Part shown: one piece after another, positions 1 to 43,220 of the stretch | Layout of the letters: every line of letters begins with the position of its first letter | Position numbering within the stretch: the first letter of the stretch is position 1 | Virus record (IMG/VR): IMGVR_UViG_2526164633_000017 | DNA: 43,220 nt | Source of the DNA: a virus | Taxonomy: Duplodnaviria; Heunggongvirae; Uroviricota; Caudoviricetes | Strand: one strand, 5' to 3' | Position numbers and translations under genes: made by a program | Notes under the pieces: model-generated | What the model was told of the DNA's origin: nothing | Database searches by the model: none | What the model saw: the letters and a program-made list of their open reading frames with translations, nothing else

Positions 1-1008
1 AACATCCAGACCATGCCCCATGCTTATCCGACCAGTTCTAAGGTTAATCGTAAAGGGGCGTAATGGCCCTATATCACCATTTTCTCCCTCGTTCTCTCGT
101 GTAGGGATGATATGCAGGCATTCTTCAGAACGGCGAAAAATGGCACCAAAAGATGAATTAAATATCCTCAGTGCATTGACTGTCGATATTTTTACTTCAC
201 TGCTGAAAAGGGCTTTAACAAGAACAGACAAAGCATCCCATTTAAGATTCATCAGGTCTTTTGTTGTGGTGCTTTGTTTGCTTCTCCATTTGAAATATTC
301 ATTGCCGTTGTCGCCTGTTTCAAACCACATGTATGAATCAGTGTCGCTGTCGGCATCATTTTTAAAACCAATCTTCGCCCAGTCAGTATTTCGAATCCAG
401 GCAAGGATTGAGTCGTTTTCAAAAGTAAGTCCACCGGACAAGGTATCGCCTGTCTTTTGAACAGCGTTACCAGCCTTGTTTACCGTTTCCTGTAAACCGA
501 CGTTTTGGATAAACAGCGGCTTATTGGGAATATCTGCTCCGTTCCGGTCTTTTGCCAGACGAGCATTGGCATTATCCATCGCAATTTTCACCGCTTTTGC
601 GGTGGCTGCCAACGTTTCACTGGGGCTGTCAGTGGCACTGGTTAGCTGAACGAGTCCTTTTTTGTTCAGGCTGGCATCATAGATATCCAGATTTTCACGT
701 GCTGTACGCTGTGCTGATGCCCCGGCAGTTTTAATTTCGCTGAGGTTATTTTTTATCAGCAGCGCGTTATTGCTCATAATGGCTTTAATGGACAGTGCAA
801 GCTGGTTTAATTTTGTTTTATCCGGTTGAATACCGGCTTCTTCCAGCGTGTTTAATAACTCCGCCTGAACAATATTAAACCAGTCCATGCCGGGCCATGT
901 GATAACATTATTCCCGTCACCTTCTGAAAACCAGCGAACGATAGCACTACGCTGGGCGGATACGGGCGGCATGACGGTTACGCCGCTGTCGTTATCAATA
1001 TAAAACAT
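1..1008 (-). CDS. Tail fibre protein, N-terminal part (Mu S/gp49-like); partial, continues beyond window start
   Basis: Manual translation of minus strand from ATG at 1006-1008 gives 336 codons with no stop down to position 1 (MFYIDNDSGVTVMPPVSAQRSAIVRWF...). Start overlaps stop of upstream gene (TAATG). Absent from ORF track because no stop lies in the window. Confidence 0.7.
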   Translation of the reverse strand, partial: MFYIDNDSGVTVMPPVSAQRSAIVRWFSEGDGNNVITWPGMDWFNIVQAELLNTLEEAGIQPDKTKLNQLALSIKAIMSNNALLIKNNLSEIKTAGASAQRTARENLDIYDASLNKKGLVQLTSATDSPSETLAATAKAVKIAMDNANARLAKDRNGADIPNKPLFIQNVGLQETVNKAGNAVQKTGDTLSGGLTFENDSILAWIRNTDWAKIGFKNDADSDTDSYMWFETGDNGNEYFKWRSKQSTTTKDLMNLKWDALSVLVKALFSSEVKISTVNALRIFNSSFGAIFRRSEECLHIIPTRENEGENGDIGPLRPFTINLRTGRISMGHGLDV

Positions 1009-1550
1009 TAGTTATCTCCGTCATGGTAAACAAATTTATAAATCTGATGCGCGGGTTTATATTTCTCCAGTAAACATTCCAGCGCACCCGATTCATAAAC
1101 ACGTAACGGCGTCAGGACATTATCCAGCACCGTTGCGTTGCGATAATTTTTAATACCGTAAATATTGACCTGCGTAACCCACTGGCTTTCTGTGGAATCC
1201 GTCAGCCTGACGGTAAAACCGTACTGCGCAGCCAGCCATTCATAAAAGCGCCGACTCAGATTGCCGGTCATACGCATTTTATTCGCGGCAGCCCGCTGGC
1301 GTTCGGACAGGGTGCCGTTTTCGCTTGTACAGTCCGGCAACCCCAGAAATGATTCCCACTCCCCCAGATACCAGCGGGATGTGGACGGGAAACGCTCCCG
1401 CAGCATTTGCCGCGCATCATCCGCCGCACTGGCAATCACGTCACTGATGGCCTGCGCCAGCGCAGATAATTTGCTGTCGGGGCTTTTATTCCAGGCAAGC
1501 CCTGACGGCAGTAATTGCAGAAAGGCCGTCTGATAGGGTGTTACAGCCAT
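1008..1550 (-). CDS. Tail/baseplate protein (Mu gp48-like)
   Basis: 180-aa ORF, position immediately after baseplate J-like gene and before tail fibre; family resemblance by eye. Confidence 0.7.
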   Translation of the reverse strand: MAVTPYQTAFLQLLPSGLAWNKSPDSKLSALAQAISDVIASAADDARQMLRERFPSTSRWYLGEWESFLGLPDCTSENGTLSERQRAAANKMRMTGNLSRRFYEWLAAQYGFTVRLTDSTESQWVTQVNIYGIKNYRNATVLDNVLTPLRVYESGALECLLEKYKPAHQIYKFVYHDGDN

Positions 1551-2623
1551 TCAATTGTCCCCGGTGTTAACAGTTCCGTATTCTCCGAACGCTGGATCTC
1601 TGTCGGGAAACGCACTTCAAAATCATCCAGACCGGTAACACCTGCCACCGCACGGATAATACGGGAGGTGGCAAGTGCGCCGCCCGGCGTCACCTCATTA
1701 AAAAACATGGTATTAATGGCGTGGGTAATAGCCTGTTTCAGTTCGGCTGTCTTCGGTGATATATAAATCCGTGGATTTACCGGCTTTGCCTTTGGCGCAA
1801 ATACAGTGACATTTACACCGTCAGGCTGTCCGACAATCAGACCGGTGATCGGGTCAGTATGACCGGCGATATAATCCGCCACGCGTTCCACGTCTGCCGG
1901 TTGTGGAAAAATATTGCTCCGGTTATCCATAACAAACGTCACCCCGACTGTGCCACCGCCTTTCCATGTCGGAAAACACCAGGCACGGGTAACGCCGCTG
2001 ACTTCACGTGCCCAGCGGACGTAATCAAACTGATTACCGCCGAACGGAGGATACTGGACACGATATTCCAGCCGTGACAGCAGCTCCGCTGCACTCTCAA
2101 TATCAGCTCCACCGGAAAACCCTTTTACAGTGATGGCATCGGAAACAACACAGGCAACCGGGGTGATCAACGTTAAAAGGGTATTCTCACCGGTATTTCC
2201 TGCCTCACCGGCAGCCAGTGCGGTAACGGTAATTTCCGTCGTTCCTGCACGGTCAATCACAATGGCATCAGCCAGGCTGTAAACCACACCATCAGCACGC
2301 TGCCAGCGTGTACCGGCAGGAATGGTGGTCGCTGCCGATGTGGTGACAGTCAGCGGGCCGCTGGCGGCTGTCGCCTGTTTGCGGCGCACCCCCCAGAACC
2401 GGCAGTGCTCCAGCAACTCATCTTCATCTGCTGTCGACGGGATAATCTGCCGTCCAACCCATGAAATATGCTCGTGACAACCGGCAGCAAGGCCCGCCTG
2501 AGCATAAGCAATGGCACTCAGCGTTTTTTCACGGGCCTGAGGCCAGCTACCCGGCAGGCGCTGTTCAATATTCTGTTCTGTACGGGCAATCAGCGATGAT
2601 AATGTCGGTGGTGAATAAGCCAT
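1541..2623 (-). CDS. Baseplate J-like protein (Mu gp47-like)
   Basis: 360-aa ORF in conserved baseplate gene order; overlaps neighbours by a few nt (translational coupling). Confidence 0.8.
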   Translation of the reverse strand: MAYSPPTLSSLIARTEQNIEQRLPGSWPQAREKTLSAIAYAQAGLAAGCHEHISWVGRQIIPSTADEDELLEHCRFWGVRRKQATAASGPLTVTTSAATTIPAGTRWQRADGVVYSLADAIVIDRAGTTEITVTALAAGEAGNTGENTLLTLITPVACVVSDAITVKGFSGGADIESAAELLSRLEYRVQYPPFGGNQFDYVRWAREVSGVTRAWCFPTWKGGGTVGVTFVMDNRSNIFPQPADVERVADYIAGHTDPITGLIVGQPDGVNVTVFAPKAKPVNPRIYISPKTAELKQAITHAINTMFFNEVTPGGALATSRIIRAVAGVTGLDDFEVRFPTEIQRSENTELLTPGTIEWL

Positions 2624-3061
2624 TTAAACCCCGTTAAATGCTGCTTTAAACTCATAAGGAATAACGGAACCATCCGGTAATGTCAGTGCAATGTAGAGGT
2701 ATAACCAGCCCTGATGTAACTGTTCCGCCCTGACGTTAATCGCACTTACCCGGCCCGCTGTTTTCAGCCATTCCAGCGCCTCTTCGGCATACCCTCTGGC
2801 GCGTTCCAGCGTATCCGGTGTGGCTTTTTCACGTGATAACAGCCACAACCGCGAACCGATGGGGCGGTCGCGGTAACTGTCACCCCACCATCCACGGCGA
2901 TCATCTGAACCATCCGGCAGCGTGTCAGAATCCAGCGAGCGCCGGTCGGTAAACAGGGAGATTGTCACATCGGTTGTCAGGCTGTCGTCGGTCAGCATAT
3001 CAATGCCATCCTGTGCAATATCGCCGCGTCCGTTCGTCCAGATAATGGCTAAATCGGTCAT
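2624..3061 (-). CDS. Baseplate protein (Mu gp46-like)
   Basis: 145-aa ORF, acidic, in baseplate cluster. Confidence 0.7.
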   Translation of the reverse strand: MTDLAIIWTNGRGDIAQDGIDMLTDDSLTTDVTISLFTDRRSLDSDTLPDGSDDRRGWWGDSYRDRPIGSRLWLLSREKATPDTLERARGYAEEALEWLKTAGRVSAINVRAEQLHQGWLYLYIALTLPDGSVIPYEFKAAFNGV

Positions 3062-3651
3062 TGCATTGGCCCCGTGGTTCCGCCGCTATCGCCACGGTGG
3101 ATATGCTTATCCGTCGATTTGCCATTGATGATGGCATCCGGGGCAGTAATATTGCTGTCGAACTGGCTTTTACCTTTAACGCCCAGACCTTTCTGGATCT
3201 CAACGTCGCCGGTAAACGTGGTTCTGGGTGTGTCAACGGTCATACTTTCATCAGCGTAAACCTCAACCGTTTTACAGGTAATGATGCAGCGTCCGTCCTT
3301 TGTCAGCCTGATACGATGCCCCTCGTGGTGGTAAATGCCAGCATCACCCGGTTCAAGATTTGTCGGGCGGTAGCGGCGGTCTTCCACCACAACGGCAATC
3401 CCCTGATCACGTTGTGCACCCACACAGGCAATCAGCGCCTCTGCGCCCGGCAGAGGAACGCTGAAATGCCCGTAATTTTGCAGGCGCTCCACTTCATCAG
3501 ATTCCTCATCATCCAGCAGACCAACCTGCAGGTTCTGAACCTTTCGTCCGTCGTTAATCACGTTAACAACGGCACGCGCAAGCATCAGGCGCACACGACG
3601 CATCAGCGGCATCAGCAGGCGGTTCATGGCGGAATCATTTACTCTTTCCAC
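3058..3651 (-). CDS. Baseplate assembly protein V / spike (Mu gp45-like)
   Basis: 197-aa ORF in baseplate cluster, gene order. Confidence 0.7.
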   Translation of the reverse strand: MERVNDSAMNRLLMPLMRRVRLMLARAVVNVINDGRKVQNLQVGLLDDEESDEVERLQNYGHFSVPLPGAEALIACVGAQRDQGIAVVVEDRRYRPTNLEPGDAGIYHHEGHRIRLTKDGRCIITCKTVEVYADESMTVDTPRTTFTGDVEIQKGLGVKGKSQFDSNITAPDAIINGKSTDKHIHRGDSGGTTGPMQ

Positions 3652-4778
3652 GGCGGCGTTTTCTCCGGGTGTCTGCGATAATAATCTTCAACCAGCGCAT
3701 CAATACCGCCGTTACTGTCGCCGCCTTTCCTGTTTTTACGGTCGCTTTCAACCGGCACCAGAAAGCCTTCGCGTGGTGCAAGGCTGACGCGGGTTTTCAG
3801 CCCGTCCTGGTCATTCAGTATCAGGGTGACTTTGCTGACCAGTAATTCCGTGGTTTTGATGGCATATTTCGAGGCATCAATAGTGACCAGCAGGTTCGGC
3901 ATCCAGAGTTGCCCGTCCTTGCGAGTCCATCCGTCAATTTCTGCCTCAAAGGTGATGGATTTTGCCAGTCTGCGGCGTTGCTCACGCAGGGCGCGGGCCT
4001 GTGCATCCTTCGCCGTAATCTTGCTGTCAGCAATGATGATCATCGGTCTGTAACGGGTCACATCACTGTCAGTGGCGGTCCCTTTCCGGGAGACGATACT
4101 TTTCGCATCAATATCATCACCCTCAGCACCATTTGCGCGGGCATACCCCTTGACGGTGTATTCGCTGAACCGGTCGCGGAAGTCTTCCTCAAAATCCAGC
4201 GTCAGCAGATTTTCTCCGAGAACCAGCTCATCAGTGGCTGTGCTGGCAGCCCGGCTGAATACCAGCTCTCCGGCGGCATTGCTGGTCATCAGTACACCGC
4301 GTGCGCGGGAGGCACGCACCAGCGCCTCATAAACGGTTTCTGAATGGTCCAGCGTGAAGCCGGGAAAAGCTGCCGAACTTTCCTTATCGGAAAGCTCCCA
4401 GCGAACGGTAACGCCATAAGGAGCGCACAGGTCACGCGCAATCTGCTCCAGTGTGCGTTTTTTCCACTGTCCGCCACTGTAAACGGCAGCACAGTCAATC
4501 AGGTCAGCCGTTTTGTCACGTCCGGCGACAGTGATTTTCATACTGTCAGCGGTCATCTGGCGTCGCCGTGAATCGATATAACCGGTGCAGACAATCTGCC
4601 CCTCGATTTCGAGCGTGAACTTCTTCCCCGGAGCCAGCCCGGATAAATCCGTGCCCGGTGGCACGTTCACCCCCAGCTCAAAATATCCGGCTACGGATTC
4701 AATCGAGCGGGTGACAGAGACTGACGTCCAGCCGGTAAAAAGCCTGCCATCCGTTCGCAGCGTGACGGTATTACTCAT
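3639..4778 (-). CDS. Baseplate hub / late control D-like protein (Mu gp44-like)
   Basis: 379-aa ORF following the DNA circulation gene; order and size fit. Confidence 0.75.
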
Positions 4779-5522
4779 TAATCACCTCAATACTGACACC
4801 ACCGGGAACAAACAACGGGTTGCTGATACCGTTCCTGCGGGCCAGCCGTTGCCAGTTCCGGCTGTTTCCTGTGTAACGGTACAGGGCCACCATTGCAGGC
4901 ATCGTCTCCGGCAGGCGGTGCGTTTCACTGCCCGCCAGTTGCAGCCCGCGTTTTTCCAGGTCGGCAACAACCAGCAGACGCAGTTGCGTAAGCTGAACGC
5001 TGTCTGTCGAAAAGCCCTGCTCAGATGCCGTCAGAATGACGGTATCCAGTGCAGCCCCCAGCATGGCGGCTGTTTTTCCGATATCGGACACACTTTCAAA
5101 TACCGGGGGCGTGGCTGTACCACTGTCTGAAAAGGATACCTGTGAAAAACCGCCGTCCGGGGTTATGGCAGTTAACTGTAACTGTCCCTGTGTGACGGTA
5201 GCGGATGTGCTGCTGGCCCCGATGGCTGTGCCGGTTGTGGTGGACGGGGCATCCAGTACAGGTGCACGGGCGGCATTATCCATCCGGCGACTGAAATCCA
5301 GTGCCGCAGTCAGTGCCTGGCTGGCAGCTTCTGCCCGGTATGTCTGCGCCGCTGCCAGCATGACGTAGTTCAGTGTGGCAATATTTTTTTCTGCAACCGG
5401 ACTGTTGTACGAGGTTGTGATTGTCCCCTGTCTGCCTGCGGTGGCAGCATGGCGACGTTCGAATCGCTGCGCCAGACGGTTCCATGTGGAAAATGCTGTC
5501 CGGGTATCGCATAACGATGAAA
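4771..5522 (-). pseudogene. DNA circulation protein (Mu N/gp43-like), C-terminal fragment, separated from its 5' part by IS66-family insertion
   Basis: ORF 4771..5361 is in-frame continuation up to the IS boundary at 5522; the N-terminal fragment lies at 7977..8720; combined length about 498 aa matches an intact gene. Confidence 0.75.
5515..5522. repeat. Target site duplication CGATGAAA (left copy) of IS66-family insertion
   Basis: Identical 8-mer CGATGAAA at 5515-5522 and 7977-7984 directly flanking the element ends. Confidence 0.85.
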
Positions 5523-5559
5523 GTAAGCGTGCAGCAAGAACCGTATTGACGGGGATGTG

Positions 5560-7098
5560 TTATTCAGTCGGCAGTGCTACGCGCCAGGGGAGCAGTTCGC
5601 CGACCCGGTTTATCGGCCAGTCGGCTATGACGTCAAGGACATAGCGGAGGTAGCTTTCTGGCTCCACTCCGTTCAGTTTGCACGTCCCGATCAGGCTGTA
5701 CAGCAGCGCTCCCCGCTCTCCTCCATGATCCGAACCGAAGAACAGGTAGTTTTTGCGGCCCAGACTGACCATCCGCAACGCATTTTCAGCGATGTTATTG
5801 TCCGCCTCAGCCCAGCCATCATCTGCATAGTACGTCAGCGCCGGCCACTGGTTCAGGGCGTATGCGAACGCTTTCGCCAGTTCTGAGTGTCGCGACAGGG
5901 TTTTCATCTTTTCACGCAGCCAGCTTTCCAGGGATTTCAGCAGCGGTTTCGTTTTCAACTGACGTTCGGCAAGGCGCTGCTCCGCCGTCATTCCCCTTAT
6001 CTCTGCCTCGATGGCGTACAGTTCGCCGATCCGTTTCAGCGCTTCCTCCGTCAGGGCTGACGGGGTGCGAACGTGCACATCGTGGATTTTACGGCGGGCG
6101 TGAGCCCAACAGGCGGCTTCCGTTATCCGGCCATCCCGGTACAGCTCGTTGAACCCGGCGTATGCATCCGCCTGCAGTACACCACTGAACCCCGCAAGAT
6201 GGGTCTGCGGATGGATGCCTTTTCTGTCCGGGCTGTAAGCGAACAACACCGCCGGCGCCAGCGTTGACCCGGCGTTACGGTCGTCACGAACGTAGGTCCA
6301 TAACCGCCCGGTCTTCGTTTTCTTATTGCCTGGCAACAGCACCGGGACAGGCGTGTCATCAGCATGGAGCTTACCGTCAGTCAGCACATAGTCCTGAAGC
6401 GCTTCTTCCAGCGGTGACAGTAGCCGGCAGCATGCATCCACCCAGCCCGACAGCAGTGAACGACTCAGCTCCACGCCCTGGCGGCCGTACATTTCAGACT
6501 GGCGGTACAGCGGGGTGTGCTCTGCATACTTTGAGATCAGCACGCGGGCCAGCAGCCCCGGTCCTGCGATACCCCGCTCGATGGGCCGTGAAGGCGCGGG
6601 GGCCTGCACGATGGCATCGCACTGAGTACAGGCATGCTTTTCACGTACAGTCCGGATAACCCGGAAGGCGCTGCGCATCAACTCCAGCTGTTCGGCGGCA
6701 TCCTCACCCAGATAGCTCAGTGAGCCTCCACATTCCGGGCAGCATGATGCTGCCGGCAGCAGCCGTTTTTCATCGCGGGGGAGTGATTCGGGGAACGGTT
6801 TGCGGGTGCGGGTTTGACGCAGCGGGCGCTGCACGGCCGGGTCGTCAACCCGACCGGTAAGGGTATCACTTTCTTTCTGAAGTGCCTTCAGGTCAGCTTC
6901 CATCTGTGCGATACGACGGGAGACTTTTTCGGAGCGGCTGCCGAAGTTCATCCGGCGCAGCTTATCCAGCTGTGCCTGCAGATGGTCTATTTCGCGTTCA
7001 CGCTCGTTCAGCTTTTCCAGCAGGGCACGGTTCAGCGCCTCCTGTTCGGCAAGGAGACGTTTCAGTGCATTGATATCGTCAGGAAGTGAGCTGCTCAT
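5560..7098 (-). CDS. tnpC: IS66-family transposase (large ORF)
   Basis: 512-aa ORF with N-terminal leucine-zipper-like region, CPECGG zinc-finger motif and DDE-type core; typical third ORF of IS66 elements. Confidence 0.8.
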
Positions 7099-7146
7099 AC
7101 CGGGTATATTACCAGGCTCATTCAGCGTCGACCAGGATAAAGAGGC

Positions 7147-7494
7147 TTACAACATAGTCAGGGACGTAAGCAGTCTTTTAGGCTGCCGCCAGTCGATACC
7201 TTCCAGCAGCATCGCCAGCTGTGCCGGTGTGAGGAACACTTTGCCATCCCGGGCTGACGGCCAGGCGAAGCGGCCGCGCTCCAGCCGTTTGGTCAGCAGA
7301 CACAGTCCATCGCCGGTAGACCAGAGGAGCTTTACCTGACTGCCATTACGCCCACGGAAGATAAAAACGTGACCTGACATCGGATCGTCTTTCAGCGTCG
7401 TCTGCACCTTTGCCGCCAGGCCGTTGAAGCCGTTTCTCATATCGGTGATGCCAGCGACCAGCCAGATCTTTGTCCCTGATGGTAATGGGATCAA
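7147..7494 (-). CDS. tnpB: IS66-family accessory protein (Orf2/TnpB)
   Basis: 115-aa ORF MIPLPSGTKIWLVAGITDMRNGFNGL..., overlaps upstream ORF stop; IS66 second ORF. Confidence 0.8.
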   Translation of the reverse strand: MIPLPSGTKIWLVAGITDMRNGFNGLAAKVQTTLKDDPMSGHVFIFRGRNGSQVKLLWSTGDGLCLLTKRLERGRFAWPSARDGKVFLTPAQLAMLLEGIDWRQPKRLLTSLTML

Positions 7495-7895
7495 CGTTTG
7501 AGCTCCCGTATCAGCAGGTTCAGGATATTTTCGCTGATGGCACCATTCAGACGGAGTGATCCGTGCCGGAACGTCACTTCACAGCTGATATTGAGTGATT
7601 CAGGTGTCGCAGCAGCTACAGGTTGTGACCGGGGGGAGGTTGTAGGGACAACATCTTCGGCATCAAGTGTTATCGGGAGCAGCTCAGGCACGTTGTTTTC
7701 TGTTGTTGAAGGAGGACGTAGTTTTCCTTCGCGCCAGTACTGGCGCCACTTGAACAGCAAATTATCGTTGATCCCATGCTCACGAGCGAGTTGCGCTACG
7801 GAGATCTCTGGTCGATGCGAGAGTTCAACCATTTTGATTTTGAACTCAACGGGATAATTAGGGCTTTTTTTACGCACTGCGGTTAATGATTTCAT
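7491..7895 (-). CDS. tnpA: IS66-family accessory protein (Orf1/TnpA, HTH)
   Basis: 134-aa ORF with HTH-like segment (SVAQLAREHGINDNLLFKWRQ); first ORF of IS66 arrangement. Confidence 0.8.
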   Translation of the reverse strand: MKSLTAVRKKSPNYPVEFKIKMVELSHRPEISVAQLAREHGINDNLLFKWRQYWREGKLRPPSTTENNVPELLPITLDAEDVVPTTSPRSQPVAAATPESLNISCEVTFRHGSLRLNGAISENILNLLIRELKR

Positions 7896-7976
7896 GGATA
7901 GCGTCCACCATATTTGGTGTCCACTATTCTCTCAGGAATTTCAGGATCTGCCAGACGGTGCTGAGACGACGCTTAC

Positions 7977-7984
7977 CGATGAAA
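7977..7984. repeat. Target site duplication CGATGAAA (right copy)
   Basis: See left copy at 5515-5522. Confidence 0.85.
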
Positions 7985-8720
7985 CGCCGGACAGCGCCCC
8001 CATCAGCGAGGAGGCCAGCATGGCAGGCTGGTTAATCAGGCTGGTCACAGAGCCTTTCATCGCAGAAAGCGATCCCATCAGACCGCTGACAGTCTGCGTA
8101 ACCCCCAGATTGTCCACCGCATCACTGATATCATCGATGACACCGGTTACAGCTTCCATCACGGCGGTTGCCGCCGCAGTGCCATCTTTTACGGTCTGCC
8201 AGACAGAGGACAGCGTATCTCCCAGAGAACCGGTTACAGCAACGGCCTGTGCCGGTACGGCTGCACTGGTGTCTGTCTCTGCGTCCGGGGCAGTATCCTG
8301 CAACGACGGATAAACGGTAACGGTGAACGCGTAATAATTCAGTTCATCCGCTTTAGTGCGGCATTCCCATGAATCCACCATGACGTCCACAGTGCCGAAA
8401 TCAGGATGTACCAGCTCACCGCTACCCGGAGCATCAAGAGCATCCATCAGCGCACCCGCTTCATCTCTGGCTGTTTCTGCGTTGCTGTTCAGAATGCAGG
8501 CGCTGAATGTACGGGAGCGAAGCTTTTTCCCCAGGTCATTGACGCCGCCGGTATCACGTAACGGGTACTCGCGTTTAACCAGGCGACGTCCGCCAGCCTG
8601 TTTTTGCTCCTCGATGACGAGAAACGGCACGTTACGGAACGTGCCTTTGCCGGTTGTTTTCCTGCCTCCACCGGTTTTATCCCGGACAGCATTAACGACA
8701 TTTAAAGCATCTTCAAACAT
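7977..8720 (-). pseudogene. DNA circulation protein (Mu N/gp43-like), N-terminal fragment truncated by IS66-family insertion
   Basis: ORF 7941..8720 runs from its ATG into the IS right end and terminates 36 nt inside the element. Confidence 0.75.
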
Positions 8721-8724
8721 GGTT

Positions 8725-10797
8725 TTACCAGCCCGTAATGTAGTTATCGCCCGCGTAAATATTCAGCCCCATACCGTCCTCGGTGACGCGGGAACTGGTC
8801 AGACGTAACCCCTCGCCAAGTTCGACGCGCAGCGAGGCTTCCGCATTGACTTTTTGTTCCTGCGGTTCCTTATCCGTGGCCGTCCATTTCTGATACAGGT
8901 CGGTTACAAAACCGCCCAGATACTCCCCGGCGACACTGCCCAGCGTGGCACCGGCAACCGTACCCAGCGGTCCGGCAAGGCTGCCAACGGCACCGCCGAG
9001 CCATGCACCGGCTGTACTGCCAATTGCGCCTGCTTTTTCATGGGTTGACGCCTGCTCATCCATCAGGACGGGGGCAAGCTGGAGTGCCCCCATTACCGGG
9101 CCACCCAGACGTGACAACGCACGACCGGCACCTTTCCCCATCCAGCCCAGCGCCCCGGCACCTTTTGTCACAACCCGACCGATCGCACTGCCTGCAAGTT
9201 TGTTTCCGATACCGGAAAACCACCCGCCAGCGGCACGCCCGGCATCAGCCAGCTTTCCGACCGTTCCCGTAACCAGTTGCCCGGCAGCACTGCCTGCAAG
9301 CCTGCTCAGAAGACCGGATTTACCGGGTAAAGGTAATGGTGCAGGCCGTGCCGTTACCGGTACGCCGGGTGGGGGTAATGCCAGTACAGGGCGTGGTGCA
9401 GGTAATGCCAGCGGCTGTGGCCCGGACAGCAATAACGGCTGGCGGGGTAACAGCGGGGCCATTCTTCCGCCGCTCCGTACGCGACGACCGCCGCCACTCC
9501 CGTAGCCACCAAATCCACGGGGCCAGTTGATGACAAACACACGCTGAATGCCGATACCCTGCAACAGCGTCTCAGACGTCATGGCATCCGGGACCGGCAG
9601 CCCTGCCTGCCCACGTTTGCGGTTTCGCATCCAGCGCCACATACGACGCCCGGTTTTAAACGGATAACTGGCAACCTGCCATGAGGGTTTTGCCACGGCC
9701 CAGCCTGCTCTCAGGGCTTTATTGGCAAGCCAGACAGACACCAGAACAGCAGCCAGTTTTTTCAGGCTGACAATATTCTGGTCAACCCATGCCAGCGCAT
9801 CTTTACCCGGTTTCAGCCAGCGCCATAACTCCTGCGCCGCGATTTTTACCGTTCTGAACGTGGTCAGAAATTTCTGACCAATGTTTTCTGCCAGTGCGTC
9901 AAGTTCCCCGGATTTATCCGCCATGTCGTGCCAGTTAAGCACCCGGCGCATCTCGTTCTTGATTTCTTCAAAGGGGCCGCTGTTTGCCACCTTTATGCGA
10001 AATTCAAGCAGGTTGGCTTCCATCTGGGCGAACATCCCGTCCCAGGAGTTCATCGCACTGGCCTGTGCACCTTTTGACTGTTCTGACAGCGTTCTGAATA
10101 CCGTCAGAATGGATTTCAGGCCCAGCTTGCCCTTTGTACCCAGATCACGGATTTTTTTAACGTCCGTTCCCGTTGCATCCGCCAGCGCCTGATAAACGTT
10201 GATACCGTAACCGGTCAGCAGGTTGGCATCCGCCGCTGTGATTTGCTGGCGGGCAAACATCTGTTTCAGTTGCAGTGAGGCACCCTGGGCAGTGGGTAAA
10301 TCCCAGCCGTGCATGGCCCCCTGATCCTGCAACATGGTGATGAACTGTTTCGTCTGTTCATCCGTCATGCCGAAGCCTTTCGACGAACGGATCTCATCCA
10401 GAACACCACTCAGCCCCCACGTGGTGTCCTTCGCGTTCTGCTTTGCCCAGGCCATCATGGCCTGCGCTCTGACCTTATCGCCGTGATACAGCGAGTTCAT
10501 GGCGATGATCTGCTGCTCACGCTGGGCGGCTGCACCAATAAACAGTTTATTGGCGGTGTAACCCACGCCAGCGATACCCAGCGCCCCGGCTGACAGCATT
10601 CGGAATGTACGGGTTGACAGTGAACCCATTCTGTCAATGGCACCAGAAACGCGCACAACCTCCATACGCAGGGCACGAAGGGAACTTTGCCCGCTACGGG
10701 ACAGGGCGTTTATCTGGTTCGAATACTGGCGGGAACGCCGGGAAAGATTGCCATTAAGATCAATAATGACAGACGCCTTTAAGCGTTTCCCGGTCAT
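8725..10797 (-). CDS. Tail tape measure protein
   Basis: 690-aa ORF, Gly/Ala/Pro-rich C-terminal half, located between tail chaperone/tube genes and baseplate genes. Confidence 0.85.
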
Positions 10798-10941
10798 AGA
10801 GATTTCCTGATTTAACGGTGATATTGAGAGAGGGTTTTAGCCTGCTGGCAGTGCCGGAAAAAGCGGGACAGCGGGAGAGACAAGGCCCATTCCGGGCCAC
10901 TTTTCAGAATAACGCCAATCGCTGTCGCCGCTTTCTCAATA

Positions 10942-11376
10942 TCATTCCGGCACCGCAGCCACTCGCCCCCGTTCTTGCGTCAGCGATGCCGCCACAGCCA
11001 TGTCGTACATTTCTGTGGCCAGCGACAGACGCTGGAAGTCATCGACAGACAGCTTACGAATCAGCGCCATCGACAACGGGCCTTTGATGCAGCCCACGCT
11101 GGCAATCTGTCGGCGCAGCATTTCCAGTCCCATCCGGGACGGGGAACTGACCAGCACCGGACCTTCCTTGCTCATTACCAGCTTTTCAGCAGCCGCCTGT
11201 GCATCAATCATATCGCCTGCGGTCAGTTCACGCAGCGTCACGTCATACTGCATTTCAGTCTCGTCACCGGTGCCGAACGGCAGGCCGTCTTTCAGTTTCA
11301 GCACGCCGGACTGAATTTCTGCCACAATGCTGTCATGCAGTTCCTGTGCTTCAGGACCTAAATTCATTTCGTCCAT
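10942..11376 (-). CDS. Tail assembly chaperone (Mu gp41-like)
   Basis: 144-aa acidic ORF directly upstream of the tape measure gene. Confidence 0.7.
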   Translation of the reverse strand: MDEMNLGPEAQELHDSIVAEIQSGVLKLKDGLPFGTGDETEMQYDVTLRELTAGDMIDAQAAAEKLVMSKEGPVLVSSPSRMGLEMLRRQIASVGCIKGPLSMALIRKLSVDDFQRLSLATEMYDMAVAASLTQERGRVAAVPE

Positions 11377-11385
11377 TGTTTCCCC

Positions 11386-11742
11386 TTATGCAATGCGTTT
11401 GCTTTGTTTTGCCATCAGTACCAGCGAAATTTCGCCGCCGTCGTTTTTCGGTTCATCTGCCTGCCAGGCATTCGCCATCATCCAGGTTTCACCGGTGTCT
11501 GCCTGAAACTCTGCCGTGATGTTTTCCCAGCCGATGATTTCATCCAGACCGATATCACCACCGCCCGGAATTTTGCATTCCAGCTTTGCGGCACGTGGTT
11601 TACCTTTCCAGCCATAAACCCGCGAGCCGGTCACTTCTTCACGGGTGATGCCGGAAGGCGTGAAGGAGGCCCCTTCCATCGTTTCAAGCTCCATGCCATT
11701 GACACGGATGAACGCCACCCCCTGACGCTGATTTCCAGCCAT
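11386..11742 (-). CDS. Tail tube protein
   Basis: 118-aa ORF immediately after the sheath gene. Confidence 0.8.
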   Translation of the reverse strand: MAGNQRQGVAFIRVNGMELETMEGASFTPSGITREEVTGSRVYGWKGKPRAAKLECKIPGGGDIGLDEIIGWENITAEFQADTGETWMMANAWQADEPKNDGGEISLVLMAKQSKRIA

Positions 11743-11751
11743 AAATGCTCC

Positions 11752-13239
11752 TTACAGAATGAACTGAACTTGTGCCGCGAAAATGCGGAACTGGTTAATC
11801 AGATTCGGGCCGCACAGCACATCAAGGCGGTCTTTGTCGTCCTTGTTACGTGCCACATACAGCTCCTCTTTGAACGTGTCGAAATCCTCGACCAGTCCGG
11901 CGTTTTCCCATTCTTCAAACAGTGCCAGCAGCTCCGTTTTAATCACGGATGGCGTCACCACGGCCTGACCGGTGGCAAAGCGGGTGCCATCACTTGCCAG
12001 CTTGTAGTTCGGGAATTTCTGCGTGATGCGGGTTCGCAGCGAATAACGCAGATAACTCAGCGTGGCGATGGTATTCACGTTCAGATAAGACGGATCGCTG
12101 TCACCGTACTTGTTTGTGCGGTACATCGTGATCATGCGTTCAATCTGCATTTCACCACCATCATTCACGTTAAACGTGGAGATGCCGTCAAACAGCAGCG
12201 CATTACGTTCTGACCAGGTGAAACGATCCCCCACCGCAGGCGGCATTCTTCCGGGCAACGTCAGCGTCTGGAGTGGACGCGCCGGGTCGATGGAAAGCGC
12301 CTGGCTGGCAACGGCACACAGGGTGGCGGCGTACAGATATGACGGTTCCGGTGCACCGGCAATCCCCATACAGGAAATCAGATGGTCATTACGGCTGACA
12401 CCAAACGTGGAAATATCCCCATACGTGCCGGACAGCACTGTCACGGCAAAGCCATCAGCCTGATTGACTGGTCCCCAGCGTTCCTGCAATTCAGTGCGTA
12501 ACAGATTCAGGTTCGGTTCATCGGTATAGGGCATCACAATATATTTGTATTGCAGATCGCCCATTCCCGCGATACTTGCGCTGATATCCGGGTTGCCATT
12601 TTTCCCGGAGGCGGCTTTGAATGCCGTGATAATCCCGTAAGGGGTCGTTTCACCCGCGTAATAGTTCCAGCGCACGTCCACGGCAGATAATGCACCCGTA
12701 AATTTTGCACTCAGAACCACATCTGCATGGGTGTCATCATCCCCGCTGTCTGCGCGAACTTCTGCCGTCACCGGTAAATCAGGCTGGCCTTTGATTCGGG
12801 CAACCAGCAGGTCAGCCAGCGCCGCTCCCGTTGCACCTGCTGCGACAGATACCGCCAGTCGCTGACCGGCAATGTAAGTCACAAGCGAGCCGTTTTCGCC
12901 TGCCGTTCCTGACAGTGAAATTTCACCGACAGCAGCATTACCGGTGCCATTCCCCTGCGGGATACACCACAGCTCCGCCACGCGGTTAGCGTTCAGGAAT
13001 GCATCTGCCATCAGTGCCAGCATGGAACCCTGACCAAACGCCGCACTGGCCTGTGAGCCGGAACGGATACGGACAGGCACGTTTGGTGCCGCACTGGCTT
13101 TACTTCCGCTTTGCCCGAACATCAGCACGCGCTGACGGGGTGCCGGTGTTCCGCTGACGGCATTACTGTTATCAAATTCGATATACGTCAGAGGAACGCG
13201 AACATCTGACGGGATCGCGTTAAATGAAATATCGCTCAT
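11752..13239 (-). CDS. Contractile tail sheath protein
   Basis: 495-aa ORF; size and position before tube gene; myovirus-type. Confidence 0.85.
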
Positions 13240-13442
13240 TTCGATTTACTCCGTTTTTTCGGCACAGCGACGGTATCATCCGCCGTGTTTTCGGTGCTCC
13301 CGACTTCAACCACATCACCGGCTGCAAGGCGACGTATCCAGAAACTGTTACGGGGCTTTTCTTCTCCCTCAGACGCCAGTAATTTCATCGTGAGCGGGTC
13401 ACGGATGGCTTTTCCCGCTGCGGGTTTAATTTTCAGCATCAT
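13236..13442 (-). CDS. Small virion-associated protein (Mu gp38-like)
   Basis: 68-aa ORF, translationally coupled between neighbours. Confidence 0.6.
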
Positions 13443-13974
13443 GATCCTTTTCCTGATTCACATTGATATGTGCGGCAAATTCCGGGGTTCCGTCCGGATA
13501 TTCCCAGGTCTGCCAGTGACGCTCATAATCATCCAGCGAGTCCGTATCCACCACGGACGGTAACGGGGTAGTGCCACTGAACAGAACACCGTAAAGCACC
13601 ACACCGGCATCGATACGGTTGTCGTTACAAAGATTTCTGACCTGCGTCAGTCTCATCCCGGTGGTCGGGCCAAACGTCTGACCGTTAACACCGGCAATCA
13701 GTCGCTCCACAATCTGATAAATACCGGGCCGGTTTACCTGTTCCCCGTTCAGCAACTCCGCCACGACAAAAAATGCCCAGCGACTTTCAACTTCCCGACG
13801 CGTACGCCCCTCACCACAGCCCATCCATGCCAGAAATACCGATGGCGGGGCCAGAAAGAGACGGTGCACATCCTCGTTAGTCCATGTGCCGGTAAGGGGT
13901 TCCACCTGCCGCAGGGTTGCCCCAAACAACTCACGAACGCGCGCCAGCAGTGCGGCTTCGGTTTCTTCCAGCAT
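13426..13974 (-). CDS. Head-tail joining/tail completion protein (Mu gp37-like)
   Basis: 182-aa ORF in conserved position. Confidence 0.65.
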   Translation of the reverse strand: MLEETEAALLARVRELFGATLRQVEPLTGTWTNEDVHRLFLAPPSVFLAWMGCGEGRTRREVESRWAFFVVAELLNGEQVNRPGIYQIVERLIAGVNGQTFGPTTGMRLTQVRNLCNDNRIDAGVVLYGVLFSGTTPLPSVVDTDSLDDYERHWQTWEYPDGTPEFAAHINVNQEKDHDAEN

Positions 13975-14399
13975 CAGATAAACCCCTTCTGTTTTCGTGA
14001 GAAGACCGGCGCGTCAGACTGCACCTGCACAAGGTTTTCACCATCCGGCGAGGCTGCCGTCCTGCTTTCCACGCCGGGATCTGTTTTGCCATCGCGCACC
14101 TGTTCCAGCCAGCGCACCGTGTCCCTGTAAGTTGCGATGAGCTGCTCGGTGGGTTGTGATTCATTCAGATAAAACCAGGCCACCACGCAACACTGCCGTT
14201 TCAGCAGTGAGGGGACGACGGTAAGCGGCAGAACAAAGCGCGCGGCGAGATAGCCATCAATAAAGGCCGAAGCATCTGCCAGTGCCTGTTCTGCCACGGC
14301 ATCATCCGGCTGCCCGTCCGCTGTTTTAGGGCGGGTGAGAATATCCAGCCGCGTACGTGTATAGCGGGCGCACAGGTCATTTACCGTCGCGTAATTCAT
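13974..14399 (-). CDS. Head-tail connector protein (Mu gp36-like)
   Basis: 141-aa ORF in conserved position. Confidence 0.65.
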   Translation of the reverse strand: MNYATVNDLCARYTRTRLDILTRPKTADGQPDDAVAEQALADASAFIDGYLAARFVLPLTVVPSLLKRQCCVVAWFYLNESQPTEQLIATYRDTVRWLEQVRDGKTDPGVESRTAASPDGENLVQVQSDAPVFSRKQKGFI

Positions 14400-14806
14400 G
14401 CATCCACCTCAGCCAGCGCCGCTTTGATTTGCGCACCGCTCACCGGTTCCCCCAGCGCCGCACTGACGGCTTTCACTTTGGGTTCCCCCCCTGCGGTAAA
14501 GTGTTCCGGGTTTGCCTTATCCAGACCGGCAACGGTCGCACGGATACGGGTATTCAGATCGCCCACACCCAGAACGTCCAGCCCCCCAGCCTCAGCGAGC
14601 GTTTCTGCTGACGATGCAGATACCACAGACAGCACGCTGTCGGCACGAATGATCGCCAGTTGTTCTTCGGTGACTTCCACGGTGTTTTCGCCACGCGTAA
14701 AGGCGATTCCGGCGCGGCGGTAGACCGGACGAAGGCATTTAATAATCGCCGTGCAAGTGATGCGAGAAGTGTCCAGCCGTTGTGAATTAAGCGAAGTGCC
14801 TGACAT
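14396..14806 (-). CDS. Head-associated protein (Mu gp35-like)
   Basis: 136-aa ORF downstream of major head gene. Confidence 0.6.
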   Translation of the reverse strand: MSGTSLNSQRLDTSRITCTAIIKCLRPVYRRAGIAFTRGENTVEVTEEQLAIIRADSVLSVVSASSAETLAEAGGLDVLGVGDLNTRIRATVAGLDKANPEHFTAGGEPKVKAVSAALGEPVSGAQIKAALAEVDA

Positions 14807-14840
14807 AACACATGCTCCTCCTTTTCCTTTAAATCAGGTT

Positions 14841-14864
14841 AAAAGGCGGTCTGAACCGCCTTTT
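14841..14864 (-). terminator. Rho-independent terminator-like hairpin after major head gene
   Basis: AAAAGGCGGT-CTGA-ACCGCCTTTT: 10-bp perfect stem, 4-nt loop, A-run on one side and T-run on the other, in the 66-bp gap after the capsid gene stop. Confidence 0.6.
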
Positions 14865-14872
14865 AATGACGG

Positions 14873-15790
14873 TTACAGGTAGTCAGCGACAACCAGTTGC
14901 AGCTTGCCCTTCATCTCGTTGGAGACGGTGGTATTGCCATCCGCGAACAGTTCACGGTTAAGCAGTTGCTCTGCGGCTTTTTCCAGCCCGACCGGTACAA
15001 CGATATGCGTCGGCTTCAGGCCCAGCTTCTTACCGCCATCACCTTCAAAAGATCGCATCAGTTGCCAGCCCTTCCAGAGGTTATCCAGCGTCAGATCGCC
15101 TTTTACCGCGACAGCCATCTGCCAGAAGCCGTAACCGGCAGCACGGCGGGCGCTGGCACCAAACAGGAACTCGTTATCCATAAAAACGTGGTCGTCATCG
15201 ATACGGGTACGTGCGACCAGCTCCGGTTTGCGGCGCTCCTGGAAAATCAGCGGTTTGACTGCGCGGGAGCAGTCCAGCAGATAGAACGGCAGACCGCTGA
15301 AGCTGTCCTGCTCAACGATGTTGGAGGTATTAACCGCGCTGCCCGTGCCGTCCACATTCGGATATACCGGATGCTCCTTGTCGAAGAAGTTCTGACCGTC
15401 ATAGCACGGCTGGGTAAAGCCATCTTTCAGAAGTTTAAAAATCAGCTCATCCGGCTGAACTGCCGCAGAACGCCCCATCTCCTGAAAAATCGGCGCATAA
15501 ATACCCAGATTGTCATCCTCGAAGTCATCACGGGAAATACCCACGGTGCCTTCAAACGTTTTATTGGCGATGGAGTAGCCATGCGCTTCCATTTGCTGAA
15601 TGGTTCGCTTACCCACCCATTCTTTCAGGGTCGAGAATTTACCCAGCCAGCCATAGGTATTACTGCGGGTGGAAGAGTTCACCACCATTGCAATTTTGCT
15701 GTACTGCGACGGGGCGTCTTCAAGACCGCCCTGAAAATCCTTACGCCAGGAGGTCATCAGGGCTTTAATGGATGCCGGGGTGACAATCAT
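14873..15790 (-). CDS. Major head (capsid) subunit (Mu T/gp34-like)
   Basis: 305-aa ORF following protease/scaffold gene, followed by terminator hairpin. Confidence 0.85.
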   Translation of the reverse strand: MIVTPASIKALMTSWRKDFQGGLEDAPSQYSKIAMVVNSSTRSNTYGWLGKFSTLKEWVGKRTIQQMEAHGYSIANKTFEGTVGISRDDFEDDNLGIYAPIFQEMGRSAAVQPDELIFKLLKDGFTQPCYDGQNFFDKEHPVYPNVDGTGSAVNTSNIVEQDSFSGLPFYLLDCSRAVKPLIFQERRKPELVARTRIDDDHVFMDNEFLFGASARRAAGYGFWQMAVAVKGDLTLDNLWKGWQLMRSFEGDGGKKLGLKPTHIVVPVGLEKAAEQLLNRELFADGNTTVSNEMKGKLQLVVADYL

Positions 15791-16872
15791 TTTTCTTGTT
15801 CCTGTTTCATTTTCAGATACTCAGCCTCAGTAATGCCGAGCGCCTTCACTGCTGCCTGTTCATCAGCAGACAGCACCGCCACCGCCGGTTTTTCCTGCGA
15901 CGGGATTTTCGCTGTGGTGGTCTGCATGGCAGATAACGCAGCGATGGGCTGTTTTTTCTCAAGCTGTGCCGACAGTGCCGCCACGCCAATCTGACCGCCA
16001 AGCTGTTCCAGGTAGGTACGTTCGCTTTTGAAAATGCGGCCTTCCTGTTCCGCCTTGTCCAGAACGGCGCTCAGGCTGGCTGTGGCGCTTTGTGCAGTCG
16101 CCTGTGCCAGTTCATCACGCAGGGCGTTGTAGCTTTCCACAGGGACGTATTTCGTCAGGTCAACGGCGGCTTTCTGTGCCTTTTCCAGTTCGGCGGATAA
16201 CGACGCCACTTTTCCGGCATCTGTTTCGAGCGCATCAAGCGCACTCAGGGCCGCGCTGGCCTGTTCATCGGTGATGTCTGCATTTTCGGGGACAGTCACC
16301 CCAAGACGCGCAAGCAGCTTGCGCAGCGTTTCATTCATGGGTTTGTTCTCCTGTTGAAGGATGTCGGGAAGGTCTGCCGCCAGTGCGGTCAGCTTTTTCA
16401 TGCCGGTGGCACCGGGGTCATTGGTCAGCGCAGCAAGGCGGATTTGCAGCACCGCACCGGTGGCGGTGTCATACGGAAAAACCGCAGAGAGATAACCAAA
16501 TTCGCCGTCATCGATGCGCTGCTGGGCCGCCGCCGTCCAGCGTGGGTGGATAAATAACCCTTCACCTTCACGCCACTGCATTTCATCGGCGTTAAACCAG
16601 CCAGCCGCGACGAGTTGTTCCGGGGGTAATCCTTTGTCCTTACGTAGCTGGTTATGCTCGTAATCAATCAGCACGTCCTGGTTGAGCGCGCGAACGCCTT
16701 CAACCAGACGCCCGGCAATCTCACCGTCGATGAACCACCCCTGACCACCTGTCACATCAAACGGGCGACCATCACGGGCACTGAAATGACCGGCAGGCAA
16801 TAGCTGGCACCAGCCGTCATCGTCAATGGACAGCGCATTCAGTGCGGCAATGCCAATCGCGTGTTTTTTCAT
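15787..16872 (-). CDS. Head maturation protease/scaffold protein (Mu I/gp32-like)
   Basis: 361-aa ORF with Ala/Gln/Glu-rich coiled-coil C-terminal half typical of scaffold domain. Confidence 0.8.
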   Translation of the reverse strand: MKKHAIGIAALNALSIDDDGWCQLLPAGHFSARDGRPFDVTGGQGWFIDGEIAGRLVEGVRALNQDVLIDYEHNQLRKDKGLPPEQLVAAGWFNADEMQWREGEGLFIHPRWTAAAQQRIDDGEFGYLSAVFPYDTATGAVLQIRLAALTNDPGATGMKKLTALAADLPDILQQENKPMNETLRKLLARLGVTVPENADITDEQASAALSALDALETDAGKVASLSAELEKAQKAAVDLTKYVPVESYNALRDELAQATAQSATASLSAVLDKAEQEGRIFKSERTYLEQLGGQIGVAALSAQLEKKQPIAALSAMQTTTAKIPSQEKPAVAVLSADEQAAVKALGITEAEYLKMKQEQEK

Positions 16873-17068
16873 GTCCTGCTGCTCATCATGGTTTGTGAGC
16901 AGTCAGTTTGCGGGAGGTGCGGGAAAATCTGGGGTTATGCTATTTGAGTACTGGAGAAAGAAAGTGGAAGGAAGATAAAACGGGATTCATACACCGTTAA
17001 ATACCGGTTTAAAAATCCCGTGGCGCGTTTTAAAAAATCTGTGCGGCTGATTTCATGTCTGATTCCGT
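16873..17068 (-). promoter_or_regulatory. Candidate late promoter region upstream of protease/scaffold gene (P_I-equivalent)
   Basis: 196-bp non-coding gap in otherwise tightly packed operon; on the transcribed strand contains GCATAACCCCAG about 110 nt upstream of the ATG. In Mu a C-dependent late promoter lies upstream of gene I. Confidence 0.4.
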
Positions 17069-17539
17069 TTATTGCCTCAGAGCGGCGCTGACGCGTTTTC
17101 TGATGGCATCAAAAATTTCCTGTTCCCCGGTCTTATCCAGCCCCATATAAGGACGCGCAGGAACGCCTGCCGGGCGGGGTGCCATATCGGGTGTACCGCC
17201 CCACTGATGGATGGCAGCATAAATTTTTGGCGAACCAATCAGGGCATAATCCTGTCCATAATCGGTGGTAATGCTGCGTGCCAGATCGCCATGCAGGGTA
17301 AGGATACTGCCCGGAACAAAACCATGATCCTGACGCCATGCCTGCCACGAATCGCTCCACGCTTCCCAGCCTTTCCCTGTATCCGGGTCTGCCTGCCGTT
17401 CAAATGCCTGTTCCGTGGATGACAGCAGCGCCGCAGCCATCACACGGGGAATGGCGCGGTCACGTGTAACGGTTCCCAGTTCATCCAGTGCAAGCTGAAT
17501 ACGTCGCACATCCACGGCAACGTTCATATCAAGACTCAC
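17069..17539 (-). CDS. Virion morphogenesis protein (Mu G-like)
   Basis: 156-aa ORF between F-like and I-like genes. Confidence 0.75.
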   Translation of the reverse strand: MSLDMNVAVDVRRIQLALDELGTVTRDRAIPRVMAAALLSSTEQAFERQADPDTGKGWEAWSDSWQAWRQDHGFVPGSILTLHGDLARSITTDYGQDYALIGSPKIYAAIHQWGGTPDMAPRPAGVPARPYMGLDKTGEQEIFDAIRKRVSAALRQ

Positions 17540-18891
17540 TTATTCACCTCCACATGCCCCTCCAGTACGTCAATCATCCCGTCAGCAATCGCGGCTTCAA
17601 GCGACTGTGCAGATACGCGGCTGATACTGACCAGCACATCCGCACGGTCATTCTGCCTGCCGACTGTCTGTGATGTTCTGACTACAATCCGGGCCATGCC
17701 GTCACGGGTTGCCACAACATACAGCAACTGGTGGTTCTCCCTGTCCCACAATACTGCCTGTGGTTTTGCCATCAGCGACGGCAGACGCTGTAAATCTTCC
17801 GGTTTCAGGGCGGCATCAGCAGTGGTCGCCAGACTTTTCCCGTTCATCACAAGCAGACGGGCTGGCATATTCCCGGTGCGCTGATGTACGGCTTCAGCTA
17901 CCGATTCCGTCATAAAACCCAGTGCCCGGATTTCATGAGCGGTCTGACGTGATCCTGCCAGGCGTTTAAGCCAGAGGGAAAAAGCAAGCTGACGCTCCCG
18001 GCTGTTATTCAGCGTCTGAACAACCTGCTCACGCAACTGCGCGTCGCGAATTTCCACCAGTTTTCGAATCAGTGCCTGATCCGTACCAAACGCCGCCGAA
18101 CCCGGGTTATATGACCAGCCCACATCCGGCGTCATTTTTACCCGACCGTTGTCAAACGTGGTTGACGATGTGCGGAAAATCTCTCCGGTGCTTTCATCCA
18201 TACCGGCGTCCACTTCGCGGGTATTCATGAATGACGCACCATAACTGACCTGTAGCCCCAGTTCTTTCATGCGGGCCGCAGACACCGCCCGGACGCGACA
18301 GCGGCAGTTCCAGCCATTGGGCGGGTAATGCGTCTGCCAGAAAATGTCGTCATACCTGAAAACCATATTGTGCAGCCGCGCATGTTCCGGGCGTGTTCTG
18401 CCATCCATAACGGCAACGTACTGCCAGTATGGATACAAATCTGCGGTATTCATCATCTGCGCATAACGTCCTGCCCCATACGCCGTACGGGTATTGACGT
18501 TATAAATGGTTGCCAGACGACGCGGACTGCCCAGCTCGATTACCTTTGCGTTTCCCTCTGCATCCACGATGATTTGTTTTCCCCACCATCCGAGTTTTTG
18601 CAGCCGGGGGGCCAGTGTGCGGGTAAATTCCTCACGGGTGATGCCTTCACTGACAGCCCGCTCCACTTCCTCACGGATTGTGGTCAGGACATCCATCCGG
18701 GTGGCTTTGGCAACGGTAAAGGCGCGGGCGTGCGCGTCTGCCAGTTGTTCGTACCAGTTCCAGGTGATGTTGTAGCCTTTGGCGCGGAAATACGCGACAG
18801 CCTCCTTTGGCGGGAGGCGTGCGGCATACGCCAGATCAATGGTCTGCTGCGGCATCCAGACGCCCCCATATATCGGCAACAAAAATGGCAC
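17536..18891 (-). CDS. Minor head/head morphogenesis protein (Mu F/gp30-like)
   Basis: 451-aa ORF after portal gene; true start may be the internal ATG at 18855 because 18836-18891 overlaps portal 3' end. Confidence 0.8.
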   Translation of the reverse strand: MPFLLPIYGGVWMPQQTIDLAYAARLPPKEAVAYFRAKGYNITWNWYEQLADAHARAFTVAKATRMDVLTTIREEVERAVSEGITREEFTRTLAPRLQKLGWWGKQIIVDAEGNAKVIELGSPRRLATIYNVNTRTAYGAGRYAQMMNTADLYPYWQYVAVMDGRTRPEHARLHNMVFRYDDIFWQTHYPPNGWNCRCRVRAVSAARMKELGLQVSYGASFMNTREVDAGMDESTGEIFRTSSTTFDNGRVKMTPDVGWSYNPGSAAFGTDQALIRKLVEIRDAQLREQVVQTLNNSRERQLAFSLWLKRLAGSRQTAHEIRALGFMTESVAEAVHQRTGNMPARLLVMNGKSLATTADAALKPEDLQRLPSLMAKPQAVLWDRENHQLLYVVATRDGMARIVVRTSQTVGRQNDRADVLVSISRVSAQSLEAAIADGMIDVLEGHVEVNK

Positions 18892-20374
18892 GGGTCAGCA
18901 TGTCGATAAGTTCTGCATCATCCATCTGCGGATATAATGAAGCGGCTTTGTTCATGGCGGCTTCCGGGCCATCTTTCAGCACAGAAAAAATGACGGGTTT
19001 CAGCAGGGGATCAACCGAACGCTGCCAGTCTTCCGGTGAAACGCCCATCCGGTCGACATCATCCTCCTGCGGGATATCATCAGCGGATAATGCGGCTTCT
19101 TTCTGCGGACCGTTATCCGGGACAACCGGTTGAGCAGTAAACACGGCTTCGTCACCGACCGGCTGTGGAATATGGAGTTTTTCCTGTATCCAGGAGACCG
19201 GAATACGCATTCCCGCCGCCAGTTTCGGAATGGCGTCAGACAGTGCCGTAATATCACCCGCTTCACTGGTATCAAACACAATGCCCGGCAGGCGGTTAAT
19301 ATCAATGGTGCTGTCACTGTTCAGTGCCAGCAGGGGATAAATCAGATCACGGTTAATACTGCGGGCAAGCTGGCCCACATCCGCGTTACGGATTTCCCGG
19401 CGAACCTCATCATGCACTTCACCCAGCGACCGTGCGCCTTTATCGCCAGCCTCTGTGGTCAGGGTGCCGCCCAGAATGGCTTTTGAAATCGCTTTTTCTG
19501 CCCAGCCAATCATCGCCATAAAGGGGTCTGACTGACCATCTGCGGCGCTCTGAAAATCCAGCGTCATCCCCATCGGAATAATGCCACCGGCACGTCGCCC
19601 GATATCCATCACGGCCTGCATCAGCGTGGCTTTCTCGCGGTTCGTGGAGCCGGTCGGATATTTACCGACGCGCATGGGGAGTCCGTAAATTTCCAGAAAC
19701 TCTGCAAAATCACGCACGGAATAGTTTTTAAAAATAAAAGGCCAGATAAGCGTGCGCACAAGGCCATTGGTGCCGACATACCCGGTGCGGGATTTGGCCC
19801 GGTGCATAAACCAGCCGAACGGTTGCAGCTCCAGCCCGTGATAAGACGCATCACGCAGGTGTAATTCGTTCAGATTGTCGGGGTTCGCGCAGAACAGCGC
19901 CGGATCGCGATGATGCAGCGCCACCGGCACGCGCATTTTCCCCAGCCAGCCCCATTCAATCTCCTGCATGGAATAGCCCTTGAGAATGGCATCACCGGCA
20001 TCAAACAGGGCATCTTCAAACCACGCCGCATCATGCAGATATTCATTCAGCATGTCAGCGTCTTTTTTCTCCTGTGCGCTGGCATCACGTGCCGGAGCGA
20101 TGCGCCATTCCAGCGCCTGAATGGCAAGGCGGCGTTTGCTCAGTTCGGAAAAAAGGTGGGTGTCCTTTTCTTCCATATCAAAGGCCAGGTCAGCCTGTGC
20201 TGTCAGATCACCGCGTTCGGCATCACGCAGCATCTGCGCGGCCCGGTTCGGCGTCACACCACTGGAAGGATGCTCCTGCGTACGCTTCATGACCATTGCC
20301 AGCTCATCGCTGCGGGTCTGCATTTCATCGTCAAAATCAAACGGCTGCCCGGAAATATCCAGAATACGGCCCAT
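18836..20374 (-). CDS. Portal protein (Mu gp29-like)
   Basis: 512-aa ORF immediately after large terminase gene. Confidence 0.85.
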   Translation of the reverse strand: MGRILDISGQPFDFDDEMQTRSDELAMVMKRTQEHPSSGVTPNRAAQMLRDAERGDLTAQADLAFDMEEKDTHLFSELSKRRLAIQALEWRIAPARDASAQEKKDADMLNEYLHDAAWFEDALFDAGDAILKGYSMQEIEWGWLGKMRVPVALHHRDPALFCANPDNLNELHLRDASYHGLELQPFGWFMHRAKSRTGYVGTNGLVRTLIWPFIFKNYSVRDFAEFLEIYGLPMRVGKYPTGSTNREKATLMQAVMDIGRRAGGIIPMGMTLDFQSAADGQSDPFMAMIGWAEKAISKAILGGTLTTEAGDKGARSLGEVHDEVRREIRNADVGQLARSINRDLIYPLLALNSDSTIDINRLPGIVFDTSEAGDITALSDAIPKLAAGMRIPVSWIQEKLHIPQPVGDEAVFTAQPVVPDNGPQKEAALSADDIPQEDDVDRMGVSPEDWQRSVDPLLKPVIFSVLKDGPEAAMNKAASLYPQMDDAELIDMLTRAIFVADIWGRLDAAADH

Positions 20375-22029
20375 TACCAGCCCCCTCGTTCAAACTGGTG
20401 ATAATCATCAAAATCATCGTTATCAACACCATCACCACGGTGGCGTGGTGGCAGCGCCTGTATGCTGTCCTCGTCGATAACAAAACCATTCATATAAGAC
20501 GCCCTGACAGCCATACAGAGCGCCACGGCAAAGTCGCCATGTCGTCGGCCTTTACCGCCTTCGTCTTTTGTGCGCCCCTTATCAATCTGCGGAATACCTT
20601 TGTCCACCTTGATGTGGAGCAGGTCATCAAGTGTGGTCTGGTGCCGGGCAATCGTGATGTTCTGCGCTTCAAACTCGCCTTTCAGTTTCGGCATCCACTC
20701 CTGATACCAGGATGCGGTCAGATTCACACAGTCGATCATCTCCGGGCCATAAATCAGACGGGCGGCTTCTGCCAGATAACCGCCGTTACCGGTGGCATCA
20801 AATGCAGCGCCGGTAAAACGGGGCAAACGGGACAGAATGAATAAAAGGATTTGTCGCTGCTGGTCATAGGTCACATTACGCAGCTCCACGCGGAAACATT
20901 CGCGTTTGCGTAAGTCAGGAGTGATGGCAAGCGGCACAAACACCGTCAGGTCGCCACGGCGTGCAAAGTCTTCGCCCAGTACGTGTTTATTGAGCGGCGA
21001 CAGCGCATCGAGCAACGGGAGCAGCTCCTGTTCACACCAGTCCTGAACGATGCCGTGGCGCATTTGTGGTGTCAGCGATTCAAAATCGTCCGGGGCTTCA
21101 AAACGCAGAATCGGGATATCCCGCACTGGCGTCATGGCGGCTTCAATCAGCACGCGTGACAGATAAGCGCCCCCGGATTTTTTGGGAATGCAGCCGTATT
21201 CCTCGTCGGCACTCTCTTTATTCGGCGCATTCCGGTACAGGCCATCACGCCAGGCTTTTTCCGCTTCCGGCGACCACGGCTGATTCGTGACGTAACAGAT
21301 ACGTCGGTACAACCCGTCAGCGATGGCATCATCCAGCGTGATGCGGTGAACGCTGTAATCCTTGCGCCCCTCGCGCGCATCCTGAATGTACTGGTTAAAC
21401 AGGTTATCGACGCCGTTATGTGTCGATATGATCCGCACGCGGGCACCCCACATGGTGAGAGCAAAAGCCGCTTTCAGGAGTTCGTCCAGGGCTTCATGAA
21501 ATGCCGCCTCATCAATCACCACGTCTCCCTGCAAACCACGCAGGTTAGACGGACGGCTTGACAGCGCCTGCACCTTAAATCCGCTGTTAGGGAAACGGAT
21601 CATATAAGTGAGGATTTCTTCTTTTTTGTCGCTGTCCCAGAAGGTCTGCTCCCATACGTCAGCCTTTGCCAGTTGGTTAAAGGCGCGGGCAAACAGGGCA
21701 CAGGCGGCAATGTATTCCAGCGCCATTTCCTGACGGGAACCCACATAAAAAACGTTGCGACCGCCACGGCGACGCGGCTTTGCTGCCGTCATGACATTGC
21801 GGCCCGCTTCGGCCCATGTCAGACCGGTACGACGGGATTTTTCAGCAATACAAATCTGGCTTTCATCCTCAAACCAGCGGCGCTGATAACCCAGAAAAAC
21901 CGGTTCATTGCGGGGCTGTGCTTCCCCGATATCGGTAACGATATTCACGCCCAGCAGTTCGGCTTCCTTACGCAGGTCGATTTTTCGGGGGGCATGAAGG
22001 GCTTTAAGATTGTTTTCTCTGGTGTTCAT
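20374..22029 (-). CDS. Terminase large subunit (Mu gp28-like)
   Basis: ORF track gives 20374..22221, but the upstream 64 codons overlap the preceding gene; ATG at 22027-22029 (MNTRENNLKALH...) lies just after that gene's stop and is the likely start. Confidence 0.85.
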   Translation of the reverse strand: MNTRENNLKALHAPRKIDLRKEAELLGVNIVTDIGEAQPRNEPVFLGYQRRWFEDESQICIAEKSRRTGLTWAEAGRNVMTAAKPRRRGGRNVFYVGSRQEMALEYIAACALFARAFNQLAKADVWEQTFWDSDKKEEILTYMIRFPNSGFKVQALSSRPSNLRGLQGDVVIDEAAFHEALDELLKAAFALTMWGARVRIISTHNGVDNLFNQYIQDAREGRKDYSVHRITLDDAIADGLYRRICYVTNQPWSPEAEKAWRDGLYRNAPNKESADEEYGCIPKKSGGAYLSRVLIEAAMTPVRDIPILRFEAPDDFESLTPQMRHGIVQDWCEQELLPLLDALSPLNKHVLGEDFARRGDLTVFVPLAITPDLRKRECFRVELRNVTYDQQRQILLFILSRLPRFTGAAFDATGNGGYLAEAARLIYGPEMIDCVNLTASWYQEWMPKLKGEFEAQNITIARHQTTLDDLLHIKVDKGIPQIDKGRTKDEGGKGRRHGDFAVALCMAVRASYMNGFVIDEDSIQALPPRHRGDGVDNDDFDDYHQFERGGW

Positions 22030-22036
22030 AACCCTC

Positions 22037-22627
22037 TCATGCCTTACCCAGCAGCACATCACGGATACGCTGCTCCAGCTCTTCGCTGATGCCATCCTGC
22101 CCGCGCAGTTCTTCACTGACGGCGTTTGCCGCTTCTTCTGCGAATGCCTGGCGGATTTCTTTCTCGCGCCGGTGGCTGGACATTGCCGTGGATTCCAGAC
22201 GCTGTGCCGCCAGCATGGCATTTTTCAGCAGGTCAATATCCACGTCAGATTCCGGGTTTTCGATTTGCCGCATCATGGCCTTAAAAAGCTGGCTGCGGGC
22301 CATTTCCAGAATCAGCTTTGTGGTTTCTCCCATTGGCTTGTCGCCAAGTTCTGCGGTCAGTGCTGACGTCATTTCACGCATCTGTCGCAGGTTATGGCCT
22401 ACCTGCTCGACGTTCGTCGCGTAACGGTTCAGACCGGAACGGGAGAGTTTCATCTCATCCGGCAGGCCAGCGTCTTCAATCAGTGCGTTAATTTCTTCCA
22501 GAATGCGGGCCTGTGGGATCGCTTTATCACGCAGCATTTCATGCAGCGTTTTACGTACGTTTTCCGGCAGTAAATCCACTTTTGAAGCCCGGCCCCGTGT
22601 TTTCCTGTCCATCACGCCTCCTGTCAT
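22037..22627 (-). CDS. Terminase small subunit-like DNA-binding protein (Mu gp27-like)
   Basis: 196-aa ORF directly upstream of large terminase. Confidence 0.65.
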   Translation of the reverse strand: MTGGVMDRKTRGRASKVDLLPENVRKTLHEMLRDKAIPQARILEEINALIEDAGLPDEMKLSRSGLNRYATNVEQVGHNLRQMREMTSALTAELGDKPMGETTKLILEMARSQLFKAMMRQIENPESDVDIDLLKNAMLAAQRLESTAMSSHRREKEIRQAFAEEAANAVSEELRGQDGISEELEQRIRDVLLGKA

Positions 22628-22914
22628 GCACGGGGACGAGGACGCTTGACACCGGCAACGCGGGCACGACCTTCCGCCACATCCTGACCTCGGGAGGTCA
22701 GCGTTACGACATAAAAGCCGCGCAGGTTTTCCACGGTGACCAGTTGCTGCTCTGCCAGCCAGTCAATCTGGCCGCGAACCACATCGCGGGAAACGTTGTG
22801 TCCGTATGCATCCAGACAGTCCTGAAGGATGGATTCGTTTGCTTCGTTATTGCAGTCCATCAGGGAACGCAGGATGACCAGACGACGGTCTTCGGTCAGA
22901 ATATCGTTAATCAT
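22624..22914 (-). CDS. Hypothetical protein (Mu gp26-like by position)
   Basis: 96-aa ORF, translationally coupled to neighbours. Confidence 0.55.
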   Translation of the reverse strand: MINDILTEDRRLVILRSLMDCNNEANESILQDCLDAYGHNVSRDVVRGQIDWLAEQQLVTVENLRGFYVVTLTSRGQDVAEGRARVAGVKRPRPRA

Positions 22915-23228
22915 GAATTACTCCGGTTTACTGCGTTTTCAAGCAGCAGCTCCAGTTGATGGGAAAATGACTGCACCCGCTGGGACAGCACCCGGATATC
23001 GCCGGACAGCTCTGCAATTCGCAGGCGCATTTCGTGTACATCTTCTGTGCCAGGGATGCTGGCGTAGCGGGTTTCCATTTCGGTCATCCGGTTTTCAAGA
23101 CGCTCCACACGCTCAGTGCTGGCAAAACTACGACGCATTGCCCAGACGGCCCCACCGGCCACAACAGGCAACAGGTAAGGCCATAACGCTAAAACTGAAA
23201 TCAAATCCATTATTCTGCTCCACGGCAC
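22911..23228 (-). CDS. Membrane-anchored lysis-associated protein (Mu gp25-like)
   Basis: 105-aa ORF with one N-terminal hydrophobic segment (LISVLALWPYLLPVVAGGAVWAM) then coiled-coil-like region; located in lysis cassette. Confidence 0.6.
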   Translation of the reverse strand: MPWSRIMDLISVLALWPYLLPVVAGGAVWAMRRSFASTERVERLENRMTEMETRYASIPGTEDVHEMRLRIAELSGDIRVLSQRVQSFSHQLELLLENAVNRSNS

Positions 23229-23404
23229 CAGTGGCAGTAGTTCGCCATCGGCTGCTGTCTCAGCACATCAGGCCGCAGCTCACGACCGCAACCGGGACAC
23301 AATACAGGCGGGTCATACGCCGCCGGGCGGGGAATATCACGGGTATCCCCCTGCCAGAGTTCAGCGAGCAGCAGCGCCACCGCCCGGTTCTGGTCTTCGT
23401 TCAT
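23210..23404 (-). CDS. Small zinc-ribbon protein
   Basis: 64-aa ORF with CPGCG...CHWC pairs. Confidence 0.5.
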   Translation of the reverse strand: MNEDQNRAVALLLAELWQGDTRDIPRPAAYDPPVLCPGCGRELRPDVLRQQPMANYCHWCRGAE

Positions 23405-23702
23405 AAATTTCTTTCCTTCGGGTCTCCTGTTCCCGGACTGATGCCTTGTCGCGGTTGCACTGCCCGAGCGCCATCAACAGGTCAGCATTCCAGAGAAGGG
23501 ATGCTCCCCACGTCAGGGGCTGTGGCATGGGCGGAACGGGCGTTGCTTCCGTCAGTTCTGCATCAGTTTCGGGCAGGATCACCACCGATGGCACGGGTGC
23601 GTTTTTCGAGTTCCCGCAACCTGTCAGCAGCAACGGCAGGCACAGGACGAGTGCTGCAATTGTCACCGGTAATGGCGGTTGTAATTTTTTGTTTTGCATC
23701 AT
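23361..23702 (-). CDS. Outer-membrane spanin lipoprotein (Rz1-like)
   Basis: Start ATGATG at 23697-23702 inside the Rz-like gene in another frame; signal peptide MMQNKKLQPPLPVTIAALVLCLPLLLTGC with lipobox LTGC; Pro-rich mature part; overlaps i-spanin 3' end. Confidence 0.7.
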   Translation of the reverse strand: MMQNKKLQPPLPVTIAALVLCLPLLLTGCGNSKNAPVPSVVILPETDAELTEATPVPPMPQPLTWGASLLWNADLLMALGQCNRDKASVREQETRRKEIYERRPEPGGGAAAR

Positions 23703-23949
23703 GATGTTCTGTCTCGTCTGCCAGCCGCGCGGCACGATTTGCGGCACGGATAGCGGAAAATACCTGCATCGTCTGTTCCTGACCGTGTAACAACCATTCA
23801 GCCGTGTTGCGGGCCTGTTGCTCCGTCTGTAATTCACGGCGCAGCGTCTGGTTATCGTGGCGGGTGCTGTCCAGCCTGTGCCACAACACCCCGGACAAAA
23901 CGGCGGCAAACACGGCTGCCAGCAGTAAACTTTTACTGGCGAAGGTCAT
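23563..23949 (-). CDS. Inner-membrane spanin (Rz-like)
   Basis: 128-aa ORF with N-terminal TM segment (SLLLAAVFAAVLSGVLW) and charged coiled-coil periplasmic domain; directly after endolysin. Confidence 0.75.
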   Translation of the reverse strand: MTFASKSLLLAAVFAAVLSGVLWHRLDSTRHDNQTLRRELQTEQQARNTAEWLLHGQEQTMQVFSAIRAANRAARLADETEHHDAKQKITTAITGDNCSTRPVPAVAADRLRELEKRTRAIGGDPARN

Positions 23950-24451
23950 CCGCCCCCCTGATATTCCAGATAGCCATTTCCACTTCGCGACGGTTCATCA
24001 GTCCTTTCCATTTATGGCCTGCGGCAAACACCCAGCGGGCCATCTGGTCACGCGCTCCGGCGTAATCACCGGCATTGAGTTTTTTCAGCAGCGTTGATTT
24101 ACTGAATGCGGTAACACCGGTGTTGAAAATAAACGTTGCCAGCGCCGTTTTCTGATATGGCGTCAGCGGCACCCTGACAAGACGATCGATTGCCGCATAA
24201 ACCGGTTTTAAATCACTGTCGAGGAGAGCCATACACTCCGCATGGCTGTAACGGCGCATTTCGATATCCGGCCCGGTATGCCCCACACAGACCGAAAGCA
24301 CACCGCCAATATCGCGGTAAGGCATATAAGCGATATTTTCCAGGTGGATCAGAGACTGACGGGTCATTTCCTGATAACCACCCACACCGCCACCGGCAAT
24401 CGTTACAGCCAGCAGTGTGGCTTTCAGTTTTTTTGGTATCCCCGCCATCAT
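23933..24451 (-). CDS. lys: Endolysin, lysozyme-like with N-terminal signal-anchor-release (SAR) type segment
   Basis: 172-aa ORF; Gly/Ala-rich weakly hydrophobic N-terminus (LKATLLAVTIAGGGVGGY) followed by E-x8-D catalytic-type motif (ENIAYMPYRD) typical of T4-lysozyme-type muramidases. Confidence 0.8.
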   Translation of the reverse strand: MMAGIPKKLKATLLAVTIAGGGVGGYQEMTRQSLIHLENIAYMPYRDIGGVLSVCVGHTGPDIEMRRYSHAECMALLDSDLKPVYAAIDRLVRVPLTPYQKTALATFIFNTGVTAFSKSTLLKKLNAGDYAGARDQMARWVFAAGHKWKGLMNRREVEMAIWNIRGADDLRQ

Positions 24452-24521
24452 GCTTCCCTGAAAAAATGCTCTGATGGCAGTCTAAAAAATCAGGTGGCAG
24501 GTGCGGGATTATGGTGACAGG

Positions 24522-24548
24522 AAATAACCGGCAGGATGCCGGTTATTT
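24522..24548 (-). promoter_or_regulatory. Perfect interrupted palindrome AAATAACCGGC-N5-GCCGGTTATTT between C and lys; candidate activator site for late lys promoter and/or transcript end
   Basis: 11-bp arms at 24522-24532 and 24538-24548, overlapping the stop codon of the C-like gene, about 75 bp upstream of lys ATG. Confidence 0.45.
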
Positions 24549-24965
24549 TGGGCTTTCAGGTGAGAACAGATCAGGCTGATGACGTCGTGTATGCAGCTTT
24601 CTCTGGCGGGCAATAATCTGGTAGATCTGCGGCTGGGACAGGCGGTACTGGCGACGCAGTTCTTCCATGTTACGACCATTAAACTGGCAGTAAAGCAAAT
24701 CGTCGCGTAACGCGGTCAGGATCGTATCGCCGCAGGGGATGTAAAACTGCCGTCCACCCAGAAAACAGGACAGGGCAACGGCCTGTTTACGGGCAAGTTC
24801 ACGGGGATTGCTGACGTTCTGGCGTTTCAGTTCGTTTTCCAGAACATCAATCAGATCAACCACCGAACGGGGCCAGCGTGATTCCAGTTCCGGGGCCGGG
24901 ATGTTATCAATATGTCCGATTAACTGGCGAATTGCCGGATCGTGTTCAAATAAATCATGCTGCAT
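24543..24965 (-). CDS. C: Late transcription activator (Mu C-like, Mor/C family)
   Basis: 140-aa ORF; Mor/C family features (C-terminal HTH, QFNGRN motif shared with the Mor-like paralogue at 25944..26333); precedes lysis and morphogenesis genes. Confidence 0.85.
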   Translation of the reverse strand: MQHDLFEHDPAIRQLIGHIDNIPAPELESRWPRSVVDLIDVLENELKRQNVSNPRELARKQAVALSCFLGGRQFYIPCGDTILTALRDDLLYCQFNGRNMEELRRQYRLSQPQIYQIIARQRKLHTRRHQPDLFSPESPK

Positions 24966-25006
24966 ATTTTCCCCCGGTTAACAGACAAAAAGATACACCA
25001 CGGCAC

Positions 25007-25020
25007 TGATGGTTATCAGA
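25007..25020 (-). promoter_or_regulatory. Palindrome CTGATGGTTATCAG upstream of C-like gene; candidate middle-promoter element
   Basis: Dyad symmetric 14-mer in the 112-bp gap upstream of the C-like gene. Confidence 0.3.
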
Positions 25021-25077
25021 ACCACAAGGGCAATCACTTTTATCGCATTAATCAGCGTGGACGGCCCGAAACATTCA

Positions 25078-25308
25078 TCACTGAATTTTCTGTACACAAT
25101 ATTTTTCCTTATAACGTTGACAGTGGTGAAGAATTTCCGGCATATCAACTGACTGCCAGCCTTTCATGTAATAACTGCCGTGGGTGCCATCGTGCCCTGT
25201 GTAATCCATTGGCTTTGGTGGTGGGCCTCCGGCCTCCCGATGTAATACCTCCTGTCGTAAACGTTCACGCCTGCCGAACTGAAAGGACGCATCCCACCCT
25301 TTACCCAT
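25078..25308 (-). CDS. Hypothetical small protein
   Basis: ORF 25078..25362 in track; internal ATG at 25306-25308 avoids most overlap with upstream gene. No recognisable domain. Confidence 0.3.
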   Translation of the reverse strand: MGKGWDASFQFGRRERLRQEVLHREAGGPPPKPMDYTGHDGTHGSYYMKGWQSVDMPEILHHCQRYKEKYCVQKIQ

Positions 25309-25861
25309 GCAGAACCTCCCGACAGGCGCTGGCGAGCAGATCCAGACGGTTAAACCAGCCATTCAGATATTTCCCCTGCGAGGCACTGGATTTGATAATC
25401 CCTGCGTAATAGCGGGAACGACGCAGGAAGCACTGCAACAGCAGCCAGTCAGTATCGGCACGCAGAACGGCTGCGCGTGTGTTTTTACCGACGATGCCAT
25501 CATCATCAACACCTGCTGCCGCCTGGAGGATCTGAATCGCGCGTTTAACACCGTGCTGAACGGCAGCATCAAAAACGAATAAGGAAACGCCATCAGGCCA
25601 TTCGTTACACTTTGCCGCCAGCCAGTAATCACGCCAGTAGATCTGCGCCGCCTGCTCGCGGGTTAAATCCTTAATGCGGGTATCAGGTTTTCCGTCACCG
25701 TTAACATCGGTTTTGCCATCAATAACGCCGTCGCGACGGTCAGAAATACCGTATTTCGTTTCGCCGCCACGGTCGGCAGGATCATTAACATAGCCACCTT
25801 CAACATCAGGGCGTATAACGAAATTCAGCGAATGAAGGAATGCAGGGGAAAACTCAGGCAT
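25301..25861 (-). CDS. Peptidoglycan hydrolase, GH108-like N-terminal domain with C-terminal peptidoglycan-binding-like domain
   Basis: 186-aa ORF with motif EGGYVNDPADRGGETKYGI near N-terminus (characteristic of glycoside hydrolase family 108) and DGIVGKNT-type peptidoglycan-binding region. Confidence 0.7.
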   Translation of the reverse strand: MPEFSPAFLHSLNFVIRPDVEGGYVNDPADRGGETKYGISDRRDGVIDGKTDVNGDGKPDTRIKDLTREQAAQIYWRDYWLAAKCNEWPDGVSLFVFDAAVQHGVKRAIQILQAAAGVDDDGIVGKNTRAAVLRADTDWLLLQCFLRRSRYYAGIIKSSASQGKYLNGWFNRLDLLASACREVLHG

Positions 25862-25913
25862 GTTGCCCTCCTGTCATGAACGTTTTATCGTCACAACAGA
25901 ATATTGAGGGCGT

Positions 25914-25938
25914 AAAAAAAGCCGGATTAACCGGCTTT
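25914..25938 (-). terminator. Rho-independent terminator after mor-like gene (end of early transcript)
   Basis: On transcribed strand: AGCCGG-TTAAT-CCGGCT followed by T7 run, immediately after the mor-like stop. Confidence 0.65.
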
Positions 25939-25943
25939 ACTGT

Positions 25944-26333
25944 TTAAAACAAAGGGGGGGAACACTGACGATACTTTATACGCCGCATTCGTCGGATGGC
26001 TTTATAGACTGTGTTAAATGTCACACCATGACGGATTGCCAGTTCGTGAACATTGCGACCGTTGAAATCATTCCAGATACGCAAATCCCGAATAAGCGAA
26101 TCCAGAACCTGACCGCGTGGAATGTAGACCTGACCGCCGCCCAGATGCTTACAGATAGCCACAACAATCTCCAGTGAATGGGCCGGGTCAACACCTAACC
26201 GGGACAATTCCCCGCGCAGTAAATCGTTCAGCTCCGCCAGCAGTGCCGGAAAGCGTGACGTATCCTCTGCGGGATTGTCAAGATGTGCCAGGATGGTGTC
26301 ATCCTGCAAATCACCAAATAAATCTTCCGTCAT
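25944..26333 (-). CDS. mor: Middle operon regulator (Mu Mor-like, Mor/C family)
   Basis: 129-aa ORF, paralogous to the C-like protein (shared ...GGGQVYIPRG... / ...NDFNGRN... motifs). Confidence 0.85.
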   Translation of the reverse strand: MTEDLFGDLQDDTILAHLDNPAEDTSRFPALLAELNDLLRGELSRLGVDPAHSLEIVVAICKHLGGGQVYIPRGQVLDSLIRDLRIWNDFNGRNVHELAIRHGVTFNTVYKAIRRMRRIKYRQCSPPLF

Positions 26334-26881
26334 TGTGCCATCCTCCGTGTCTTTCTGGCACGGGCATAAGCCGCCGTCATGGCATCATAGCCGCGCAGTT
26401 CACGCCCGGACGGACTGACTGGCAACGGAAGCCCGTGACGGGAAAAGGCTTCACGAATACAGCGGATATGCCACTGCTTGAGAGTTTCGAGAACAATCAA
26501 CAGGGTGTCGCCATGACACCACGCCAGCGTGGAAACACCCTGTCCGCCATTACGTTTCGCCGTCAGGCGCTGAACATATTTATCCAGCGCCACATCACCG
26601 CCATCGGTAATAAAACCGTCTTCTGCCATCTGCTGCCAGACTTTGTATACCTTCTCGCGGGGCGTGACATGCCCCTTAAAGCGGCGACGTGGATGTTTAT
26701 TCAGCTTCTTAAAGCCGCGTTCTTTCATGGCATCGAGCACCTGTTCCAGTTGCGTAACCGTCAGCTCGCGGCAACTGATTTTGCCCGTTTTCTGCATCAG
26801 AAAAGCGCGGTAAGTGTCGTCGTCGAGTTGTAGCTCCCGACGGGCGACATGGATTAATTTAATCAGGGATGTGCGATTCAT
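26330..26881 (-). CDS. gemA: GemA-like early protein (Mu gp16-like)
   Basis: 183-aa ORF immediately upstream of mor, translationally coupled. Confidence 0.7.
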   Translation of the reverse strand: MNRTSLIKLIHVARRELQLDDDTYRAFLMQKTGKISCRELTVTQLEQVLDAMKERGFKKLNKHPRRRFKGHVTPREKVYKVWQQMAEDGFITDGGDVALDKYVQRLTAKRNGGQGVSTLAWCHGDTLLIVLETLKQWHIRCIREAFSRHGLPLPVSPSGRELRGYDAMTAAYARARKTRRMAQ

Positions 26882-26899
26882 GATCGTACCTCCGGAAAG

Positions 26900-26921
26900 A
26901 GGCGGTGCTGCAACACCGCCT
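26900..26921. promoter_or_regulatory. Hairpin AGGCGGTG-N6-CACCGCCT
   Basis: 8-bp perfect inverted repeat located between gemA start and the plus-strand ORF start; no T-run, so not a canonical terminator. Confidence 0.4.
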
Positions 26922-26950
26922 GAATTTACACATCAATCAGAGAGGATTTT

Positions 26951-27217
26951 ATGGAAAATAATGTACAACCTTATGATGTTGCAGGTTATGCGATTGCATC
27001 AGCACTGGTGCGCCTTCTGGTGAAGAAGGCGATCATCACCGCAGAAGAGGGCCAGGCCATTTTCAGCTCTTCAGCAGAGATTTTAAAAGATGCGCCTGCA
27101 ATAAGAACAAGCCGCCGCGAAAACATGCAACTGTCAAAGATCATGGAAGACATTATCAGTTCGTTAGACCCAGATGCTGACGGATCTCAAAAGCCTCAAA
27201 CACATGAGCGTCAGTAA
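26951..27217 (+). CDS. Hypothetical protein encoded opposite to the early operon
   Basis: 88-aa ORF with GAGAGGA Shine-Dalgarno 6 nt upstream of ATG; fills an otherwise non-coding 274-bp gap on the minus strand. Confidence 0.5.
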   Translation: MENNVQPYDVAGYAIASALVRLLVKKAIITAEEGQAIFSSSAEILKDAPAIRTSRRENMQLSKIMEDIISSLDPDADGSQKPQTHERQ

Positions 27218-27458
27218 CAATATCCTGGTCTGATAACCCCAGCCTGCGGCGGATGTACTCCTCGCGGGCTGTTTCATTTTGCAGTGCCACTACTGTTTCC
27301 AGACGATTCATTTCGCGGTTGATAATGTCACGGACTTCTCTGGCGGTGAGATTATGCTTAATACCATATTCAACGATAGCGCGAACACGTTCCAGCATCC
27401 CTTTTTCAGCCATGACGTTATCAATATTAAGGGGAGTAAATTTATCTTCATTGTTCAT
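27156..27458 (-). CDS. Hypothetical early protein
   Basis: 100-aa ORF, translationally coupled to upstream ORF. Confidence 0.55.
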   Translation of the reverse strand: MNNEDKFTPLNIDNVMAEKGMLERVRAIVEYGIKHNLTAREVRDIINREMNRLETVVALQNETAREEYIRRRLGLSDQDIVTDAHVFEAFEIRQHLGLTN

Positions 27459-27778
27459 TTTGCGGCCCTCAGAATAAATTCAGGATAAAATTTCAGACTC
27501 ATTTGCCGTAACACATCCAGTGCAGCAACGGCTGCTGATTTATCGTTGCCATCAGCAATAGCGCGGAGATTTTCAATAATCCAGTGAGGACTCAGTGACT
27601 CAGCAATAATGCCAAACCGGTACGCCATGACCTCATCAATAGCTTTTTCATGAGACGGCTCATATACAAAATTCACAAAGTCATGCACTTCTTTTTTCGG
27701 CAAACCACCGGCAATCAGCAGGGCGGCAAGCTCTTCTGATTTTGAAAATACACCATTATTCATGTCACTCACCTTCAC
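27455..27778 (-). CDS. Hypothetical early protein
   Basis: 107-aa ORF. Confidence 0.55.
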   Translation of the reverse strand: MKVSDMNNGVFSKSEELAALLIAGGLPKKEVHDFVNFVYEPSHEKAIDEVMAYRFGIIAESLSPHWIIENLRAIADGNDKSAAVAALDVLRQMSLKFYPEFILRAAK

Positions 27779-27947
27779 AATTCATGCACGCCGTGTCATC
27801 GCCCATATCGCAGTGGTTACATTTCTGCCCGCCACAATGAGGGCACTCTTTCAGATATTCAGGGGATTCATTACCGCAGGTCGGGCATTCCTGTTTCACC
27901 GTGGTAAATTTCCCCAGCCACGAATACGATGTTTCATTGTTTTCCAT
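27765..27947 (-). CDS. Small Cys-rich zinc-binding protein (four CxxC pairs)
   Basis: 60-aa ORF: CPTC, CPHC, CNHC, CMNC. Confidence 0.55.
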   Translation of the reverse strand: MENNETSYSWLGKFTTVKQECPTCGNESPEYLKECPHCGGQKCNHCDMGDDTACMNCEGE

Positions 27948-28464
27948 TGTTTACCTCCGCCTGTTTTTGCGCCCGGATAAATTCGTCAGAAAGGATTTCA
28001 GTCATGCGGCCCTGTGCGGGAGTCATCCCTGTCATGACGTAAATCACATCACCAACACGGAACCACCGGAGCGGGCCGAATATTGTTGCGCTGAAATCCA
28101 GTCCCAGTGCGGGTAAGAGAGCGTCAGTACGGGCATAAGTGACCGGAATATTCTCCTGCCATATTTTCGCCAGCTCTTTTGACTGCTCCCGCAGATGTGC
28201 AGGAATGCGCGATGTTCTTGGCCTGCAACTGTTACCTGATGCGGAGCGTTGTACAGTCCACAACTCCGGCGAGAAAGGTCGCTCATTCCCCGGAAAATTC
28301 ACGCCATGAAAATGACGCCCACCAATACCTGTGCTGAATACTGACCGGCAACCACAACCCAGAACCTTATCAAGATGGCGGGCTTCTTCGCGTAGTTTCA
28401 GGCAGTCCGCCATAAACTGGTCCCATGCCAGCAGTGCTGCGGGATTTGACGTTTTAAAAAACAT
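27934..28464 (-). CDS. Hypothetical early protein
   Basis: ORF track 27934..28503; ATG at 28462-28464 overlaps the stop of the upstream gene (ATGA) and is the likely start. Confidence 0.55.
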   Translation of the reverse strand: MFFKTSNPAALLAWDQFMADCLKLREEARHLDKVLGCGCRSVFSTGIGGRHFHGVNFPGNERPFSPELWTVQRSASGNSCRPRTSRIPAHLREQSKELAKIWQENIPVTYARTDALLPALGLDFSATIFGPLRWFRVGDVIYVMTGMTPAQGRMTEILSDEFIRAQKQAEVNNGKQ

Positions 28465-28994
28465 CACGCCACCTCCTGCACCGCTGCGGGAGCCGGAGAA
28501 CAATCAAGAATGAGATAACGCAGTACATGGTCGGTGATATTCCAGGCGCTGGAACTGCAAATAAAACGCCCCAGCCGGATATCGATATAAGCCATCACAA
28601 AACGGGGCATTCCCTGTTCGCACATTCTGTTATCCACCTCAGCAACAATGTGAACTGACTCACAGGTCAGCACGCCCGTCGCAAACTCTTTTGCCAGCGC
28701 GGGGATGGTATTACCTTCCACCCAGGGTAATGAGCGACGCCAGTTGCACCACACCGCATCATCAACAGCAGGCTGCTCAGTTGCGTTTCGTCTTACAGGC
28801 GGCGTCGGACGCGGGCGCGGAACGTCATAAAATCCGTTGCATTCGGTGAGCACTCCGGCATCAACCGCATCACGCAGGAAATACACCATTGACGAGGGCA
28901 GCATATTCATTTTTTCAGCCAGAACTCCGCAGGTCAGGCGTCCGTAAGCCCGTAATAATGTGCTGACACCATTCAGAATTTTTGCATCAACCAT
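28464..28994 (-). CDS. Hypothetical early protein
   Basis: 176-aa ORF. Confidence 0.55.
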   Translation of the reverse strand: MVDAKILNGVSTLLRAYGRLTCGVLAEKMNMLPSSMVYFLRDAVDAGVLTECNGFYDVPRPRPTPPVRRNATEQPAVDDAVWCNWRRSLPWVEGNTIPALAKEFATGVLTCESVHIVAEVDNRMCEQGMPRFVMAYIDIRLGRFICSSSAWNITDHVLRYLILDCSPAPAAVQEVA

Positions 28995-29092
28995 GTTTTA
29001 TTCCTCAGTAATCTGTTTCAGGCGCGAGCAATCCCCTGACGTATCGCGCCATAATTAAAAGAATGTGAATTAATTAAATATTAATGGTGGTA

Positions 29093-29617
29093 TTAAATAC
29101 CGGCTTCCTGTTCAAATGGAATAATAGAAAAATCCTCAATGCCTGATTTAACTGTAATTCCGGCAACGCCTGCGACCGCTTTCGGTTCCAGTAAAATCGC
29201 TTCCTTGTTGATTTCCTGCTTCGTGCGAATAAAGCGTTGCAGGCCAAGACGCTCCAGCGTTTCCATCACTGCATCCATACCACGAATACTTACTGATGGC
29301 GGACGGACCCGCCACGATACATCACCGGTGACAAGATTCGCCGTCTTCACTTTGCCGCCGTTCGTCAGTTCGTCGCGGTTCGCTTCACACCATCCCTGAA
29401 CGCCTTTTGAAAGGGTTTCAATATCGGTTTTAATCGGTGCAATCCGGGCTGCAAATTTCTCCGTAATTTCCGCGATGGCATCATTCATTTCCGTTTCCAG
29501 ACGTGATGCTTCGCGCTGTAAATCCCCGATGCGTTTAATATCGGTAATCACCGCATCGCGGTTTTGTGGCACATAAGCCGCTGCGGCACTTTTGATACGT
29601 TTTGCTGGTTTAGCCAT
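29093..29617 (-). CDS. gam: Host-nuclease inhibitor Gam (Mu Gam-like)
   Basis: 174-aa ORF MAKPAKRIKSAAAAYVPQNRD...; size and sequence character match Mu Gam as I recall it. Confidence 0.8.
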   Translation of the reverse strand: MAKPAKRIKSAAAAYVPQNRDAVITDIKRIGDLQREASRLETEMNDAIAEITEKFAARIAPIKTDIETLSKGVQGWCEANRDELTNGGKVKTANLVTGDVSWRVRPPSVSIRGMDAVMETLERLGLQRFIRTKQEINKEAILLEPKAVAGVAGITVKSGIEDFSIIPFEQEAGI

Positions 29618-29636
29618 AAATTAAAGCTCCTGTTAA

Positions 29637-29936
29637 TTAATATCCGCTGTATACAATGCTGGATACAGCTCGATTGCTTAATTCCATCTTTCGGGCAATG
29701 ACATGAATATCCAGTCCTTCTTTATAAAGTTCACGACATAAATATTTGTCGTGTTCACTGATTCGGTATACACACAATGATATTCCGTGCCTTCTGGCAT
29801 GTGCCCGGAGGGCGGTTGTGGCGACTTTCAGTTTTTCCGCCATTTCTTCAATGGTCATTTTCCCGACGTTGGCTTCGATAAATTCCCGGTCTTCGCGTGA
29901 CCAGCGCTTACGATTACACTTCATGTCAGTCACCAT
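29637..29936 (-). CDS. Hypothetical early protein with HTH-like segment
   Basis: 99-aa ORF. Confidence 0.5.
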   Translation of the reverse strand: MVTDMKCNRKRWSREDREFIEANVGKMTIEEMAEKLKVATTALRAHARRHGISLCVYRISEHDKYLCRELYKEGLDIHVIARKMELSNRAVSSIVYSGY

Positions 29937-30356
29937 TCAGTACAGCAGAGGCTCGCGCAGTGATGCCGGAATATGCCGCAGCGATAACTGAACCGCTTTC
30001 AGGGCAAGCGAGGAATAACAGCAGCGCGCCCAGCCTTTTGCCATTAACCGGTAATCGCGCCAGATACGCTGCCACATTTCACGGGCTTCAGGGTCTGATG
30101 CGCAGATGTATTCCCGGTCCATGACGTACTCCCATAAATCCACGTTGAACGCACCGCCAAATGCAATGGCGCGGGATATGCTTTCGCCGCAATAACGTGC
30201 ACAGATGCTGTAATGGTCGAAAGCAATCAGGTAAGTCTTTTCACCACAATCATCAACTTTCCGGGCGCAAATAAACTCGCGTAATTCACCACCGTTGTTA
30301 TTGCGTTCCTGAATTCGGATTAATGCCTGAATTTCATTTCGGATTTTGACGTTCAT
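29937..30356 (-). CDS. Hypothetical early protein
   Basis: 139-aa ORF. Confidence 0.5.
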   Translation of the reverse strand: MNVKIRNEIQALIRIQERNNNGGELREFICARKVDDCGEKTYLIAFDHYSICARYCGESISRAIAFGGAFNVDLWEYVMDREYICASDPEAREMWQRIWRDYRLMAKGWARCCYSSLALKAVQLSLRHIPASLREPLLY

Positions 30357-30376
30357 TGTCAGCGTTCCTTTGCGAA

Positions 30377-30646
30377 TTAATGTTTAACCGCATTCACCGG
30401 ATGTGGTACTAAATCACATTCAGCTTCCATACCCACTTTCTTCATAGTGGTCAGCATCTCATCTTTGGCCTTTTTAATAATTTCAGGAGCCATAGTCAGG
30501 ACGATATTTGCCAGTAAATCATGAGGCCCGATATTTTCCGTTGGCGAGATATCTGCAAGACATGCTTTTGCATCCAGAACTTCTCTGCGCCCATTGCAAC
30601 CGTCACTACTTTCCAGCCATGTAAACTCAAAGATAACTTTTGCCAT
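30377..30646 (-). CDS. Hypothetical early protein
   Basis: 89-aa ORF. Confidence 0.5.
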   Translation of the reverse strand: MAKVIFEFTWLESSDGCNGRREVLDAKACLADISPTENIGPHDLLANIVLTMAPEIIKKAKDEMLTTMKKVGMEAECDLVPHPVNAVKH

Positions 30647-30657
30647 TTTGCGTCTCC

Positions 30658-30912
30658 TTATTGATTCTGAATAACTGCGCTGGCTTTTACCTTCGCGCCT
30701 TTTACCTGCTTAAAGAAAACCGCGCTGCACCACGGACAACATGCAAAGGAGTCCCATACTTCATTTTCTGGTGAGCATTGCGTCATAATTTGCTCTTTGC
30801 ATTTGGGGCAATTAAATGCAGTCAGAGCCACATTGTTATTCTGTACCCGTTTAACCCATTCAATATATTTTTCAGCTTTAGTACACATCGTTATCTCCAG
30901 ATAATCTGGCAA
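30658..30912 (-). CDS. Small zinc-ribbon protein
   Basis: 84-aa ORF with CPKC...CCPWC. Confidence 0.5.
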
Positions 30913-31118
30913 CCATTAAGACGGGCCGTCCATACAGAACGGGCCACCCCGGACTTATGCTCCATAATTCTGACCGCGTTTTTTACCAGTTCCACCGGTG
31001 GGTAAGTGATTTCAAGAATCGGACGCGCCACGCCGAGATATGATTCATTTACATGACTCCCGCGCGCCTGTAACCAGTTCTGCGCATCCGTTGCCATTTT
31101 TATATTTCGGGCCATCAT
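30891..31118 (-). CDS. Hypothetical small protein directly after B (position of Mu kil)
   Basis: 75-aa ORF. Confidence 0.45.
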
Positions 31119-31133
31119 AATTTCTTCTCCTTC

Positions 31134-32072
31134 TTAATTACGCAGCAGCGTTGAAATATCAACGTCCAGGTCTAATTCACGGAAAGCCTGACGCAGATAA
31201 TCTTCGTTAACACGCTCACCTTTACCGTGAGCCGTCATGGCGGCAAGGCGAAGTGAATGATTCAGAATGCGAAGCGCACCTGGTTTCTGCGCAATCTGCT
31301 GTAATAACTCCAGTTCTTTTTCACCGTTAATCTGCCAGGCATCCGCAATAGCTTTTACATCGGCTTTTTTGGTTTTATTAATTGCAGTGCGCTTTGCAAT
31401 ACGGGAAAACAGACGGGCAAATTCAACCGTTCTGTTACCCCCCGTCATATTTGAATAAACCCGGTGATTTCCCATCAGCACAAGGCCAATACGGGTTGAT
31501 TCCTGTAACAGGCGGAGTTCTTCCAGAACCTCGGCACCAAGATGATCAGCTTCGTCGATGATAACCAGCCCCTGTGTACCTTCAAGGCGACGTCGCAGGG
31601 CGCGGGAGAGCGGCCCTTTACGGCGTGGTGCGTCATTCATTCCCAGCTCAAACGCCAGTTCAGTAAGACATTCCAGAACGCTGGCACAGGATGGCGTAAT
31701 GGTGATCATCCAGACATTGTTATTGGTGCGGCGATATTCACGGGCCGCTTCGGTTTTACCCACACCAGGATTGCCACATACAACAGCAATACTTTCAGTC
31801 AGGCTGGCAAAACGCATACTTGTCCAGATTTGTTTTACCGTCTGCGTTTCCACAAAGCGGGGCGGCTCAGGTAGTTCTGCAACTGCATGATATTTTTCCA
31901 GCCAGCGTTGCAGAATTTGTGAAACACGCTCGTTATCCCCGTTGTACTTATCATTGATAAAACTACTGATAGTTCCGGTAGAAAGCCCGCTCTCAAGAGC
32001 AATTTGTTTAAAGGTGGTTTCTTCATTTTCTACAAGCGTGCGCAGTTCTGCGCGAATATCGGAAATATTCAT
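31134..32072 (-). CDS. B: DNA transposition ATPase (MuB-like, AAA+)
   Basis: 312-aa ORF with Walker A GNPGVGKTE and Walker B VIIDEADHL; N-terminal HTH; immediately after transposase gene. Confidence 0.9.
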   Translation of the reverse strand: MNISDIRAELRTLVENEETTFKQIALESGLSTGTISSFINDKYNGDNERVSQILQRWLEKYHAVAELPEPPRFVETQTVKQIWTSMRFASLTESIAVVCGNPGVGKTEAAREYRRTNNNVWMITITPSCASVLECLTELAFELGMNDAPRRKGPLSRALRRRLEGTQGLVIIDEADHLGAEVLEELRLLQESTRIGLVLMGNHRVYSNMTGGNRTVEFARLFSRIAKRTAINKTKKADVKAIADAWQINGEKELELLQQIAQKPGALRILNHSLRLAAMTAHGKGERVNEDYLRQAFRELDLDVDISTLLRN

Positions 32073-32110
32073 CTGAATAACCTCGTAATTAAATTTTGTT
32101 TAAACGTTAA

Positions 32111-34204
32111 TTAAATGGCTTTTTTACGTCTGTTCTGTTCCAGAATATCCAGCGAATGATTCAGATATTCATCACGCTCAGTTTCGTATTCATCATCATG
32201 CTCTTCCTCACACCTCAACGGCTGAACGGTCACCACATTACCAACAGGGCGATAAACATTATCCAGCCAGGGTTCTATCGTTTTTTGTTCAATAACCTGA
32301 ATACCTTCATCCTCAGCATCACGTATTTTTTCCTCAGCACGCTTGCGCATTCCTTTAATACGTTGCTGTTGTTTGTGATATTCAGCCGTAACAGGAAAGG
32401 CTGCGCGTTTATTGCCGTTCCATATCGCCTCACAGATAAAGCTACCGTCCTTACGGCGTACCGTAATTCGCTCGGCATCGTGAATGTCATAGCTGATAAG
32501 TACCTTGCGACCATGTTCATCACGTAGCTCTGGCGCGTAGTAAATATTGTTCAGCCACTGGATTTCGCAGCGTCTTACCGGACGCTCCACCATCGGGCGG
32601 AACATGTCACGCAGCTCAATATCACTCAGCCACTCAATTTCAGTGTCTTCTTCCGCTAAGCGTTTTTTTCTGAACTCTGCCGGGCTGTAATGTTTTCCGT
32701 TTGGTTTCATCGGCAATTCAGAATGTGGGCGGTTGTTGTACCACTCCACCCCCTCACGGATAGCCTCAATCAGTTCTGACCAAGACGGCAGCTCGCGCAT
32801 TGCGGCTTTCTGACGGGCGCTCAGTGGCTTGTCCTGTTGCAGGGCATTAAACGCTGAACGCAGATCACGATTAAGTACTCGCAACGATTCCCGGTCAGCC
32901 CCCTTGCCGAAATAGGTGCGATACCTCCTTGCTATACGCATCGGTAACGTCCGGTTCAGGCGCTCAATAATGCCGCGTCCCTGCGGATTTCCCGCAATAC
33001 CAGTGGGGTGGTTAATCCCCAGGCGGGGCAGAATCCCGACGATCTCTTTATCCAGCATATCTGCCGTTTCACCGGAACCATTATCCGAGTAATACAGGAA
33101 TGGTTTTCCGTGATTGCGAATGCCGTGTTGTATCGCCCCGGCAACAGCGAACACGTTCTCCGCAAGATCAAGACTCCAGCCAACCACAAACCGGGTTCCA
33201 CCGTCGATCACAAACGTAACTTCCGGTGAAAATGGACGCCCGTGAACCGGATGCGCACATTTCAGCTTCATACCGTGACCGTCACCAATCCAGACATAAT
33301 TCACCGGCATAGCTGTCCAGTCGCGGCGGGTGAATCCTTCAAGCTGACGGTATTCACTGCCGGTAACGCGCCCTTTTTGTTTCACCACTTCCGGCAGTTT
33401 TTTCATGGCATACCGGACAACATCATAGGAAGGCATCACCTCCAGCATGTATGGTTCGTCCGCATGGCGACGCTGCCAATCAGCGACAAAATCCTCGTAT
33501 GCTTCTGACATAGGCCTGCCGTTAGCCTGACGATACTGCGCCAGAAATTCAGGCAGCCAGCTAATTTCTTCCGGTTTTATTTCGTCGCGCTTTCCTGGTG
33601 CCAGTAACAGCAATCGTTCTGCGGCATTCTGTGCTTTGTTAAACGCAGCTATCCAACGTTTGAGCGTAATTGCGCTCAGAGTTCGCTCTTTCCCTTTACG
33701 GGCATTAGCAGTAATGACCAAAGATTCCAGGCGTTCTTCCAGGTTACCCTGCGCTAACCGCGACACAATAAAACGTATAGCGCTGGCACAACTGAATCCC
33801 GGCTCCTGGCTAATTCGTAGAACTTCACAGACAAGAGCAATACGCGCTTCTGCAACTTTACGTTGATTTTCCGTAAGCGCATTCAGACGCTCTTCTACCA
33901 ATTGTGGCGAACCGCGATATGCCTCAACAGGCTGTACAACATTTTGTTTGCGTTCACGCTTTACAGGAGGCTGGGTAGTTATCTCCTGCGGGGCGGTTGC
34001 CATCAGTTGAGCTACATGGCGCTCACGTAACGCCCGTTGTGTAACCGGAGGGAGGCAGTCGATGCTGTATTCAATGGTTTTTGAACCCGCACGTTTGCGC
34101 CTGAAATGCTCAGATGAGGCCAGTTTCCTTATGGAATACCGCACCCCTTGCGCAGTTCCCGGCATACCCGGTAGCCCTACAAGCTCATTAACTGACACAA
34201 ACAT
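32111..34204 (-). CDS. A: DDE transposase (MuA family)
   Basis: 697-aa ORF; N-terminal winged-helix-like DNA-binding region, DDE-type core (IGDGHG...), C-terminus ...DEYETERDEYLNHSLDILEQNRRKKAI. Confidence 0.9.
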   Translation of the reverse strand: MFVSVNELVGLPGMPGTAQGVRYSIRKLASSEHFRRKRAGSKTIEYSIDCLPPVTQRALRERHVAQLMATAPQEITTQPPVKRERKQNVVQPVEAYRGSPQLVEERLNALTENQRKVAEARIALVCEVLRISQEPGFSCASAIRFIVSRLAQGNLEERLESLVITANARKGKERTLSAITLKRWIAAFNKAQNAAERLLLLAPGKRDEIKPEEISWLPEFLAQYRQANGRPMSEAYEDFVADWQRRHADEPYMLEVMPSYDVVRYAMKKLPEVVKQKGRVTGSEYRQLEGFTRRDWTAMPVNYVWIGDGHGMKLKCAHPVHGRPFSPEVTFVIDGGTRFVVGWSLDLAENVFAVAGAIQHGIRNHGKPFLYYSDNGSGETADMLDKEIVGILPRLGINHPTGIAGNPQGRGIIERLNRTLPMRIARRYRTYFGKGADRESLRVLNRDLRSAFNALQQDKPLSARQKAAMRELPSWSELIEAIREGVEWYNNRPHSELPMKPNGKHYSPAEFRKKRLAEEDTEIEWLSDIELRDMFRPMVERPVRRCEIQWLNNIYYAPELRDEHGRKVLISYDIHDAERITVRRKDGSFICEAIWNGNKRAAFPVTAEYHKQQQRIKGMRKRAEEKIRDAEDEGIQVIEQKTIEPWLDNVYRPVGNVVTVQPLRCEEEHDDEYETERDEYLNHSLDILEQNRRKKAI

Positions 34205-34206
34205 TT

Positions 34207-34443
34207 TTATGCCACCTTACGAGCGTAACGGCTGGGCCAGATCTCCTCCGGCGCAACACCAATAGCATCAGCAATAATGCGCTCATATTTTGGGCATTTG
34301 CGGTACAGGGCATTCTTTAAAGAATCCTGGTTTAAACCGGCTTCAATGGACAGAGAGCGTAAAGTAAAACCTTTTACATGCACCGCCGCGACAACATGCG
34401 CGGGGTGCCAGTCCTGTTTAACAACTTCATTTATAGACATCAT
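34207..34443 (-). CDS. ner: Ner-like DNA-binding regulator (Nlp/Ner family)
   Basis: ORF track 34207..34515; conserved Ner-type sequence starts at the internal ATGATG (34438-34443): MSINEVVKQDWHPAHVVAAV...IIADAIGVAPEEIWPSRY. Confidence 0.8.
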   Translation of the reverse strand: MMSINEVVKQDWHPAHVVAAVHVKGFTLRSLSIEAGLNQDSLKNALYRKCPKYERIIADAIGVAPEEIWPSRYARKVA

Positions 34444-34623
34444 TCGTTTATCCTTAAAAGTTATCTGTGCGGATAACACCGCCGGATAATCTCTGCGGAT
34501 AAAGTATTGATCCACATGTGGCGCATGTAAAGCAAAAATTTGATTTTCTTTTGCCTGATGTGGATCATCTGTGTTTTCTATTGAAATTATCCTTTTGTAT
34601 CAATTAGATAAGAGGAAAGAAAA
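34444..34623. promoter_or_regulatory. Divergent early promoter/operator region between ner and repressor gene
   Basis: Three direct repeats GCGGATAA/CCGGATAA at 34469, 34482 and 34495 (13-bp spacing); palindrome TTATC-N6-GATAA (34461-34476); inverted pair TGATCCACA (34508-34516) / TGTGGATCA (34559-34567); 10-bp palindrome CCACATGTGG (34511-34520). Confidence 0.6.
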
Positions 34624-35169
34624 ATGGATAAGCTGAAAGGAAAGTCACTTTCTTTGCCGGAAGTGACAAAAGAAAGTATCCCGGAGCGTTTGAGAGAATT
34701 AATTGGAAAAAGAAGTGTAAGGGCTGCTGCGAAAGATTGGGGGTTGTCTTTTTCTACTTTAAACAATTACCTGACGCGAGGTACTGAACCTTCACTCAGT
34801 GTGGCTCGGCAGATAGCTGCAATTGAAGGGGTTACTATCGAATGGATATGTGGATCACATGATGATTCATATGAGAATCACCCAATTTCAACTAACACGC
34901 ATAATGAGAATACAAAACTCATTATGAACATCATTAACGCCTTGGATGCAAAGGATATTGAGCGACTATCTAAGACTCTTGCCCTCAATGGTGCTAAGTA
35001 TCTGACTCAAATGTTGGAACCCGAAAATCAAGGCTTACTGCGTCTTGAAGGACGAAAACGTGTCGCCGCGCTGCTATTAGATGATTTACCTGATGAGCGT
35101 ATCAGAGAGATTTTGGAAGAAATTGAGAGCAGCAAACTCTCAAGTAGTGTAAAATCGAGAGCGGGCTAG
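34624..35169 (+). CDS. c: Prophage repressor (Mu c-like)
   Basis: 181-aa ORF divergent from ner-A-B operon; HTH-like segment (VRAAAKDWGLSFSTLNNYLTRG); RBS AGGAAAG upstream. Confidence 0.75.
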   Translation: MDKLKGKSLSLPEVTKESIPERLRELIGKRSVRAAAKDWGLSFSTLNNYLTRGTEPSLSVARQIAAIEGVTIEWICGSHDDSYENHPISTNTHNENTKLIMNIINALDAKDIERLSKTLALNGAKYLTQMLEPENQGLLRLEGRKRVAALLLDDLPDERIREILEEIESSKLSSSVKSRAG

Positions 35170-35183
35170 TTCAATTAGCCCGC
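35161..35183 (+). terminator. Hairpin at end of repressor gene (weak terminator candidate)
   Basis: GCGGGCTA-N7-TAGCCCGC overlapping the stop codon; followed by only a short T-run. Confidence 0.35.
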
Positions 35184-35233
35184 AGTGAACAGATTTTGAA
35201 GGCATTTAAAATGCTAAAATTGCAGTAACGCGT

Positions 35234-35389
35234 AGTATCAAATATTTTTTCGTTTTTAGCTTTCTTTGCGATGGTAGTATCAAATCGCATGTTGTGCGCA
35301 TAACACTGTTTTATGTCATAACTGTTTGTTTTATCCCATCAAATCCCGTTTAATCCACTTTCCTCCCGGATTTTTCACCAGTATCAAAT
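35234..35389. repeat. Three direct repeats (G)TAGTATCAAAT near the Mu-like prophage end; candidate transposase end-binding sites (L1-L3-like)
   Basis: Copies at 35234-35243, 35277-35286 and 35380-35389; distances from the inferred end (about 35395) are roughly 10, 115 and 155 bp, resembling the L1/L2/L3 spacing of Mu attL. Confidence 0.55.
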
Positions 35390-35421
35390 AATTTACCTCT
35401 CTATACGACTATGAGGAGAAA

Positions 35422-35727
35422 TTGCTTATTGCCAGATGGGAACTGACAGCAGAACAGGCTGTTACACAGCAGTTAAAAAATGAGGTGTCAAAAGGAAAAC
35501 TGATTGACACCGGGTTCTGTATTTTTGCCCTCAGTAAGCTGGCAATGGCGTTATCCAGTACGCTTGATTCCATCCCTTTATCCATGCAGCGACAGTTTCC
35601 TGATTTAACACCGCGCCATCTTGACCATCTGAAAACCCTTATTGCGAAGGGGGCAAATCAGTGTGCGCGGGCAGGGGATAAATTACCGGATTTACTCGAT
35701 GAATATATCAGAGCAACAACTGAATAA
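35422..35727 (+). pseudogene. nu1: Lambdoid terminase small subunit (Nu1-like), C-terminal half only; 5' part displaced by Mu-like prophage insertion
   Basis: Reading frame matches the C-terminal half of lambda Nu1 as I recall it (...FCIFALSKLA...LDSIPLSMQRQFP...LLDEYI...); frame hits a stop at 35389-35391 inside the terminal repeat region; no ATG start (track start is TTG). Confidence 0.65.
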
Positions 35728-37627
35728 TATGATGGCTGCCGTTTCGGTTGCGCTGCAGCCTCTGGTCAGGGTTGTACCAATGACGGCAGTTGAATGGGCT
35801 GATCAAAATTATTATCTGCCTAAAGAATCTTCATATGGTGAGGGAGAATGGAAAACGCTGCCATTCCAGATCGCCATTATGAACTGTATGGGTAACGACC
35901 AGGTTCGCACGGTTAACCTGATTAAATCTGCCCGTGTTGGCTATACAAAGATGTTGCTGGGGGTGGTCGGGTATTTTATTGAGCATAAATCCCGAAACAG
36001 TCTGCTTTTTCAGCCCACGGATTCTGCCGCTGAAGATTTTATGAAGTCTCACGTGGAGGCGACGATTCGGAACGTGCCATGCCTGAAAGACCTTTCCCCA
36101 TGGCTGGGTCGTAAACATCGTGACAATACTCTCACGCTGAAACGCTTTTCATCGGGCGTCGGTTTCTGGTGCCTGGGCGGCGCTGCCGCCAAAAACTACC
36201 GTGAAAAATCCGTGGACGTGGTCTGCTATGACGAACTTTCCTCGTTCGAGCCGGATGTCGAAAAAGAGGGCTCGCCAACCCTGCTGGGGGATAAGCGTAT
36301 TGAGGGGTCGGTGTGGCCAAAATCCATTCGCGGCTCGACGCCTAAAATCAAAGGCACCTGCCAGATCGAAAAAGCCGCTAACGAGTCGGCGCATTTTATG
36401 CGTTTTTATGTGCCCTGCCCGCACTGTGGGGAGGAGCAGTATCTGAAATTTGGCGATGAGTCCACGCCTTTTGGGCTTAAATGGGAGAAGGACAGCCCTG
36501 AAAGTGTTTTCTACCTCTGTGAACATCATGGCTGCGTGATCCATCAGTCTGAGCTTGACCAGAGCAACGGGCGGTGGATCTGTGAAAACACGGGCATGTG
36601 GACCCGTGACGGTCTGACGTTTTTCAGCGCCCGGGGTGATGAAATTCCGCCGCCGCGCTCCATCATGTTCCATATCTGGACGGCGTACAGTCCGTTCACC
36701 ACCTGGGTACAGATTGTCTATGACTGGCTGGATGCACTGAAAGATCCCAACGGCCTGAAAACCTTTGTGAACACCACGCTGGGCGAGACCTGGGAAGAGG
36801 CCGTGGGCGAAAAACTCGATCACCAGGTACTGATGGATAAGGTGGTGCGTTACACGGCGGCGGTGCCTGCCCGGGTGGTTTATCTGACGGCGGGCATTGA
36901 CTCGCAGCGAAACCGTTTTGAGATGTATGTCTGGGGATGGGCTCCGGGAGAGGAAGCCTTTCTGGTGGATAAAATCATCATTATGGGGCGTCCTGATGAG
37001 GAAGAGACGCTGTTACGTGTGGATGCGGCGATCAACAAAAAATACCGCCATGCGGATGGCACCGAAATGACTATTTCCCGTGTCTGCTGGGACACCGGGG
37101 GGATCGATGGTGAAATTGTTTATCAGAGATCAAAAAAACACGGTGTTTTCCGGGTGCTGCCGGTAAAAGGCGCATCTGTCTATGGCAAGCCGGTGATCAC
37201 CATGCCAAAAACCCGCAATCAGCGGGGCGTGTATCTGTGTGAAGTGGGAACGGATACCGCAAAAGAAATTCTCTATGCCCGTATGAAAGCCGATCCCACG
37301 CCTGCGGATGAAGCCACGTCGTATGCCATCCGTTTTCCTGATGATCCGGAGATTTTTTCGCAGACAGAGGCGCAGCAACTGGTGGCGGAAGAGCTGGTGG
37401 AGAAGTGGGAAAAAGGAAAGATGCGTCTGCTGTGGGATAACAAAAAGCGGCGTAACGAAGCGCTGGACTGCCTGGTGTATGCCTACGCGGCATTACGTGT
37501 GTCCGTGCAACGCTGGCAGCTTGATCTGGCTGTACTGGCAAAATCCCGGGAAGAAGAGACGACCCGGCCAACCCTGAAAGAACTGGCAGCGAAGCTGTCC
37601 GGAGGAGTGAATGGTTACAGTCGCTGA
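35699..37627 (+). CDS. A: Lambdoid terminase large subunit (gpA-like)
   Basis: ORF track 35642..37627; ATG at 35699 gives MNISEQQLNNMMAAVS...TAVEWADQNYYLPKES..., 642 aa, lambda A-like throughout. Confidence 0.9.
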   Translation: MNISEQQLNNMMAAVSVALQPLVRVVPMTAVEWADQNYYLPKESSYGEGEWKTLPFQIAIMNCMGNDQVRTVNLIKSARVGYTKMLLGVVGYFIEHKSRNSLLFQPTDSAAEDFMKSHVEATIRNVPCLKDLSPWLGRKHRDNTLTLKRFSSGVGFWCLGGAAAKNYREKSVDVVCYDELSSFEPDVEKEGSPTLLGDKRIEGSVWPKSIRGSTPKIKGTCQIEKAANESAHFMRFYVPCPHCGEEQYLKFGDESTPFGLKWEKDSPESVFYLCEHHGCVIHQSELDQSNGRWICENTGMWTRDGLTFFSARGDEIPPPRSIMFHIWTAYSPFTTWVQIVYDWLDALKDPNGLKTFVNTTLGETWEEAVGEKLDHQVLMDKVVRYTAAVPARVVYLTAGIDSQRNRFEMYVWGWAPGEEAFLVDKIIIMGRPDEEETLLRVDAAINKKYRHADGTEMTISRVCWDTGGIDGEIVYQRSKKHGVFRVLPVKGASVYGKPVITMPKTRNQRGVYLCEVGTDTAKEILYARMKADPTPADEATSYAIRFPDDPEIFSQTEAQQLVAEELVEKWEKGKMRLLWDNKKRRNEALDCLVYAYAALRVSVQRWQLDLAVLAKSREEETTRPTLKELAAKLSGGVNGYSR

Positions 37628-37817
37628 ACTGCAGGCGCTGCGTCAGGCGCGCCTTGATTTATTAACCGGTAAACGGGTGGTGTCTGTCCAGAAAGATGGT
37701 CGCAGAATTGAATATACGGCGGCTTCTCTGGATGAGCTTAACCGGGCGATCAATGATGCGGAGTCGGTACTGGGGACAACCCGACGTCGCCGTCGTCCGC
37801 TGGGAGTGAGGTTATGA
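37611..37817 (+). CDS. W: Head-tail joining protein (gpW-like)
   Basis: 68-aa ORF ...LLTGKRVVSVQKDGRRIEYTAASL... Confidence 0.85.
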   Translation: MVTVAELQALRQARLDLLTGKRVVSVQKDGRRIEYTAASLDELNRAINDAESVLGTTRRRRRPLGVRL

Positions 37818-39406
37818 AACGAACGCCTGTCCTGATTGATGTGAACGGCGTTCCGCTTCGTGAGAGTCTCAGCTACAACGGGGGCGGCGCAGGATTTGGC
37901 GGGCAAATGGCGGAGTGGTTGCCACCGGCGCAGAGTGTCGATGCGGCCCTGCTGCCCGCGTTGCGTCTGGGGAATGCCCGGGCAGATGATCTGGTGCGCA
38001 ATAACGGAATAGCGGCTAATGCGGTGGCCCTGCATAAGGATCACATTGTCGGGCATATGTTTCTGATCAGCTACCGTCCGAACTGGCGCTGGCTGGGGAT
38101 GCGGGAGACCGCAGCAAAAAGCTTTGTCGATGAGGTGGAGGCGGCCTGGTCGGAATACGCAGAAGGGATGTCTGGCGAGATCGACGTGGAAGGAAAACGC
38201 ACATTTACGGAGTTTATCCGTGAAGGTGTTGGCGTTCATGCGTTTAACGGCGAAATCTTTGTGCAGCCGGTCTGGGATACGGAAACCACGCAGTTATTCC
38301 GTACGCGTTTTAAAGCCGTGAGTCCGAAACGGGTGGACACGCCAGGACACGGTATGGGGAACCGTTTTCTGCGGGCCGGGGTGGAGGTCGATCGATATGG
38401 CCGTGCCGTTGCGTACCATATCTGTGAGGATGATTTTCCTCGCTCCGGGAGTGGACGATGGGAACGGATCCCGCGTGAACTTCCCACCGGGCGTCCGGCC
38501 ATGCTGCATATTTTCGAGCCGGTGGAGGACGGGCAGACCCGTGGGGCTAATCAGTTTTACAGCGTCATGGAACGGCTGAAGATGCTGGATTCCCTGCAGG
38601 CAACACAGCTTCAGTCGGCCATTGTGAAAGCCATGTATGCAGCGACGATTGAAAGTGAACTTGATACCGAAAAGGCCTTTGAATATATCGCCGGCGCGCC
38701 ACAGGAGCAGAAGGATAATCCGCTTATTAATATTCTGGAGAAGTTCTCCAGCTGGTATGACACGAATAACGTGACACTGGGCGGTGTCAAAATTCCGCAC
38801 CTTTTCCCTGGTGATGATCTGAAACTACAGACTGCGCAGGATTCAGACAATGGATTTTCTGCGCTTGAACAGGCGCTGCTGCGGTATATCGCCGCCGGTC
38901 TTGGCGTTTCCTACGAACAGTTGTCCCGTGATTACTCGAAGGTCAGTTATTCAAGTGCCAGGGCCTCTGCCAATGAGTCGTGGCGCTATTTTATGGGGCG
39001 GCGAAAATTTATTGCGGCCCGGCTGGCCACGCAGATGTTTTCCTGCTGGCTGGAAGAGGCACTTCTTCGGGGGATTATCCGTCCGCCACGGGCGCGTTTT
39101 GATTTTTATCAGGCGCGATCAGCCTGGTCACGGGCAGAGTGGATTGGTGCCGGAAGAATGGCCATTGACGGGCTCAAGGAGGTTCAGGAATCGGTGATGC
39201 GCATTGAGGCCGGACTGAGCACGTATGAGAAAGAGCTGGCGCTGATGGGCGAGGATTATCAGGACATTTTCCGCCAGCAGGTCAGGGAATCTGCAGAGCG
39301 GCAAAAAGCCGGACTCTCACGTCCGGTGTGGATAGCGCAGGCGTATCAGCAGCAGATAGCGGAGAGTCGCAGGCCGGAAGAGGAGACAACACCACGTGAG
39401 ACGTAA
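37814..39406 (+). CDS. B: Lambdoid portal protein (gpB-like)
   Basis: 530-aa ORF following W. Confidence 0.9.
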   Translation: MKRTPVLIDVNGVPLRESLSYNGGGAGFGGQMAEWLPPAQSVDAALLPALRLGNARADDLVRNNGIAANAVALHKDHIVGHMFLISYRPNWRWLGMRETAAKSFVDEVEAAWSEYAEGMSGEIDVEGKRTFTEFIREGVGVHAFNGEIFVQPVWDTETTQLFRTRFKAVSPKRVDTPGHGMGNRFLRAGVEVDRYGRAVAYHICEDDFPRSGSGRWERIPRELPTGRPAMLHIFEPVEDGQTRGANQFYSVMERLKMLDSLQATQLQSAIVKAMYAATIESELDTEKAFEYIAGAPQEQKDNPLINILEKFSSWYDTNNVTLGGVKIPHLFPGDDLKLQTAQDSDNGFSALEQALLRYIAAGLGVSYEQLSRDYSKVSYSSARASANESWRYFMGRRKFIAARLATQMFSCWLEEALLRGIIRPPRARFDFYQARSAWSRAEWIGAGRMAIDGLKEVQESVMRIEAGLSTYEKELALMGEDYQDIFRQQVRESAERQKAGLSRPVWIAQAYQQQIAESRRPEEETTPRET

Positions 39407-40901
39407 TCTTTCACACATTATTGCCGCAGCATTCAATGAACCGCTGCTTCTGGAGCCCGCCTATGCGCGGGTTTTCTTTTCGCGCTCGGGCGCGAGATGG
39501 GGGCAGCAAGTCTTTCGGTACCACAACAGCAGGTACAGTTTGATGCTCCCGGAATGCTGGCTGAAACGGACGAGTACATGGCCGGAGGTAAACGACCGGC
39601 CCGTGTTTACAGGGTGGTGAACGGTATTGCTGTACTGCCGGTGACCGGCACGCTGGTGCACCGGCTGGGGGGTATGCGGCCATTTTCCGGAATGACAGGC
39701 TATGACGGTATTGTCGCCTGTCTTCAGCAGGCAATGGCGGATAGCCAGGTGCGGGGCGTACTGCTGGACATTGACAGTCCGGGCGGGCAGGCCGCCGGCG
39801 CGTTTGACTGCGCTGACATGATTTACCGCCTCCGTCAGCAGAAGCCGGTCTGGGCACTGTGCAATGACACGGCCTGTTCTGCAGCCATGCTGCTGGCGTC
39901 GGCCTGCTCCCGACGGCTGGTTACCCAGACATCCCGTATCGGCTCCATTGGCGTGATGATGAGCCATGTCAGCTATGCCGGTCATCTGGCGCAGGCCGGT
40001 GTGGATATCACGCTGATTTACTCAGGGACGCACAAGGTGGATGGCAATCAGTTTGAAGCCTTACCGGCAGAGGTTCGCCAGGACATGCAGCAGCGCATTG
40101 ATGCGGCGCGCCGGGTGTTTGCCGAAAAAGTGGCGATGTTTACCGGTCTGTCTGTTGATGCCGTCACGGGAACAGAGGCCGCCGTTTTTGAAGGTCAGTC
40201 CGGCATTGATGCCGGGCTGGCGGATGAATTAGTCAATGCGTCGGATGCCATCAGTGTGATGGCCACGGCGCTGAACAGTAATGTCAGAGGAGGCACTATG
40301 CCGCAATTAACTGCAACGGAAGCCGCAGCGCAGGAGAACCAGCGAGTGATGGGGATCCTGACATGCCAGGAAGCGAAAGGACGTGAACAGCTTGCCACGA
40401 TGCTGGCAGGACAACAGGGCATGAGCGTTGAACAGGCCCGGGCGATTCTGGCCGCGGCGGCACCGCAGCAGCCGGTGGCATCCGCGCAGAGTGAAGCCGA
40501 TCGCATTATGGCGTGTGAAGAAGCGAACGGTCGTGAACAACTGGCGGCAACGCTGGCGGCGATGCCGGAGATGACGGTGGAAAAAGCCCGCCCGATCCTG
40601 GCTGCTTCACCGCAGGCGGATGCCGGACCCTCACTCCGTGATCAGATCATGGCACTGGATGAGGAAAAAGGGGCGTGAGGCGCAGGCTGAACAGCTGGCT
40701 GCCTGCCCGGGAATGACTGTGGAGAGCGCCCGGGCTGTGCTGGCTGCGGGATCAGGTAAGGCAGAACCGGTCTCTGCATCCACAACCGCCCTGTTTGAAC
40801 GCATCATGGCGAACCATTCACCGGCTGCGGTACAGGGTGGCGTGCCACAGACGTCAGCAGACGGTGATGCGGACGTGAAAATGCTCATGGCCATGCCATG
40901 A
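39396..40901 (+). pseudogene. C: Prohead protease/scaffold (gpC/Nu3-like) with at least two frameshifts and a triplicated C-terminal repeat
   Basis: N-terminus in frame 0 (39396..39620: MRRNLSHIIAAAFNEPLLLEPAYARVFF) shifts near 39476-39482 (T-run) to the frame of ORF 39497..40678; second shift at GAAAAAGGGG about 40660 to the frame of ORF 40620..40901. Confidence 0.7.
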
Positions 40902-40937
40902 AGTCAGTGCTGACCATCAACAGGAGGTTTTTACAAT

Positions 40938-41283
40938 ATGGTAACGAAAACATCACTGAACAGCGTGCGGAAGTACGTATTTTTGCCGGTAATGATCCGG
41001 CTCATACCGCCACAGGCAGCAGCGGGATTTCCTCGGCAACACCGGCACTGACGCCCCTGATGCTGGATGAAGCCAGCGGGAAACTGGTGGTCTGGGACGG
41101 ACAGAAAGCCGGTAGTGCAGTTGGCATACTGGTACTGCCGCTTGAAGGCACAGAGACGGTACTGACCTATTACAAGTCGGGGACCTTGCGACGGAGGCAA
41201 TCCGCTGGCCTGAAAGTGTGGATGAACACAAAAAGGCAAATGCCTTTGCCGGCAGTGCCCTGAGTCACGCGGCGCTGCCGTAA
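40938..41283 (+). pseudogene. D: Head decoration protein (gpD-like) with two frameshifts
   Basis: ATG at 40938 with RBS CAGGAGG; frame shifts at A-run near 40946 into frame of ORF 40898..41263 (…GNDPAHTATG…), then near 41190 into the frame that ends ...AFAGSALSHAALP at 41283. Confidence 0.65.
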
Positions 41284-41340
41284 CACGTTATCAGGCCACC
41301 GCGGTGGCCTGACTGATTTCTGAATGAAAGGAACTGATTT

Positions 41341-42367
41341 ATGGGATTGTTTACGACCCGCCAGTTACTCGGTTATACCGAACAAAAAGTGAAATTTCGT
41401 GCGCTGTTTCTGGAGCTGTTTTTCCGCCGTACGGTGAATTTCCATACCGAAGAGGTGATGCTGGACAAAATTACCGGAAAAACGCCGGTGGCGGCCTATG
41501 TCTCCCCGGTTGTTGAAGGAAAAGTGCTGCGTCATCGCGGTGGTGAAACCCGCGTGTTACGTCCGGGCTACGTCAAGCCGAAACACGAATTTAATTACCA
41601 GCAGGCGGTTGAGCGTCTTCCCGGTGAAGATCCGGCTCAACTGAACGACCCGGCCTACCGTCGTCTGCGTATCATCACCGATAACCTCAAACAGGAAGAG
41701 CATGCCATTGTCCAGGTGGAAGAAATGCAGGCGGTGAATGCCGTGCTGTATGGCAAATACACCATGGAAGGGGATCAGTTTGATACTGTCGAGGTGGATT
41801 TTGGACGCTCTGAAGGAAATAACATTGAGCAGGCCGACGGTAAAAATGGTCTGAGCAGGACCGTGATACGTTTGATCCGACGCATGATATTGACCTCTAC
41901 TGCGATCAGGCCAGCGGTCTTGTGAATATTGCCATTATGGACGGTACTGTCTGGCGTCTGCTGAATGGTTTTAAGCTGTTCCGCGAAAAACTGGATACCC
42001 GTCGCGGCTCAAATTCACAACTCGAAACGGCAGTGAAAGACCTGGGGGCGGTGGTGTCTTTCAAAGGGTATTACGGCGATCTGGCCATTGTGGTGGCGAA
42101 AACGTCTTATGTGGCAGAGGACGGTACCGAAAAACGTTATCTGCCGGAGGGCACGCTGGTCCTGGGAAATACGGCTGCAGATGGGATCCGTTGTTACGGT
42201 GCCATTCAGGATGCGCAGGCGTTGTCCGAAGGTGTGGTGGCTTCTTCCCGTTACCCGAACACTGGCTGACCGTGGGCGATCCGGCCCGTGAATTTACCAT
42301 GACGCAGTCCGCACCGCTGATGGTGCTGCCGGATCCGGATGAGTTTGTGGTGGTGCAGGTGAAATAA
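41341..42367 (+). pseudogene. E: Major capsid protein (gpE-like) with two frameshifts
   Basis: Three collinear frame segments: 41341..about 41838, about 41838..42262, 42263..42367 (…WLTVGDPAREFTMTQSAPLMVLPDPDEFVVVQVK); shifts at A5 run near 41838 and near 42260. Confidence 0.7.
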
Positions 42368-42375
42368 TCCGTGAG

Positions 42376-42404
42376 CGGGGGCGAAATGCCCCCGTGTCTT
42401 TTTT
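42376..42404 (+). terminator. Rho-independent terminator after capsid gene
   Basis: CGGGGGC-GAAAT-GCCCCCG followed by TGTCTTTTTT. Confidence 0.7.
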
Positions 42405-42418
42405 CACAGGGGGCTGAT

Positions 42419-42802
42419 ATGGCAACAAAAGAAGAAAATCAGAAACGTCTTCGTCAACTGGCTGGCCTGCTGGGGCGCGAGGCGGATATGTCGGGGAGTG
42501 CTGCGGATATTGCGCAACGTGTGTCTGAGTGGGAAGAGGAGCTTGCTGCTTCCCGGGAGGGCATTATGCCTGGTGATGAGAGCGGGCCTGAGCAAAATCA
42601 CACAGACGATGGTGAGCAGTTGCACAACACTGATGCTACGGATGATGTTAAAGCGGTCCGTGTGCGGCAATGCCTGCATGTGATGGGGTATTGCCCGGAG
42701 ACAGGCCGTCCCGTTGAACTGACGTACCGGGGCATGCGTGTTCTGGTGCCATCACCACTGGCGACAGCCATGATACAGCACGGAACGGCTGAGCATGCGT
42801 GA
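42419..42802 (+). CDS. FI: DNA packaging/head assembly protein (gpFI-like)
   Basis: ORF track 42371..42802; ATG at 42419 lies after the terminator with RBS AGGGGG; acidic protein. Confidence 0.7.
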   Translation: MATKEENQKRLRQLAGLLGREADMSGSAADIAQRVSEWEEELAASREGIMPGDESGPEQNHTDDGEQLHNTDATDDVKAVRVRQCLHVMGYCPETGRPVELTYRGMRVLVPSPLATAMIQHGTAEHA

Positions 42803-43148
42803 TTTTCAGAATGCCTTTGATGCTGCCCTTGCCGGGGTGGACAGCACGATTGTTGAAGTGATGGGGCTCTGTGCGCAGTTCACCTCGGGGGCACAGTGTG
42901 GCAGCGAAGTTCAGGGGGTTTTTGACGATCCGGAGTCGCTGGGGTTTGCCGGTAGCGGGGTCCGTATTGAAGGAAGCTGTCCGTCATTATTTGTGCGGAC
43001 GGATACGGTGCGTGCCGTGCGGCGTGGTGACACGCTGACCATTAATGGTGAGACATTCTGGGTGGACCGTGTTTCTCCGGATGACGGAGGGAGTTGTTAT
43101 CTCTGGCTCAACCGTGGGCAACCACCCGCAGTTAACCGGCGACGATAA
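42795..43148 (+). CDS. FII: Head-tail connector protein (gpFII-like)
   Basis: 117-aa ORF ending ...FWVDRVSPDDGGSCYLWLNRGQPPAVNRRR. Confidence 0.85.
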   Translation: MRDFQNAFDAALAGVDSTIVEVMGLCAQFTSGAQCGSEVQGVFDDPESLGFAGSGVRIEGSCPSLFVRTDTVRAVRRGDTLTINGETFWVDRVSPDDGGSCYLWLNRGQPPAVNRRR

Positions 43149-43162
43149 ACGCAGGGTGAATT

Positions 43163-43220
43163 ATGGCGATAAAAGGGCTTGATCAGGCGATTGAAAATCT
43201 GAGCCGGGTTCGTAAAAACG
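43163..43220 (+). CDS. Z: Tail completion protein (gpZ-like), 5' end only; continues beyond window end
   Basis: ATG at 43163, MAIKGLDQAIENLSRVRKN..., lambda Z-like N-terminus; truncated by window. Confidence 0.7.
   Translation, partial: MAIKGLDQAIENLSRVRKN

Follow-up and report, generated by a model that had tools for sequence, protein, structure and literature searches.

The analysed window, a stretch of 43,220 bp taken as a whole, contains a Muvirus prophage in which ISEc22 has very probably transposed into gene N, making its usual 8-bp target-site duplication and leaving a clean disruption of a single gene. The element is a complete ISEc22 (IS66 family) of 2,454 bp at 5523..7976 on the minus strand, with its boundaries placed by comparison with empty sites, and its transposition genes lie in the orientation of gene N. 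It shows 100% nucleotide identity over the 2,454 bp with many E. coli copies annotated in RefSeq/NCBI as "IS66-like element ISEc22 family," and the name ISEc22 is used here by proxy through these NCBI-annotated copies rather than from the ISfinder reference.

Members of the IS66 family have imperfect terminal inverted repeats beginning 5'-GTAAGCG. The element starts with GTAAGCGT and ends with ACGCTTAC, such that GTAAGCGT opens both of its ends, and the terminal inverted repeats located by script at the tnpC-distal end (GTAAGCGTGCAGCAAGAACCGTATTGAC, 5523..5550, no strand assigned) and the tnpA-proximal end (...ACGGTGCTGAGACGACGCTTAC, 7949..7976, no strand assigned) are complementary at 8 of the 8 terminal bases and at about 17 of 28 positions overall. 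Three genes are carried on the minus strand. The tnpA gene (7491..7895) encodes a 134-aa accessory protein with an HTH_Tnp_1 domain (E, 9e-12), and tnpB (7147..7494), which overlaps the tnpA stop by 4 nt, encodes a 115-aa IS66 Orf2-like accessory protein (PF05717; E, 1.6e-38). Both lie upstream of tnpC (5560..7098) and share its orientation. The 512-aa tnpC product is an IS66-family DDE transposase with catalytic-domain, zinc-finger, leucine-zipper, and C-terminal motifs (PF03050 [E, 9e-107], PF13007, PF13005, and PF13817). The initial annotation, made from the sequence alone, had assigned the element to the IS66 family, and this assignment is borne out both by the Pfam search, which recovered DDE_Tnp_IS66, zf-IS66, LZ_Tnp_IS66, DDE_Tnp_IS66_C, TnpB_IS66, and HTH_Tnp_1, and by the complete identity with the ISEc22-annotated copies. 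In length, identity, tnpA-tnpB-tnpC layout, GTAAGCG termini, and 8-bp duplication, the element is like ISEc22 (relatives, ISEc8, IS679, and IS66); it does not differ from the known ISEc22 in itself, and the insertion site alone is particular. The copy in gene N is complete and presumably active. The literature on ISEc22 yielded incidental mentions only. The ISEc22 copy in O103 RM8385, which is bordered by pieces of lambdoid tail and head genes, was considered as a target-site comparison and set aside as uninformative on target choice, as it has no duplication and its flanks belong to two different genes.

The insertion lies at codon 246-248 of gene N (gp43) and splits the coding sequence after codon 248 by 2,454 bp plus the 8-bp duplication; the window contains no uninterrupted gp43 coding sequence. 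The 5' part of the gene (7977..8720, minus strand) comprises native codons 1 to 248 and carries the DNA_circ_N/tube-like domain (PF07157, residues 24 to 113; E, 5.6e-26), a linker, and a few helices. Its ORF runs into the end of the IS and stops at 7941, and the 259-aa product, called as a gene in three assemblies, differs from intact Mu gp43 in that it is predicted to consist of 248 native residues and 11 foreign, IS-encoded residues. The 3' part (4771..5522, minus strand) comprises codons 249 to 495 and the stop, with the duplicated 8 bp included. Within this 247-aa C-terminal piece, no in-frame start occurs before the ATG at 5361 (residue 300), which opens a remnant ORF of 196 aa (4771-5361) that is also called by gene callers. 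The in silico removal of 5523-7984 gave one uninterrupted ORF of 495 codons on the minus strand, close to the length of about 498 aa that had been estimated beforehand. The restored gene (1,488 nt) is 100% identical, with no gaps, to the intact "DNA circularization protein" genes of E. coli FDAARGOS_1059 and O111:H2 strain 12A. The restored protein matches Mu gp43 at 486 of 495 residues and aligns over its full length with PDB 9ki1, "DNA circularization protein N" (residues 1 to 495 to residues 1 to 495), a full-length collinearity with Mu gp43 that depends on the in silico removal of the IS. Together with the PF07157 match, these alignments uphold the earlier reading of a split Mu N-like gene. 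As in Mu, the restored gene is located between the tape measure protein gp42 (8725..10797, minus strand; upstream and intact by domain search and comparison with 12A) and the baseplate hub gp44, whose start it overlaps. The latter is encoded by the intact downstream gene P (3639..4778, minus strand), which has Gp44-like and GpP domains and a product that does not differ from its counterpart in the 12A prophage. A single pseudogene is the appropriate annotation for the two N fragments (7941-8720 and 4771-5361).

The perfect 8-bp duplication that had been proposed to flank the element was found by direct reading and by script at the same coordinates, with CGATGAAA at 5515..5522 and again at 7977..7984 (no strand assigned). 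Plus-strand copies of CGATGAAA occur twice in the 43,220-bp window, both at the flanks of the element, and the probability that two given 8-mers are identical by chance is about 1.5e-5. The intact gene N of other genomes contains CGATGAAA once, with an empty site carrying the single copy in two genomes, and because of this comparison, the element boundaries and the 8-bp duplication are fixed without the chance argument.

The prophage, which is of the Mu type and is nested in a lambdoid prophage, shows 97.7% nucleotide identity with Mu over 92% of 24.9 kb and 99.1% nucleotide identity with Yersinia phage vB_YpM_5, a plaque-forming phage with a contractile tail (PMC10434027). Compared with the prophage of O111:H2 12A, its nearest intact relative, the prophage has 0 gaps and 9 mismatches over approximately 33 kb. 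The comparison of 46 coding sequences with those of 12A detected no internal stop in any of them (N being read after excision), and the 45 other genes in the window have neither indels nor premature stops. Judged from the sequence of the window, the ISEc22 insertion is the only visible lesion and the one structural feature that sets the prophage apart from intact sister prophages. The repressor/transposase/B module had been described as apparently intact, and this is supported here, as the c, ner, A, and B protein sequences are identical to those of the 12A prophage and the A and B proteins are 99.4% and 100% identical, respectively, to those of vB_YpM_5.

It is unlikely, given this integrity, that the prophage was already or otherwise nonfunctional outside the window, with a damaged right end or rearranged flanks, and that the IS struck later, in DNA undergoing decay. 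The window ends within the invertible G segment, short of attR, and leaves out most of the G segment, gin, com/mom, and attR, and the sister prophage of FDAARGOS_1059 has pieces of two different genes at its flanks, which indicates that rearrangements occur at such prophages. In addition, all five of the intragenic differences from 12A outside the fiber gene are nonsynonymous. These differences were considered as a signal of decay and rejected, as the four that were polarized with vB_YpM_5 as the outgroup are divided between both lineages, two being derived in 12A and two in the lineage of the window. The absence of stops and indels from 45 of the 46 genes, with all visible parts intact, also argues against prior decay, as do the fiber genes S and U, which lie beyond the end of the window and are called full-length in a sister assembly (L003).

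The backbone of the prophage is a natural hybrid, in which Mu late genes and MuB are joined to a SuMu-like transposase that keeps only the last 29 residues of Mu A. Mu-type late genes (head, tail, and lysis) and MuB, which are expected of a Muvirus, are present, and B matches Mu B at 310 of 312 residues. A Mu-type transposase A, TG...CA termini, and a 5-bp target duplication, which are also expected, were not found. The A protein is only 25% identical to Mu A except in its last 29 residues and is closest to that of Haemophilus phage SuMu (43%). The prophage termini read TATAG...CTTTA, and duplications of 4 bp flank the prophage in two complete genomes. The right end of the 12A prophage is ...GCGCGCTTTA, with a 4-bp CGCG duplication relative to the empty ppsR site of K-12, and the sister prophage of FDAARGOS_1059, given its flanks, confirms the termini only and not the length of the duplication. 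In the source strain, the right end is predicted to lie in the lambdoid terminase small-subunit gene, next to a 4-bp GTCG duplication. This hybrid backbone, which uses TA...TA ends and 4-bp target duplications, is unusual, and its transposition module is a more interesting lead than the IS insertion.

Mu N amber mutants are tail defective, and N is a 64-kDa injected protein that circularizes the infecting DNA. Mu gp43 initiates the tail tube as a hexamer, and the helical bundles of the wedges are embedded, and thereby locked, in its C-terminal helix-rich/LysM domain (PMC11915804). The LysM fold was reported for Mu gp43, a nearly identical protein, on the basis of its cryo-EM structure (PMC11915804); in the C-terminal 248 aa of the gp43 studied here, a Pfam scan for LysM and tail-X domains gave no match at E values as high as 5. 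In the proposed course of events, a presumably active ISEc22 copy inserted precisely into codon 246-248 of N and produced the 8-bp target duplication. The C-terminal helix-rich/LysM domain of gp43 would hold the baseplate wedges on the hub, and gp43 would travel with the injected DNA and circularize it; given these roles, neither the assembly of baseplate and tail nor a productive infection should be possible with a truncated gp43. The earlier reading, that the split of N should abolish tail assembly and leave the prophage unable to form infectious particles, is a reasonable inference. The phenotype expected is like that of the classical Mu N amber mutants, namely, the loss of gp43 function, but the lesion differs in being an insertion instead of a nonsense mutation, which is not suppressible and would revert only by rare precise excision.

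A counterpart of the Mu late promoter P_P is located inside the 3' part of N (5113..5179, minus strand), where 66 of 67 positions are identical to the promoter feature at 27287-27353 of AF083977.1, which also lies inside N and is annotated as "late promoter, PMID 2522923." The IS is 343 bp upstream of this counterpart. Because P_P lies downstream of the IS inside N, the defect should be confined to N and should not be polar on the baseplate/fiber operon. The downstream baseplate and fiber genes should keep their own promoter, and from its sequence context, the lesion resembles the knockout of one gene only. Transcription of genes P to U (hub, spike, wedges, and fibers) would continue, and N supplied in trans could complement such a nonpolar lesion; a possible supplier would be another Mu-type prophage in the same genome. 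As no change affects the repressor, ner, A, B, lysis, or head genes, replicative transposition and lysis should still follow derepression, and a derepressed prophage would produce DNA-filled tailless heads and no plaque-forming particles. The absence of polarity and the retention of transposition competence are predicted from these features. The fuller proposal, that N::ISEc22 is a clean nonpolar knockout in a prophage still able to derepress, replicate by transposition, and lyse its host, is put forward tentatively, as a possibility with less than even chances.

It is very improbable that the split N still works as two proteins, an N-terminal tube initiator and a separately translated C-terminal LysM fragment, on the pattern of myophages that encode the tube initiator and the LysM/BH1a protein in separate genes. 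Many simple myophages do have a small hub-wedge filler protein distinct from the tube initiator (PMC11915804), and gene callers do recognize the 196-aa remnant ORF. However, the break after residue 248 lies inside the helix-rich domain and not at the flexible linker, and about 50 residues would be lost from the distal piece, which first starts at residue 300. P_P lies downstream of the start of the 196-aa ORF, and therefore no late promoter serves the C-terminal piece. Furthermore, of the 45 complete genomes with this gene, 44 have it unsplit.

A second draft assembly (L003) carries the insertion with the same flanks and with 0 mismatches over the IS, and a third (L005), which breaks at the IS copy, has the high-coordinate junction. 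The accessions of assemblies that share the insertion are GCA_000250275.2 and GCA_002542395.1. The source, GCA_000250235.2, is a draft assembly, ISEc22 is multicopy in related strains (median of 3 copies per genome, at up to 29 places), and breaks at IS copies are frequent in short-read assemblies, L005 being an example, but the misplacement of a multicopy IS into the contig by the assembler is hardly credible, since a misjoin would not yield an exact 8-bp target duplication at both junctions and both junctions recur in the independent assembly L003, with the high-coordinate one also in L005. The ISEc22 insertion, taken as a genuine event, is common to at least three public draft assemblies, and one of these has since acquired a SNP. 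The IS/N junction is present in none of 5,426 complete E. coli genomes, and the Mu/lambdoid junction is in no complete E. coli genome searched; therefore, the complete genomes do not include the source lineage. The isolates that have inherited the insertion form a small clonal group. The initial annotation had considered the insertion recent, which stands in the sense of evolutionarily young but not in the sense of a one-off event in this isolate, as it is already in at least three assemblies. Its presence in a few draft assemblies and its absence from the 5,426 complete genomes make it usable as a clonal marker.

The insertion is real, and the disabling of a prophage by an IS, here one that is common in E. 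coli, is an ordinary event. IS629-disrupted genes were reportedly described in the prophages of O157:H7 Sakai by Asadulghani et al. in 2009. The two cases are alike in that a resident multicopy IS disables a morphogenesis gene of an otherwise complete prophage, whereas the target here is a Mu-type transposable phage that is itself within a lambdoid prophage. As a further example of the inactivation of a prophage morphogenesis gene by a resident IS in a pathogenic-type E. coli, the insertion has little importance beyond annotation, where the prophage is to be scored as probably noninfectious even though 45 of its 46 visible genes are intact. If the proposed consequences are true, the clone carries a "headful but tailless" Mu, which could cause mutations and rearrangements from within the genome and could regain infectivity through N from another Mu-type prophage.

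The element that interrupts the tail gene is ISEc22, and the interrupted gene is Mu N, encoding the DNA circularization protein. The octamer CGATGAAA lies at 5515-5522 and 7977-7984, its only two plus-strand copies in the 43,220-bp window, and both direct reading and a script bear out the perfect 8-bp duplication described in the initial annotation. The 2454-bp stretch between the duplications begins with GTAAGCGT, ends with ACGCTTAC, and carries three minus-strand ORFs with Pfam matches: a 134-aa ORF (7491-7895) with HTH_Tnp_1; a 115-aa ORF (7147-7494), overlapping the former by 4 nt, with TnpB_IS66; and a 512-aa ORF (5560-7098) with DDE_Tnp_IS66, zf-IS66, LZ_Tnp_IS66, and DDE_Tnp_IS66_C. Complete E. 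coli genomes contain many copies with 100% identity to the full-length element; these copies are annotated as "IS66-like element ISEc22 family transposase," TnpA, or TnpB, and this identity, together with the Pfam set, confirms the assignment to the IS66 family. Among complete E. coli genomes, near-full-length matches occur in 2192, with a maximum of 29 places in one genome.

When 5523-7984 was deleted in silico by script, the minus strand regained one open frame of 495 codons, as had been predicted, and the flanking 8-mers were identical on re-reading. The restored 1488 nt align without gaps and with 100% identity to the intact "DNA circularization protein" genes of E. coli FDAARGOS_1059 and O111:H2 strain 12A. 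Since excision both restores the frame and recovers a known intact gene, neither a broken frame nor differing flanks stands against the interruption of N. The restored protein shares 486 of its 495 residues with Mu gp43, carries PF07157 (DNA_circ_N) at residues 24-113, and aligns end to end with the PDB 9ki1 chain "DNA circularization protein N." Its neighbors, the tape-measure gene (8725-10797) and the baseplate hub gene (3639-4778), are ordered as in Mu.

The window sequence is contig AIHB01000018.1 of assembly GCA_000250235.2. The N/IS junction is absent from every complete E. coli genome searched, and N is in one piece in 44 of the 45 complete genomes possessing the gene. Four contigs in public assemblies encode the truncated 259-aa product, of which 248 residues are native and the other 11 come from the IS end. 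Among these assemblies are GCA_000250275.2, where the entire insertion is identical, with equal flanks and 0 mismatches, and GCA_002542395.1, where the contig has the same junction and stops 76 nt into the IS; a mis-assembly is thus a very unlikely source of the insertion. A substitution at window position 15634 (P53S in the major head protein) is shared by the window and NMEO01000055.1 of GCA_002542395.1 and is absent from AIHD01000025.1 of GCA_000250275.2, while all three carry the IS. Therefore, P53S arose later, and the insertion predates the split of these isolates. The proposal that the insertion is recent holds on an evolutionary scale, with a perfect duplication, flanks equal to the intact allele, and an IS identical to other copies, but it must be qualified, as the insertion is an inherited clonal marker.

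The host prophage is, judging from sequence comparison, a true Muvirus and more than merely "Mu-like." Window positions 8000-32900 show 97.7% identity with phage Mu over 92% of the length and 99.1% identity over the entire length with Yersinia phage vB_YpM_5, which was isolated as a plaque-forming, lysogenizing phage with a contractile tail (PMC10434027). Positions 1-35407 align to the 12A prophage with the IS as the sole gap and nine mismatches, four of which fall within the first 63 bases, in the variable fiber region. None of the 46 annotated 12A prophage genes within the window differs in length or contains an internal stop here (N compared after excision), and the repressor-like, ner, A, and B proteins exactly match their 12A counterparts. 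Because this comparison is otherwise free of gaps and stops and the early proteins are unchanged, the IS is the only visible lesion. The repressor/transposase/B module had been considered apparently intact, and comparison with vB_YpM_5, a phage known to grow, agrees (A, 99.4%; B, 100%; ner, 100% protein identity); it is reasonable to suppose that the prophage may still transpose or be inducible. The repressor-like gene (34624-35169, plus strand; 181 aa; HTH_3) shares only 53% identity with its vB_YpM_5 counterpart, and this low value beside the 99 to 100% of ner, A, and B suggests that the common backbone here carries a different immunity type. The window breaks off within the invertible G segment, with gin, com/mom, and the right end all outside it, so the completeness of the prophage in the source strain cannot be demonstrated from the window. 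Positions 1-512 (tail-fiber gene, G segment; ~500 bases) align to the FDAARGOS_1059 prophage in the opposite orientation, and inversion of the G segment in the culture that was sequenced is the probable cause of the contig break.

In the Mu virion, cryo-EM shows gp43 as a hexameric tail-tube initiator, in which an N-terminal tube-like domain makes the first ring of the tube and is linked by a flexible loop to a helix-rich domain of eight helices and a LysM module (PMC11915804). The helix-rich domains of neighboring subunits surround the three-helix bundles of the wedge proteins and stabilize the wedge-hub connection, and gp43 enters the cell together with the DNA, which it then circularizes (PMC11915804). 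The insertion point follows residue 248 of N. Reading the domains from the N sequence, as PMC11915804 states no residue boundaries, we place the break beyond the Pfam N-terminal domain (24-113) and a low-complexity linker (~139-165), within the helical region. The truncated product would thus be missing the LysM module and the greater part of the helix-rich domain, and no in-frame start codon precedes residue 300 in the distal piece; for these reasons, neither a functional baseplate nor infectious particles are expected. Mu N mutants are classically tail defective, in agreement with the expected loss of infectivity.

The lesion should be a single-gene, trans-complementable knockout rather than a polar block of all tail genes. 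The Mu record AF083977.1 annotates a late promoter at 27287-27353 (citing PMID 2522923), inside N at gene nt 1080-1146 and ~330 bp upstream of the P start, and its counterpart at window positions 5113-5179 (minus strand) is identical at 66 of 67 positions. This promoter is 343 bp downstream of the IS, which interrupts N at nt 736-744, so the baseplate and fiber genes P to U should keep transcription from their own C-dependent promoter.

In pathogenic E. coli, prophages commonly have morphogenesis genes knocked out by an IS, and the insertion is nothing new in kind. E. coli O103 RM8385 has a further ISEc22 copy (L009, 2611-5064; 1 mismatch) that lacks a target duplication. On one side of it is a truncated minor-tail-U gene and on the other a truncated S49 peptidase gene, remnants of a lambdoid tail gene and head gene. 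Given these fragmentary flanks without a duplication, the arrangement fits an IS-mediated deletion within a lambdoid prophage.

The left end of the Mu-type prophage is at window position 35405, and 35405-43220 is a lambdoid prophage (terminase, portal, and capsid genes), 99.7 to 99.8% identical to prophages of O103, O26, and other strains. The Mu-type prophage is inserted at about nt 187-190 of the 510-nt lambdoid terminase small-subunit gene; therefore, an IS resides inside a Mu-type phage inside a lambdoid phage. The prophage termini, 5'-TATAGAGAGGTAAATTATTTGATAC ... GTATCAAATGATTTTGCGCGCTTTA-3', were found in four contexts for the left end and three for the right (window 35381-35405; related prophage ends in L002, at 11365 and 48570, and in L014, at 638 and 37560; and FDAARGOS_1059). 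These ends read TATAG...CTTTA, whereas those of canonical Mu read TG...CA, and the target duplication is 4 bp, in contrast to 5 bp for Mu, in the two complete genomes whose flanks both fall in one gene: CGCG in ppsR of 12A, verified against the K-12 empty site, and TAAG in mscM of JCKP02. The vB_YpM_5 paper is silent on termini and duplication length (PMC10434027). The sister prophage of FDAARGOS_1059 (4018000-4058000; 99.98% identity) lacks a duplication and is bordered by pieces of two different genes, an SDR oxidoreductase gene and ycjP, which suggests a prophage-associated chromosomal rearrangement.

The transposition module is not Mu's own but a hybrid. B (31134-32072, minus strand) is identical to Mu B at 310 of 312 positions, whereas transposase A (32111-34204, minus strand; 697 aa) shares only 25% identity with Mu A outside its last 29 residues, which match Mu A exactly and form the segment through which Mu A contacts MuB and ClpX. 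The recombination joint lies at the start of this Mu-identical C-terminal tail. Outside its own group, the closest phage transposase to A is that of Haemophilus phage SuMu (43%). As a lead, this hybrid module is more promising than the IS insertion.

Follow-up and report, generated by a model that had tools for sequence, protein, structure and literature searches.

Organisation of the chaperone-tape measure region

The window, the whole 43,220-nt stretch of DNA that was analysed, contains a Mu-like prophage in reverse orientation. The list of open reading frames (ORFs) and the Pfam assignments place the Tail_tube, Gp41_Mu and TMP_3 genes consecutively on the minus strand. The tail tube gene lies directly upstream of the chaperone gene, which fixes the canonical order of tube, chaperone and tape measure. 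The features of the region are as follows:

13239..11752, minus strand: tail sheath gene (ORF list and Pfam Phage_sheath)
11742..11386, minus strand: tail tube gene, Mu gp40/M (Pfam PF10618 Tail_tube, E=3e-35; Mu_40 annotation)
11376..10942, minus strand: tail assembly chaperone gene, 144 aa in the zero frame, Mu gp41 and analogue of lambda gpG (PF23746 Gp41_Mu, E=9e-35; phrog_508; Mu_41 in AF083977)
11376..10812, minus strand: CDS of the frameshift product, 188 aa, Mu_56 and analogue of gpGT (translation; AF083977 join 23552..24116, base for base)
10971..10963, minus strand: slippery site C GGG GGC GA (sequence; the same in Mu and D108)
10944..10942, minus strand: chaperone stop codon TGA (sequence)
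10941..10815, minus strand: portion of the gap, about 42 codons, in which the -2/+1 frame codes for the T-like extension (substitution pattern; alignment; phrog_12783)
10814..10812, minus strand: extension stop codon TAA (sequence)
10811..10798, minus strand: true non-coding spacer of 14 nt, atcAGGAaatctct (sequence)
10808..10805, minus strand: tape-measure ribosome binding site (RBS) AGGA (sequence; the Mu RBS is annotated at the equivalent position, 24120..24123)
10797..8725, minus strand: tape measure gene, Mu gp42, 690 aa, ATG at 10797 (Pfam PF20155 TMP_3, E=5e-16; Mu_42 annotation)

The chaperone matches the Gp41_Mu profile along its entire length (positions 1-107 of 107) with 119.5 bits, against a gathering threshold of 27 bits; its match to PF10109 Phage_TAC_7 is sub-threshold, at 24.7 bits with a cut-off of 25. 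The first-pass annotation had described a 144-bp interval between the chaperone and tape measure genes, and this is exact: it runs from 10941 to 10798, with all features on the minus strand. A G-rich stretch near the end of the chaperone gene, likewise pointed out there, was found as CGGGGGCGAG at 10971..10962, 18 nt 5′ of the chaperone stop codon. That an alternative frame is open also holds, but for 55 consecutive codons without a stop (10979..10815), of which about 12 overlap the 3′ end of the chaperone gene and about 42 lie in the gap, rather than for 48 codons within the gap. The gap is not fully open in this frame: the open part covers 127 of its 144 nt and leaves out the 14 nt before the tape-measure ATG. 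Nor does the frame continue to one codon before that ATG, since it closes at the TAA at 10814..10812, about five codons short. The observation of the interval is thus confirmed, with minor numerical corrections. The -1 frame is shut 12 codons past the chaperone stop codon.

Among the 23 minus-strand genes of the prophage, stop-to-stop runs of at least 55 codons make up 10% of the runs in the +1 frame, and the per-codon stop rate gives a probability of about 0.086 that 55 codons are open. Because runs of this length are frequent by chance, openness alone is weak evidence, and the earlier caveat that such a run could arise by chance in GC-rich DNA was justified. We therefore left the length of the open run out as evidence and used conservation as the test.

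Identity with phage Mu and existing annotation

In a search with the 900 nt around the gap, identity was 99.3% with Escherichia phage Mu (AF083977 / NC_000929) and 95-99% with D108, SfMu and a number of Yersinia Mu-like phages. On a larger scale, Mu 9832..32255 is 98.2-98.3% identical to the window and collinear with it except for a 2.4-kb insertion. Over the 221 nt that comprise the slip site, the gap and the start of the tape measure gene, two bases differ from Mu. One, 8 nt before the G-run, is a zero-frame synonymous difference (ACG/ACA, Thr); the second falls within the 14-nt spacer. The slip site, CGGGGGCGA, the whole 51-aa extension, its stop codon and the tape-measure RBS are identical to those of Mu gp41 / Mu_56, so that the element is the same one; the slip site is also the same in D108.

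In AF083977, Mu_41 (23552..23986) is annotated as 'tail assembly chaperone', and Mu_56 is a two-piece join (23552..24116) with the same start as Mu_41. Mapped to the window, Mu_56 corresponds to 11376..10812 and ends at the TAA identified here. The comparison with annotated Mu-like phages that the first-pass annotation had suggested thus finds the same feature already recorded as a joined CDS. The record describes Mu_56 as 'verified -2 translational frameshift in PMID 15469818; tail assembly chaperone frameshift product'. We conclude that the feature is the Mu gp41 frameshift cassette, and that it is already described and annotated.

Other records treat the same sequence differently. The D108 RefSeq entry (NC_013594 24019-24165) gives the extension as a separate hypothetical 48-aa gene, 41.5, for which the coordinates would put the start at a CTG located 16 nt ahead of the end of gp41. 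In the Yersinia phages MT374852-6 and MT591577, all three matched features are labelled just 'hypothetical protein'. The joined frameshift CDS of AF083977 is absent from the D108, phrog_12783 and Yersinia phage records. The extension is therefore mis-annotated in several places, as 'hypothetical protein' in D108 and the Yersinia Mu-like phages and as 'unknown function' in PHROG. The source cited for the -2 frameshift in Mu is the work of Xu, Hendrix and Duda (Mol Cell, 2004). As a textbook instance of natural programmed -2 ribosomal frameshifting dating from 2004, the feature carries little weight as a discovery. The Mu case is cited in passages of two reviews (PMC5009743, PMC3498833), the second of which quotes an efficiency of 2.2% in the part that deals with Mu, and a passage of PMC2628397 has the wording '-1 (or -2 in Mu)'. 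What is established from the window and its relatives is the anatomy of the locus, its identity with Mu, the conservation of the site and the extension, and the coding signature; the occurrence of the shift, its -2 direction and its low level (about 2%) are taken from the literature and the GenBank annotation.

Compared with Mu, the prophage in the window has an interrupted gene N and a differing early/left-end region, whereas the cassette itself is unchanged. The insertion, of 2.4 kb at 5523-7969, belongs to the IS66 family and lies within the homologue of Mu gene N/gp43 (DNA circularisation / baseplate hub). About 15 bp of Mu sequence (26944-26958) are present on both sides of it. It carries three ORFs:

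7895..7491, minus strand: IS66 ORF, HTH_Tnp_1
7494..7147, minus strand: IS66 ORF, TnpB_IS66
7098..5560, minus strand: IS66 ORF, DDE_Tnp_IS66 (E=9e-107)

Because of the IS66 element in gene N, the tail module may no longer function here, and the prophage is probably defective for tail assembly or DNA injection, as judged from this interruption; the frameshift cassette is intact in this copy. Further from the cassette, the early region (25100-35404) shows patchy identity to Mu of 81-97% and is far more diverged than the late region, and Mu 1-3226 (the c repressor, ner and the N-terminal part of transposase A) gave no megablast match. This divergence points to an immunity/early module unlike that of Mu, as is the case for D108. 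The portion of the window from 35405 to 43220 is 99.7-99.8% identical to structural genes of lambdoid prophages that many E. coli chromosomes carry (terminase large subunit, portal, S49 peptidase, major capsid and FI). Given that these genes lie past the expected Mu left end (~35405), the Mu-like element appears to have transposed into another prophage.

Conservation of the slip site and of the extension

We compared the slip site in two samples. The genomic sample comprised 26 loci encoding Gp41_Mu relatives with 38-63% protein identity, from Kluyvera, Erwinia, Edwardsiella, Vibrio, Aeromonas, Shewanella, Rheinheimera, Marinomonas, Photobacterium, Pluralibacter and Bilophila; the viral sample comprised 80 IMG/VR viral contigs. 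Of the 26 genomic loci, 23 have GGGGGCGA with CGA as an Arg codon of the zero frame, and of the 80 viral contigs 76 have CGGGGGCGA with a zero-frame CGA. In an anchored comparison, conservation is 90% or more in the eight columns of the motif, compared with 30-80% on either side. The protein alignment agrees with this: Gly137 and Arg138 do not vary and Arg136 scarcely does, whereas the remainder of the C-terminus is variable. Because both R-G-R in frame 0 and G-G-D/E in frame -2 constrain these nucleotides, their conservation is not fully independent evidence of a slip signal.

The extension is kept together with the site. In every relative the -2 frame encodes an extension of 46-51 aa that begins GG(E/D), and it ends between -23 and +14 nt relative to the start of the tape measure gene; in the window it ends 14 nt before the ATG. 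Its length and end point are kept in more than 100 relatives, and the extensions can be aligned with one another and share the motif PL(S/R)R(L/F)xR. The first-pass annotation had named a lack of conservation of the site and of the extension as what would tell against a frameshift, and both are kept in distant relatives. We conclude that conservation puts the extension frame well above chance.

A substitution test was made on seven enterobacterial relatives, using the part of the gap past the zero-frame stop codon. Pairwise differences in this part, counted by -2-frame codon position, number 189, 86 and 321, and synonymous codon differences number 197 in the -2 frame versus 72 and 11 in the other two frames. 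This codon periodicity, together with a synonymous excess that is confined to the -2 frame, indicates that the extension is under protein-coding selection.

Among protein families, the extension matches phrog_12783 ('unknown function') with E=5e-30. Searches against Pfam found nothing, even at E<=10, and there was no match among PDB sequences; the idea that the extension is homologous to known T domains was dropped for want of a Pfam or PDB match. A resemblance to P2 E′ found no support either.

In one group of relatives (L015-L027, from Vibrio, Rheinheimera, Shewanella, Enterovibrio and Photobacterium), the G-run is preceded at a distance of about 10 nt by a Shine-Dalgarno-like AAGGAG, and CGA is followed by a single codon before the zero-frame stop (GGG CGA NCT TAA); Mu has neither. 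These could be clade-specific stimulators, or the AAGGAG could simply reflect conserved K-E-L coding. As a general feature, an upstream Shine-Dalgarno-like stimulator was rejected: AAGGAG is missing in Mu and the enterobacterial relatives, and it codes for K-E-L in frame 0.

Taken with the identity with Mu and the Mu_56 annotation, this conservation supports the earlier reading of the gap, in which a programmed frameshift at the G-rich stretch extends the chaperone into it. The gap is almost certainly the 3′ part of the frameshifted second form of the Mu tail assembly chaperone. The locus has the gene position, the overlapping start-less ORF ending at the tape measure, the conserved slippery site and the coding selection that characterise G/GT-type pairs. 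The recoding site was evidently recognisable to a first-stage reader from raw sequence.

Direction of slippage and function of the long form

In the proposed mechanism, the zero-frame site would be read as CGG (10971-10969), GGG (10968-10966) and CGA (10965-10963). The P-site tRNA-Gly on GGG (10968..10966) would re-pair two bases back on GGG (10970..10968), and would do so perfectly. After such a slip the A-site codon would be GGC (10967..10965), followed by GAG TGG CTG and onward to the TAA at 10814..10812. The codon CGA is read by I:A wobble and is rare in E. coli; its presence in the A site is a likely pause that would let the P-site tRNA slip. Most ribosomes would be expected to read through to the TGA at 10944..10942 and make the 144-aa gp41, and only a small fraction would slip. 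Joining 11376..10966 (137 codons) to 10967..10812 (51 codons plus TAA) gives a product of 188 aa, the same length as the Mu_56 join. It ends ...TQERG-GEWLRCRNDIEKAATAIGVILKSGPEWALSLPLSRFFRHCQQAKTLSQYHR, with the junction ...TQERG-GEWLRC....

The first-pass annotation had proposed a search for a slippery heptamer and a downstream structure. The first part of this search found the conserved G-run site but no classical heptamer: the X XXY YYZ motif of -1 frameshifting is absent at the site, and the -1 frame is short in nearly all relatives. The second part found nothing detectable. The 113 nt from the slip site (10972..10860) fold no more stably than shuffled sequences (z=-0.19), RNAalifold on nine relatives returned +0.43 as the covariation term and one compensatory pair among 24, and Rfam held no relevant match. 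On these three results a downstream stimulatory RNA structure was rejected. With the Mu 10-mer on its own, shifting into the -2/+1 frame was 14% in a PURExpress system (bioRxiv 10.1101/2025.10.02.679949), which argues that the short slippery sequence is sufficient.

The -2 and +1 shifts reach the same frame and their products are one Gly apart, so they are inseparable by sequence, and the assignment of -2 rests on the experiment cited by GenBank. The same holds for the reporter assays of the 2025 preprint, in which -2 and +1 are not separable. A +1 slip, of tRNA-Gly from GGG to GGC or of tRNA-Arg from CGG to GGG, or a mixture of -2 and +1, would give a product of 187 aa with the junction ...TQERGEWLR. 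Database proteins with this junction exist (P0001, P0002 and P0006), though theirs comes from a missing G in the DNA, and in relatives with four Gs a +1 slip onto GGC is possible where perfect -2 re-pairing is not. For Mu itself, however, the record says 'verified -2', and the reviews by frameshifting specialists repeat -2 in the passages that treat Mu. Moreover, the -2 slip in Mu is a perfect GGG-to-GGG re-pairing, whereas +1 needs a wobble mismatch. We consider +1 slippage, alone or in a mixture, improbable as an account of the Mu cassette.

The four-G relatives bear on the family as a whole. Four-G variants of the site are TCGGGGCGA, CAGGGGCGA and UCGGGGCGA; the Edwardsiella type (L009/L064) has TCG GGG CGA, and L062/L063 have CAG GGG CGA, in both cases with separate frames and a conserved extension. 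Because the fifth G is missing, a perfectly re-paired -2 slip is impossible in these relatives, and L009/L064 and L062/L063 may shift +1. It is conceivable, although we would not favour it, that the direction of slippage is not fixed in the Gp41_Mu family, with most members (NGG GGG CGA) shifting -2 and a small clade (G GGG CGA) using +1 or a mismatched -2.

In some assemblies (L006, Kluyvera CP022114; L008, Erwinia tracheiphila JBHMFM01; L055; proteins P0001, P0002 and P0006), the run has four Gs and the chaperone and extension are fused into one protein of 187-199 aa (...RGEWL...). Some 70 nt further on, L006 lacks another single G, a pattern typical of homopolymer errors in long reads. The fused forms may be real 'hard-wired' GT-only prophages.

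Slippage of RNA polymerase on the run of five Gs, with one G lost or two gained, would reach the extension frame at the level of the transcript. There is a homopolymer at the junction, and the assemblies with fused forms lack one G, which would fit such an origin. However, five Gs are short for productive polymerase slippage. The conserved downstream CGA fits an A-site pause, whereas it would serve no purpose in slippage of the polymerase, and the published assignment of the Mu shift is translational. The fused forms are DNA-level variants, with two G-run deletions within 70 nt in the case of L006. We regard polymerase slippage as very unlikely. We give slightly less credence still to an independent small gene in the gap with its own start, the arrangement implied by the 48-aa CDS in the D108 RefSeq entry and by the separate PHROGs family phrog_12783. 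ATG and GTG are both absent from the 55-codon run, and its sole TTG leaves 23 aa and lacks a Shine-Dalgarno sequence; the D108 start is an implied CTG. The peptide is conserved right from the G-run (GG[ED]...), which lies upstream of every possible start, and the slip site is conserved family-wide. That the gap is a non-coding spacer with a frame opened by chance in G+C-rich DNA can practically be dismissed: about 10% of +1-frame runs reach 55 codons, but the third-position and synonymous excess is seen in the -2 frame only, the length and end point of the extension are constant in more than 100 relatives, and the extension has a PHROG homology.

Ribosomal frameshifting within gp41 therefore remains the preferred reading, and the closest comparison is with lambda gpG/gpGT. 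The lambda pair occupies the same position, with the tail tube/major tail gene on one side and the tape measure gene on the other, and likewise has a rare long form with a C-terminal T domain; a presumed role in tape-measure-guided tube assembly is shared (PMC5009743). The shifts differ, in that lambda uses a -1 shift at a G GGA AAG heptamer whereas Mu uses a -2 shift of a single P-site tRNA on a G-run, and no sequence similarity was detected between Mu gp41 or its extension and the lambda chaperones (Pfam Gp41_Mu versus the lambda families). P2 gpE/gpE+E′ is likewise a chaperone pair of a contractile tail, and gp41 falls just short of the cut-off for PF10109, 'Phage tail assembly chaperone proteins, E, or 41 or 14', but P2 uses a -1 shift of higher efficiency (PMC5009743), and the Mu extension has no Pfam match. 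In several Listeria phages and the Bacillus subtilis phage SPP1, tail-gene frameshifts of +1 reach the same frame as in Mu (PMC3498833); there the +1 shift was shown by protein sequencing, whereas Mu is reported to use -2 and to gain one residue more.

In lambda, gpG binds the tape measure protein, as does gpGT through its G part, and the T domain binds the tube subunit; the T domain seeds tube polymerisation, and both chaperones leave the assembly (PMC5009743; PMC4493119). By analogy, both forms of the Mu chaperone would coat the tape measure, the rare long form would recruit tube subunits, and neither form would be expected to end up in the virion. From its position and architecture, we infer a T-like domain function for the extension in Mu.

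Only modestly new here are the breadth of GGGGGCGA conservation across the Gp41_Mu family, the four-G variants and the persisting annotation gaps. If the direction of slippage does vary within the family, the true signal would be the invariant GGGGCGA, in which a Gly codon precedes the slow CGA, and a single family would alternate between -2 and +1 recoding. Both GGGGGCGA and the extension of 46-51 aa span the Gammaproteobacteria and Bilophila, and they offer a possible annotation rule for Gp41_Mu-type chaperones.

Follow-up and report, generated by a model that had tools for sequence, protein, structure and literature searches.

A Mu-type lysis cassette with a releasin homologue and no recognisable holin

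How is a phage endolysin freed from the membrane when the cassette that encodes it contains no recognisable canonical holin? The question is raised by five ORFs, all found on the minus strand between positions 22911 and 24451 of a 43,220 nt stretch of tailed-phage DNA (IMG/VR record IMGVR_UViG_2526164633_000017; hereafter the window). In minus-strand order they encode a SAR-type (signal-anchor-release) GH24 endolysin, an Rz-like i-spanin, an Rz1-like lipoprotein, a 64-residue protein with four cysteines, and a protein with a single transmembrane domain (TMD). A first-pass annotation of the locus had proposed these assignments and this order, which match the experimentally based re-annotation of phage Mu, and had named the last two proteins as possible controllers of endolysin release.

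Identity of the cassette and its late promoter

The cassette is the counterpart of Mu genes 22, 23, 23.1, 24, and 25, with 98.9% DNA identity over 2.4 kb (positions 22600-25000); the same region is 99.8% identical to Yersinia phage vB_YpM_5, and at such levels of identity the pattern of the cassette is not due to chance. Per-protein comparison with Mu reveals no differences in gp25, gp26, and gp27, and three, four, five, and one substitutions in gp22, gp23, gp23.1, and gp24, respectively. The Pfam and PHROG assignments of the cassette genes agree with each other, and the Mu record lists a SAR endolysin, an i-spanin, an o-spanin with lipobox LTGC at C29, hypothetical gp24, and the releasin gp25. 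The same order (SAR endolysin, spanin, zinc finger, DUF2730, gp26) is seen in dozens of Mu-like contigs in IMG/VR. Elsewhere the prophage encodes a Mu transposase, GemA, Mor, and a Mu-type portal. Colinearity of the window with E. coli FDAARGOS_1059 is confined to positions 7970-35405 (99.98% identity), and the two differ in the right flank.

Genes, order, and overlaps are as in Mu, as are Lys6 and Lys7 of gp22 and the LTGC lipobox. Differences from Mu comprise A11T, A48G, and T52S in gp22, the few spanin substitutions, A37P in gp24, and the composition of the middle operon upstream of the cassette, from which gene 19 is missing and to which a gene for a GH108 muramidase has been added. The GH108 enzyme, which Mu does not have, is soluble and carries no signal sequence.

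The region between gene C, encoding the late activator (24543-24965), and lys (24452-24542, minus strand) is the same as its Mu counterpart at 119/121 bases. By identity to Mu it contains a terminator hairpin following gene C, and also the late promoter Plys, which depends on C, together with the ribosome-binding site of lys; the Mu record annotates both a terminator and a late promoter activated by C in this region. Mu late promoters depend on C. Scanning for sigma-70 promoter and terminator consensus sequences yielded nothing reliable beyond this. Taken by analogy with Mu, the locus is very probably the lysis cassette in the late operon of a Muvirus (Mu-type) prophage and would work as in Mu, which has gp22 as a SAR endolysin and gp23/gp23.1 as the spanin and does not encode a holin (Chamblee et al., mBio 2022; PMC9239132).

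Endolysin, spanins, and releasin homologue

The gp22 homologue (23933-24448, minus strand) is a protein of 171 residues when read from 24448, the start chosen in the Mu annotation, or 172 from the first ATG (24451). It matches Pfam Phage_lysozyme (E = 3.8e-36), has 168/171 residues (98%) in common with Mu gp22, and is identical to gp22 of the plaque-forming phages vB_YpM_5/6; its closest solved relatives are RrrD (4zpu) and the phage 21 SAR endolysin R21 (3hde), both with E about 1e-36. Lys6, Lys7, and Lys9 are retained and are followed by a charge-free stretch of 17 residues (residues 10-26, ATLLAVTIAGGGVGGYQ), 10 of which are Gly, Ala, Thr, or Ser. By Kyte-Doolittle (KD) hydropathy, a simple sliding window rather than a trained TM predictor, the maximum over 17 residues at this N-terminus is 1.32, compared with 1.95-2.4 in the true TMDs of gp25, gp23, and gp23.1. 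A weakly hydrophobic stretch rich in Gly, Ala, Ser, and Thr and preceded by basic residues is the hallmark by which we classify the enzyme as a SAR endolysin. In published experiments the N-terminus of Mu gp22, from which the protein differs at 3/171 residues, acts as a SAR domain and not as a signal that is cleaved, in keeping with the first-pass view of a SAR-type endolysin.

Within the catalytic triad E-x8-D-x5-T, Glu37 and Asp46 are present and position 52 is occupied by serine rather than threonine. Judged from sequence, the Ser52 enzyme is presumably active, since the identical protein is encoded by plaque-forming vB_YpM_5/6. We considered whether T52S might be a compensation tied to the gain of the GH108 gene, and rejected this because several Mu-type contigs in IMG/VR pair GH108 with the Thr52 form. 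Like R21 of phage 21, whose pinholin is S21 68, and Lyz of P1, the enzyme is a GH24 muramidase with an N-terminal SAR domain of weak hydrophobicity that keeps it in the inner membrane. In those phages, however, a pinholin or holin depolarises the membrane to trigger release, whereas the present cassette, as far as the analogy with Mu extends, would have no holin, would depend on a DUF2730 protein for release, and would not be triggered by DNP.

Downstream, the gp23 homologue (23563-23949, minus strand; 128 residues), whose gene overlaps lys by 17 nt, matches the Rz-like spanin family PHROG 214 (E = 1.2e-34), is identical to Mu gp23 at 124/128 residues, and has an N-terminal TMD at residues 7-23 (KD 2.28). 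The gp23.1 homologue (23361-23702, minus strand; 113 residues) matches Pfam LysC (Rz1-like; E = 7.9e-15), shares 108/113 residues with Mu gp23.1, and is a lipoprotein with lipobox LTGC and Cys29; the mature protein contains 10 prolines in 85 residues. Its gene begins inside the Rz gene in a different frame, overlaps it by 140 nt, and then continues for 202 nt beyond the Rz stop, so that the earlier description of the pair as overlapping, not embedded, is borne out; PGAP predicts a shorter o-spanin starting at 23666. The two family matches, the TMD, the lipobox, and the 140 nt overlap together identify a two-component spanin. As in lambda Rz/Rz1 and P2 LysB/LysC, an i-spanin with an N-terminal TMD is paired with a proline-rich outer-membrane lipoprotein encoded in another frame; the gene architecture is overlapped as in P2 LysB/LysC, unlike the embedded arrangement of lambda Rz/Rz1.

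The single-TM protein was listed mechanically as an ORF from a GTG codon (22911-23228), but the ATG at 23210 is the true start and makes it a protein of 99 residues (22911-23210, minus strand) that is 100% identical to Mu gp25, annotated as releasin in the Mu record. It matches Pfam PF10805 (DUF2730) over its whole length (50.4 bits against a gathering cutoff of 24.9; E = 2.5e-13). One hydrophobic segment is present (residues 3-25; KD 1.95 at residues 3-19), followed by Arg26-Arg27 and a tail of 73 residues, 12 of them acidic. The predicted topology is N-out, C-in, with the basic pair at the cytoplasmic junction and the C-terminal domain in the cytoplasm. In this transposable phage the gene is the fourth after lys and lies within five genes downstream of that for the endolysin. 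Searching viral contigs with gp25 returned near-identical Mu-type loci only; distant Mu-like phages were reached by anchoring on gp26, which is better conserved than gp25.

In Mu, gp25 is required to free gp22 from the membrane, and a 25::cam lysogen fails to lyse on time (PMC9239132). By identity to the Mu protein, the gp25 homologue would be required for release of the SAR endolysin here, which agrees with the proposal of the first-pass annotation that the single-TM protein controls release.

Other candidates for control of endolysin release

The alternative candidate put forward at the outset, the zinc-ribbon protein, is the gp24 homologue (23210-23404, minus strand; 64 residues), a C4 zinc-finger protein with the pattern CxxC-x17-CxxC (Cys36, Cys39, Cys57, and Cys60) that is identical to Mu gp24 at 63/64 residues and belongs to PHROG 3260, a family of unknown function. 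No Pfam family scores above threshold, and PF01258 (zf-dskA_traR) does not match gp24 or seven members of its family even at E<=1. The syntenic ORF in other Mu-like contigs, however, is a PF01258 protein in 9/9 cases, and hhalign of the gp24 family against these true TraR-type proteins gives a probability of 74% (E = 2.8e-5) with the four cysteines in register. BLASTP of gp24 against the TraR-type protein of Shewanella phage MuM16-2 gives E = 1e-4 for the pair, and a profile of the gp24 family matches DksA weakly in the PDB (E = 0.22). A phmmer search of the PDB with gp24 found nothing, and Foldseek of a single-sequence AlphaFold2 model (mean pLDDT 71.5, pTM 0.31) gave no PDB match below E = 2. 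Relatives of gp24 itself are narrow in range: a word-indexed search and an exhaustive phmmer search of 1.84 billion representatives returned a handful of close enterobacterial proteins plus low-complexity noise.

On these comparisons gp24 is probably a degenerate TraR/DksA-type finger. It resembles TraR, lambda Orf73, and DksA in size class, in the CxxC-x17-CxxC spacing, in a leucine and a proline at matching positions, and in occupying the genomic slot held by true zf-dskA_traR genes in other Mu-like phages. The DxxDxA motif, an Arg48-type arginine, and a C-terminal helix are needed for the action of TraR on RNA polymerase (PMC9239242). The syntenic TraR-type proteins retain DxxDxA and the arginine, whereas gp24 starts MNEDQNRA, with ExxNxA in place of DxxDxA (the motif is not conserved in the gp24 family), has Val47 at the position equivalent to Arg48, and ends four residues past Cys60, so that the C-terminal helix is missing.

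That gp24 helps to control endolysin release, for instance by partnering the releasin or antagonising it, is very unlikely, even though several of its features fit such a role. Its gene is located within the cassette and has a stop codon that shares 1 nt with the start of gp25 (ATGA), an arrangement suggestive of coupled translation; across diverse Mu-like contigs, the DUF2730 gene has a small C4 zinc-finger gene immediately upstream; the Mu-type protein has lost the RNA polymerase motifs; and gp24 is never mentioned in the Mu lysis paper (PMC9239132). However, gp22 and gp25 suffice for lysis when expressed from plasmids, and gp25 by itself explains the phenotype (PMC9239132). In addition, gp24 is devoid of hydrophobic segments (maximum KD 0.52), and the proteins that take its position in other Mu-like phages are true TraR/DksA fingers, of a family that acts on RNA polymerase and not on membranes. 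The suggestion that the zinc-ribbon protein controls release is accordingly not upheld.

Holins are small late-operon membrane proteins, usually with two or three TMDs (one to four are known), that cause lethality triggered by depolarisation. The first-pass annotation had found no canonical holin and asked whether a short multi-TM ORF had been missed. Among ORFs of at least 20 residues on both strands of positions 22600-26400, the KD scan detected none in the cassette interval that has more than one hydrophobic segment, and among ORFs of at least 30 residues across the whole window none on the prophage coding strand has several segments, save one out-of-frame ORF. Only two two-segment ORFs occur near the cassette, one (25009-25152, plus strand) antisense to gene 20 and the other (25363-25632, minus strand) out of frame inside the GH108 gene. 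The absence of a canonical holin is thus upheld for the interval, in agreement with the holin-less state of Mu (PMC9239132).

It is exceedingly unlikely that a cryptic holin or pinholin exists, be it gp25 acting as a pinholin-like depolariser with one TMD, the product of gene 20, or a small ORF that escaped annotation. Each of gp25 and gp20 does carry one strongly hydrophobic TMD, and two ORFs of 26 residues (23084-23164 and 23260-23340) have one weakly hydrophobic stretch each, but the first of these small ORFs sits within gp25 and the second within gp24, each out of frame and with no support for translation. DNP added after expression of Mu genes 19, 20, and 25, singly or in combination, is not lethal, in contrast to its effect with the holins S105 of lambda and S68 of phage 21, and Mu lysis is delayed by DNP instead of being triggered (PMC9239132); for Mu, the cryptic-holin reading is largely refuted. 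The prophage also lacks gp19, a protein with four TMDs, as do phages vB_YpM_5/6, which are naturally without gene 19 and yet form plaques and lyse cultures; a plaque-forming Mu variant without gene 19 supports the published view that this gene does not encode a holin.

Barely credible is the reading in which the endolysin begins with a conventional Sec signal peptide open to cleavage, the enzyme being simply secreted and the single-TM protein irrelevant: the Gly-rich stretch does offer small residues (AGG, GVG) that could suit positions -3 and -1, but Mu gp22 alone does not lyse cells and yet is freed by chloroform or the phage 21 pinholin, the single changes K6A or K7A abolish its dependence on gp25, which requires an N-terminus that is still attached (PMC9239132), and the endolysin here differs from it by one residue in the N-terminal region (A11T).

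Proposed lysis pathway and its implications

In the favored scheme, in which the releasin homologue frees the SAR endolysin as in Mu, C would switch on Plys, as suggested by the 119/121 identity of the intergenic region. The gp22 homologue would then be exported and would stay inactive, tethered to the inner membrane through the weakly hydrophobic SAR domain at its N-terminus, with the cytoplasmic Lys6/Lys7 pair, conserved here, holding it at the membrane as shown in Mu. No holin would be made. Three models of the releasin mechanism have been proposed (PMC9239132), and we found no later paper settling it in the literature searched. Because unrelated SAR endolysins are helped by gp25 as well, we favor a non-covalent, low-specificity action in which gp25 may escort gp22 or, at the membrane face, mask the charge of the basic gp22 N-terminus. 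Freed gp22 would refold and degrade murein, after which the gp23/gp23.1 two-component spanin would disrupt the outer membrane, a step demonstrated in Mu by the spherical-cell phenotype of spanin amber mutants (PMC9239132). The timing of lysis would thus be set by release of the endolysin and not by a holin sensitive to membrane potential, and the pathway would run without need for gp24.

Holin-less lysis by means of a releasin is already known, having been shown for Mu in 2022. Control of lysis through release of a SAR endolysin without a holin is an unusual strategy, dissected in Mu in that work, and the present cassette, as a near-identical copy of that of Mu, is of confirmatory value. The loss of the RNA polymerase motifs from gp24 and the translational coupling of its gene to that of the releasin suggest a further role, in which this TraR-derived protein would have been recruited as a third lysis-control component, acting on or with the releasin to time release of the SAR endolysin. 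We regard such recruitment as a long shot; if true, the zinc-finger/DUF2730 gene pair, which is conserved in Mu-like phages, would be a functional unit.

Gene content of the lysis cassette and its relation to phage Mu

The ORF list and the sequence place all coding in the cassette part of the window on the minus strand. First in transcription order is a Mor-family activator gene (C; 24543-24965, −), separated by a 91 bp spacer from the lysozyme gene (gp22, 171/172 residues; 23933-24448/24451, −; Pfam Phage_lysozyme, E=3.8e-36). It is followed by the genes for gp23 (128 residues with a hydrophobic stretch at the N-terminus; 23563-23949, −; PHROGs Rz-like spanin) and gp23.1 (113 residues, lipobox LTGC; 23361-23702, −; Pfam Rz1-like LysC, E=7.9e-15), the latter starting inside the gp23 gene in a different frame and ending 202 nt past its stop. 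The last two genes encode gp24 (64 residues, two CxxC pairs; 23210-23404, −) and gp25 (99 residues, one N-terminal hydrophobic segment; 22911-23210, −; Pfam DUF2730, 50.4 bits against a cutoff of 24.9); a GTG-initiated ORF reaching 23228 is simply a mechanical, longer version of the gp25 ORF. The cassette genes are closely packed, with overlaps of 17, 140, 44, 1, and 4 nt. These Pfam and PHROGs families bear out the gene labels of the first-pass annotation.

Over window positions 22600-25000, DNA identity is 99.8% to the Yersinia phages vB_YpM_5/6, 98.9% to phage Mu (AF083977), 98.5% to D108, and 98.0% to SfMu, and the surrounding prophage is of the Mu type (transposase, GemA, Mor, C, terminase, portal, head, and tail genes). 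The gp25, gp26, and gp27 proteins do not differ from those of Mu; gp24 carries A37P, gp23 four changes, gp23.1 five, and gp22 A11T, A48G, and T52S. The C-lys spacer, which holds the C-dependent promoter Plys, is identical to Mu at 119/121 positions. The Mu record presently annotates the same genes as SAR endolysin (22), i-spanin (23), o-spanin (23.1, lipobox LTGC, C29), hypothetical protein (24), and releasin (25). Work on the type phage has thus already described this system at the molecular level, and the window carries a near-identical copy of it.

The T52S substitution (codon 52, window 24293-24295) changes the last residue of the E-x8-D-x5-T catalytic triad, which is threonine in solved relatives and in most Mu-type loci; among the loci compared, this variant, which also has A11T and A48G, is shared only by vB_YpM_5 and one IMG/VR contig. 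Because vB_YpM_5, whose endolysin is identical, gives clear plaques and can lyse cultures of Y. pestis at 37 °C, the S52 endolysin should be active. No correlation between T52S and the presence of a GH108 gene was observed among the loci compared.

Absence of a canonical holin and release of the endolysin

ORFs of at least 20 residues on both strands of 22600-26400, and of at least 30 residues across the whole window, were scanned for hydropathy with a 17-residue Kyte-Doolittle (KD) window. Hydrophobic segments on the transcribed strand of the cassette interval were confined to the gp25 transmembrane segment (TMD), the i-spanin TMD, the o-spanin lipoprotein signal, and two out-of-frame 26-residue ORFs with a single weak segment apiece; no ORF of at least 20 residues on either strand of the interval had two or more segments. 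Two-segment ORFs elsewhere in the prophage are antisense to structural genes or lie out-of-frame within another gene (25363-25632). The endolysin N-terminus has Lys6, Lys7, and Lys9 followed by a charge-free stretch (ATLLAVTIAGGGVGGYQ) that is only weakly hydrophobic (maximum KD 1.32 versus 1.95-2.41 in true TMDs) and in which 10/17 residues are Gly, Ala, Thr, or Ser; these sequence properties are characteristic of a SAR domain. The absence of a multi-segment ORF, together with this signature, confirms the earlier observation that the cassette at 22911-24451 has no recognizable canonical holin, which was real and accurately described, and its main interpretation was right.

In Mu, TMDs are confined to gp19, gp20, gp23, and gp25; a DNP-triggering test showed no holin-like behavior for 19, 20, or 25, and Mu lysis is delayed, not triggered, by DNP (Chamblee et al., mBio 2022, PMC9239132). 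The same study identified gp22 as a SAR endolysin that is released by the phage 21 pinholin or chloroform, and gp23/gp23.1 as the spanin, amber mutants of which give spherical cells. Timely lysis fails in a 25::cam lysogen, plasmid-borne gp22 and gp25 suffice for lysis, and gp25 becomes dispensable when gp22 carries K6A or K7A; the authors accordingly named gp25 “releasin” and termed Mu a holin-less phage (PMC9239132). Because gp25 is identical to that of Mu and Lys6/Lys7 of gp22 are retained in the window, the releasin mechanism can be transferred to this cassette with high confidence. The proposal that the single-TM protein controls endolysin release therefore holds.

Three models have been put forward for gp25 action: proteolysis of the gp22 N-terminus, an unknown partner, and a transient channel or charge masking (PMC9239132); the literature searched here contained no later work settling the matter. 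Since gp25 also aids unrelated SAR endolysins (PMC9239132), we favor a role in which it would escort the basic gp22 N-terminus non-covalently and with low specificity.

The zinc-finger protein gp24

The other suggested controller of endolysin release, the zinc-ribbon protein, is not needed, as gp22 and gp25 lyse from plasmids; gp24 is dispensable for lysis in the Mu plasmid experiments and is not mentioned in that paper (PMC9239132). It may have a modulating role. In sequence searches its family is tiny, no Pfam family reaches threshold, and no matching fold was found for a structure modeled from the single sequence. The one-base overlap of gp24 with the DUF2730 start recurs in Shewanella Mu-like phage MuM16-2, where the overlapping gene is of the zf-dskA_traR family. 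We fetched 80 IMG/VR loci (L026-L105) anchored on the well conserved gp26 homolog; in most, the ORF immediately upstream of the DUF2730 gene encodes a CxxC-x17-CxxC protein of 64-75 residues, which outside the Mu-type group matches Pfam PF01258 (9/9). Profile-profile comparison aligned the gp24 and PF01258 groups with all four cysteines in register (probability 74%, E=2.8e-5). Synteny and this match make a diverged TraR/DksA-type finger the most likely reading of gp24.

The action of TraR on RNA polymerase requires a DxxDxA motif, an R48-type arginine, and a C-terminal helix (PMC9239242). In contrast, gp24 has ExxNxA at the position of the motif, which is not conserved across its family, a valine at the arginine position, and its last cysteine four residues from the protein end, with no C-terminal helix. 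Lacking these three features, it was not classed as a functional TraR.

The order widely conserved among the Mu-like contigs is SAR or soluble endolysin, spanin(s), small C4 zinc finger, DUF2730, gp26-like winged-helix protein, and small terminase; the finger is of canonical TraR/DksA type throughout, bar the enterobacterial Mu-type group, and gp26 identity (58-100%) is far above the conservation of its neighbors.

Prophage flanks and the middle operon

Past the end of the Mu c-repressor (about 35405), window 35405-43220 holds lambdoid terminase small and large subunit, portal, and head-tail joining genes in place of the ycjO/psp flank of the same prophage in E. coli FDAARGOS_1059; the Mu-type prophage therefore appears, from gene content, to be inserted in or beside another prophage. 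Rearrangement relative to that strain also affects the left 8 kb (tail-fiber/invertible G region).

Unlike phage Mu, the window prophage has a gene for a 186-residue muramidase with Pfam GH108 and PG_binding_3 domains and an EGGY motif (25301-25861, −), which is the first after mor and immediately follows the conserved Mu middle-promoter region. Hydropathy revealed no signal or hydrophobic/TM segment, and the protein is predicted to be soluble. Among deposited phages only vB_YpM_5/6 share the gene (100%), and it occurs in 8/5426 complete E. coli genomes. Beyond Muvirus, its closest relatives are GH108 proteins from phages of Klebsiella, Vibrio, and Shewanella, the Shewanella relative belonging to a Mu-like phage whose annotated lysozyme is GH108; in the other relatives the gene has a similar early-genome position.

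A related Mu-type prophage with GH108 and genes 18-20 is present in E. coli SE11 (L106, NC_011415.1 2684181-2691200), and likewise at loci L042 and L043. The late “lys” of this prophage is a 142-residue divergent remnant, in which by eye the catalytic glutamate seems to be missing, followed directly by the DUF2730 gene; spanin genes and gp24 are absent. Such a prophage is either lysis-defective or dependent on GH108.

Mu gene 19 is absent from the window (24966-25310, −, compared with 5008-5370 of locus L001), while genes 18 (25078-25308, −) and 20 (24978-25097, −; GTG start, S37F) are retained, the former leading almost straight into the latter. Judged by a mor-to-C match that spans less, gene 19 also seems to be missing from SfMu and several Yersinia phages; the layout is common to plaque-forming relatives. 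The product, gp19 (120 residues, four TMDs), was formerly proposed as the Mu holin, and its natural loss in viable phages fits the conclusion in the literature that gp19 does not serve as a lysis protein.

Follow-up and report, generated by a model that had tools for sequence, protein, structure and literature searches.

A perfect palindrome at the end of gene C in a Mu-type prophage very probably encodes the terminator of the middle transcript and is distinct from the C operator

[quoted passage not shown] The palindrome is an already known, already annotated feature of Mu, the best-studied transposable phage, whose Plys promoter and operator have been dissected for 35 years. As a terminator, the element would separate the middle from the late transcription class and prevent premature expression of a holin-independent SAR endolysin. 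The perfect dyad is unfit for defining or searching C-binding sites: the true operator is an inconspicuous imperfect dyad with a CATAAYCCC box, and it lies immediately downstream.

On the plus strand, window 24522-24548 reads AAATAACCGGCAGGATGCCGGTTATTT, with arms AAATAACCGGCA and TGCCGGTTATTT that pair perfectly over 12 bp around a loop of 3 nt, one pair more than the 11-bp arms given in the preliminary description, which had otherwise located the palindrome correctly. The minus strand is the coding strand for every phage gene nearby, and in this transcript sense the hairpin is AAAUAACCGGCA-UCC-UGCCGGUUAUUU; its stem has a CCGGC/GCCGG core, and GCCGG is followed directly by UUAUUU (5/6 U) and then by CC. 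At the DNA level this U-tract is TTATTT at 24522..24527 (minus strand), corresponding to -55 to -50 of Plys. [quoted passage not shown] As had been claimed, the palindrome straddles the end of this gene, and the sequence and open reading frame place the TAA stop (24545..24543, minus strand) within the 5' arm of the transcript hairpin. Downstream is lys (gp22; 23933..24451, minus strand; Pfam Phage_lysozyme, E 3.8e-36, and Mu annotation), the first late gene past the terminator and Plys, whose product is a SAR endolysin (PMC9239132). From the downstream end of the palindrome it is 70 nt to the first lys ATG (24451) and 73 nt to the ATG annotated in Mu (24448), close to the 75 bp estimated earlier.

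Hairpins of this quality are rare by chance. We randomised the window 300 times with a first-order Markov model and counted perfect hairpins that have 12 bp or more in each arm and loops of 3-8 nt. The randomised sequences held 0.037 such hairpins on average, as compared to two loci in the 43-kb window, at 24522-24548 and 14839-14866; each of these two coincides with a terminator annotated in Mu. The RNA of the hairpin folds with -16.1 kcal/mol (z = -5.65 against dinucleotide shuffles), and none of 200 shuffles folds as well. An Rfam search of window positions 24200-24800 (E <= 1) returned no match.

That the palindrome terminates the middle transcript had been offered earlier as one of its possible roles, and a number of observations uphold this: firstly, the same element is annotated as 'terminator predicted by TransTermHP' in Mu (AF083977 10383..10406, 24 bp, TAACCGGCATCCTGCCGGTTATTT) and as 'rho-independent terminator' in D108 (GQ357916, 10435..10455), labels that are annotation (TransTermHP in AF083977) and not experiment; secondly, the stable hairpin is followed by UUAUUU; thirdly, it overlaps the stop of C on the sense strand, at the end of the Pm-C operon and before Plys; fourthly, perfect hairpins of this length are rare; and fifthly, the hairpins at the homologous position in relatives covary. 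Window, Mu and D108 agree letter for letter across the hairpin and the upstream half of Plys.

In the mechanism we propose, RNA polymerase passes the C stop and the RNA would fold into the 12-bp hairpin with its CCGGC/GCCGG core; the 3' side of the hairpin would run into UUAUUU, and the transcript would be released about 20 nt past the C stop. Release here would keep middle-phase transcription out of the lysis and head genes until C accumulates, and late transcription would restart at Plys through C bound to the separate imperfect dyad at 24508-24523. Our literature search, outside the original Mu mapping papers, found no Mu transcriptome and no mapped 3' end of the middle transcript. Stoddard and Howe (1990) reportedly mapped where the C transcript ends, a short way beyond the gene; annotation, structure and this reported result together are our grounds for proposing that the middle transcript ends at the hairpin.

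The U-tract is short and interrupted, and is able to pair with the upstream A-tract. A simple promoter and terminator scan of the window did not list the palindrome site because the maximal stem absorbs the T-tract, and we do not count this as evidence against a terminator. A bidirectional terminator was also considered: the antisense U-tract is even better (UUAUUUU), but no convergent transcription unit is evident, and the idea was dropped.

Homologous loci were sought in two rounds, the first with the C protein and the second with a small C profile; genome contigs gave one relative and viral contigs more. All 20 near-identical Mu-type loci in IMG/VR carry the same palindrome. Among the close Mu-type sequences 12 of 200 sites vary, about 1.6 variable sites would be expected in 27 bp, and the palindrome is invariant in loci that were themselves picked by the hairpin core; variation among these close relatives is too sparse to test constraint on the palindrome. 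Eight distinct loci are more diverged, with C proteins 54-67% identical to that of the window. Most of them have a recognisable C box, (A/G)(T/G)AATCCC, 28 nt before TATTCT or TACTCT, as in Mu. In the diverged loci, too, a hairpin lies between the C stop and the Plys-like promoter, with a sequence (ACGACC...GCGCU-CGAG-AGCGC...GGGUUGU or GGCCU...AGGCC) unrelated to that of Mu.

Aligned on a two-helix structure, the eight diverged loci pair in 88 of 88 cells, and in 4 pairs both partners change (for example CG to GC, GC to CG, CG to UA and AU to GC), a result matched by none of 500 shuffles; these figures come from few independent lineages and from a structure derived from the same sequences. 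When the partner columns were slid as a control, pairing fell to 31-52% with at most one double change. RNAalifold recovered the same helices. Many pairs in the relatives' hairpins are G·U on the sense strand; on the opposite strand, or in a DNA site with symmetry, the same positions would read as A·C mismatches. The selected object is therefore the sense transcript and not a DNA dyad. Together, these alignments point to an RNA-level element at the C-lys junction.

On its 3' side the stem ends at -50 in Mu, at -52 in Erwinia-type loci and at -48 in loci of the L058 type. The tails that follow the relatives' hairpins (ACUCAGA, UGUAUUA, CAUAUUG, GAUGACU) contain no convincing U-tract, which has no bearing on the Mu-type element, and these hairpins may be weak terminators or chiefly 3'-end structures. 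Their fold z-scores are modest (-0.8 to -1.9 against mononucleotide shuffles). The relatives have their stop codon 12-20 nt ahead of the stem, and a stop that overlaps the stem is therefore specific to the Mu lineage. In alignment columns 21-39 of the junctions of L049-L058, which have no U-tracts, the internal loop and tetraloop (..GCTG..CTC[G/C]AGAG..) are near-invariant while the stems covary; the pattern suggests a sequence constraint beyond plain pairing. Mu-like phages thus keep the hairpin as a structure and the neighbouring C box as a sequence.

To place the palindrome relative to Plys, annotated in AF083977 at 10403..10469 as 'late promoter activated by C, PMID 2522923', the four annotated Mu late promoters, each of 67 bp, were stacked without gaps. 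Their -10 hexamers (TAGACT, CAAACT, TATCCT and TAAGAT) share columns, and a CATAAcCCC block occupies columns 12-20. With the hexamer set as -12 to -7, column 1 is -53 and column 54 is +1. The Pmom dyad, TTAT-N6-ATAA, is centred at -43.5 in this stack; the C site is a 16-bp imperfect dyad with its centre at -43.5 (Jiang and Howe, 2008; PMC2582627), and because the two values are equal we regard the register as valid.

In this register Plys occupies -53 to +14 (24459..24525, minus strand), with one mismatch to Mu 10403..10469. Its C operator is the 16-bp imperfect dyad TTCCTGTCACCATAAT at 24508..24523 (minus strand), which runs from -51 to -36 with its centre at -43.5 according to the register and the published description (PMC2582627), and which scores 18.9 bits against a matrix of C sites. 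The conserved C box, CATAATCCC, was found at 24505-24513 by a box search, and the -10 hexamer TAGACT (-12 to -7) is at 24479..24484 (minus strand), which would put +1 at 24472. The palindrome extends from -76 to -50 and is centred at -63. Terminator and operator abut, with 2-3 bp in common, and position -53 of Plys sits 3 bp inside the downstream end of the palindrome. The box CATAAYCCC has three copies in the window, all on the phage strand and confined to Plys, PI and PP; Pmom is outside the window, which begins inside gene S, the gin-mom end lying beyond its edge.

Among alternatives to a plain terminator, the one that survives best retains the terminator and gives it a second use: its T-rich 3' arm (-61 to -50) would also contact the alpha-CTD of RNA polymerase or the edge of the C complex at Plys. 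A Plys fragment from -60 to +8 suffices for activation and yields 9506±604 Miller units (100%), as compared to 7705±821 (81%) for -52 to +8, so that the longer construct is about 23% more active, while gel shifts with the two are equal (PMC2582627). The footprint of C on Plys, about -30 to -55, reaches -55, and positions -52 to -50 fall in the mutationally required block of -52 to -34 (PMC2582627). Moreover, in a cryo-EM structure of the C-TAC on Pmom the alpha-CTD touches the DNA that immediately precedes C (bioRxiv 10.1101/2025.05.02.651988), at Pm the alpha-CTD binds A/T-rich DNA next to the upstream edge of the Mor site (PMC4390567), and the 3' end of the hairpin is found at -48 to -52 in three lineages. 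However, the effect in the deletions is small and the published errors almost overlap, compaction of the genome can explain why hairpin and operator abut, and the 3' arm differs in sequence between lineages. We consider this second use possible but unlikely.

A further alternative regards the C-lys junction as a tunable valve and not a plain stop, through gating by the ribosome or a roadblock by C. With the C stop placed in the 5' arm, the hairpin should be occluded by a ribosome that is completing C, and termination would consequently depend on the coupling of C translation to transcription; by analogy with lambda tR2, compared below, the Mu terminator may be leaky or translation-sensitive when C translation is coupled. 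In addition, and speculatively, C that has accumulated at -55 to -30, against the U-tract at -55 to -50, could act as a roadblock for polymerases coming from Pm and increase termination. Such coupling would be in keeping with the position of the hairpin's 3' end, which adjoins the C box at -48 to -52 in three diverged lineages. If true, the valve would allow the phage to control how much transcription leaks early into the gene of the SAR endolysin. We hold this view of the junction to be rather improbable.

Less probable again, and in our estimate distinctly so, is that the hairpin only stabilises or marks the 3' end of a processed middle mRNA, with termination being Rho-dependent or taking place elsewhere. 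The weakness of the U-tract and its lack in the relatives agree with a mere end marker, and under coupled translation a stop codon within the stem should hamper co-transcriptional folding. The shape of the Mu element, in contrast, is canonical, with a GC core running directly into UUAUUU; two independent annotations call it a terminator; and the next promoter begins 0 bp downstream, leaving no space for another terminator before lys.

The preliminary description had further proposed that the palindrome might be the site bound by the dyad-recognising C activator at a lys promoter, and we find it very improbable that it is such a site or an additional one. In favour of such a site, the element is a perfect dyad upstream of a C-dependent promoter, each arm contains ATAACC, similar to the conserved right half of C sites, ATAA(C/T)CCC, and dual use has a precedent in Mu, where the early terminator hairpin overlaps the Mor dyad at Pm (PMC4390567). 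But the palindrome has its centre at -63, away from that of the C dyad at -43.5, and only 6 bp of the palindrome (-55 to -50) are inside the published footprint. The half-sites face outward, ATAA-N15-TTAT as compared to TTAT-N6-ATAA in C sites. Neither the -60 to +8 nor the -52 to +8 construct has an intact palindrome, the latter keeping only 3 bp of it; an intact palindrome is thus unneeded for C binding or activation, since both shortened constructs shift equally and activate to 81-100%. Against a matrix built from the four Mu C sites, the best palindrome-centred match scores -7.7 bits and ranks about 10,600 of 86,404 positions, whereas real C sites score 18.9-21.3 bits; the matrix is circular for the three true sites of the window, which nearly equal its training sequences, and we use only the negative score of the palindrome. 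Finally, in the relatives the sequence of the hairpin is wholly changed while that of the C box is kept. With the wrong centre, geometry and score, and dispensable in published constructs (PMC2582627), the palindrome does not stand as a C-binding site.

The earlier suggestion that it could serve as both terminator and C site is correct only in a trivial sense, in that the T-tract contributes its final 3 bp (-52 to -50) to the required region and 6 bp (-55 to -50) to the footprint. The palindrome shows no similarity to experimentally defined C sites; a transcription start has been mapped downstream, and it belongs to the adjacent site. As for the ATAACCCC motif noted upstream of the protease/scaffold gene, it is real, with CATAACCCC at 16931-16939 (minus strand) being the C box of the late promoter PI, and it is related to the palindrome by nothing beyond the hexamer ATAACC. 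This hexamer is common in its own right: the bare ATAACC occurs 31 times in the window, as compared to 14.9±3.7 expected, none of 100 shuffles reaches 31, and most copies lie away from promoters, an excess that could be due to codon or dipeptide bias. The weakest reading, that of a functionless chance repeat, draws only on the general abundance of short inverted repeats and is next to negligible beside an expectation of 0.037 per window, the fold z-score of -5.65 and covariation at the homologous position in relatives.

The terminator and Plys belong to a Mu-type prophage on the minus strand that, in a comparison of the whole window, extends from the tail-fibre gene S, cut by the left edge, to the transposase end at ~35 kb. 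Around the palindrome the window is 98-99% identical to Escherichia phage Mu, D108, SfMu and several Yersinia 'vB_YpM' phages. Elsewhere it departs from Mu at several places. Gene N/gp43 is interrupted at 5523-7969 by a 2.45-kb insertion (Mu junction 26944/26958), an element of the IS66 family with three open reading frames, all on the minus strand: HTH_Tnp_1 (7491..7895), TnpB_IS66 (7147..7494) and DDE_Tnp_IS66 (5560..7098). A prophage carrying this insertion is probably defective in tail and baseplate assembly. In the middle operon, window 25094-25896 differs from Mu in that it lacks Mu E19 (9462-9832) and has an E18 homologue with only 79% identity, and a 186-amino-acid protein with glycosyl-hydrolase-108 and PG_binding_3 domains is encoded directly after Pm (25301..25861, minus strand). 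In the Yersinia phages vB_YpM_5 and vB_YpM_6 this part of the middle operon is arranged in the same way, with 98.3% identity. The protein would give the phage a second peptidoglycan hydrolase during the middle phase.

Further differences are found in the early region. At the left (early) end, window 32111-35169 has no likeness to Mu at the DNA level beyond Mu nucleotide 3227; the transposase has 697 amino acids as compared to 663 for Mu A, and an HTH_3 repressor-like open reading frame is present at 34624..35169 (plus strand). Two short early-region segments, 27461-27754 and 30371-30627, also take the place of Mu sequence. In the flank past the Mu left end (35642-40678) we found a lambda-type large terminase with gpA ATPase and nuclease domains, a lambda-family portal and an S49 prohead protease. 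Because the flank carries these lambda-type genes, the Mu-type prophage appears to have transposed into, or beside, a lambdoid prophage.

The arrangement at the C-lys junction recurs in Mu, which also has terminators at Pm, either inside the promoter or directly before it, and shortly before PI. The latter is a long imperfect hairpin at 16980-17021 of the window, equivalent to the Mu terminator 17908..17953 and 24 bp upstream of PI. The other perfect 12-bp hairpin of the window, at 14839-14866 (TTAAAAGGCGGT-CTGA-ACCGCCTTTTAA), is the Mu terminator 20068..20087, after the major capsid gene T. The terminator of the early transcript, after mor, is at about 25914-25935 (AF083977 9179..9200) and consists of GCCGG-TTAAT-CCGGC followed by T7. 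Binding of Mor at the palindrome itself was considered and rejected: the right arm, GCCGGTTA, looks like a portion of the Mor dyad because both elements are CCGGC-core hairpins, but it offers one half-site only.

Compared with known systems, the element is closest to the terminator after gene C in Mu and D108: the hairpin and U-tract sequence, and their place relative to the C stop and Plys, are all the same in the window. Outside the hairpin the window differs from Mu by one silent-context change 5 nt upstream of the stem (C-terminal residue of C, S vs T), and the two Plys promoters differ by one base, at about +4. The early terminator at Pm resembles the C-lys hairpin in its CCGGC/GCCGG core and flanking A and T runs and, likewise, ends one temporal transcript class right at the activator-dependent promoter of the next. 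The two differ in how terminator and activator site are combined. The Pm hairpin sits over the Mor dyad AGTAA-AGCCGG-TTAAT, which would cover its 5' arm and loop, a placement we infer from the sequence and the published description (PMC4390567); at Plys hairpin and dyad only touch, over 2-3 bp, with no activator dyad inside the terminator hairpin.

The C operators of Mu share with the palindrome the ATAACC/ATAATC hexamer, a dyad character and a side-by-side position. They are, however, imperfect dyads of 16 bp, centred at -43.5, with the arrangement TTAT-N6-ATAA and the box CATAAYCCC, whereas the palindrome is perfect, spans 27 bp, is centred at -63 and has its half-sites reversed. [quoted passage not shown] Here, too, the hairpin and U-tract lie within the footprint of a ribosome at the upstream stop. 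Unlike in the lambda series, the stop of C is inside the stem (a distance of -3 nt).

Follow-up and report, generated by a model that had tools for sequence, protein, structure and literature searches.

A GH108-family gene between mor and C of a Mu-like prophage, probably a retained endolysin of ancestral type

The window analysed here, a stretch of 43,220 nucleotides of viral DNA (IMG/VR record IMGVR_UViG_2526164633_000017), holds a Mu-like prophage in which an intact gene for a glycoside hydrolase family 108 (GH108) protein lies between mor and C, both of which encode Mor-family proteins. Judged by sequence, this gene is an ortholog of the endolysin of Mu-like transposable phages that have no C gene. 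The data as a whole are probably best explained by a retained GH108 endolysin of ancestral type, driven by the middle promoter Pm and auxiliary in lysis. The enzyme family is ordinary and already rightly named in RefSeq, as 'glycoside hydrolase family 108 protein' in the region of E. coli FDAARGOS_1059 that coincides with the window (NZ_CP066032 4021021-4064240); it is the regulatory and genomic setting that is unusual. Mu end sequences were looked for in the window and not found, and the prophage boundary was set by the annotation of this identical region in RefSeq. The genes concerned are, in the direction of transcription:

25944..26333, minus strand: mor, the middle-operon activator (Pfam Mor, E 1.4e-29; 92% identical to Mu Mor)
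25301..25861, minus strand: GH108 plus PG_binding_3 gene for a predicted muramidase (186 aa, ATG start, stop included, intact ORF)
25682..25741, minus strand: codons 41-60 of the GH108 gene (DRRDGVIDGKTDVNGDGKPD), which contain an Asp/Gly-rich insertion of about 14 residues and include DVNGDG
25078..25308, minus strand: E18-like gene, 76 aa (83% identical to Mu E18, 71% to that of Kp4866-3; PHROG 2121)
24978..25097, minus strand: gp20-like 39-aa single-TM protein, with a GTG start in the window (PHROG 19823)
24543..24965, minus strand: C, the late-gene activator and last middle-operon gene (Pfam Mor, E 9e-34; 99% identical to Mu C)
23933..24451, minus strand: gp22-type SAR endolysin of the T4-lysozyme family (Phage_lysozyme, E 4e-36; 98% identical to Mu gp22)
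22911..23228, minus strand: gp25 (DUF2730) releasin homolog (100% identical to Mu gp25)

An earlier note on this DNA had described a GH108-like enzyme with a peptidoglycan-binding domain, and a profile search bears this out, with both Pfam domains far above their cut-offs. Glyco_hydro_108 (PF05838) matched residues 20-104 with 87.4 bits against a cut-off of 21.2 (E 9.3e-25) and PG_binding_3 matched the C-terminal residues 107-173 with 52.3 bits against 24.6 (E 7e-14), while PHROG 315, 'endolysin', matched the protein at 1e-51. The hallmark of GH108 in the Pfam and CAZy descriptions is an EGGY motif with the catalytic glutamate close to the N-terminus. The motif is present as V-E21-G-G-Y24 (Glu21 codon at 25799-25801) and aligns with the EGGY of 2IKB and 7DNP; E21 and Y24 are invariant in alignments of 26 and 34 sequences. 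Relatives in the PDB identified by sequence were 2IKB, 7DNP, 2NR7, 6V3Z and 6V40. An AF2 model of the protein (pLDDT 80.8, pTM 0.83, confidence low at residues 22-47, adjoining the catalytic Glu) was matched by Foldseek at a probability of 1.00 to 7DNP, 2IKB, 2IS5, 2NR7, 6V3Z and 6V40, with query-normalised TM-scores of 0.54-0.72 against these six GH108 structures and Brucella SagA (7DNP) as the top match.

No TM or SAR segment was detected in the protein, the maximum 19-residue Kyte-Doolittle mean being 0.49 for windows starting at residues 1-30, and the charged residues E3, R17, D19 and E21 lie within its first 21 positions. The earlier statement that it has neither a signal nor a SAR segment thus holds, as does the statement that the phage encodes two unrelated muralytic enzymes, the second being the Phage_lysozyme gene at 23933..24451, whose Mu counterpart gp22 has been shown experimentally to be a SAR endolysin (Chamblee et al. 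2022). The GH108 product is predicted to be a soluble cytoplasmic N-acetylmuramidase with a C-terminal peptidoglycan-binding domain. Within the Asp/Gly-rich insertion and its flanks, D41, D44, D48, D52, D56, D60, G45, G49 and G55 are invariant among 34 homologs. The insertion is limited to the enterobacterial Mu-like clade, being absent from the Vibrio and Shewanella orthologs and from PDB 2IKB, and resembles a putative calcium loop of the DxDxDG type in a part of the model where confidence is low.

In each of the 14 related Mu-like phages and prophages that lack C, an ortholog of the gene occupies the endolysin slot. The order in these relatives is Mor, a conserved terminator/Pm-like element, GH108, E18-like, TM protein, 3-TM holin-like protein, gp24, DUF2730, gp26 and gp27. 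The arrangement GemA-Mor-(TM)-GH108-E18-(TM)-holin-like-DUF2730-gp26-gp27 was seen in eight long genome loci, Kp4866-3, Vibrio 1.028.O and Shewanella MuM16-2; three short Trabulsiella fragments among the relatives carry the GH108-E18 core only, and adjacency of GH108 and E18 was found in 14/14. Neither C, SAR lysozyme nor Rz was present in the relatives within the stretches compared. In Pseudoalteromonas phage HS6, GH108 and the E18-like gene are followed by a GTA_holin_3TM protein (43.5 bits, above the cut-off), and in both HS6 and phage Martha the gene in the endolysin slot has an E18-like gene after it. The Vibrio ortholog has been listed as the endolysin of its phage, paired with DUF2730 (Chamblee et al. 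2022, Table S1). Downstream of the endolysin, E18 is a conserved partner in the lysis cassettes of Mu-like phages, and the E18 of Mu, an orphan there, looks like a relic of an ancestral lysis cassette. PHROG 2121 is a single profile in which positions 3-75 correspond to E18 and positions 88-272 to the 3-TM holin-like protein. This raises the possibility of fused E18/holin-like proteins, although a search for E18 homologs gave only proteins of 51-76 aa and no such fusion. In phages of the Kp4866-3 type, E18 is followed by a multi-TM protein to which Mu E19 has no significant similarity (E 0.14), and E19 was therefore treated as a mere positional analog of it.

Upstream of the GH108 gene the following elements were located:

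25866..25872, minus strand: ribosome-binding site AGGAGGG, 4 nt (CAAC) before the GH108 ATG (read from the sequence)
25890..25941, minus strand: Pm-type middle promoter region (homology with Mu Pm)
about 25926-25941, minus strand: homolog of the Mor site, AGTAAAGCCGGTTAAT, in the Pm-type region
25898-25903, minus strand: -10-like TATTCT, in the Pm-type region
near 25890, minus strand: predicted transcription start, about 30 nt ahead of the GH108 gene
25912..25938, minus strand: Rho-independent terminator hairpin and T-run at the end of the early (mor) transcript, overlapping the Mor site

Pm has been described as a 16-bp Mor site centred at -43.5 with a recognisable -10 and no -35 (PMC4390567). 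The region in the window is nearly identical to Mu Pm as far as the -10 and diverges from Mu about 19 nt past it. The hairpin after mor, which was missed by a consensus terminator scan, is supported by folding (dG -12.4 kcal/mol, z -3.2) and by identity with Mu, and its core GCCGGTTAATCCGGC occurs exactly once in the window. The element AAGCCGGT(T/A)AATCCGGCTTTTTTT lies directly 5' of GH108 in 9/9 enterobacterial loci examined and 5' of E18 in Mu, where E18 is the first gene of the middle operon; the Pm core likewise precedes GH108 in all enterobacterial relatives without C. At the GH108 gene no sigma-70-like site other than Pm was found, nor was a terminator after the gene, whose stop codon overlaps the E18-like start (ATGGGTAA), so positioned that the E18-like gene could be translationally coupled to GH108. 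From its promoter homology with Mu, GH108 is expected to be the first middle gene in the transcript from Pm. The placement given in the earlier note, after the early-transcript terminator and before C, agrees with these positions, and the expectation of expression alongside C and not with the late lysis genes fits the conservation of Pm to the -10 and the strong ribosome-binding site. Middle-phase expression is atypical for an endolysin.

The earlier note had allowed that the gene might already be present in reference Mu. This is not so: comparison of the mor-C interval with Mu, D108 and Mu-like prophages found it missing from Mu, D108 and SfMu. Two lysins arranged in this way are also present in the elppa5 and SE11 prophages, as they are in vB_YpM_5 and vB_YpM_6, Yersinia phages that form plaques (PMC10434027); Yersinia phages vB_YpM_3 and vB_YpM_23 have no GH108 gene. 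The gene is not discussed in the paper on the Yersinia Mu-like phages (PMC10434027) or in that on Shewanella MuM16 (PMC8541194).

Neighbour-joining trees of GH108, Mor and E18, built from short proteins without bootstrap and with marine phages as the outgroup, each separate the E. coli clade that has C from the C-less relatives, which range from Klebsiella to Serratia, the position of STEC388 varying from tree to tree. The agreement of the three trees argues that GH108 was inherited with its neighbours and lost in Mu. An alternative is recent horizontal gain, in which GH108 entered a Mu-like ancestor between Pm and E18 through recombination with a different transposable phage, instead of descending from the common ancestor, and has the same biochemical role. 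The gene is rare, for among 5426 complete E. coli genomes it occurs in only 8, whereas a Mu-type C gene occurs in 41, and the mor-C interval is mosaic, with E19 and GH108 in all four combinations of presence and absence; both would suit such a gain, as would the clean indel junctions, from whose sequences the direction of the indel is not evident. In the mor-E18 spacer of Mu, only a 16-nt leader (12/16 matches) and the E18 ribosome-binding site region align. However, divergence from the relatives without C is similar for all three proteins (identity to the Kp4866-3 type of 72% for GH108, 71% for E18 and 63% for Mor), GH108 and E18 are neighbours in every outgroup, a search of 5.8 billion clustered proteins gave no closer donor, the next cluster having at most 74% identity, and the GC content of the gene is unremarkable, in line with that of its flanks, with no hint of foreign origin. 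Horizontal gain is consequently considered unlikely, and the gene is better read as a vertically inherited endolysin of ancestral type that reference Mu appears to have lost.

In E. coli prophages that have C, purifying selection on the GH108 gene is strong. The window and SE11 copies differ by 23 synonymous and 2 nonsynonymous changes (dN/dS 0.02, dS about 0.2) and the window and elppa5 copies by 13 synonymous changes and no nonsynonymous ones; no frameshift or stop was present in the four copies compared. These values bear on the idea that the gene is a passenger without a role in lysis, its holin gone and peptidoglycan never usefully reached, kept by linkage or for some cytoplasmic role. 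A tblastn search of the whole window with five holin-like proteins from relatives gave nothing below E 0.05, although a holin of unrelated sequence could have gone unseen, and Mu itself is described in the literature as having no holin (PMC9239132). Mu, D108 and SfMu lyse their hosts without GH108, so the gene is dispensable in principle. All of this would suit a passenger, but a dN/dS of about 0.02 with intact copies is unlike a neutral relic, the catalytic and loop residues are invariant and the gene has a strong ribosome-binding site, which together make a passenger improbable.

The earlier note had itself proposed a virion-associated entry lysin or a moron, and both proposals fared poorly. 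As a moron of benefit to the host, GH108 would be a muramidase like TtsA, ChiP or SagA, made in the lysogen for secretion or envelope remodelling. Signal-less GH108 proteins have indeed been recruited to non-lytic secretion, TtsA and ChiP in type 10 secretion systems among them (PMC13284979), SagA is the top structural match and the gene is accessory within the Mu group. Against this, the gene is without a separate promoter or terminator, overlaps the next gene and yields a tree that matches those of Mor and E18; Pm requires Mor, which is not produced in the lysogen (PMC4390567); NCBIfam NF040573, 'holin-associated N-acetylmuramidase', scored 71.2 bits against a cut-off of 240; and no cargo or holin gene is nearby. 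A moron is therefore very improbable. Still less credible is an entry lysin digesting the wall locally at DNA injection, argued in the note from the encoding of a peptidoglycan hydrolase outside the late lysis cluster, since the product is small and soluble and has two domains, neither of them structural or for tail attachment, its gene is in the regulatory middle operon more than 3 kb from where the structural genes begin, Mu, D108 and SfMu infect without it, and its orthologs stand in the endolysin position beside a holin-like gene, one of them being the Vibrio protein already listed as an endolysin. The negative evidence on both proposals is a further ground for reading GH108 as a vertically inherited endolysin.

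Under the preferred reading, the Mu lineage would have gained a gp20-C-Plys-SAR lysozyme-Rz/Rz1 block where the holin had been, a gain that would have divided the former operon in two, with a 'middle' portion dependent on Mor and a late portion dependent on C. GH108, though not E18, would later have been lost from reference Mu, D108 and SfMu, GH108 being retained by the window prophage and a minority of E. coli Mu-type prophages. On activation of Pm by Mor, GH108 would be expressed as the first, well-translated cistron, followed by E18, gp20 and C. The enzyme may then accumulate harmlessly in the cytoplasm because it has neither an export signal nor a cognate holin, and would meet the sacculus only once the inner membrane had been compromised by the gp22/gp25/spanin pathway or some membrane factor, the releasin function of Mu gp25 having been reported (PMC9239132). 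At that point it would most likely act as an auxiliary soluble endolysin that cleaves glycan strands. Like a canonical holin-dependent soluble endolysin the protein has no signal peptide or SAR segment; it differs in that its phage has no holin homolog, whereas the relatives have a holin-like gene two genes downstream of GH108, and in that its promoter, by homology, is not a late one. No route to the periplasm is evident, which weighs against a real contribution to lysis.

A wider reading, plausible although we would sooner doubt than affirm it, is that the 'middle operon' of Mu derives from an ancestral lysis/late operon driven by Mor, of which it is the severed front half, and that GH108 and E18 form a second route to lysis without a classical holin. 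If so, the ancestral operon would have run from Pm through the GH108 endolysin, E18, a TM protein and a holin onwards, and Pm would be orthologous to the late lysis promoter of single-activator Mu-like phages. Both the three-tier cascade and the holin-less lysis of Mu would follow from replacement of the holin by the gp20-C-Plys-SAR lysozyme-spanin block, and the window prophage would be a surviving intermediate still running both endolysins. As bolder corollaries, the GH108 and E18 route could act via gp25 or gp20, for example, and the invariant Asp/Gly loop could be a calcium gate through which the enzyme is active only outside the cytoplasm. Mu is a textbook model whose lysis was lately described as holin-less with a single SAR endolysin, and whose E18, E19 and gp20 are non-essential middle genes. 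The finding of GH108 behind Pm in close relatives of Mu, with E18 as its neighbour elsewhere, allows a concrete origin to be proposed for the middle operon and the lysis strategy of Mu, and offers a natural system for the behaviour of a signal-less endolysin once its holin has been replaced by a SAR endolysin and a releasin.

Among known systems, the closest counterparts are the GH108/PG_binding_3 endolysins of Vibrio 1.028.O (AUR82803), Shewanella vB_SspM_MuM16-2 (p20), HS6 (gp39) and Kp4866-3, which share the architecture of the window protein, its EGGY motif and the lack of a signal peptide. Across the C-less Mu-like phages these proteins have 43-72% full-length identity to it and the same place after mor and the terminator/Pm-like element and before the E18-like gene. 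Downstream of GH108 such phages carry a gene for a 3-TM holin-like protein, and they have neither a second endolysin nor C or Rz, whereas in the window prophage the holin is missing and C and the SAR lysozyme/Rz cassette follow. The window protein is also without the C-terminal 'GGQxSVxRS' tail found in most enterobacterial relatives. The lysis system of Mu (gp22, gp25 releasin and gp23/23.1 spanin; Chamblee et al. 2022) is complete in the window prophage at 97-100% protein identity. Both have the same Pm and C regulatory layout; reference Mu differs in having no GH108 gene and is described with a single endolysin and no holin.

Coliphage N4 gp61 is the founding GH108 N-acetylmuramidase (Stojkovic and Rothman-Denes 2007, as cited in PMC13284979). 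It belongs to the same catalytic family, PF05838, and in a tblastn search N4-like endolysins matched the catalytic domain at about 33-37% identity; however, N4, a virulent podovirus, has gp61 as its only late endolysin, and the match spans only about half of the query. Rcc00555 of RcGTA is probably itself a GH108 enzyme. Rcc00555-rcc00556 is a described endolysin-holin pair (PMC5026251), and HS6 pairs a GH108-type muramidase with a GTA_holin_3TM family protein, a holin that the window does not have. TtsA, which is said to need a holin (PMC13284979), Sen1395, ChiP and Brucella SagA serve in secretion or the assembly of secretion systems, and have the same fold as the window protein (Foldseek probability 1.00) and, like it, no signal peptide. 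The sequence relation of this TtsA-type group is low (E 7.5e-6 to 6V3Z and 7e-4 to 6V40), and its loci belong to a toxin or chitinase context, whereas the GH108 gene of the window lies under phage lytic-cycle regulation.

The reading frame at window 25301..25861 (minus strand) codes for 186 amino acids. The earlier note had proposed a GH108-like enzyme with a peptidoglycan-binding domain, and profile searches agreed, matching Pfam Glyco_hydro_108 at residues 20-104 (E 9.3e-25, 87 bits against a cut-off of 21), PG_binding_3 at residues 107-173 (E 6.8e-14) and PHROG 315, 'endolysin' (1.4e-51). Solved GH108 relatives recovered by sequence were NMB1012 (2IKB/2IS5, 1e-20), Brucella SagA (7DNP), 2NR7, Sen1395 and TtsA, and an AlphaFold2 model (pLDDT 80.8, pTM 0.83; residues 22-47 of low confidence) retrieved the same structures with Foldseek at a probability of 1.00. 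The protein contains an EGGY motif, of which E21 and Y24 are invariant among aligned homologs. RefSeq names it 'glycoside hydrolase family 108 protein' in E. coli FDAARGOS_1059, the coordinates being those of the window. A hydropathy check found no hydrophobic N-terminal segment, as expected of an enzyme claimed to have neither signal nor SAR segment. Judged from its sequence, the protein is a regular member of the GH108-PG3 endolysin family in every comparison made. Reading frame, domains, fold and motif all agree with a second peptidoglycan hydrolase beside the gp22-type SAR lysozyme. It scored too low for a TtsA-type equivalog (71 bits against a cut-off of 240).

The gene lies after the early terminator and between mor and C, the activators of the middle operon and late genes respectively; gene order and hairpin fold agree on this position:

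25944..26333, minus strand, mor, preceded by gemA
about 25912-25938, minus strand, terminator hairpin after mor (fold dG -12.4 kcal/mol, z -3.2)
25078..25308, minus strand, E18-like gene, its ATG overlapping the GH108 stop
between the E18-like gene and C, minus strand, gp20-like transmembrane (TM) protein of 39 aa
24543..24965, minus strand, C, downstream of the gp20-like gene

Beyond C follow the SAR lysozyme, Rz/Rz1, gp24, gp25 (DUF2730), gp26 and gp27. The overlap of the GH108 stop with the E18 start allows translational coupling. When the window was aligned with Mu, SfMu and Yersinia phage vB_YpM_5, it proved nearly identical to Mu Pm, the Mor-dependent middle promoter, over the stretch that starts at the mor end, spans the terminator and includes a -10-like hexamer. 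In Mu, Pm comprises a 16-bp dyad bound by Mor and centred at -43.5, with a -10 but no -35 element (PMC4390567). By homology, GH108 would come first on the Mor-dependent middle transcript in the window, which supports its predicted expression with C. A scan found neither a promoter-like site other than Pm nor a terminator flanking GH108, which argues against a moron. The protein likewise did not qualify as a virion-associated lysin; of the interpretation in the earlier note, a second, signal-less GH108 enzyme between mor and C was retained, while the entry lysin and the moron were set aside.

The same alignment showed that approximately 570 bp of the window are missing from Mu and SfMu, a segment that starts roughly 20 nt past the -10 hexamer, ends at the E18 start and contains the GH108 ribosome binding site (AGGAGGG) and ORF; the mor-C interval of both is thus without GH108. 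E19 is an extra gene in Mu that is missing from the window and SfMu. The interval (window 24966-25943, compared with Mu, SfMu and loci L018 and L019) is a mosaic hot spot, all four combinations of GH108/E19 being found: +/- in the window, +/+ in the E. coli prophages elppa5 and SE11, -/+ in Mu and -/- in SfMu. Translation of gp20 starts at GTG in the window and SfMu but at ATG in Mu and vB_YpM_5.

Copies of GH108 with at least 95% nucleotide identity were present in 8 of 5426 complete E. coli genomes, against 41 with a Mu-type C gene. An identical protein, annotated 'hypothetical', is encoded by the plaque-forming Yersinia phages vB_YpM_5 and vB_YpM_6, whose paper does not discuss the gene (PMC10434027). 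The next relatives (64-74% identical) are frequent in Klebsiella, Citrobacter, Enterobacter, Serratia and Pectobacterium, and some few bear the source name 'Mu phage endolysin Lys'. Vibrio and Shewanella have Mu-like phages with more distant orthologs (43% identity). The truncated E. coli STEC388 prophage (L020 709-3324) carries a 198-aa variant, 73% identical, sharing an 'RPDxEG' indel with the window protein; an IS66-family element interrupts this prophage two small genes downstream of its GH108 gene.

Reference proteins were mapped by tblastn onto eight long genome loci, three short fragments and three phages. Every long locus had the order GemA-Mor-(small TM protein)-GH108-E18-like-(multi-TM protein)-holin-like protein of about 200 aa with three TM segments-DUF2730-gp26-gp27, and GH108 adjoined E18 in 14 of 14 mapped loci and phages. 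Where checked (Klebsiella phage Kp4866-3, Shewanella, Vibrio), the gene ahead of DUF2730 encodes a DksA-type zinc-finger protein and occupies the position of gp24. No C paralog, T4-type lysozyme or Rz was detected by tblastn in the examined stretches. The holin-like gene of Pseudoalteromonas phage HS6 scored 43.5 bits, above the Pfam GTA_holin_3TM cut-off; the enterobacterial and Shewanella proteins matched weakly, below it. Chamblee et al. (Table S1; PMC9239132) give the ortholog of Vibrio 1.028.O as the endolysin of its phage and pair it with the DUF2730 protein encoded there. In Vibrio phage Martha the E18-like gene also follows the endolysin-slot gene, there a DUF5675 protein.

In all Mu-like phages examined, Martha included, E18 homologs immediately follow the gene in the endolysin slot. 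They have a precomputed Pfam assignment, PF26867, and one profile, PHROG 2121, joins E18 with the 3-TM holin-like protein. Their positions in comparison loci are:

L004 4535-4795
L005 4516-4779
L006 4570-4788
L022 2501-2764
L023 2501-2776

The elppa5 layout is Mor-GH108-E18-E19-C-SAR lysozyme-Rz-gp24-gp25, and that of SE11 is Mor-GH108-E18-E19'-small-C'-Phage_lysozyme-DUF2730. The SE11 lysozyme is a different, shorter protein (L018 1343-1771, 142 aa) after the C paralog, with DUF2730 next and neither Rz nor gp24 annotated, which makes a third layout of the lysis cassette in the Mu group.

The core AAGCCGGT(T/A)AATCCGGCTTTTTTT, in Mu the terminator hairpin overlapping the Mor site, immediately precedes GH108 in each of the nine examined enterobacterial loci that lack C, from Klebsiella to Serratia, amid diverging flanks; in Mu, D108-type and SfMu genomes it immediately precedes E18. 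Two prophages without C carry a second copy (TGAAGCCGGTAAATCCGGCTTTTTTTATGCC) approximately 7.6 kb downstream of GH108 (L010 15560-15600, L011 15565-15579), just preceding an ORF starting MPKPVTQLEF, so that the element recurs ahead of one or more further genes downstream. Such recurrence would fit direct control of more than one promoter by a Mor-type activator in phages without C.

Neighbour-joining trees of GH108, Mor and E18 shared one topology, in which the C-containing E. coli clade (window, elppa5, SE11) was separate from the Klebsiella-to-Serratia relatives without C and the marine phages formed the outgroup; only the placement of the STEC388 prophage differed. Identities to the Kp4866-3 type were similar (GH108 72%, Mor 63%, E18 71%), the GC content of GH108 was unremarkable, and no closer donor was found in a collection of 5.8 billion proteins. 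The elppa5 and SE11 prophages keep fuller versions of the region than the window. In the simplest account, the ancestor already had GH108-E18 behind Pm, and GH108 was lost from Mu, D108 and SfMu. Recent gain is retained as an improbable rival because the junction sequences against Mu do not prove the direction of the indel. Under ancestral retention, GH108 would be an endolysin stranded in the middle operon; E18 is therefore implied to be a relic of a lysis cassette and may be a component orphaned in Mu, and the front of the middle operon may as a whole be such a relic. The new element is the setting: two endolysins of different export classes in a Mu-proper phage; no paper discussing this setting or a lysis-cassette relic in the Mu group was found.

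GH108 of the window differed from that of SE11 by 23 synonymous and 2 nonsynonymous changes (dS 0.20, dN/dS 0.02) and from that of elppa5 by 13 synonymous and none nonsynonymous. These counts indicate strong purifying selection on the gene in phages equipped with a SAR endolysin as well, and they speak against a relic in decay. As read from the sequence, the protein is an intact GH108 enzyme of muramidase type, without export signal, behind a Pm-type promoter and an ortholog of the relatives' endolysin. Unlike a canonical soluble endolysin, it is without a recognisable holin in its genome, no homolog of the 3-TM holin-like protein being found in the window, and its gene is not behind a late promoter. 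Mor would switch GH108 on in the middle phase, the enzyme would build up in the cytoplasm, reach peptidoglycan only upon inner-membrane breach and then supplement gp22 with glycan-strand cleavage. Candidate routes through the membrane are its failure through gp22 and spanin, the small TM protein gp20, or the DUF2730 protein, which pairs with signal-less endolysins in other Mu-like phages. Mu has been described as holin-less, with gp25 freeing the SAR endolysin (PMC9239132).

An Asp/Gly-rich insertion was located by alignment of homologs:

25682-25741, minus strand, codons 41-60 of GH108

Within these residues (DRRDGVIDGKTDVNGDGKPD) an insertion of about 14 residues is carried by 34 of 34 aligned enterobacterial homologs, with nine invariant Asp/Gly positions, and is absent from the Vibrio and Shewanella orthologs and from 2IKB; among the aligned proteins only the enterobacterial Mu-like GH108 clade has it. 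Its DVNGDG resembles a calcium loop of DxDxDG type. Metal binding is only a lead, since the structure model lacks confidence in this region.

The window begins within the tail-fibre region, the other prophage end being outside it. The repressor end abuts a truncated carbohydrate ABC-transporter permease gene beside ycjO, ycjN and ycjM (window ~35170-35581 and 35568-43220); the annotation of ycjM is that of a pseudogene interrupted by a stop, and the pspFABCDE operon lies further on. This arrangement fits Mu-type transposition into a host gene.

Follow-up and report, generated by a model that had tools for sequence, protein, structure and literature searches.

A terminator-shaped hairpin superimposed on the probable Mor-dependent middle promoter of a Mu-like phage with a GH108-first middle operon

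The middle promoter (Pm) region of bacteriophage Mu has been studied for 30 years. In the Mu record AF083977, positions 9163-9233 are annotated as "middle promoter, activated by Mor, PMID 8602357" and overlap positions 9179-9200, which carry the annotation "terminator, predicted by TransTermHP". The composite of terminator and promoter is thus already known from the GenBank annotation of Mu, the promoter there being defined by experiment and the terminator predicted. Pm has a -10 hexamer and no -35 hexamer, and the dyad recognized by Mor is situated between positions -51 and -36, with its centre at -43.5 (PMC4287176, PMC4390567). The Mu bases from -57 to -52 are GTAAAC (PMC4390567, Table 3). 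Mu genes 19 and 20 have been described as middle genes transcribed from Pm (PMC9239132). A similar overlap occurs further downstream in AF083977, where a terminator at 10383-10406 runs into the late promoter at 10403-10469.

[quoted passage not shown] The ribosome binding sites of T4 soc, 49 and I-TevI are likewise sequestered in early read-through RNA and freed in RNA initiated at the proximal late promoter (PMC3014915).

The window analysed here is the entire 43,220-nucleotide stretch of virus record IMGVR_UViG_2526164633_000017. All genes around the hairpin that is the subject of this work are on the minus strand. They are arranged as follows, together with two short elements associated with them.

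26330-26881, minus strand: gemA, 5' of mor
25944-26333, minus strand: mor, the last early gene, whose product would activate the middle promoter (Pfam Mor, 1.4e-29)
25866-25872, minus strand: Shine-Dalgarno sequence AGGAGGG of the GH108 gene, read from the sequence
25301-25861, minus strand: predicted muramidase of family GH108 carrying a PG_binding_3 domain, the gene that opens the middle operon (Pfam, 9e-25 and 7e-14)
25078-25308, minus strand: gene 18 homolog with 83% identity to Mu gp18 and an 8-nt overlap with the GH108 stop
24978-25097, minus strand: gene 20 homolog, 39 codons with a GTG start and one membrane helix, matching Mu gp20 at 38 of 39 residues
24543-24965, minus strand: C, the activator of the late genes, encoded last in the middle operon (Pfam Mor family, 9e-34)
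24522-24548, minus strand: hairpin at the end of the middle operon, overlapping both the stop codon of C and Plys, the late promoter that depends on C
23933-24451, minus strand: T4-type lysozyme, from the gene table

This order resembles that of Mu, in which gemA and mor also lie upstream, and gp20, C and then a terminator overlapping Plys lie downstream. The Mor protein is 92-93% identical in amino acid sequence to its counterparts in Mu and SfMu, and positions 24400-25096 have 99.4% DNA identity to Mu. The gene 18 product of one relative (L010) matches the Pfam family Phage_Mu_gp18. The window differs from Mu in that the first transcribed gene belongs to a GH108 cassette with a leader of its own, whereas in Mu it is gene 18, and in that gene 19 is missing, as it is in SfMu.

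The GH108 product is a predicted muramidase by its domain content: the GH108 domain scores 87.4 bits (cut-off 21.2) and the PG_binding_3 domain 52.3 bits (cut-off 24.6), and the relatives in the PDB are 2IKB and 2IS5 (1e-20) and also 7DNP. The protein lacks an N-terminal hydrophobic segment and would therefore gain access to the wall only through a lesion in the membrane. The phage would have two enzymes that degrade the wall, this one encoded in the middle operon and a SAR endolysin in the late operon.

Identity to the Yersinia phages vB_YpM_5 and vB_YpM_6 is 99% in this region, and outside the replaced segment there is about 93% identity to Mu, D108 and SfMu. From 25250 to 25960 the window is matched with 100% identity by E. 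coli FDAARGOS_1059 and JNEC-KY180. Compared with SfMu there is a single replacement: where SfMu has 28 bp from the -10 hexamer to the ATG of gene 18, the window has 586 bp (25895-25310) that bring in GH108 together with a new leader and a ribosome binding site. This cassette is missing from Mu and SfMu, and its junctions are at 25896/25895 and 25309. In a relative from S. diarizonae the Mu sequence extends to -1, which places the cassette junction essentially at the transcription start. The relatives in E. coli SE11 and S. diarizonae have GH108 first, as in the window, the order in SE11 being Pm-GH108-gp18-gp19-gp20-C. The phage in the window looks like a Mu-type two-activator phage that has kept or regained the GH108 gene.

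The segment between mor and the GH108 gene contains the following elements, numbered with respect to Pm in brackets.

25942-25947, minus strand: proximal UP-element subsite of Pm (-57 to -52), TTAAAC compared with GTAAAC in Mu, overlapping the mor stop
25926-25941, minus strand: Mor box, the 16-bp dyad AGTAAAGCCGGTTAAT (-51 to -36), identical to that of Mu Pm and at the same spacing
25918-25938, minus strand: terminator-shaped hairpin AAAGCCGG-TTAAT-CCGGCUUU, from folding and our own scan, its Mu bases being those annotated by TransTermHP
25925-25914, minus strand: right arm and T-run, the putative promoter spacer (-35 to -24), transferred from the Mu numbering
25914-25920, minus strand: T7 run, both the terminator U-tract and part of the Pm spacer (-30 to -24)
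25898-25903, minus strand: -10 hexamer TATTCT (-13 to -8 in the Mu numbering), TATCCT in Mu
25889-25891, minus strand: probable start of the middle operon, with +1 near 25890, the spacing being carried over from the mapped Mu +1
25865-25911, minus strand: second stem-loop, a predicted fold that can form in read-through RNA only

The minus, or coding, strand reads TAA-ACAGT-AAAGCCGG-TTAAT-CCGGCTTT-TTTTACGC. The stop codon of mor occupies 25946-25944, and five bases past it begins a hairpin that extends, with a T7 run, from 25938 to 25914, exactly where the original prediction had put it. The stem is formed by 25938-25931 paired with 25925-25918 and contains 8 bp, five of them G-C pairs, while the loop (25930-25926) is 5 nt long. 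The first three of the seven Ts (25920-25914) double as the closing pairs of the stem. On the transcribed strand the element has the shape of an intrinsic terminator, namely a G+C-rich stem that is closed by a short loop and runs straight into a U-tract. The 99-nt intergenic RNA has a fold z-score of -4.5, and none of 200 shuffled sequences folds as well. A 23-mer of this element is also present in about 70 unrelated bacterial genomes and is thus a generic terminator shape. A single sub-threshold Rfam match, to sroD, was treated as due to chance, its 24 bits falling short of the gathering score of 50.

Promoter and terminator prediction had been proposed as a check. The hairpin after mor is not listed by the tool's consensus terminator scan, probably because the A-U extension of the stem consumes part of the required T tail. 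Our own hairpin-plus-T-run scan of the whole window was substituted for it, and there the hairpin, at -11.7 kcal/mol, takes second place among the 23 minus-strand candidates. No promoter is reported at the Pm site by the tool's sigma-70 consensus scan, as is expected of an activator-dependent promoter.

A stretch of 57 bp is common to the window and Mu. The hairpin, the T7 run, the Mor box and their spacing are identical in the two phages, and in the 50 bp from the mor stop to the -10 hexamer there are three base differences: T instead of G at -57, C instead of T at -21, and, at -10, the base that turns TATCCT into TATTCT. The Mu numbering was fixed from the published bases at -57 to -52, whereby +1 corresponds to position 9224 of AF083977. 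The Mor box coincides with the left arm and loop of the hairpin. TATTCT matches the -10 consensus at four of six positions and has no TGn (extended -10) motif; the -35 region is occupied by CCGGCT and the T-run and has no -35 hexamer. The gene for the presumed cognate activator, mor, is immediately upstream. Judged from these correspondences, the promoter is superimposed on the terminator, both being encoded by one and the same DNA, and does not lie 3' of it. Mor-dependent transcription from Pm, starting 7-8 nt past the hexamer, is carried over from Mu, and the exact +1 with it, although the sequence of the window departs from that of Mu from about -5 onward. It had been suggested that the next promoter would lie in the roughly 50 bp before the GH108 gene; the -10 hexamer and the probable +1 are indeed located there, but the Mor box and the spacer are on the hairpin itself.

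The same geometry is found in related phages. Relatives were gathered independently of the hairpin, by way of Mor and by way of a GH108 protein profile. A protein scan of genome contigs with Mor confirmed no relatives and was replaced by a DNA pattern scan and by a GH108 profile scan of viral contigs, which gave 80 contigs with 67-100% identity. The loci found by the DNA pattern were excluded as evidence for conservation of the core, because the pattern fixes the core by construction, and only protein-selected loci were used. The sequence (A/G)AAGCCGG-T(T/A)AAT-CCGGC, followed by 7-9 Ts, is present in 71 out of 71 unique upstream regions, and the hairpin is kept in all of the relatives analysed, including those in which Mor identity is as low as 57-65%. 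In a set of 65 unique sequences, all selected by means of the GH108 protein alone, counting exactly 10 nt from the seventh T leads to a hexamer whose second base is A and whose sixth is T in 64 cases. With the end of the T-run as the anchor instead, A at position 2 was found in 58 and T at position 6 in 49 of the 65. The hexamer is therefore tied to the seventh T, and the spacing between the -10 element and the Mor box is constant. Across the clade these results lend strong support to the promoter reading. In the more distant Mor homologs of Vibrio, Shewanella and Pasteurella the hairpin is not present, which restricts the composite element to the enterobacterial clade.

The stem itself has no variation at all in the 65-71 unique sequences, and there are zero compensatory changes to count. 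With an invariant stem the RNA role is inseparable from the DNA role, and an invariant pair is neutral on structure; the invariance points to a sequence-specific constraint on the DNA, as would be imposed by a promoter. This has a bearing on the question of whether the hairpin terminates transcription. It could be essentially a DNA element, consisting of the Mor box and spacer, that causes little termination in vivo, in which case the distinction between early and middle transcription would be set by the burst of activity from Pm and by post-transcriptional insulation. Such a reading would account for a stem that is nucleotide-invariant in 71/71 regions and lacks covariation, as a protein-binding site does, and for the conserved read-through-specific fold described below, which implies that read-through matters. 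It also agrees with the drawing of the Mu Pe transcript as extending "from ner to C" (PMC3820752). In addition, the mor stop is only 5 nt before the stem, and a terminating ribosome could, we infer, hinder folding. However, the element has all of the features of an efficient intrinsic terminator, including the canonical shape and a U-tract of at least seven residues in every case, and TransTermHP calls a terminator at the same bases in Mu. Furthermore, its place is constant: it is always 3' of the last early gene, whether this is mor or, as in the Klebsiella and Raoultella phages, an extra gene located 3' of mor. The searchable literature yielded no published termination data for Mu at this site, no named early terminator of Mu ("t9.2") and no Mu transcript maps. 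A hairpin acting in DNA only appears unlikely, and the hairpin is better regarded as a probable terminator as well as a promoter component. The original prediction had called it a strong terminator; the shape is that of a terminator, but the constraint on the DNA, the read-through-only fold and the published drawing give no support to the word "strong".

The second stem-loop is predicted in RNA that has passed the T-run. Its outer arm is formed by GCCCUC (25911-25906) paired with GAGGGC (25870-25865), and its inner arm by CUGUUGUGACG (25899-25889) paired with CG.UCAUGACAG (25882-25871), with the result that the entire AGGAGGG of the GH108 gene is paired. The 5' strand corresponds to about -22 to +2 of Pm, so the fold is open only to RNA coming from upstream and not to RNA started at Pm. 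Between the end of the T-run and the start codon the RNA has a folding energy of -21.4 kcal/mol (z = -4.9). In 10 further GH108 lineages the corresponding segments have z-scores of -2.0 to -5.6, and all of them form one long hairpin that ends at the Shine-Dalgarno sequence or at the AUG.

The predicted cost of opening the region from the Shine-Dalgarno sequence to the AUG is 19.1 kcal/mol in read-through RNA compared with 12.1 kcal/mol, still a sizeable cost, in Pm-started RNA. Upon shuffling the 23 nt upstream of +1 the cost was 12.0 ± 1.2 kcal/mol (p = 0.003). The native 23 nt raise the opening cost above that of the shuffled sequences in 12 of 12 clusters (p = 0.005-0.03), comprising 54 unique leaders with less than 72% identity between clusters and belonging to phages that are related and not fully independent. 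The median difference between read-through and Pm-started RNA in these clusters is 7.2 kcal/mol. The arms vary from lineage to lineage but keep their complementarity (GCCCUC/GAGGGC, GCCUGC/GCAGGC, CGGCAC/GUGCCG, GGGCAC/GUGCCC, CCGGAA/UUCCGG and GCAC/GUGC), and the inner stems have no sequence in common between lineages. In Mu, where the gene concerned is gp18, CCUGUGAUGA, which is exactly -10 to -1, pairs with UCAUCAUGGG, and the read-through effect has p = 0.007.

Two controls were made. Among 22 gene starts on the minus strand only that of GH108 is significant, and it also has the highest opening cost. The Plys promoter of Mu with the terminator after C resembles Pm in being a second activator-dependent promoter that overlaps a terminator-shaped hairpin, although its T tail is weaker (UUAUUUCC); at the junction from Plys to lys, read-through-specific occlusion of the lys ribosome binding site is not significant (p = 0.38).

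The opening energies were calculated from a constrained ensemble with a shuffled-upstream null. They replaced the mean unpaired probability from the Shine-Dalgarno sequence to the AUG, which separates the two RNAs weakly in several lineages. A test of the duplex alone gave p = 0.002-0.13, which is suggestive but weak, and Mu was not significant in it. MAFFT followed by RNAalifold returned no structure for the leaders, because these do not align by sequence; the occluding pairs are in non-homologous columns in the different lineages, and shuffle tests within each lineage were used instead of column-wise covariation. No description of read-through-specific occlusion in Mu-like phages was found in the searchable literature. 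The second stem-loop appears to be new, and its occluding effect on translation is a computational prediction.

It might be argued that the second stem-loop is the normal leader of the middle mRNA, transcription starting further upstream than in Mu, or that it is an RNase III or stability element. The +1 of the GH108-first phages is transferred from Mu, and a helix of about 17 bp with an internal loop is in the size range of processing sites. Nevertheless, the fixed distance between the Mor box and the -10 hexamer (64/65) places +1 within the 5' strand or past it in all lineages, and in Mu, whose +1 is mapped, the 5' strand occupies exactly -10 to -1. A leader or processing function is accordingly judged quite improbable, and occlusion confined to read-through RNA is the preferred interpretation of the fold.

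Taken as a whole, the locus is probably a Mu-type boundary between early and middle transcription, in which one stretch of DNA serves as both terminator and Pm, the middle operon begins with GH108, and the leader would occlude translation in read-through RNA. As RNA transcribed from the early promoter Pe, positions 25938 to 25914 would form an intrinsic terminator with a U7 tail, and early transcription would mostly end at 25914-25918. Once Mor has accumulated, it would bind the box at -51 to -36 and recruit RNA polymerase, with the right arm and T-run acting as the spacer in place of a -35 element; the polymerase would use TATTCT (25903-25898) and initiate near 25890. Transcripts that escape the terminator would fold into the second helix (-21 kcal/mol) and leave GH108 untranslated, whereas those started at Pm would lack the 5' strand and allow production of GH108, gp18, gp20 and C. 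Translation of GH108 would be limited in this manner to Mor-activated transcripts, and the untranslated read-through RNA may be exposed to Rho, so that C would be delayed.

The presence of a conserved fold that is available to read-through RNA only suggests that read-through is frequent enough to be selected against. There is perhaps an even chance that the Mu-type phages, Mu included, have in this fold a second layer of insulation that silences read-through transcripts, such that GH108 is made only from Mor-initiated RNA and Rho may delay C and the late programme. If so, a sharp transition from early to middle expression would be explained in Mu-like phages despite a leaky terminator, and the principle established for T4 gene e would extend to temperate transposable phages. 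The resemblance to gene e lies in the muralytic gene, in the placement of the Shine-Dalgarno sequence or start codon in a helix, and in a 5' strand that is encoded by the proximal promoter and present in upstream-initiated RNA only. The window differs from gene e in having no sequence relationship to T4, in its promoter, which is of the sigma-70 type with Mor and not of the T4 late type, and in the intrinsic terminator that precedes the helix; the effect on translation in the window is a predicted one. In Mu it is gp18, a protein to which no function is assigned, that this design guards. Lysozyme toxicity may thus not be the reason for the design, and insulation at the level of the operon may outweigh it.

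The genes GH108, gp18, gp20 and C overlap or abut, leaving no intergenic room for an internal promoter, and by their contiguity and the homology to Mu the middle operon would be GH108-gp18-gp20-C, with GH108 a middle gene co-transcribed with C. A clean terminator followed by a promoter in the stretch before C, with GH108 either untranscribed or in a unit apart from C, is very improbable: a 14-bp palindrome (CTGATGGTTATCAG, at 25006-25019) does occur there, and only once, but this stretch is the gene 20 homolog, which shares 20 nt with gp18 and is separated from C by 12 nt, the palindrome is within the sequence coding for the gp20 membrane helix, no consensus promoter was found, and genes 19 and 20 of Mu are themselves middle genes. 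The Mu gp20 primers given in PMC9239132 agree with the gene 20 homolog and contain the palindrome, which is therefore coding sequence in Mu too. What had been described as a 112-bp gap with a palindrome, and offered as another site for the promoter, is consequently a 39-codon gene in which the palindrome is real and the gap is not. The remaining part of the original prediction is in agreement with the Mu middle operon: mor would be the last early gene, with GH108 and C in a separate, later unit. The question it had posed about the timing of GH108 finds its answer by homology, namely that of a middle gene with a Mor-dependent promoter.

Searches for the end sequences of Mu gave no match. The Mu-type mor/Pm segment is present in 43 of 5426 complete E. 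coli genomes, and the GH108-first arrangement in 8 of the 5426. For the enterobacterial clade at large, hairpin-GH108-gp18 is the usual order. Mu-like prophages with a single activator, from Klebsiella, Raoultella, Serratia, Brenneria, Pluralibacter, Trabulsiella and Kluyvera, have the same hairpin core and -10 geometry as the window, with GH108-gp18 directly 3' and the same kind of occluding leader. They differ in having an extra gene between mor and the hairpin and in lacking both the C gene and a downstream T4-type lysozyme, for which reason GH108 is probably the endolysin in these prophages and the promoter their late promoter.

In the window, a 586-bp cassette encoding the GH108 protein occupies the place of a 28-bp stretch of SfMu or Mu within the middle operon, which reads GH108-gp18-gp20-C. 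The features of this region are as follows:

25310-25895, (-) strand: GH108 cassette, 586 bp, between the -10 hexamer/+1 of the Mor-activated middle promoter Pm and the gene 18 ATG
25095-25097, (-) strand: start codon of the gene 20 homolog, GTG (ATG in Mu)
24522-24548, (-) strand: hairpin after C, containing the C stop codon and overlapping the C-dependent late promoter Plys

Because the cassette is present, the phage has two muralytic enzymes, namely GH108, encoded in the middle operon, and a T4-type SAR endolysin (23933-24451), encoded in the late operon. The GH108 protein (gene at 25301-25861 (-)) carries an Asp/Gly-rich insertion, DRRDGVIDGKTDVNGDGKPDTR, at about residues 41-62, and six diverged homologs all conserve its D, G, K and P residues. 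This insertion resembles a calcium-binding loop.

The cassette is accompanied by a base difference in Pm. At Mu position -21 a T is replaced by a C, so that ACGTCCTC in Mu (-22 to -17) corresponds to ACGCCCTC in the window (25906-25912). The C co-occurs with the cassette in all examined E. coli, Salmonella and metagenome sequences and lets this stretch pair more strongly with GAGGGC in the GH108 Shine-Dalgarno sequence.

In ten Mu-like prophages from Klebsiella, Raoultella, Serratia, Pluralibacter, Trabulsiella and Brenneria (loci L047, L058, L067, L068, L077, L079, L083, L100, L105 and L111) both the C gene and the T4-type lysozyme are absent. Their gene order is mor, an extra gene, the same hairpin as that following mor in the window, GH108 and gp18, followed by genes resembling gp25 and gp27, with GH108 invariably paired with gp18. 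The endolysin of these prophages is probably GH108, and the Mor homolog probably serves as their sole late activator.

Further along the middle operon, the gene 20 homolog shares its first 20 nt with the end of the gene 18 homolog, an overlap also present in SfMu. The hairpin after C shares with Pm the design of a terminator placed within a promoter, but its T tail is weaker than that at Pm. Occlusion of the lys ribosome binding site specific to read-through transcripts was not significant at the Plys hairpin (p = 0.38).

About 70 unrelated genomes, among them Bacteroidota, Ignavibacteria and Methylococcales, also contain the 23-mer AAGCCGGTNAATCCGGCTTTTTT of the hairpin after mor (L039-L123). 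At the RNA level this 23-mer is a generic terminator sequence with many separate origins. A sub-threshold match to the Rfam family sroD (25913-25999 (-); score 24.2 bits, gathering score 50, E = 0.07) spans the end of mor and the hairpin, and is probably due to the terminator.

In loci L034 (1890-1960) and L129 (one IMG/VR contig, 2531839192_000008), a partial tandem duplication, about 41 bp long, repeats the hairpin, the T-run and the first spacer bases, placing two serial T7 runs upstream of GH108. This duplication could be genuine or an assembly artefact. In Pasteurella phage Pmp9 (L014, 1640-1700) the hairpin between the Mor-family and amidase genes is a different one, AACTCTCTTTAA...TTAAAGAGAGTT, and has a T6 run; it adjoins the amidase start codon, leaving no space for a downstream promoter.

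Follow-up and report, generated by a model that had tools for sequence, protein, structure and literature searches.

Morons, the accessory genes of temperate phages described by Hendrix and colleagues, are autonomous units equipped with their own promoter and terminator. The subject of the present analysis, an 88-codon gene set backwards in the early region of a Mu-like prophage, resembles them in lying between genes that are adjacent in related phages, in having a G+C content below that of gemA, in being followed by a predicted terminator and in being dispensable; it differs from them in that promoter scans returned only weak candidates and in that the unit may be a two-gene module formed with gene 14. 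The gene is already catalogued, as the hypothetical proteins gp15 of phage Mu (Mup15, NP_050619) and gp16 of phage SfMu (YP_009152202). Both are the same gene as ours, likewise placed backwards between gene 14 and gemA, and no substantive difference separates them from the copy studied here, which is identical to the SfMu protein. More distant counterparts are a 119-aa ORF of phage D108 (PHROG 38610) and a 79-aa ORF of phage JNE122137 (PHROG 32893). Both match our gene in slot, orientation, distance to gemA (~70 nt), convergent overlap with gene 14, a terminator-like hairpin downstream and a shared core motif. They differ in being only 13–30% identical to its product and in carrying N- and C-terminal extensions unlike it.

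Exclusion activity has been demonstrated for olg1/sie1 of Fc02, a transposable phage of Pseudomonas (PMC9936078). These forward-strand genes resemble the one considered here in being small, in running counter to the lytic early operon and in sharing part of their sequence with an early gene of the complementary strand; their transcription in the lysogen is reported as probable, a promoter having been found immediately before them (PMC9936078). They adjoin the repressor, however, and not gemA, and they bear no sequence relationship to our gene.

The window, a 43,220-nt stretch of viral DNA (IMGVR_UViG_2526164633_000017), contains a Mu-like prophage on the minus strand in which MuA, MuB, Gam, GemA, Mor, C and gp45/gp48 are recognisable. 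A preliminary description held that every gene of this element other than the repressor is on the minus strand, with the exception of one plus-strand ORF; for the element as far as gp48, where the window stops short of the tail-fibre/G-segment end, this agrees with the ORF map and the Pfam matches. The repressor candidate, at 34624–35169 (+), is a helix-turn-helix protein with a weak match to HTH_3 (Cro/C1; E=2e-4, below the Pfam cut-off). The features of the interval around the backwards ORF are as follows.

26330–26881, minus strand: gemA, the divergent neighbour (Pfam GemA, E=2e-30)
26900–26921, minus strand: hairpin of the gemA leader, from stem conservation and RNA folds
26923–26951, minus strand: candidate gemA-directed promoter, TAAAAT-17-TAAATT, from a PWM scan
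26940–26946, plus strand: Shine-Dalgarno sequence of the 88-aa gene, GAGAGGA, read from the sequence
26951–27217, plus strand: the 88-aa gene, orthologue of phage Mu gp15 (Mup15) and SfMu gp16
26986–27153, minus strand: 55-aa ORF equivalent to Mu_54, judged to be no gene
27156–27458, minus strand: gene 14 (Mu E15), the convergent early gene, from the ORF map
27240–27281, plus strand: predicted intrinsic terminator, a hairpin followed by a T-run, from folding and covariation

The ORF map bears out the arrangement that had been claimed. A plus-strand ORF of 88 codons, opening at the first in-frame start codon past a stop, occupies the 274-bp gap (26882–27155) between the gemA start codon (26879–26881, minus strand) and the gene 14 stop codon (27156–27158, minus strand), and it converges with gene 14, the two sharing 62 nt (27156–27217) at their 3′ ends. 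The Shine-Dalgarno sequence, described earlier as strong, lies 4 nt 5′ of the ATG, and a purine-rich counterpart is found at the equivalent place in every lineage, though the spacer around it diverges. From the gemA start codon to the ATG of the backwards gene there are 69 nt in the window and ~70 nt in all lineages.

Several features elsewhere in the window deserve mention in their own right. Between mor (25944–26333) and the C activator gene (24543–24965) lies a gene for a 186-aa lysozyme with Glyco_hydro_108 and PG_binding_3 domains (25301–25861, minus strand), at the place taken by the small genes 18–20 in Mu and 19–20 in SfMu. The distance from mor to C is ~980 bp in the window versus ~420 bp in SfMu, and the ~330 bp downstream of the lysozyme gene (24966–25300) contain no convincing ORF. 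In the early region, a 60-aa gene at 27765–27947 (minus strand) encodes four Cys pairs (CPTC, CPHC, CNHC and CMNC) and looks like a small zinc-ribbon protein; homologous ORFs occur in the Mu-like element of the Stx phage (positions 575–715 of that locus).

Searching the databases with the 88-aa protein, as the preliminary description had proposed, led directly to the catalogued Mu gp15 and PHROG 8747. The protein has 100% amino acid identity to its counterparts in SfMu and in vB_YpM_5 and vB_YpM_6 and 95.5% to that of Mu (tblastn), and it matches phrog_8747 over residues 1–88 of 88 (E=1.3e-60). At the nucleotide level, 1.5 kb around the ORF is 100% identical to the Yersinia phages vB_YpM_5 and vB_YpM_6, and 99.6% identical to SfMu, a phage of Shigella; phage Mu is 96.6% identical across 77% of the query. 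The slot and the counter-orientation are the same in NC_000929, NC_027382, E. coli W and loci L007–L015.

Public records treat this interval in conflicting ways. The Mu RefSeq record (NC_000929) annotates Mup15/gp15 on the reverse strand, that is, on the same strand as the window ORF; the SfMu record (NC_027382) annotates gp16 on this strand; and the NCBI pipeline PGAP calls a hypothetical protein on it in E. coli W and other genomes. An older record of the Mu left end, M64097, lists the ORF as the putative ORF 'F-134'. The current GenBank record of Mu, AF083977, contains no backwards gene and instead places in the interval Mu_54, a 55-aa ORF on the same strand as the early genes, together with a 'semi-early promoter' between Mu_54 and gemA (feature 8151..8217). 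The D108 record leaves a 376-bp gap unannotated. Mu is a reference genome, and at this position its two public annotations disagree, with a backwards gp15 in RefSeq and a forward Mu_54 in GenBank.

An ORF of 88 codons is by itself weak evidence for a gene, and coding was therefore tested directly. A codon-usage score was trained on 26 of the prophage's genes. It gives the ORF frame a log-likelihood of +0.338 and the other five frames −0.23 to −0.76; true in-frame 68-codon windows give 0.335 ± 0.142, and real genes read in their best wrong frame −0.143 ± 0.142. In codons 1–66, which lie outside the overlap with gene 14, the ORF frame has no stop codon in five lineages at 42–52% amino acid identity, and every other frame has 1–7. 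Pairwise dN/dS is 0.17–0.47 in all comparisons but that of window and Mu, a near-identical pair with 5 differences and a ratio of 1.17. All 12 Mu-type copies examined are intact; the few substitutions within the Mu-type clade are mostly non-synonymous and uninformative. Neither of the outcomes that would speak against a gene, an ORF unconserved in close relatives or non-coding codon usage, was thus observed: conservation favours coding, and the ORF scores like true genes.

The frame of Mu_54 fares differently. That the plus-strand ORF is no gene and that the interval codes instead for Mu_54, or is a non-coding leader, draws on a curated update of the Mu GenBank record that has Mu_54 and lacks the backwards gene, and on the pN/pS of the Mu_54 frame, which is similarly low to that of the ORF frame. 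The low value is, however, the expected by-product of third codon positions that the antisense frame shares with gp15. Since dN/dS cannot separate the two for this reason, stop codons and codon usage were used. The Mu_54 frame has an internal stop in two Salmonella lineages (L011 and L012), a codon-usage score of −0.227, typical of a wrong frame, no counterpart in D108, no PHROG match better than E=0.13 and only a 3-nt ribosome binding site annotated in AF083977, whereas the plus-strand frame passes every test and is kept by three remote alleles. We regard it as extremely improbable that the ORF is not a gene. The backwards ORF is a real protein-coding gene whose 88 codons evolve under purifying selection, and Mu_54 is most likely an annotation error; comparative and codon-usage evidence settles the conflict for gp15. 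A purely antisense, non-coding role, which had been raised as one possibility, is disfavoured by the open frame and its codon usage, and the interval has no Rfam match near the gathering score; transcriptional interference may be an added effect of the unit.

Exhaustive HMMER scanning of 1.84 billion representatives retrieved three diverged homologues (P0007, P0008 and P0009) of 86–90 aa and 45–51% identity. Their contigs are Mu-like prophages, and in each the gene is backwards, begins at a distance of 70–74 nt from the start of gemA and runs into the 3′ end of the early-strand gene that precedes it. A further hit, a 1438-aa repeat protein (P0006), was rejected as a compositional artefact, and a scan of species-representative genomes yielded no relative. 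The gp15 family is restricted to phages isolated on Yersinia and to Mu-like prophages of Escherichia, Shigella and Salmonella, and the interval is present in 31 of 5426 complete E. coli genomes. As to its conservation and orientation in other Mu-like prophages, the gene invariably faces the other way, with ~70 nt between it and the gemA ATG and with an overlap onto the 3′ end of the upstream early gene. The C-terminal part of P0008, from the Salmonella locus L011, departs from its relatives from approximately residue 67; the same locus carries an IS256-family transposase gene (Transposase_mut, 4236–5444) in place of gene 14.

In D108, a different 119-aa ORF with a good Shine-Dalgarno sequence occupies the same place in the same orientation. 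Direct comparison of the window and D108 proteins is not significant (BLASTP E=0.67; Smith-Waterman score equalled by 138 of 2000 shuffles). Both match PHROG 32893 (phrog_32893) over the same core, and the Mu-like element harboured by Stx1 phage JNE122137 (L031) has a 79-aa member of this PHROG in the corresponding slot. We accept the kinship of the window and D108 proteins because both match this third PHROG, one member of which occupies the same slot; the cross-matches and the slot member make PHROGs 8747, 32893 and 38610 one family. MAFFT aligns the window, D108 and JNE122137 proteins in the register matched by the PHROGs. Their common core runs from the segment aromatic-x-[VI]-[AT]-[AG]-[YF] through a hydrophobic helix and a [GA][IV]I turn to another helix; the core motif can be written aromatic-x-[VI]-[AT]-[AG]-[YF]...L..L...[GA][IV]I. 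The D108 ORF, at 1452–1811 (plus strand) of NC_013594 (L004), is unannotated there and has its own Shine-Dalgarno sequence and terminator-like hairpin; public assemblies include it as a called protein (P0005, with 19 member sequences), and the D108 record should gain it as an annotated homologue.

In other relatives the slot has different contents or is vacant. Klebsiella phage Kp4866-3 carries a backwards gene of 134 aa at this place, which belongs to phrog_585 and is weakly DUF2513-like; it was considered as a distant member of the gp15 family and rejected (hhalign probability 0.2%). In PhiR68_1 and a Vibrio phage, the slot has no backwards gene. The Yersinia phages vB_YpM_3 and vB_YpM_23 have a 223-bp deletion (window 26936–27158), flanked by ATCA microhomology, that takes out the Shine-Dalgarno sequence and codons 1–69. 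Both phages form plaques, and phage-PCR-positive colonies have been obtained from them (PMC10434027); judged from these natural deletions, the gene is dispensable for plaque formation and lysogenisation. The slot is accordingly a hotspot that contains one of three mutually remote alleles (the Mu, D108 and Stx-Mu types), unrelated Klebsiella cargo, or nothing. What looks like another cargo point lies between gemA and mor in two Salmonella loci (L012 and L013, 2860–3387), where a second backwards gene (111 aa, 3052–3387, plus strand) stands beside a 63-aa early-strand gene; neither has a significant family match.

Exchange at the slot appears to extend to the neighbouring gene. Mu and D108 share 96% identity in GemA and 98% in Mor, but 31% in gene 14 and 14–21% in gp15; the flanks being alike and these two genes diverged, the exchanged module is gene 14 plus gp15. 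The G+C content of the 88-aa gene is 46.1%, versus 54.2% for gemA and 53.7% for the prophage, and is likewise low in gene 14 (45.5%) and the gene that follows (43.5%). Because gene 14 is equally low in G+C and is exchanged jointly, what moves may be gene 14 and gp15 as a pair and not a one-gene moron. The suggestion that the gene is an independently regulated moron stands in part: it is counter-oriented, looks independently transcribed and behaves as an accessory cassette, with its own predicted terminator, low G+C content, patchy presence and unrelated cargo in the same slot, but no consensus sigma-70 promoter was found for it.

The predicted terminator begins 23 nt past the stop codon of the 88-aa gene and lies in antisense within the coding sequence of gene 14, the last 62 nt of which overlap the tail of the backwards gene. 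Its hairpin, CAGCCTGCG...CGCGGGCTG at 27240–27271, is followed by TTTCATTTTG, and an equivalent hairpin and T-run occur in L007, L012, D108 and JNE122137 despite the diverged gene 14 sequences. In four lineages, the plus- and minus-strand folds have energies of −21.3/−17.9, −19.9/−19.2, −21.0/−12.9 and −19.5/−13.7 kcal/mol; the plus-strand RNA folds better because several of the pairs are G·U, which correspond to C·A mismatches on the other strand. In the alignment, 93.6% of cells are paired and three pairs show changes in both partners; sliding the register lowers the pairing to 41–59%. Since only about four lineages are independent, the covariation support is moderate. AF083977 lists a TransTermHP terminator at the same place. 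Taken as a prediction from folding and covariation, the 88-aa gene would thus have a conserved intrinsic terminator of its own.

On the other side of the gene, the 8-bp perfect hairpin that had been reported between the ORF and the gemA start is present as AGGCGGTG (26900–26907), CTGCAA and CACCGCCT (26914–26921). The stem GGCGGTG/CACCGCC does not vary between lineages, apart from a covarying outer pair in PhiR68_1 (AGCGGTG..CACCGCT). Read on the early (minus) strand, the order is hairpin, T-rich tract (26893–26899), gemA Shine-Dalgarno sequence (CCTCC on the plus strand, 26889–26893) and ATG, and the T-tract has 3 to 8 T across lineages. Two observations take the hairpin away from the 88-aa gene and assign it to the gemA leader: PhiR68_1 keeps it before gemA without a backwards gene, and its T-tract belongs to the early strand. 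We read it as a terminator-like element of that leader. As it is the same whatever the allele, it is no allele-specific operator. Activator sites of the Mor/C type are centred near −43.5; the hairpin was considered as such a site and rejected, its position being unfit for either gene on that spacing. Adjacent to it, the segment CATGATCGTACCTCC (26879–26887), comprising gemA start codon, spacer and Shine-Dalgarno sequence, is nearly invariant across lineages that share only ~40% identity in GemA; it includes a GATC (Dam) site at the gemA start codon, which reads TATC in L007 and JNE122137.

PWM scanning placed the candidate gemA-directed promoter at a position conserved in the window, L011 and L012, the Salmonella lineages having TTGAAA-17-TAAATA. 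Its −35 element lies over the start codon of the 88-aa gene, its predicted start lies inside the first hairpin arm, and it falls within the 'semi-early promoter' feature of AF083977. Transcripts from this promoter would lack the complete hairpin and so escape termination, and transcripts derived from the early promoter Pe would meet it. For the 88-aa gene itself, a consensus sigma-70 scan found no promoter on the plus strand. The PWM scan of that strand gave only weak, position-conserved candidates, such as TTTAAT-18-GATCGT over the gemA start (TATCGT in L007 and JNE122137), which would place the hairpin at the 5′ end of the mRNA. Another candidate, with its −35 in the hairpin loop, is conserved in position in D108, L011, L012 and JNE122137 but is unlikely, as it would start transcription inside or after the Shine-Dalgarno sequence and is poor in the window. 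With no convincing promoter, independent transcription rests on orientation, Shine-Dalgarno sequence and terminator. Literature searches returned nothing on expression of the gp15 interval.

An AlphaFold2 model from a 10-sequence alignment has helices at residues 8–25, 31–45, 49–53 and 61–72 followed by a disordered tail; confidence is moderate (mean pLDDT 68, with 83–92 across residues 11–40). The protein is accordingly predicted to be a small soluble helical bundle of ~70 residues with a disordered tail that is acidic and proline-rich. No DNA-binding, enzymatic or membrane signature was detected in it, and sequence and fold searches gave no informative homologue. The roles proposed at the outset as examples, toxin, immunity or anti-defence, gained no support, as no such family was matched in Pfam, NCBIfam, PADLOC, PHROGs or PDB sequence or fold searches; in PADLOC, 0 families were matched at E≤1 by the window protein, the D108 allele, P0007 or P0009.

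On balance, and with a little better than even confidence, we read the locus as an orthologue of Mu gp15 that codes for protein and forms a small autonomous unit set backwards in the early region, its product being a moron-like accessory factor. The gene faces the strong early promoter Pe, and polymerase collisions together with antisense RNA should silence it after induction. Given this head-on placement, the gene would be expected to be expressed chiefly in the lysogen, where Pe is repressed and the repressor too is made. Most plausibly the product would bind another protein, whether the host's, a competing phage's or Mu's own, a role suggested because it is a small soluble helical bundle without other signature. 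A timing opposite to this, in which the gene is expressed in lytic growth or just after infection and its product is a small inhibitor of a host function or of anti-phage defence, strikes us as unlikely. The gene does lie in the semi-essential early region, where Mu has host-interaction accessories such as gam and kil; it is dispensable; close phages have very different alleles, with flanks 95–98% identical and protein below 21%; and the predicted small helical bundle resembles designed helical binder proteins. Against lytic expression stand the orientation head-on to the early transcript, unfavourable while Pe is fully active, the lack of a match to any known defence or anti-defence family, and the promoter region, where no phage-activator promoter is evident and the palindrome does not fit a Mor/C-type site.

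Quite unlikely, too, is the view that the unit serves chiefly in transcriptional regulation, with the convergent gene, hairpin and T-tract limiting leaky Pe read-through into mor in the lysogen and the protein being secondary or a regulator of the gemA promoter. The signals of the backwards unit would then be interleaved with the gemA-directed 'semi-early' promoter, which accords with the −35 element over the ORF start codon, the start in the hairpin arm and the promoter annotated there in AF083977. The invariance of the ~70 nt to gemA even in the lineage with unrelated cargo, the terminator-like hairpin before gemA on the early strand in all lineages, and a spacer with candidate promoter elements that changes with the allele point the same way. 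The protein sequence is clearly under selection, however, so the unit is not merely a promoter; the hairpin is invariant across alleles; the predicted helices exceed the length expected of a classical helix-turn-helix, and none of the DNA-binding families is matched. PhiR68_1, vB_YpM_3, vB_YpM_23 and the Vibrio phage keep the hairpin without the backwards gene and are viable, so the arrangement is not required for the early-to-middle switch. Still less probable, and in our judgement very improbable, is a toxin-antitoxin-like or mutually antagonistic pair formed with gene 14. All five lineages compared have both genes, which are exchanged as a module and overlap at their 3′ ends, and both products are predicted to be small and helical (gene 14 being all-helical in a single-sequence structure model). 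Yet the genes are convergent and not co-transcribed, no toxin or antitoxin domain is found in Pfam, NCBIfam or PHROGs, vB_YpM_3 and vB_YpM_23 are viable with gene 14 but without the 88-aa gene, and in Salmonella L011 an IS takes the place of gene 14 and the homologue of the 88-aa gene is truncated.

Nothing about the gene or its slot is surprising in kind. What is added here is the resolution of the annotation conflict, the definition of the slot and of the predicted terminator, and the reassignment of the hairpin to the gemA leader. The sampled Mu-like prophages of Escherichia/Shigella, Salmonella and Klebsiella have a conserved backwards cargo slot with a predicted terminator, and the GC-rich hairpin recurs before gemA as a conserved part of the leader. 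Beyond the moron-like accessory factor that we favour, a broader and more doubtful proposal, which we put forward only tentatively, is that the gp15 superfamily (PHROGs 8747, 32893 and 38610) consists of fast-diversifying helical binders expressed in lysogens from the backwards slot and deployed in phage–phage or phage–host conflict, for example in superinfection exclusion or the inhibition of a host or rival-phage protein, with convergent transcription of the slot also helping to shield mor against leaky early transcripts. If this is true, the slot would be a second prophage-expressed locus in Mu besides the repressor. Should gp15 be expressed in lysogens, it would be among the very few Mu genes active in the repressed prophage and a candidate lysogenic-conversion or conflict gene.
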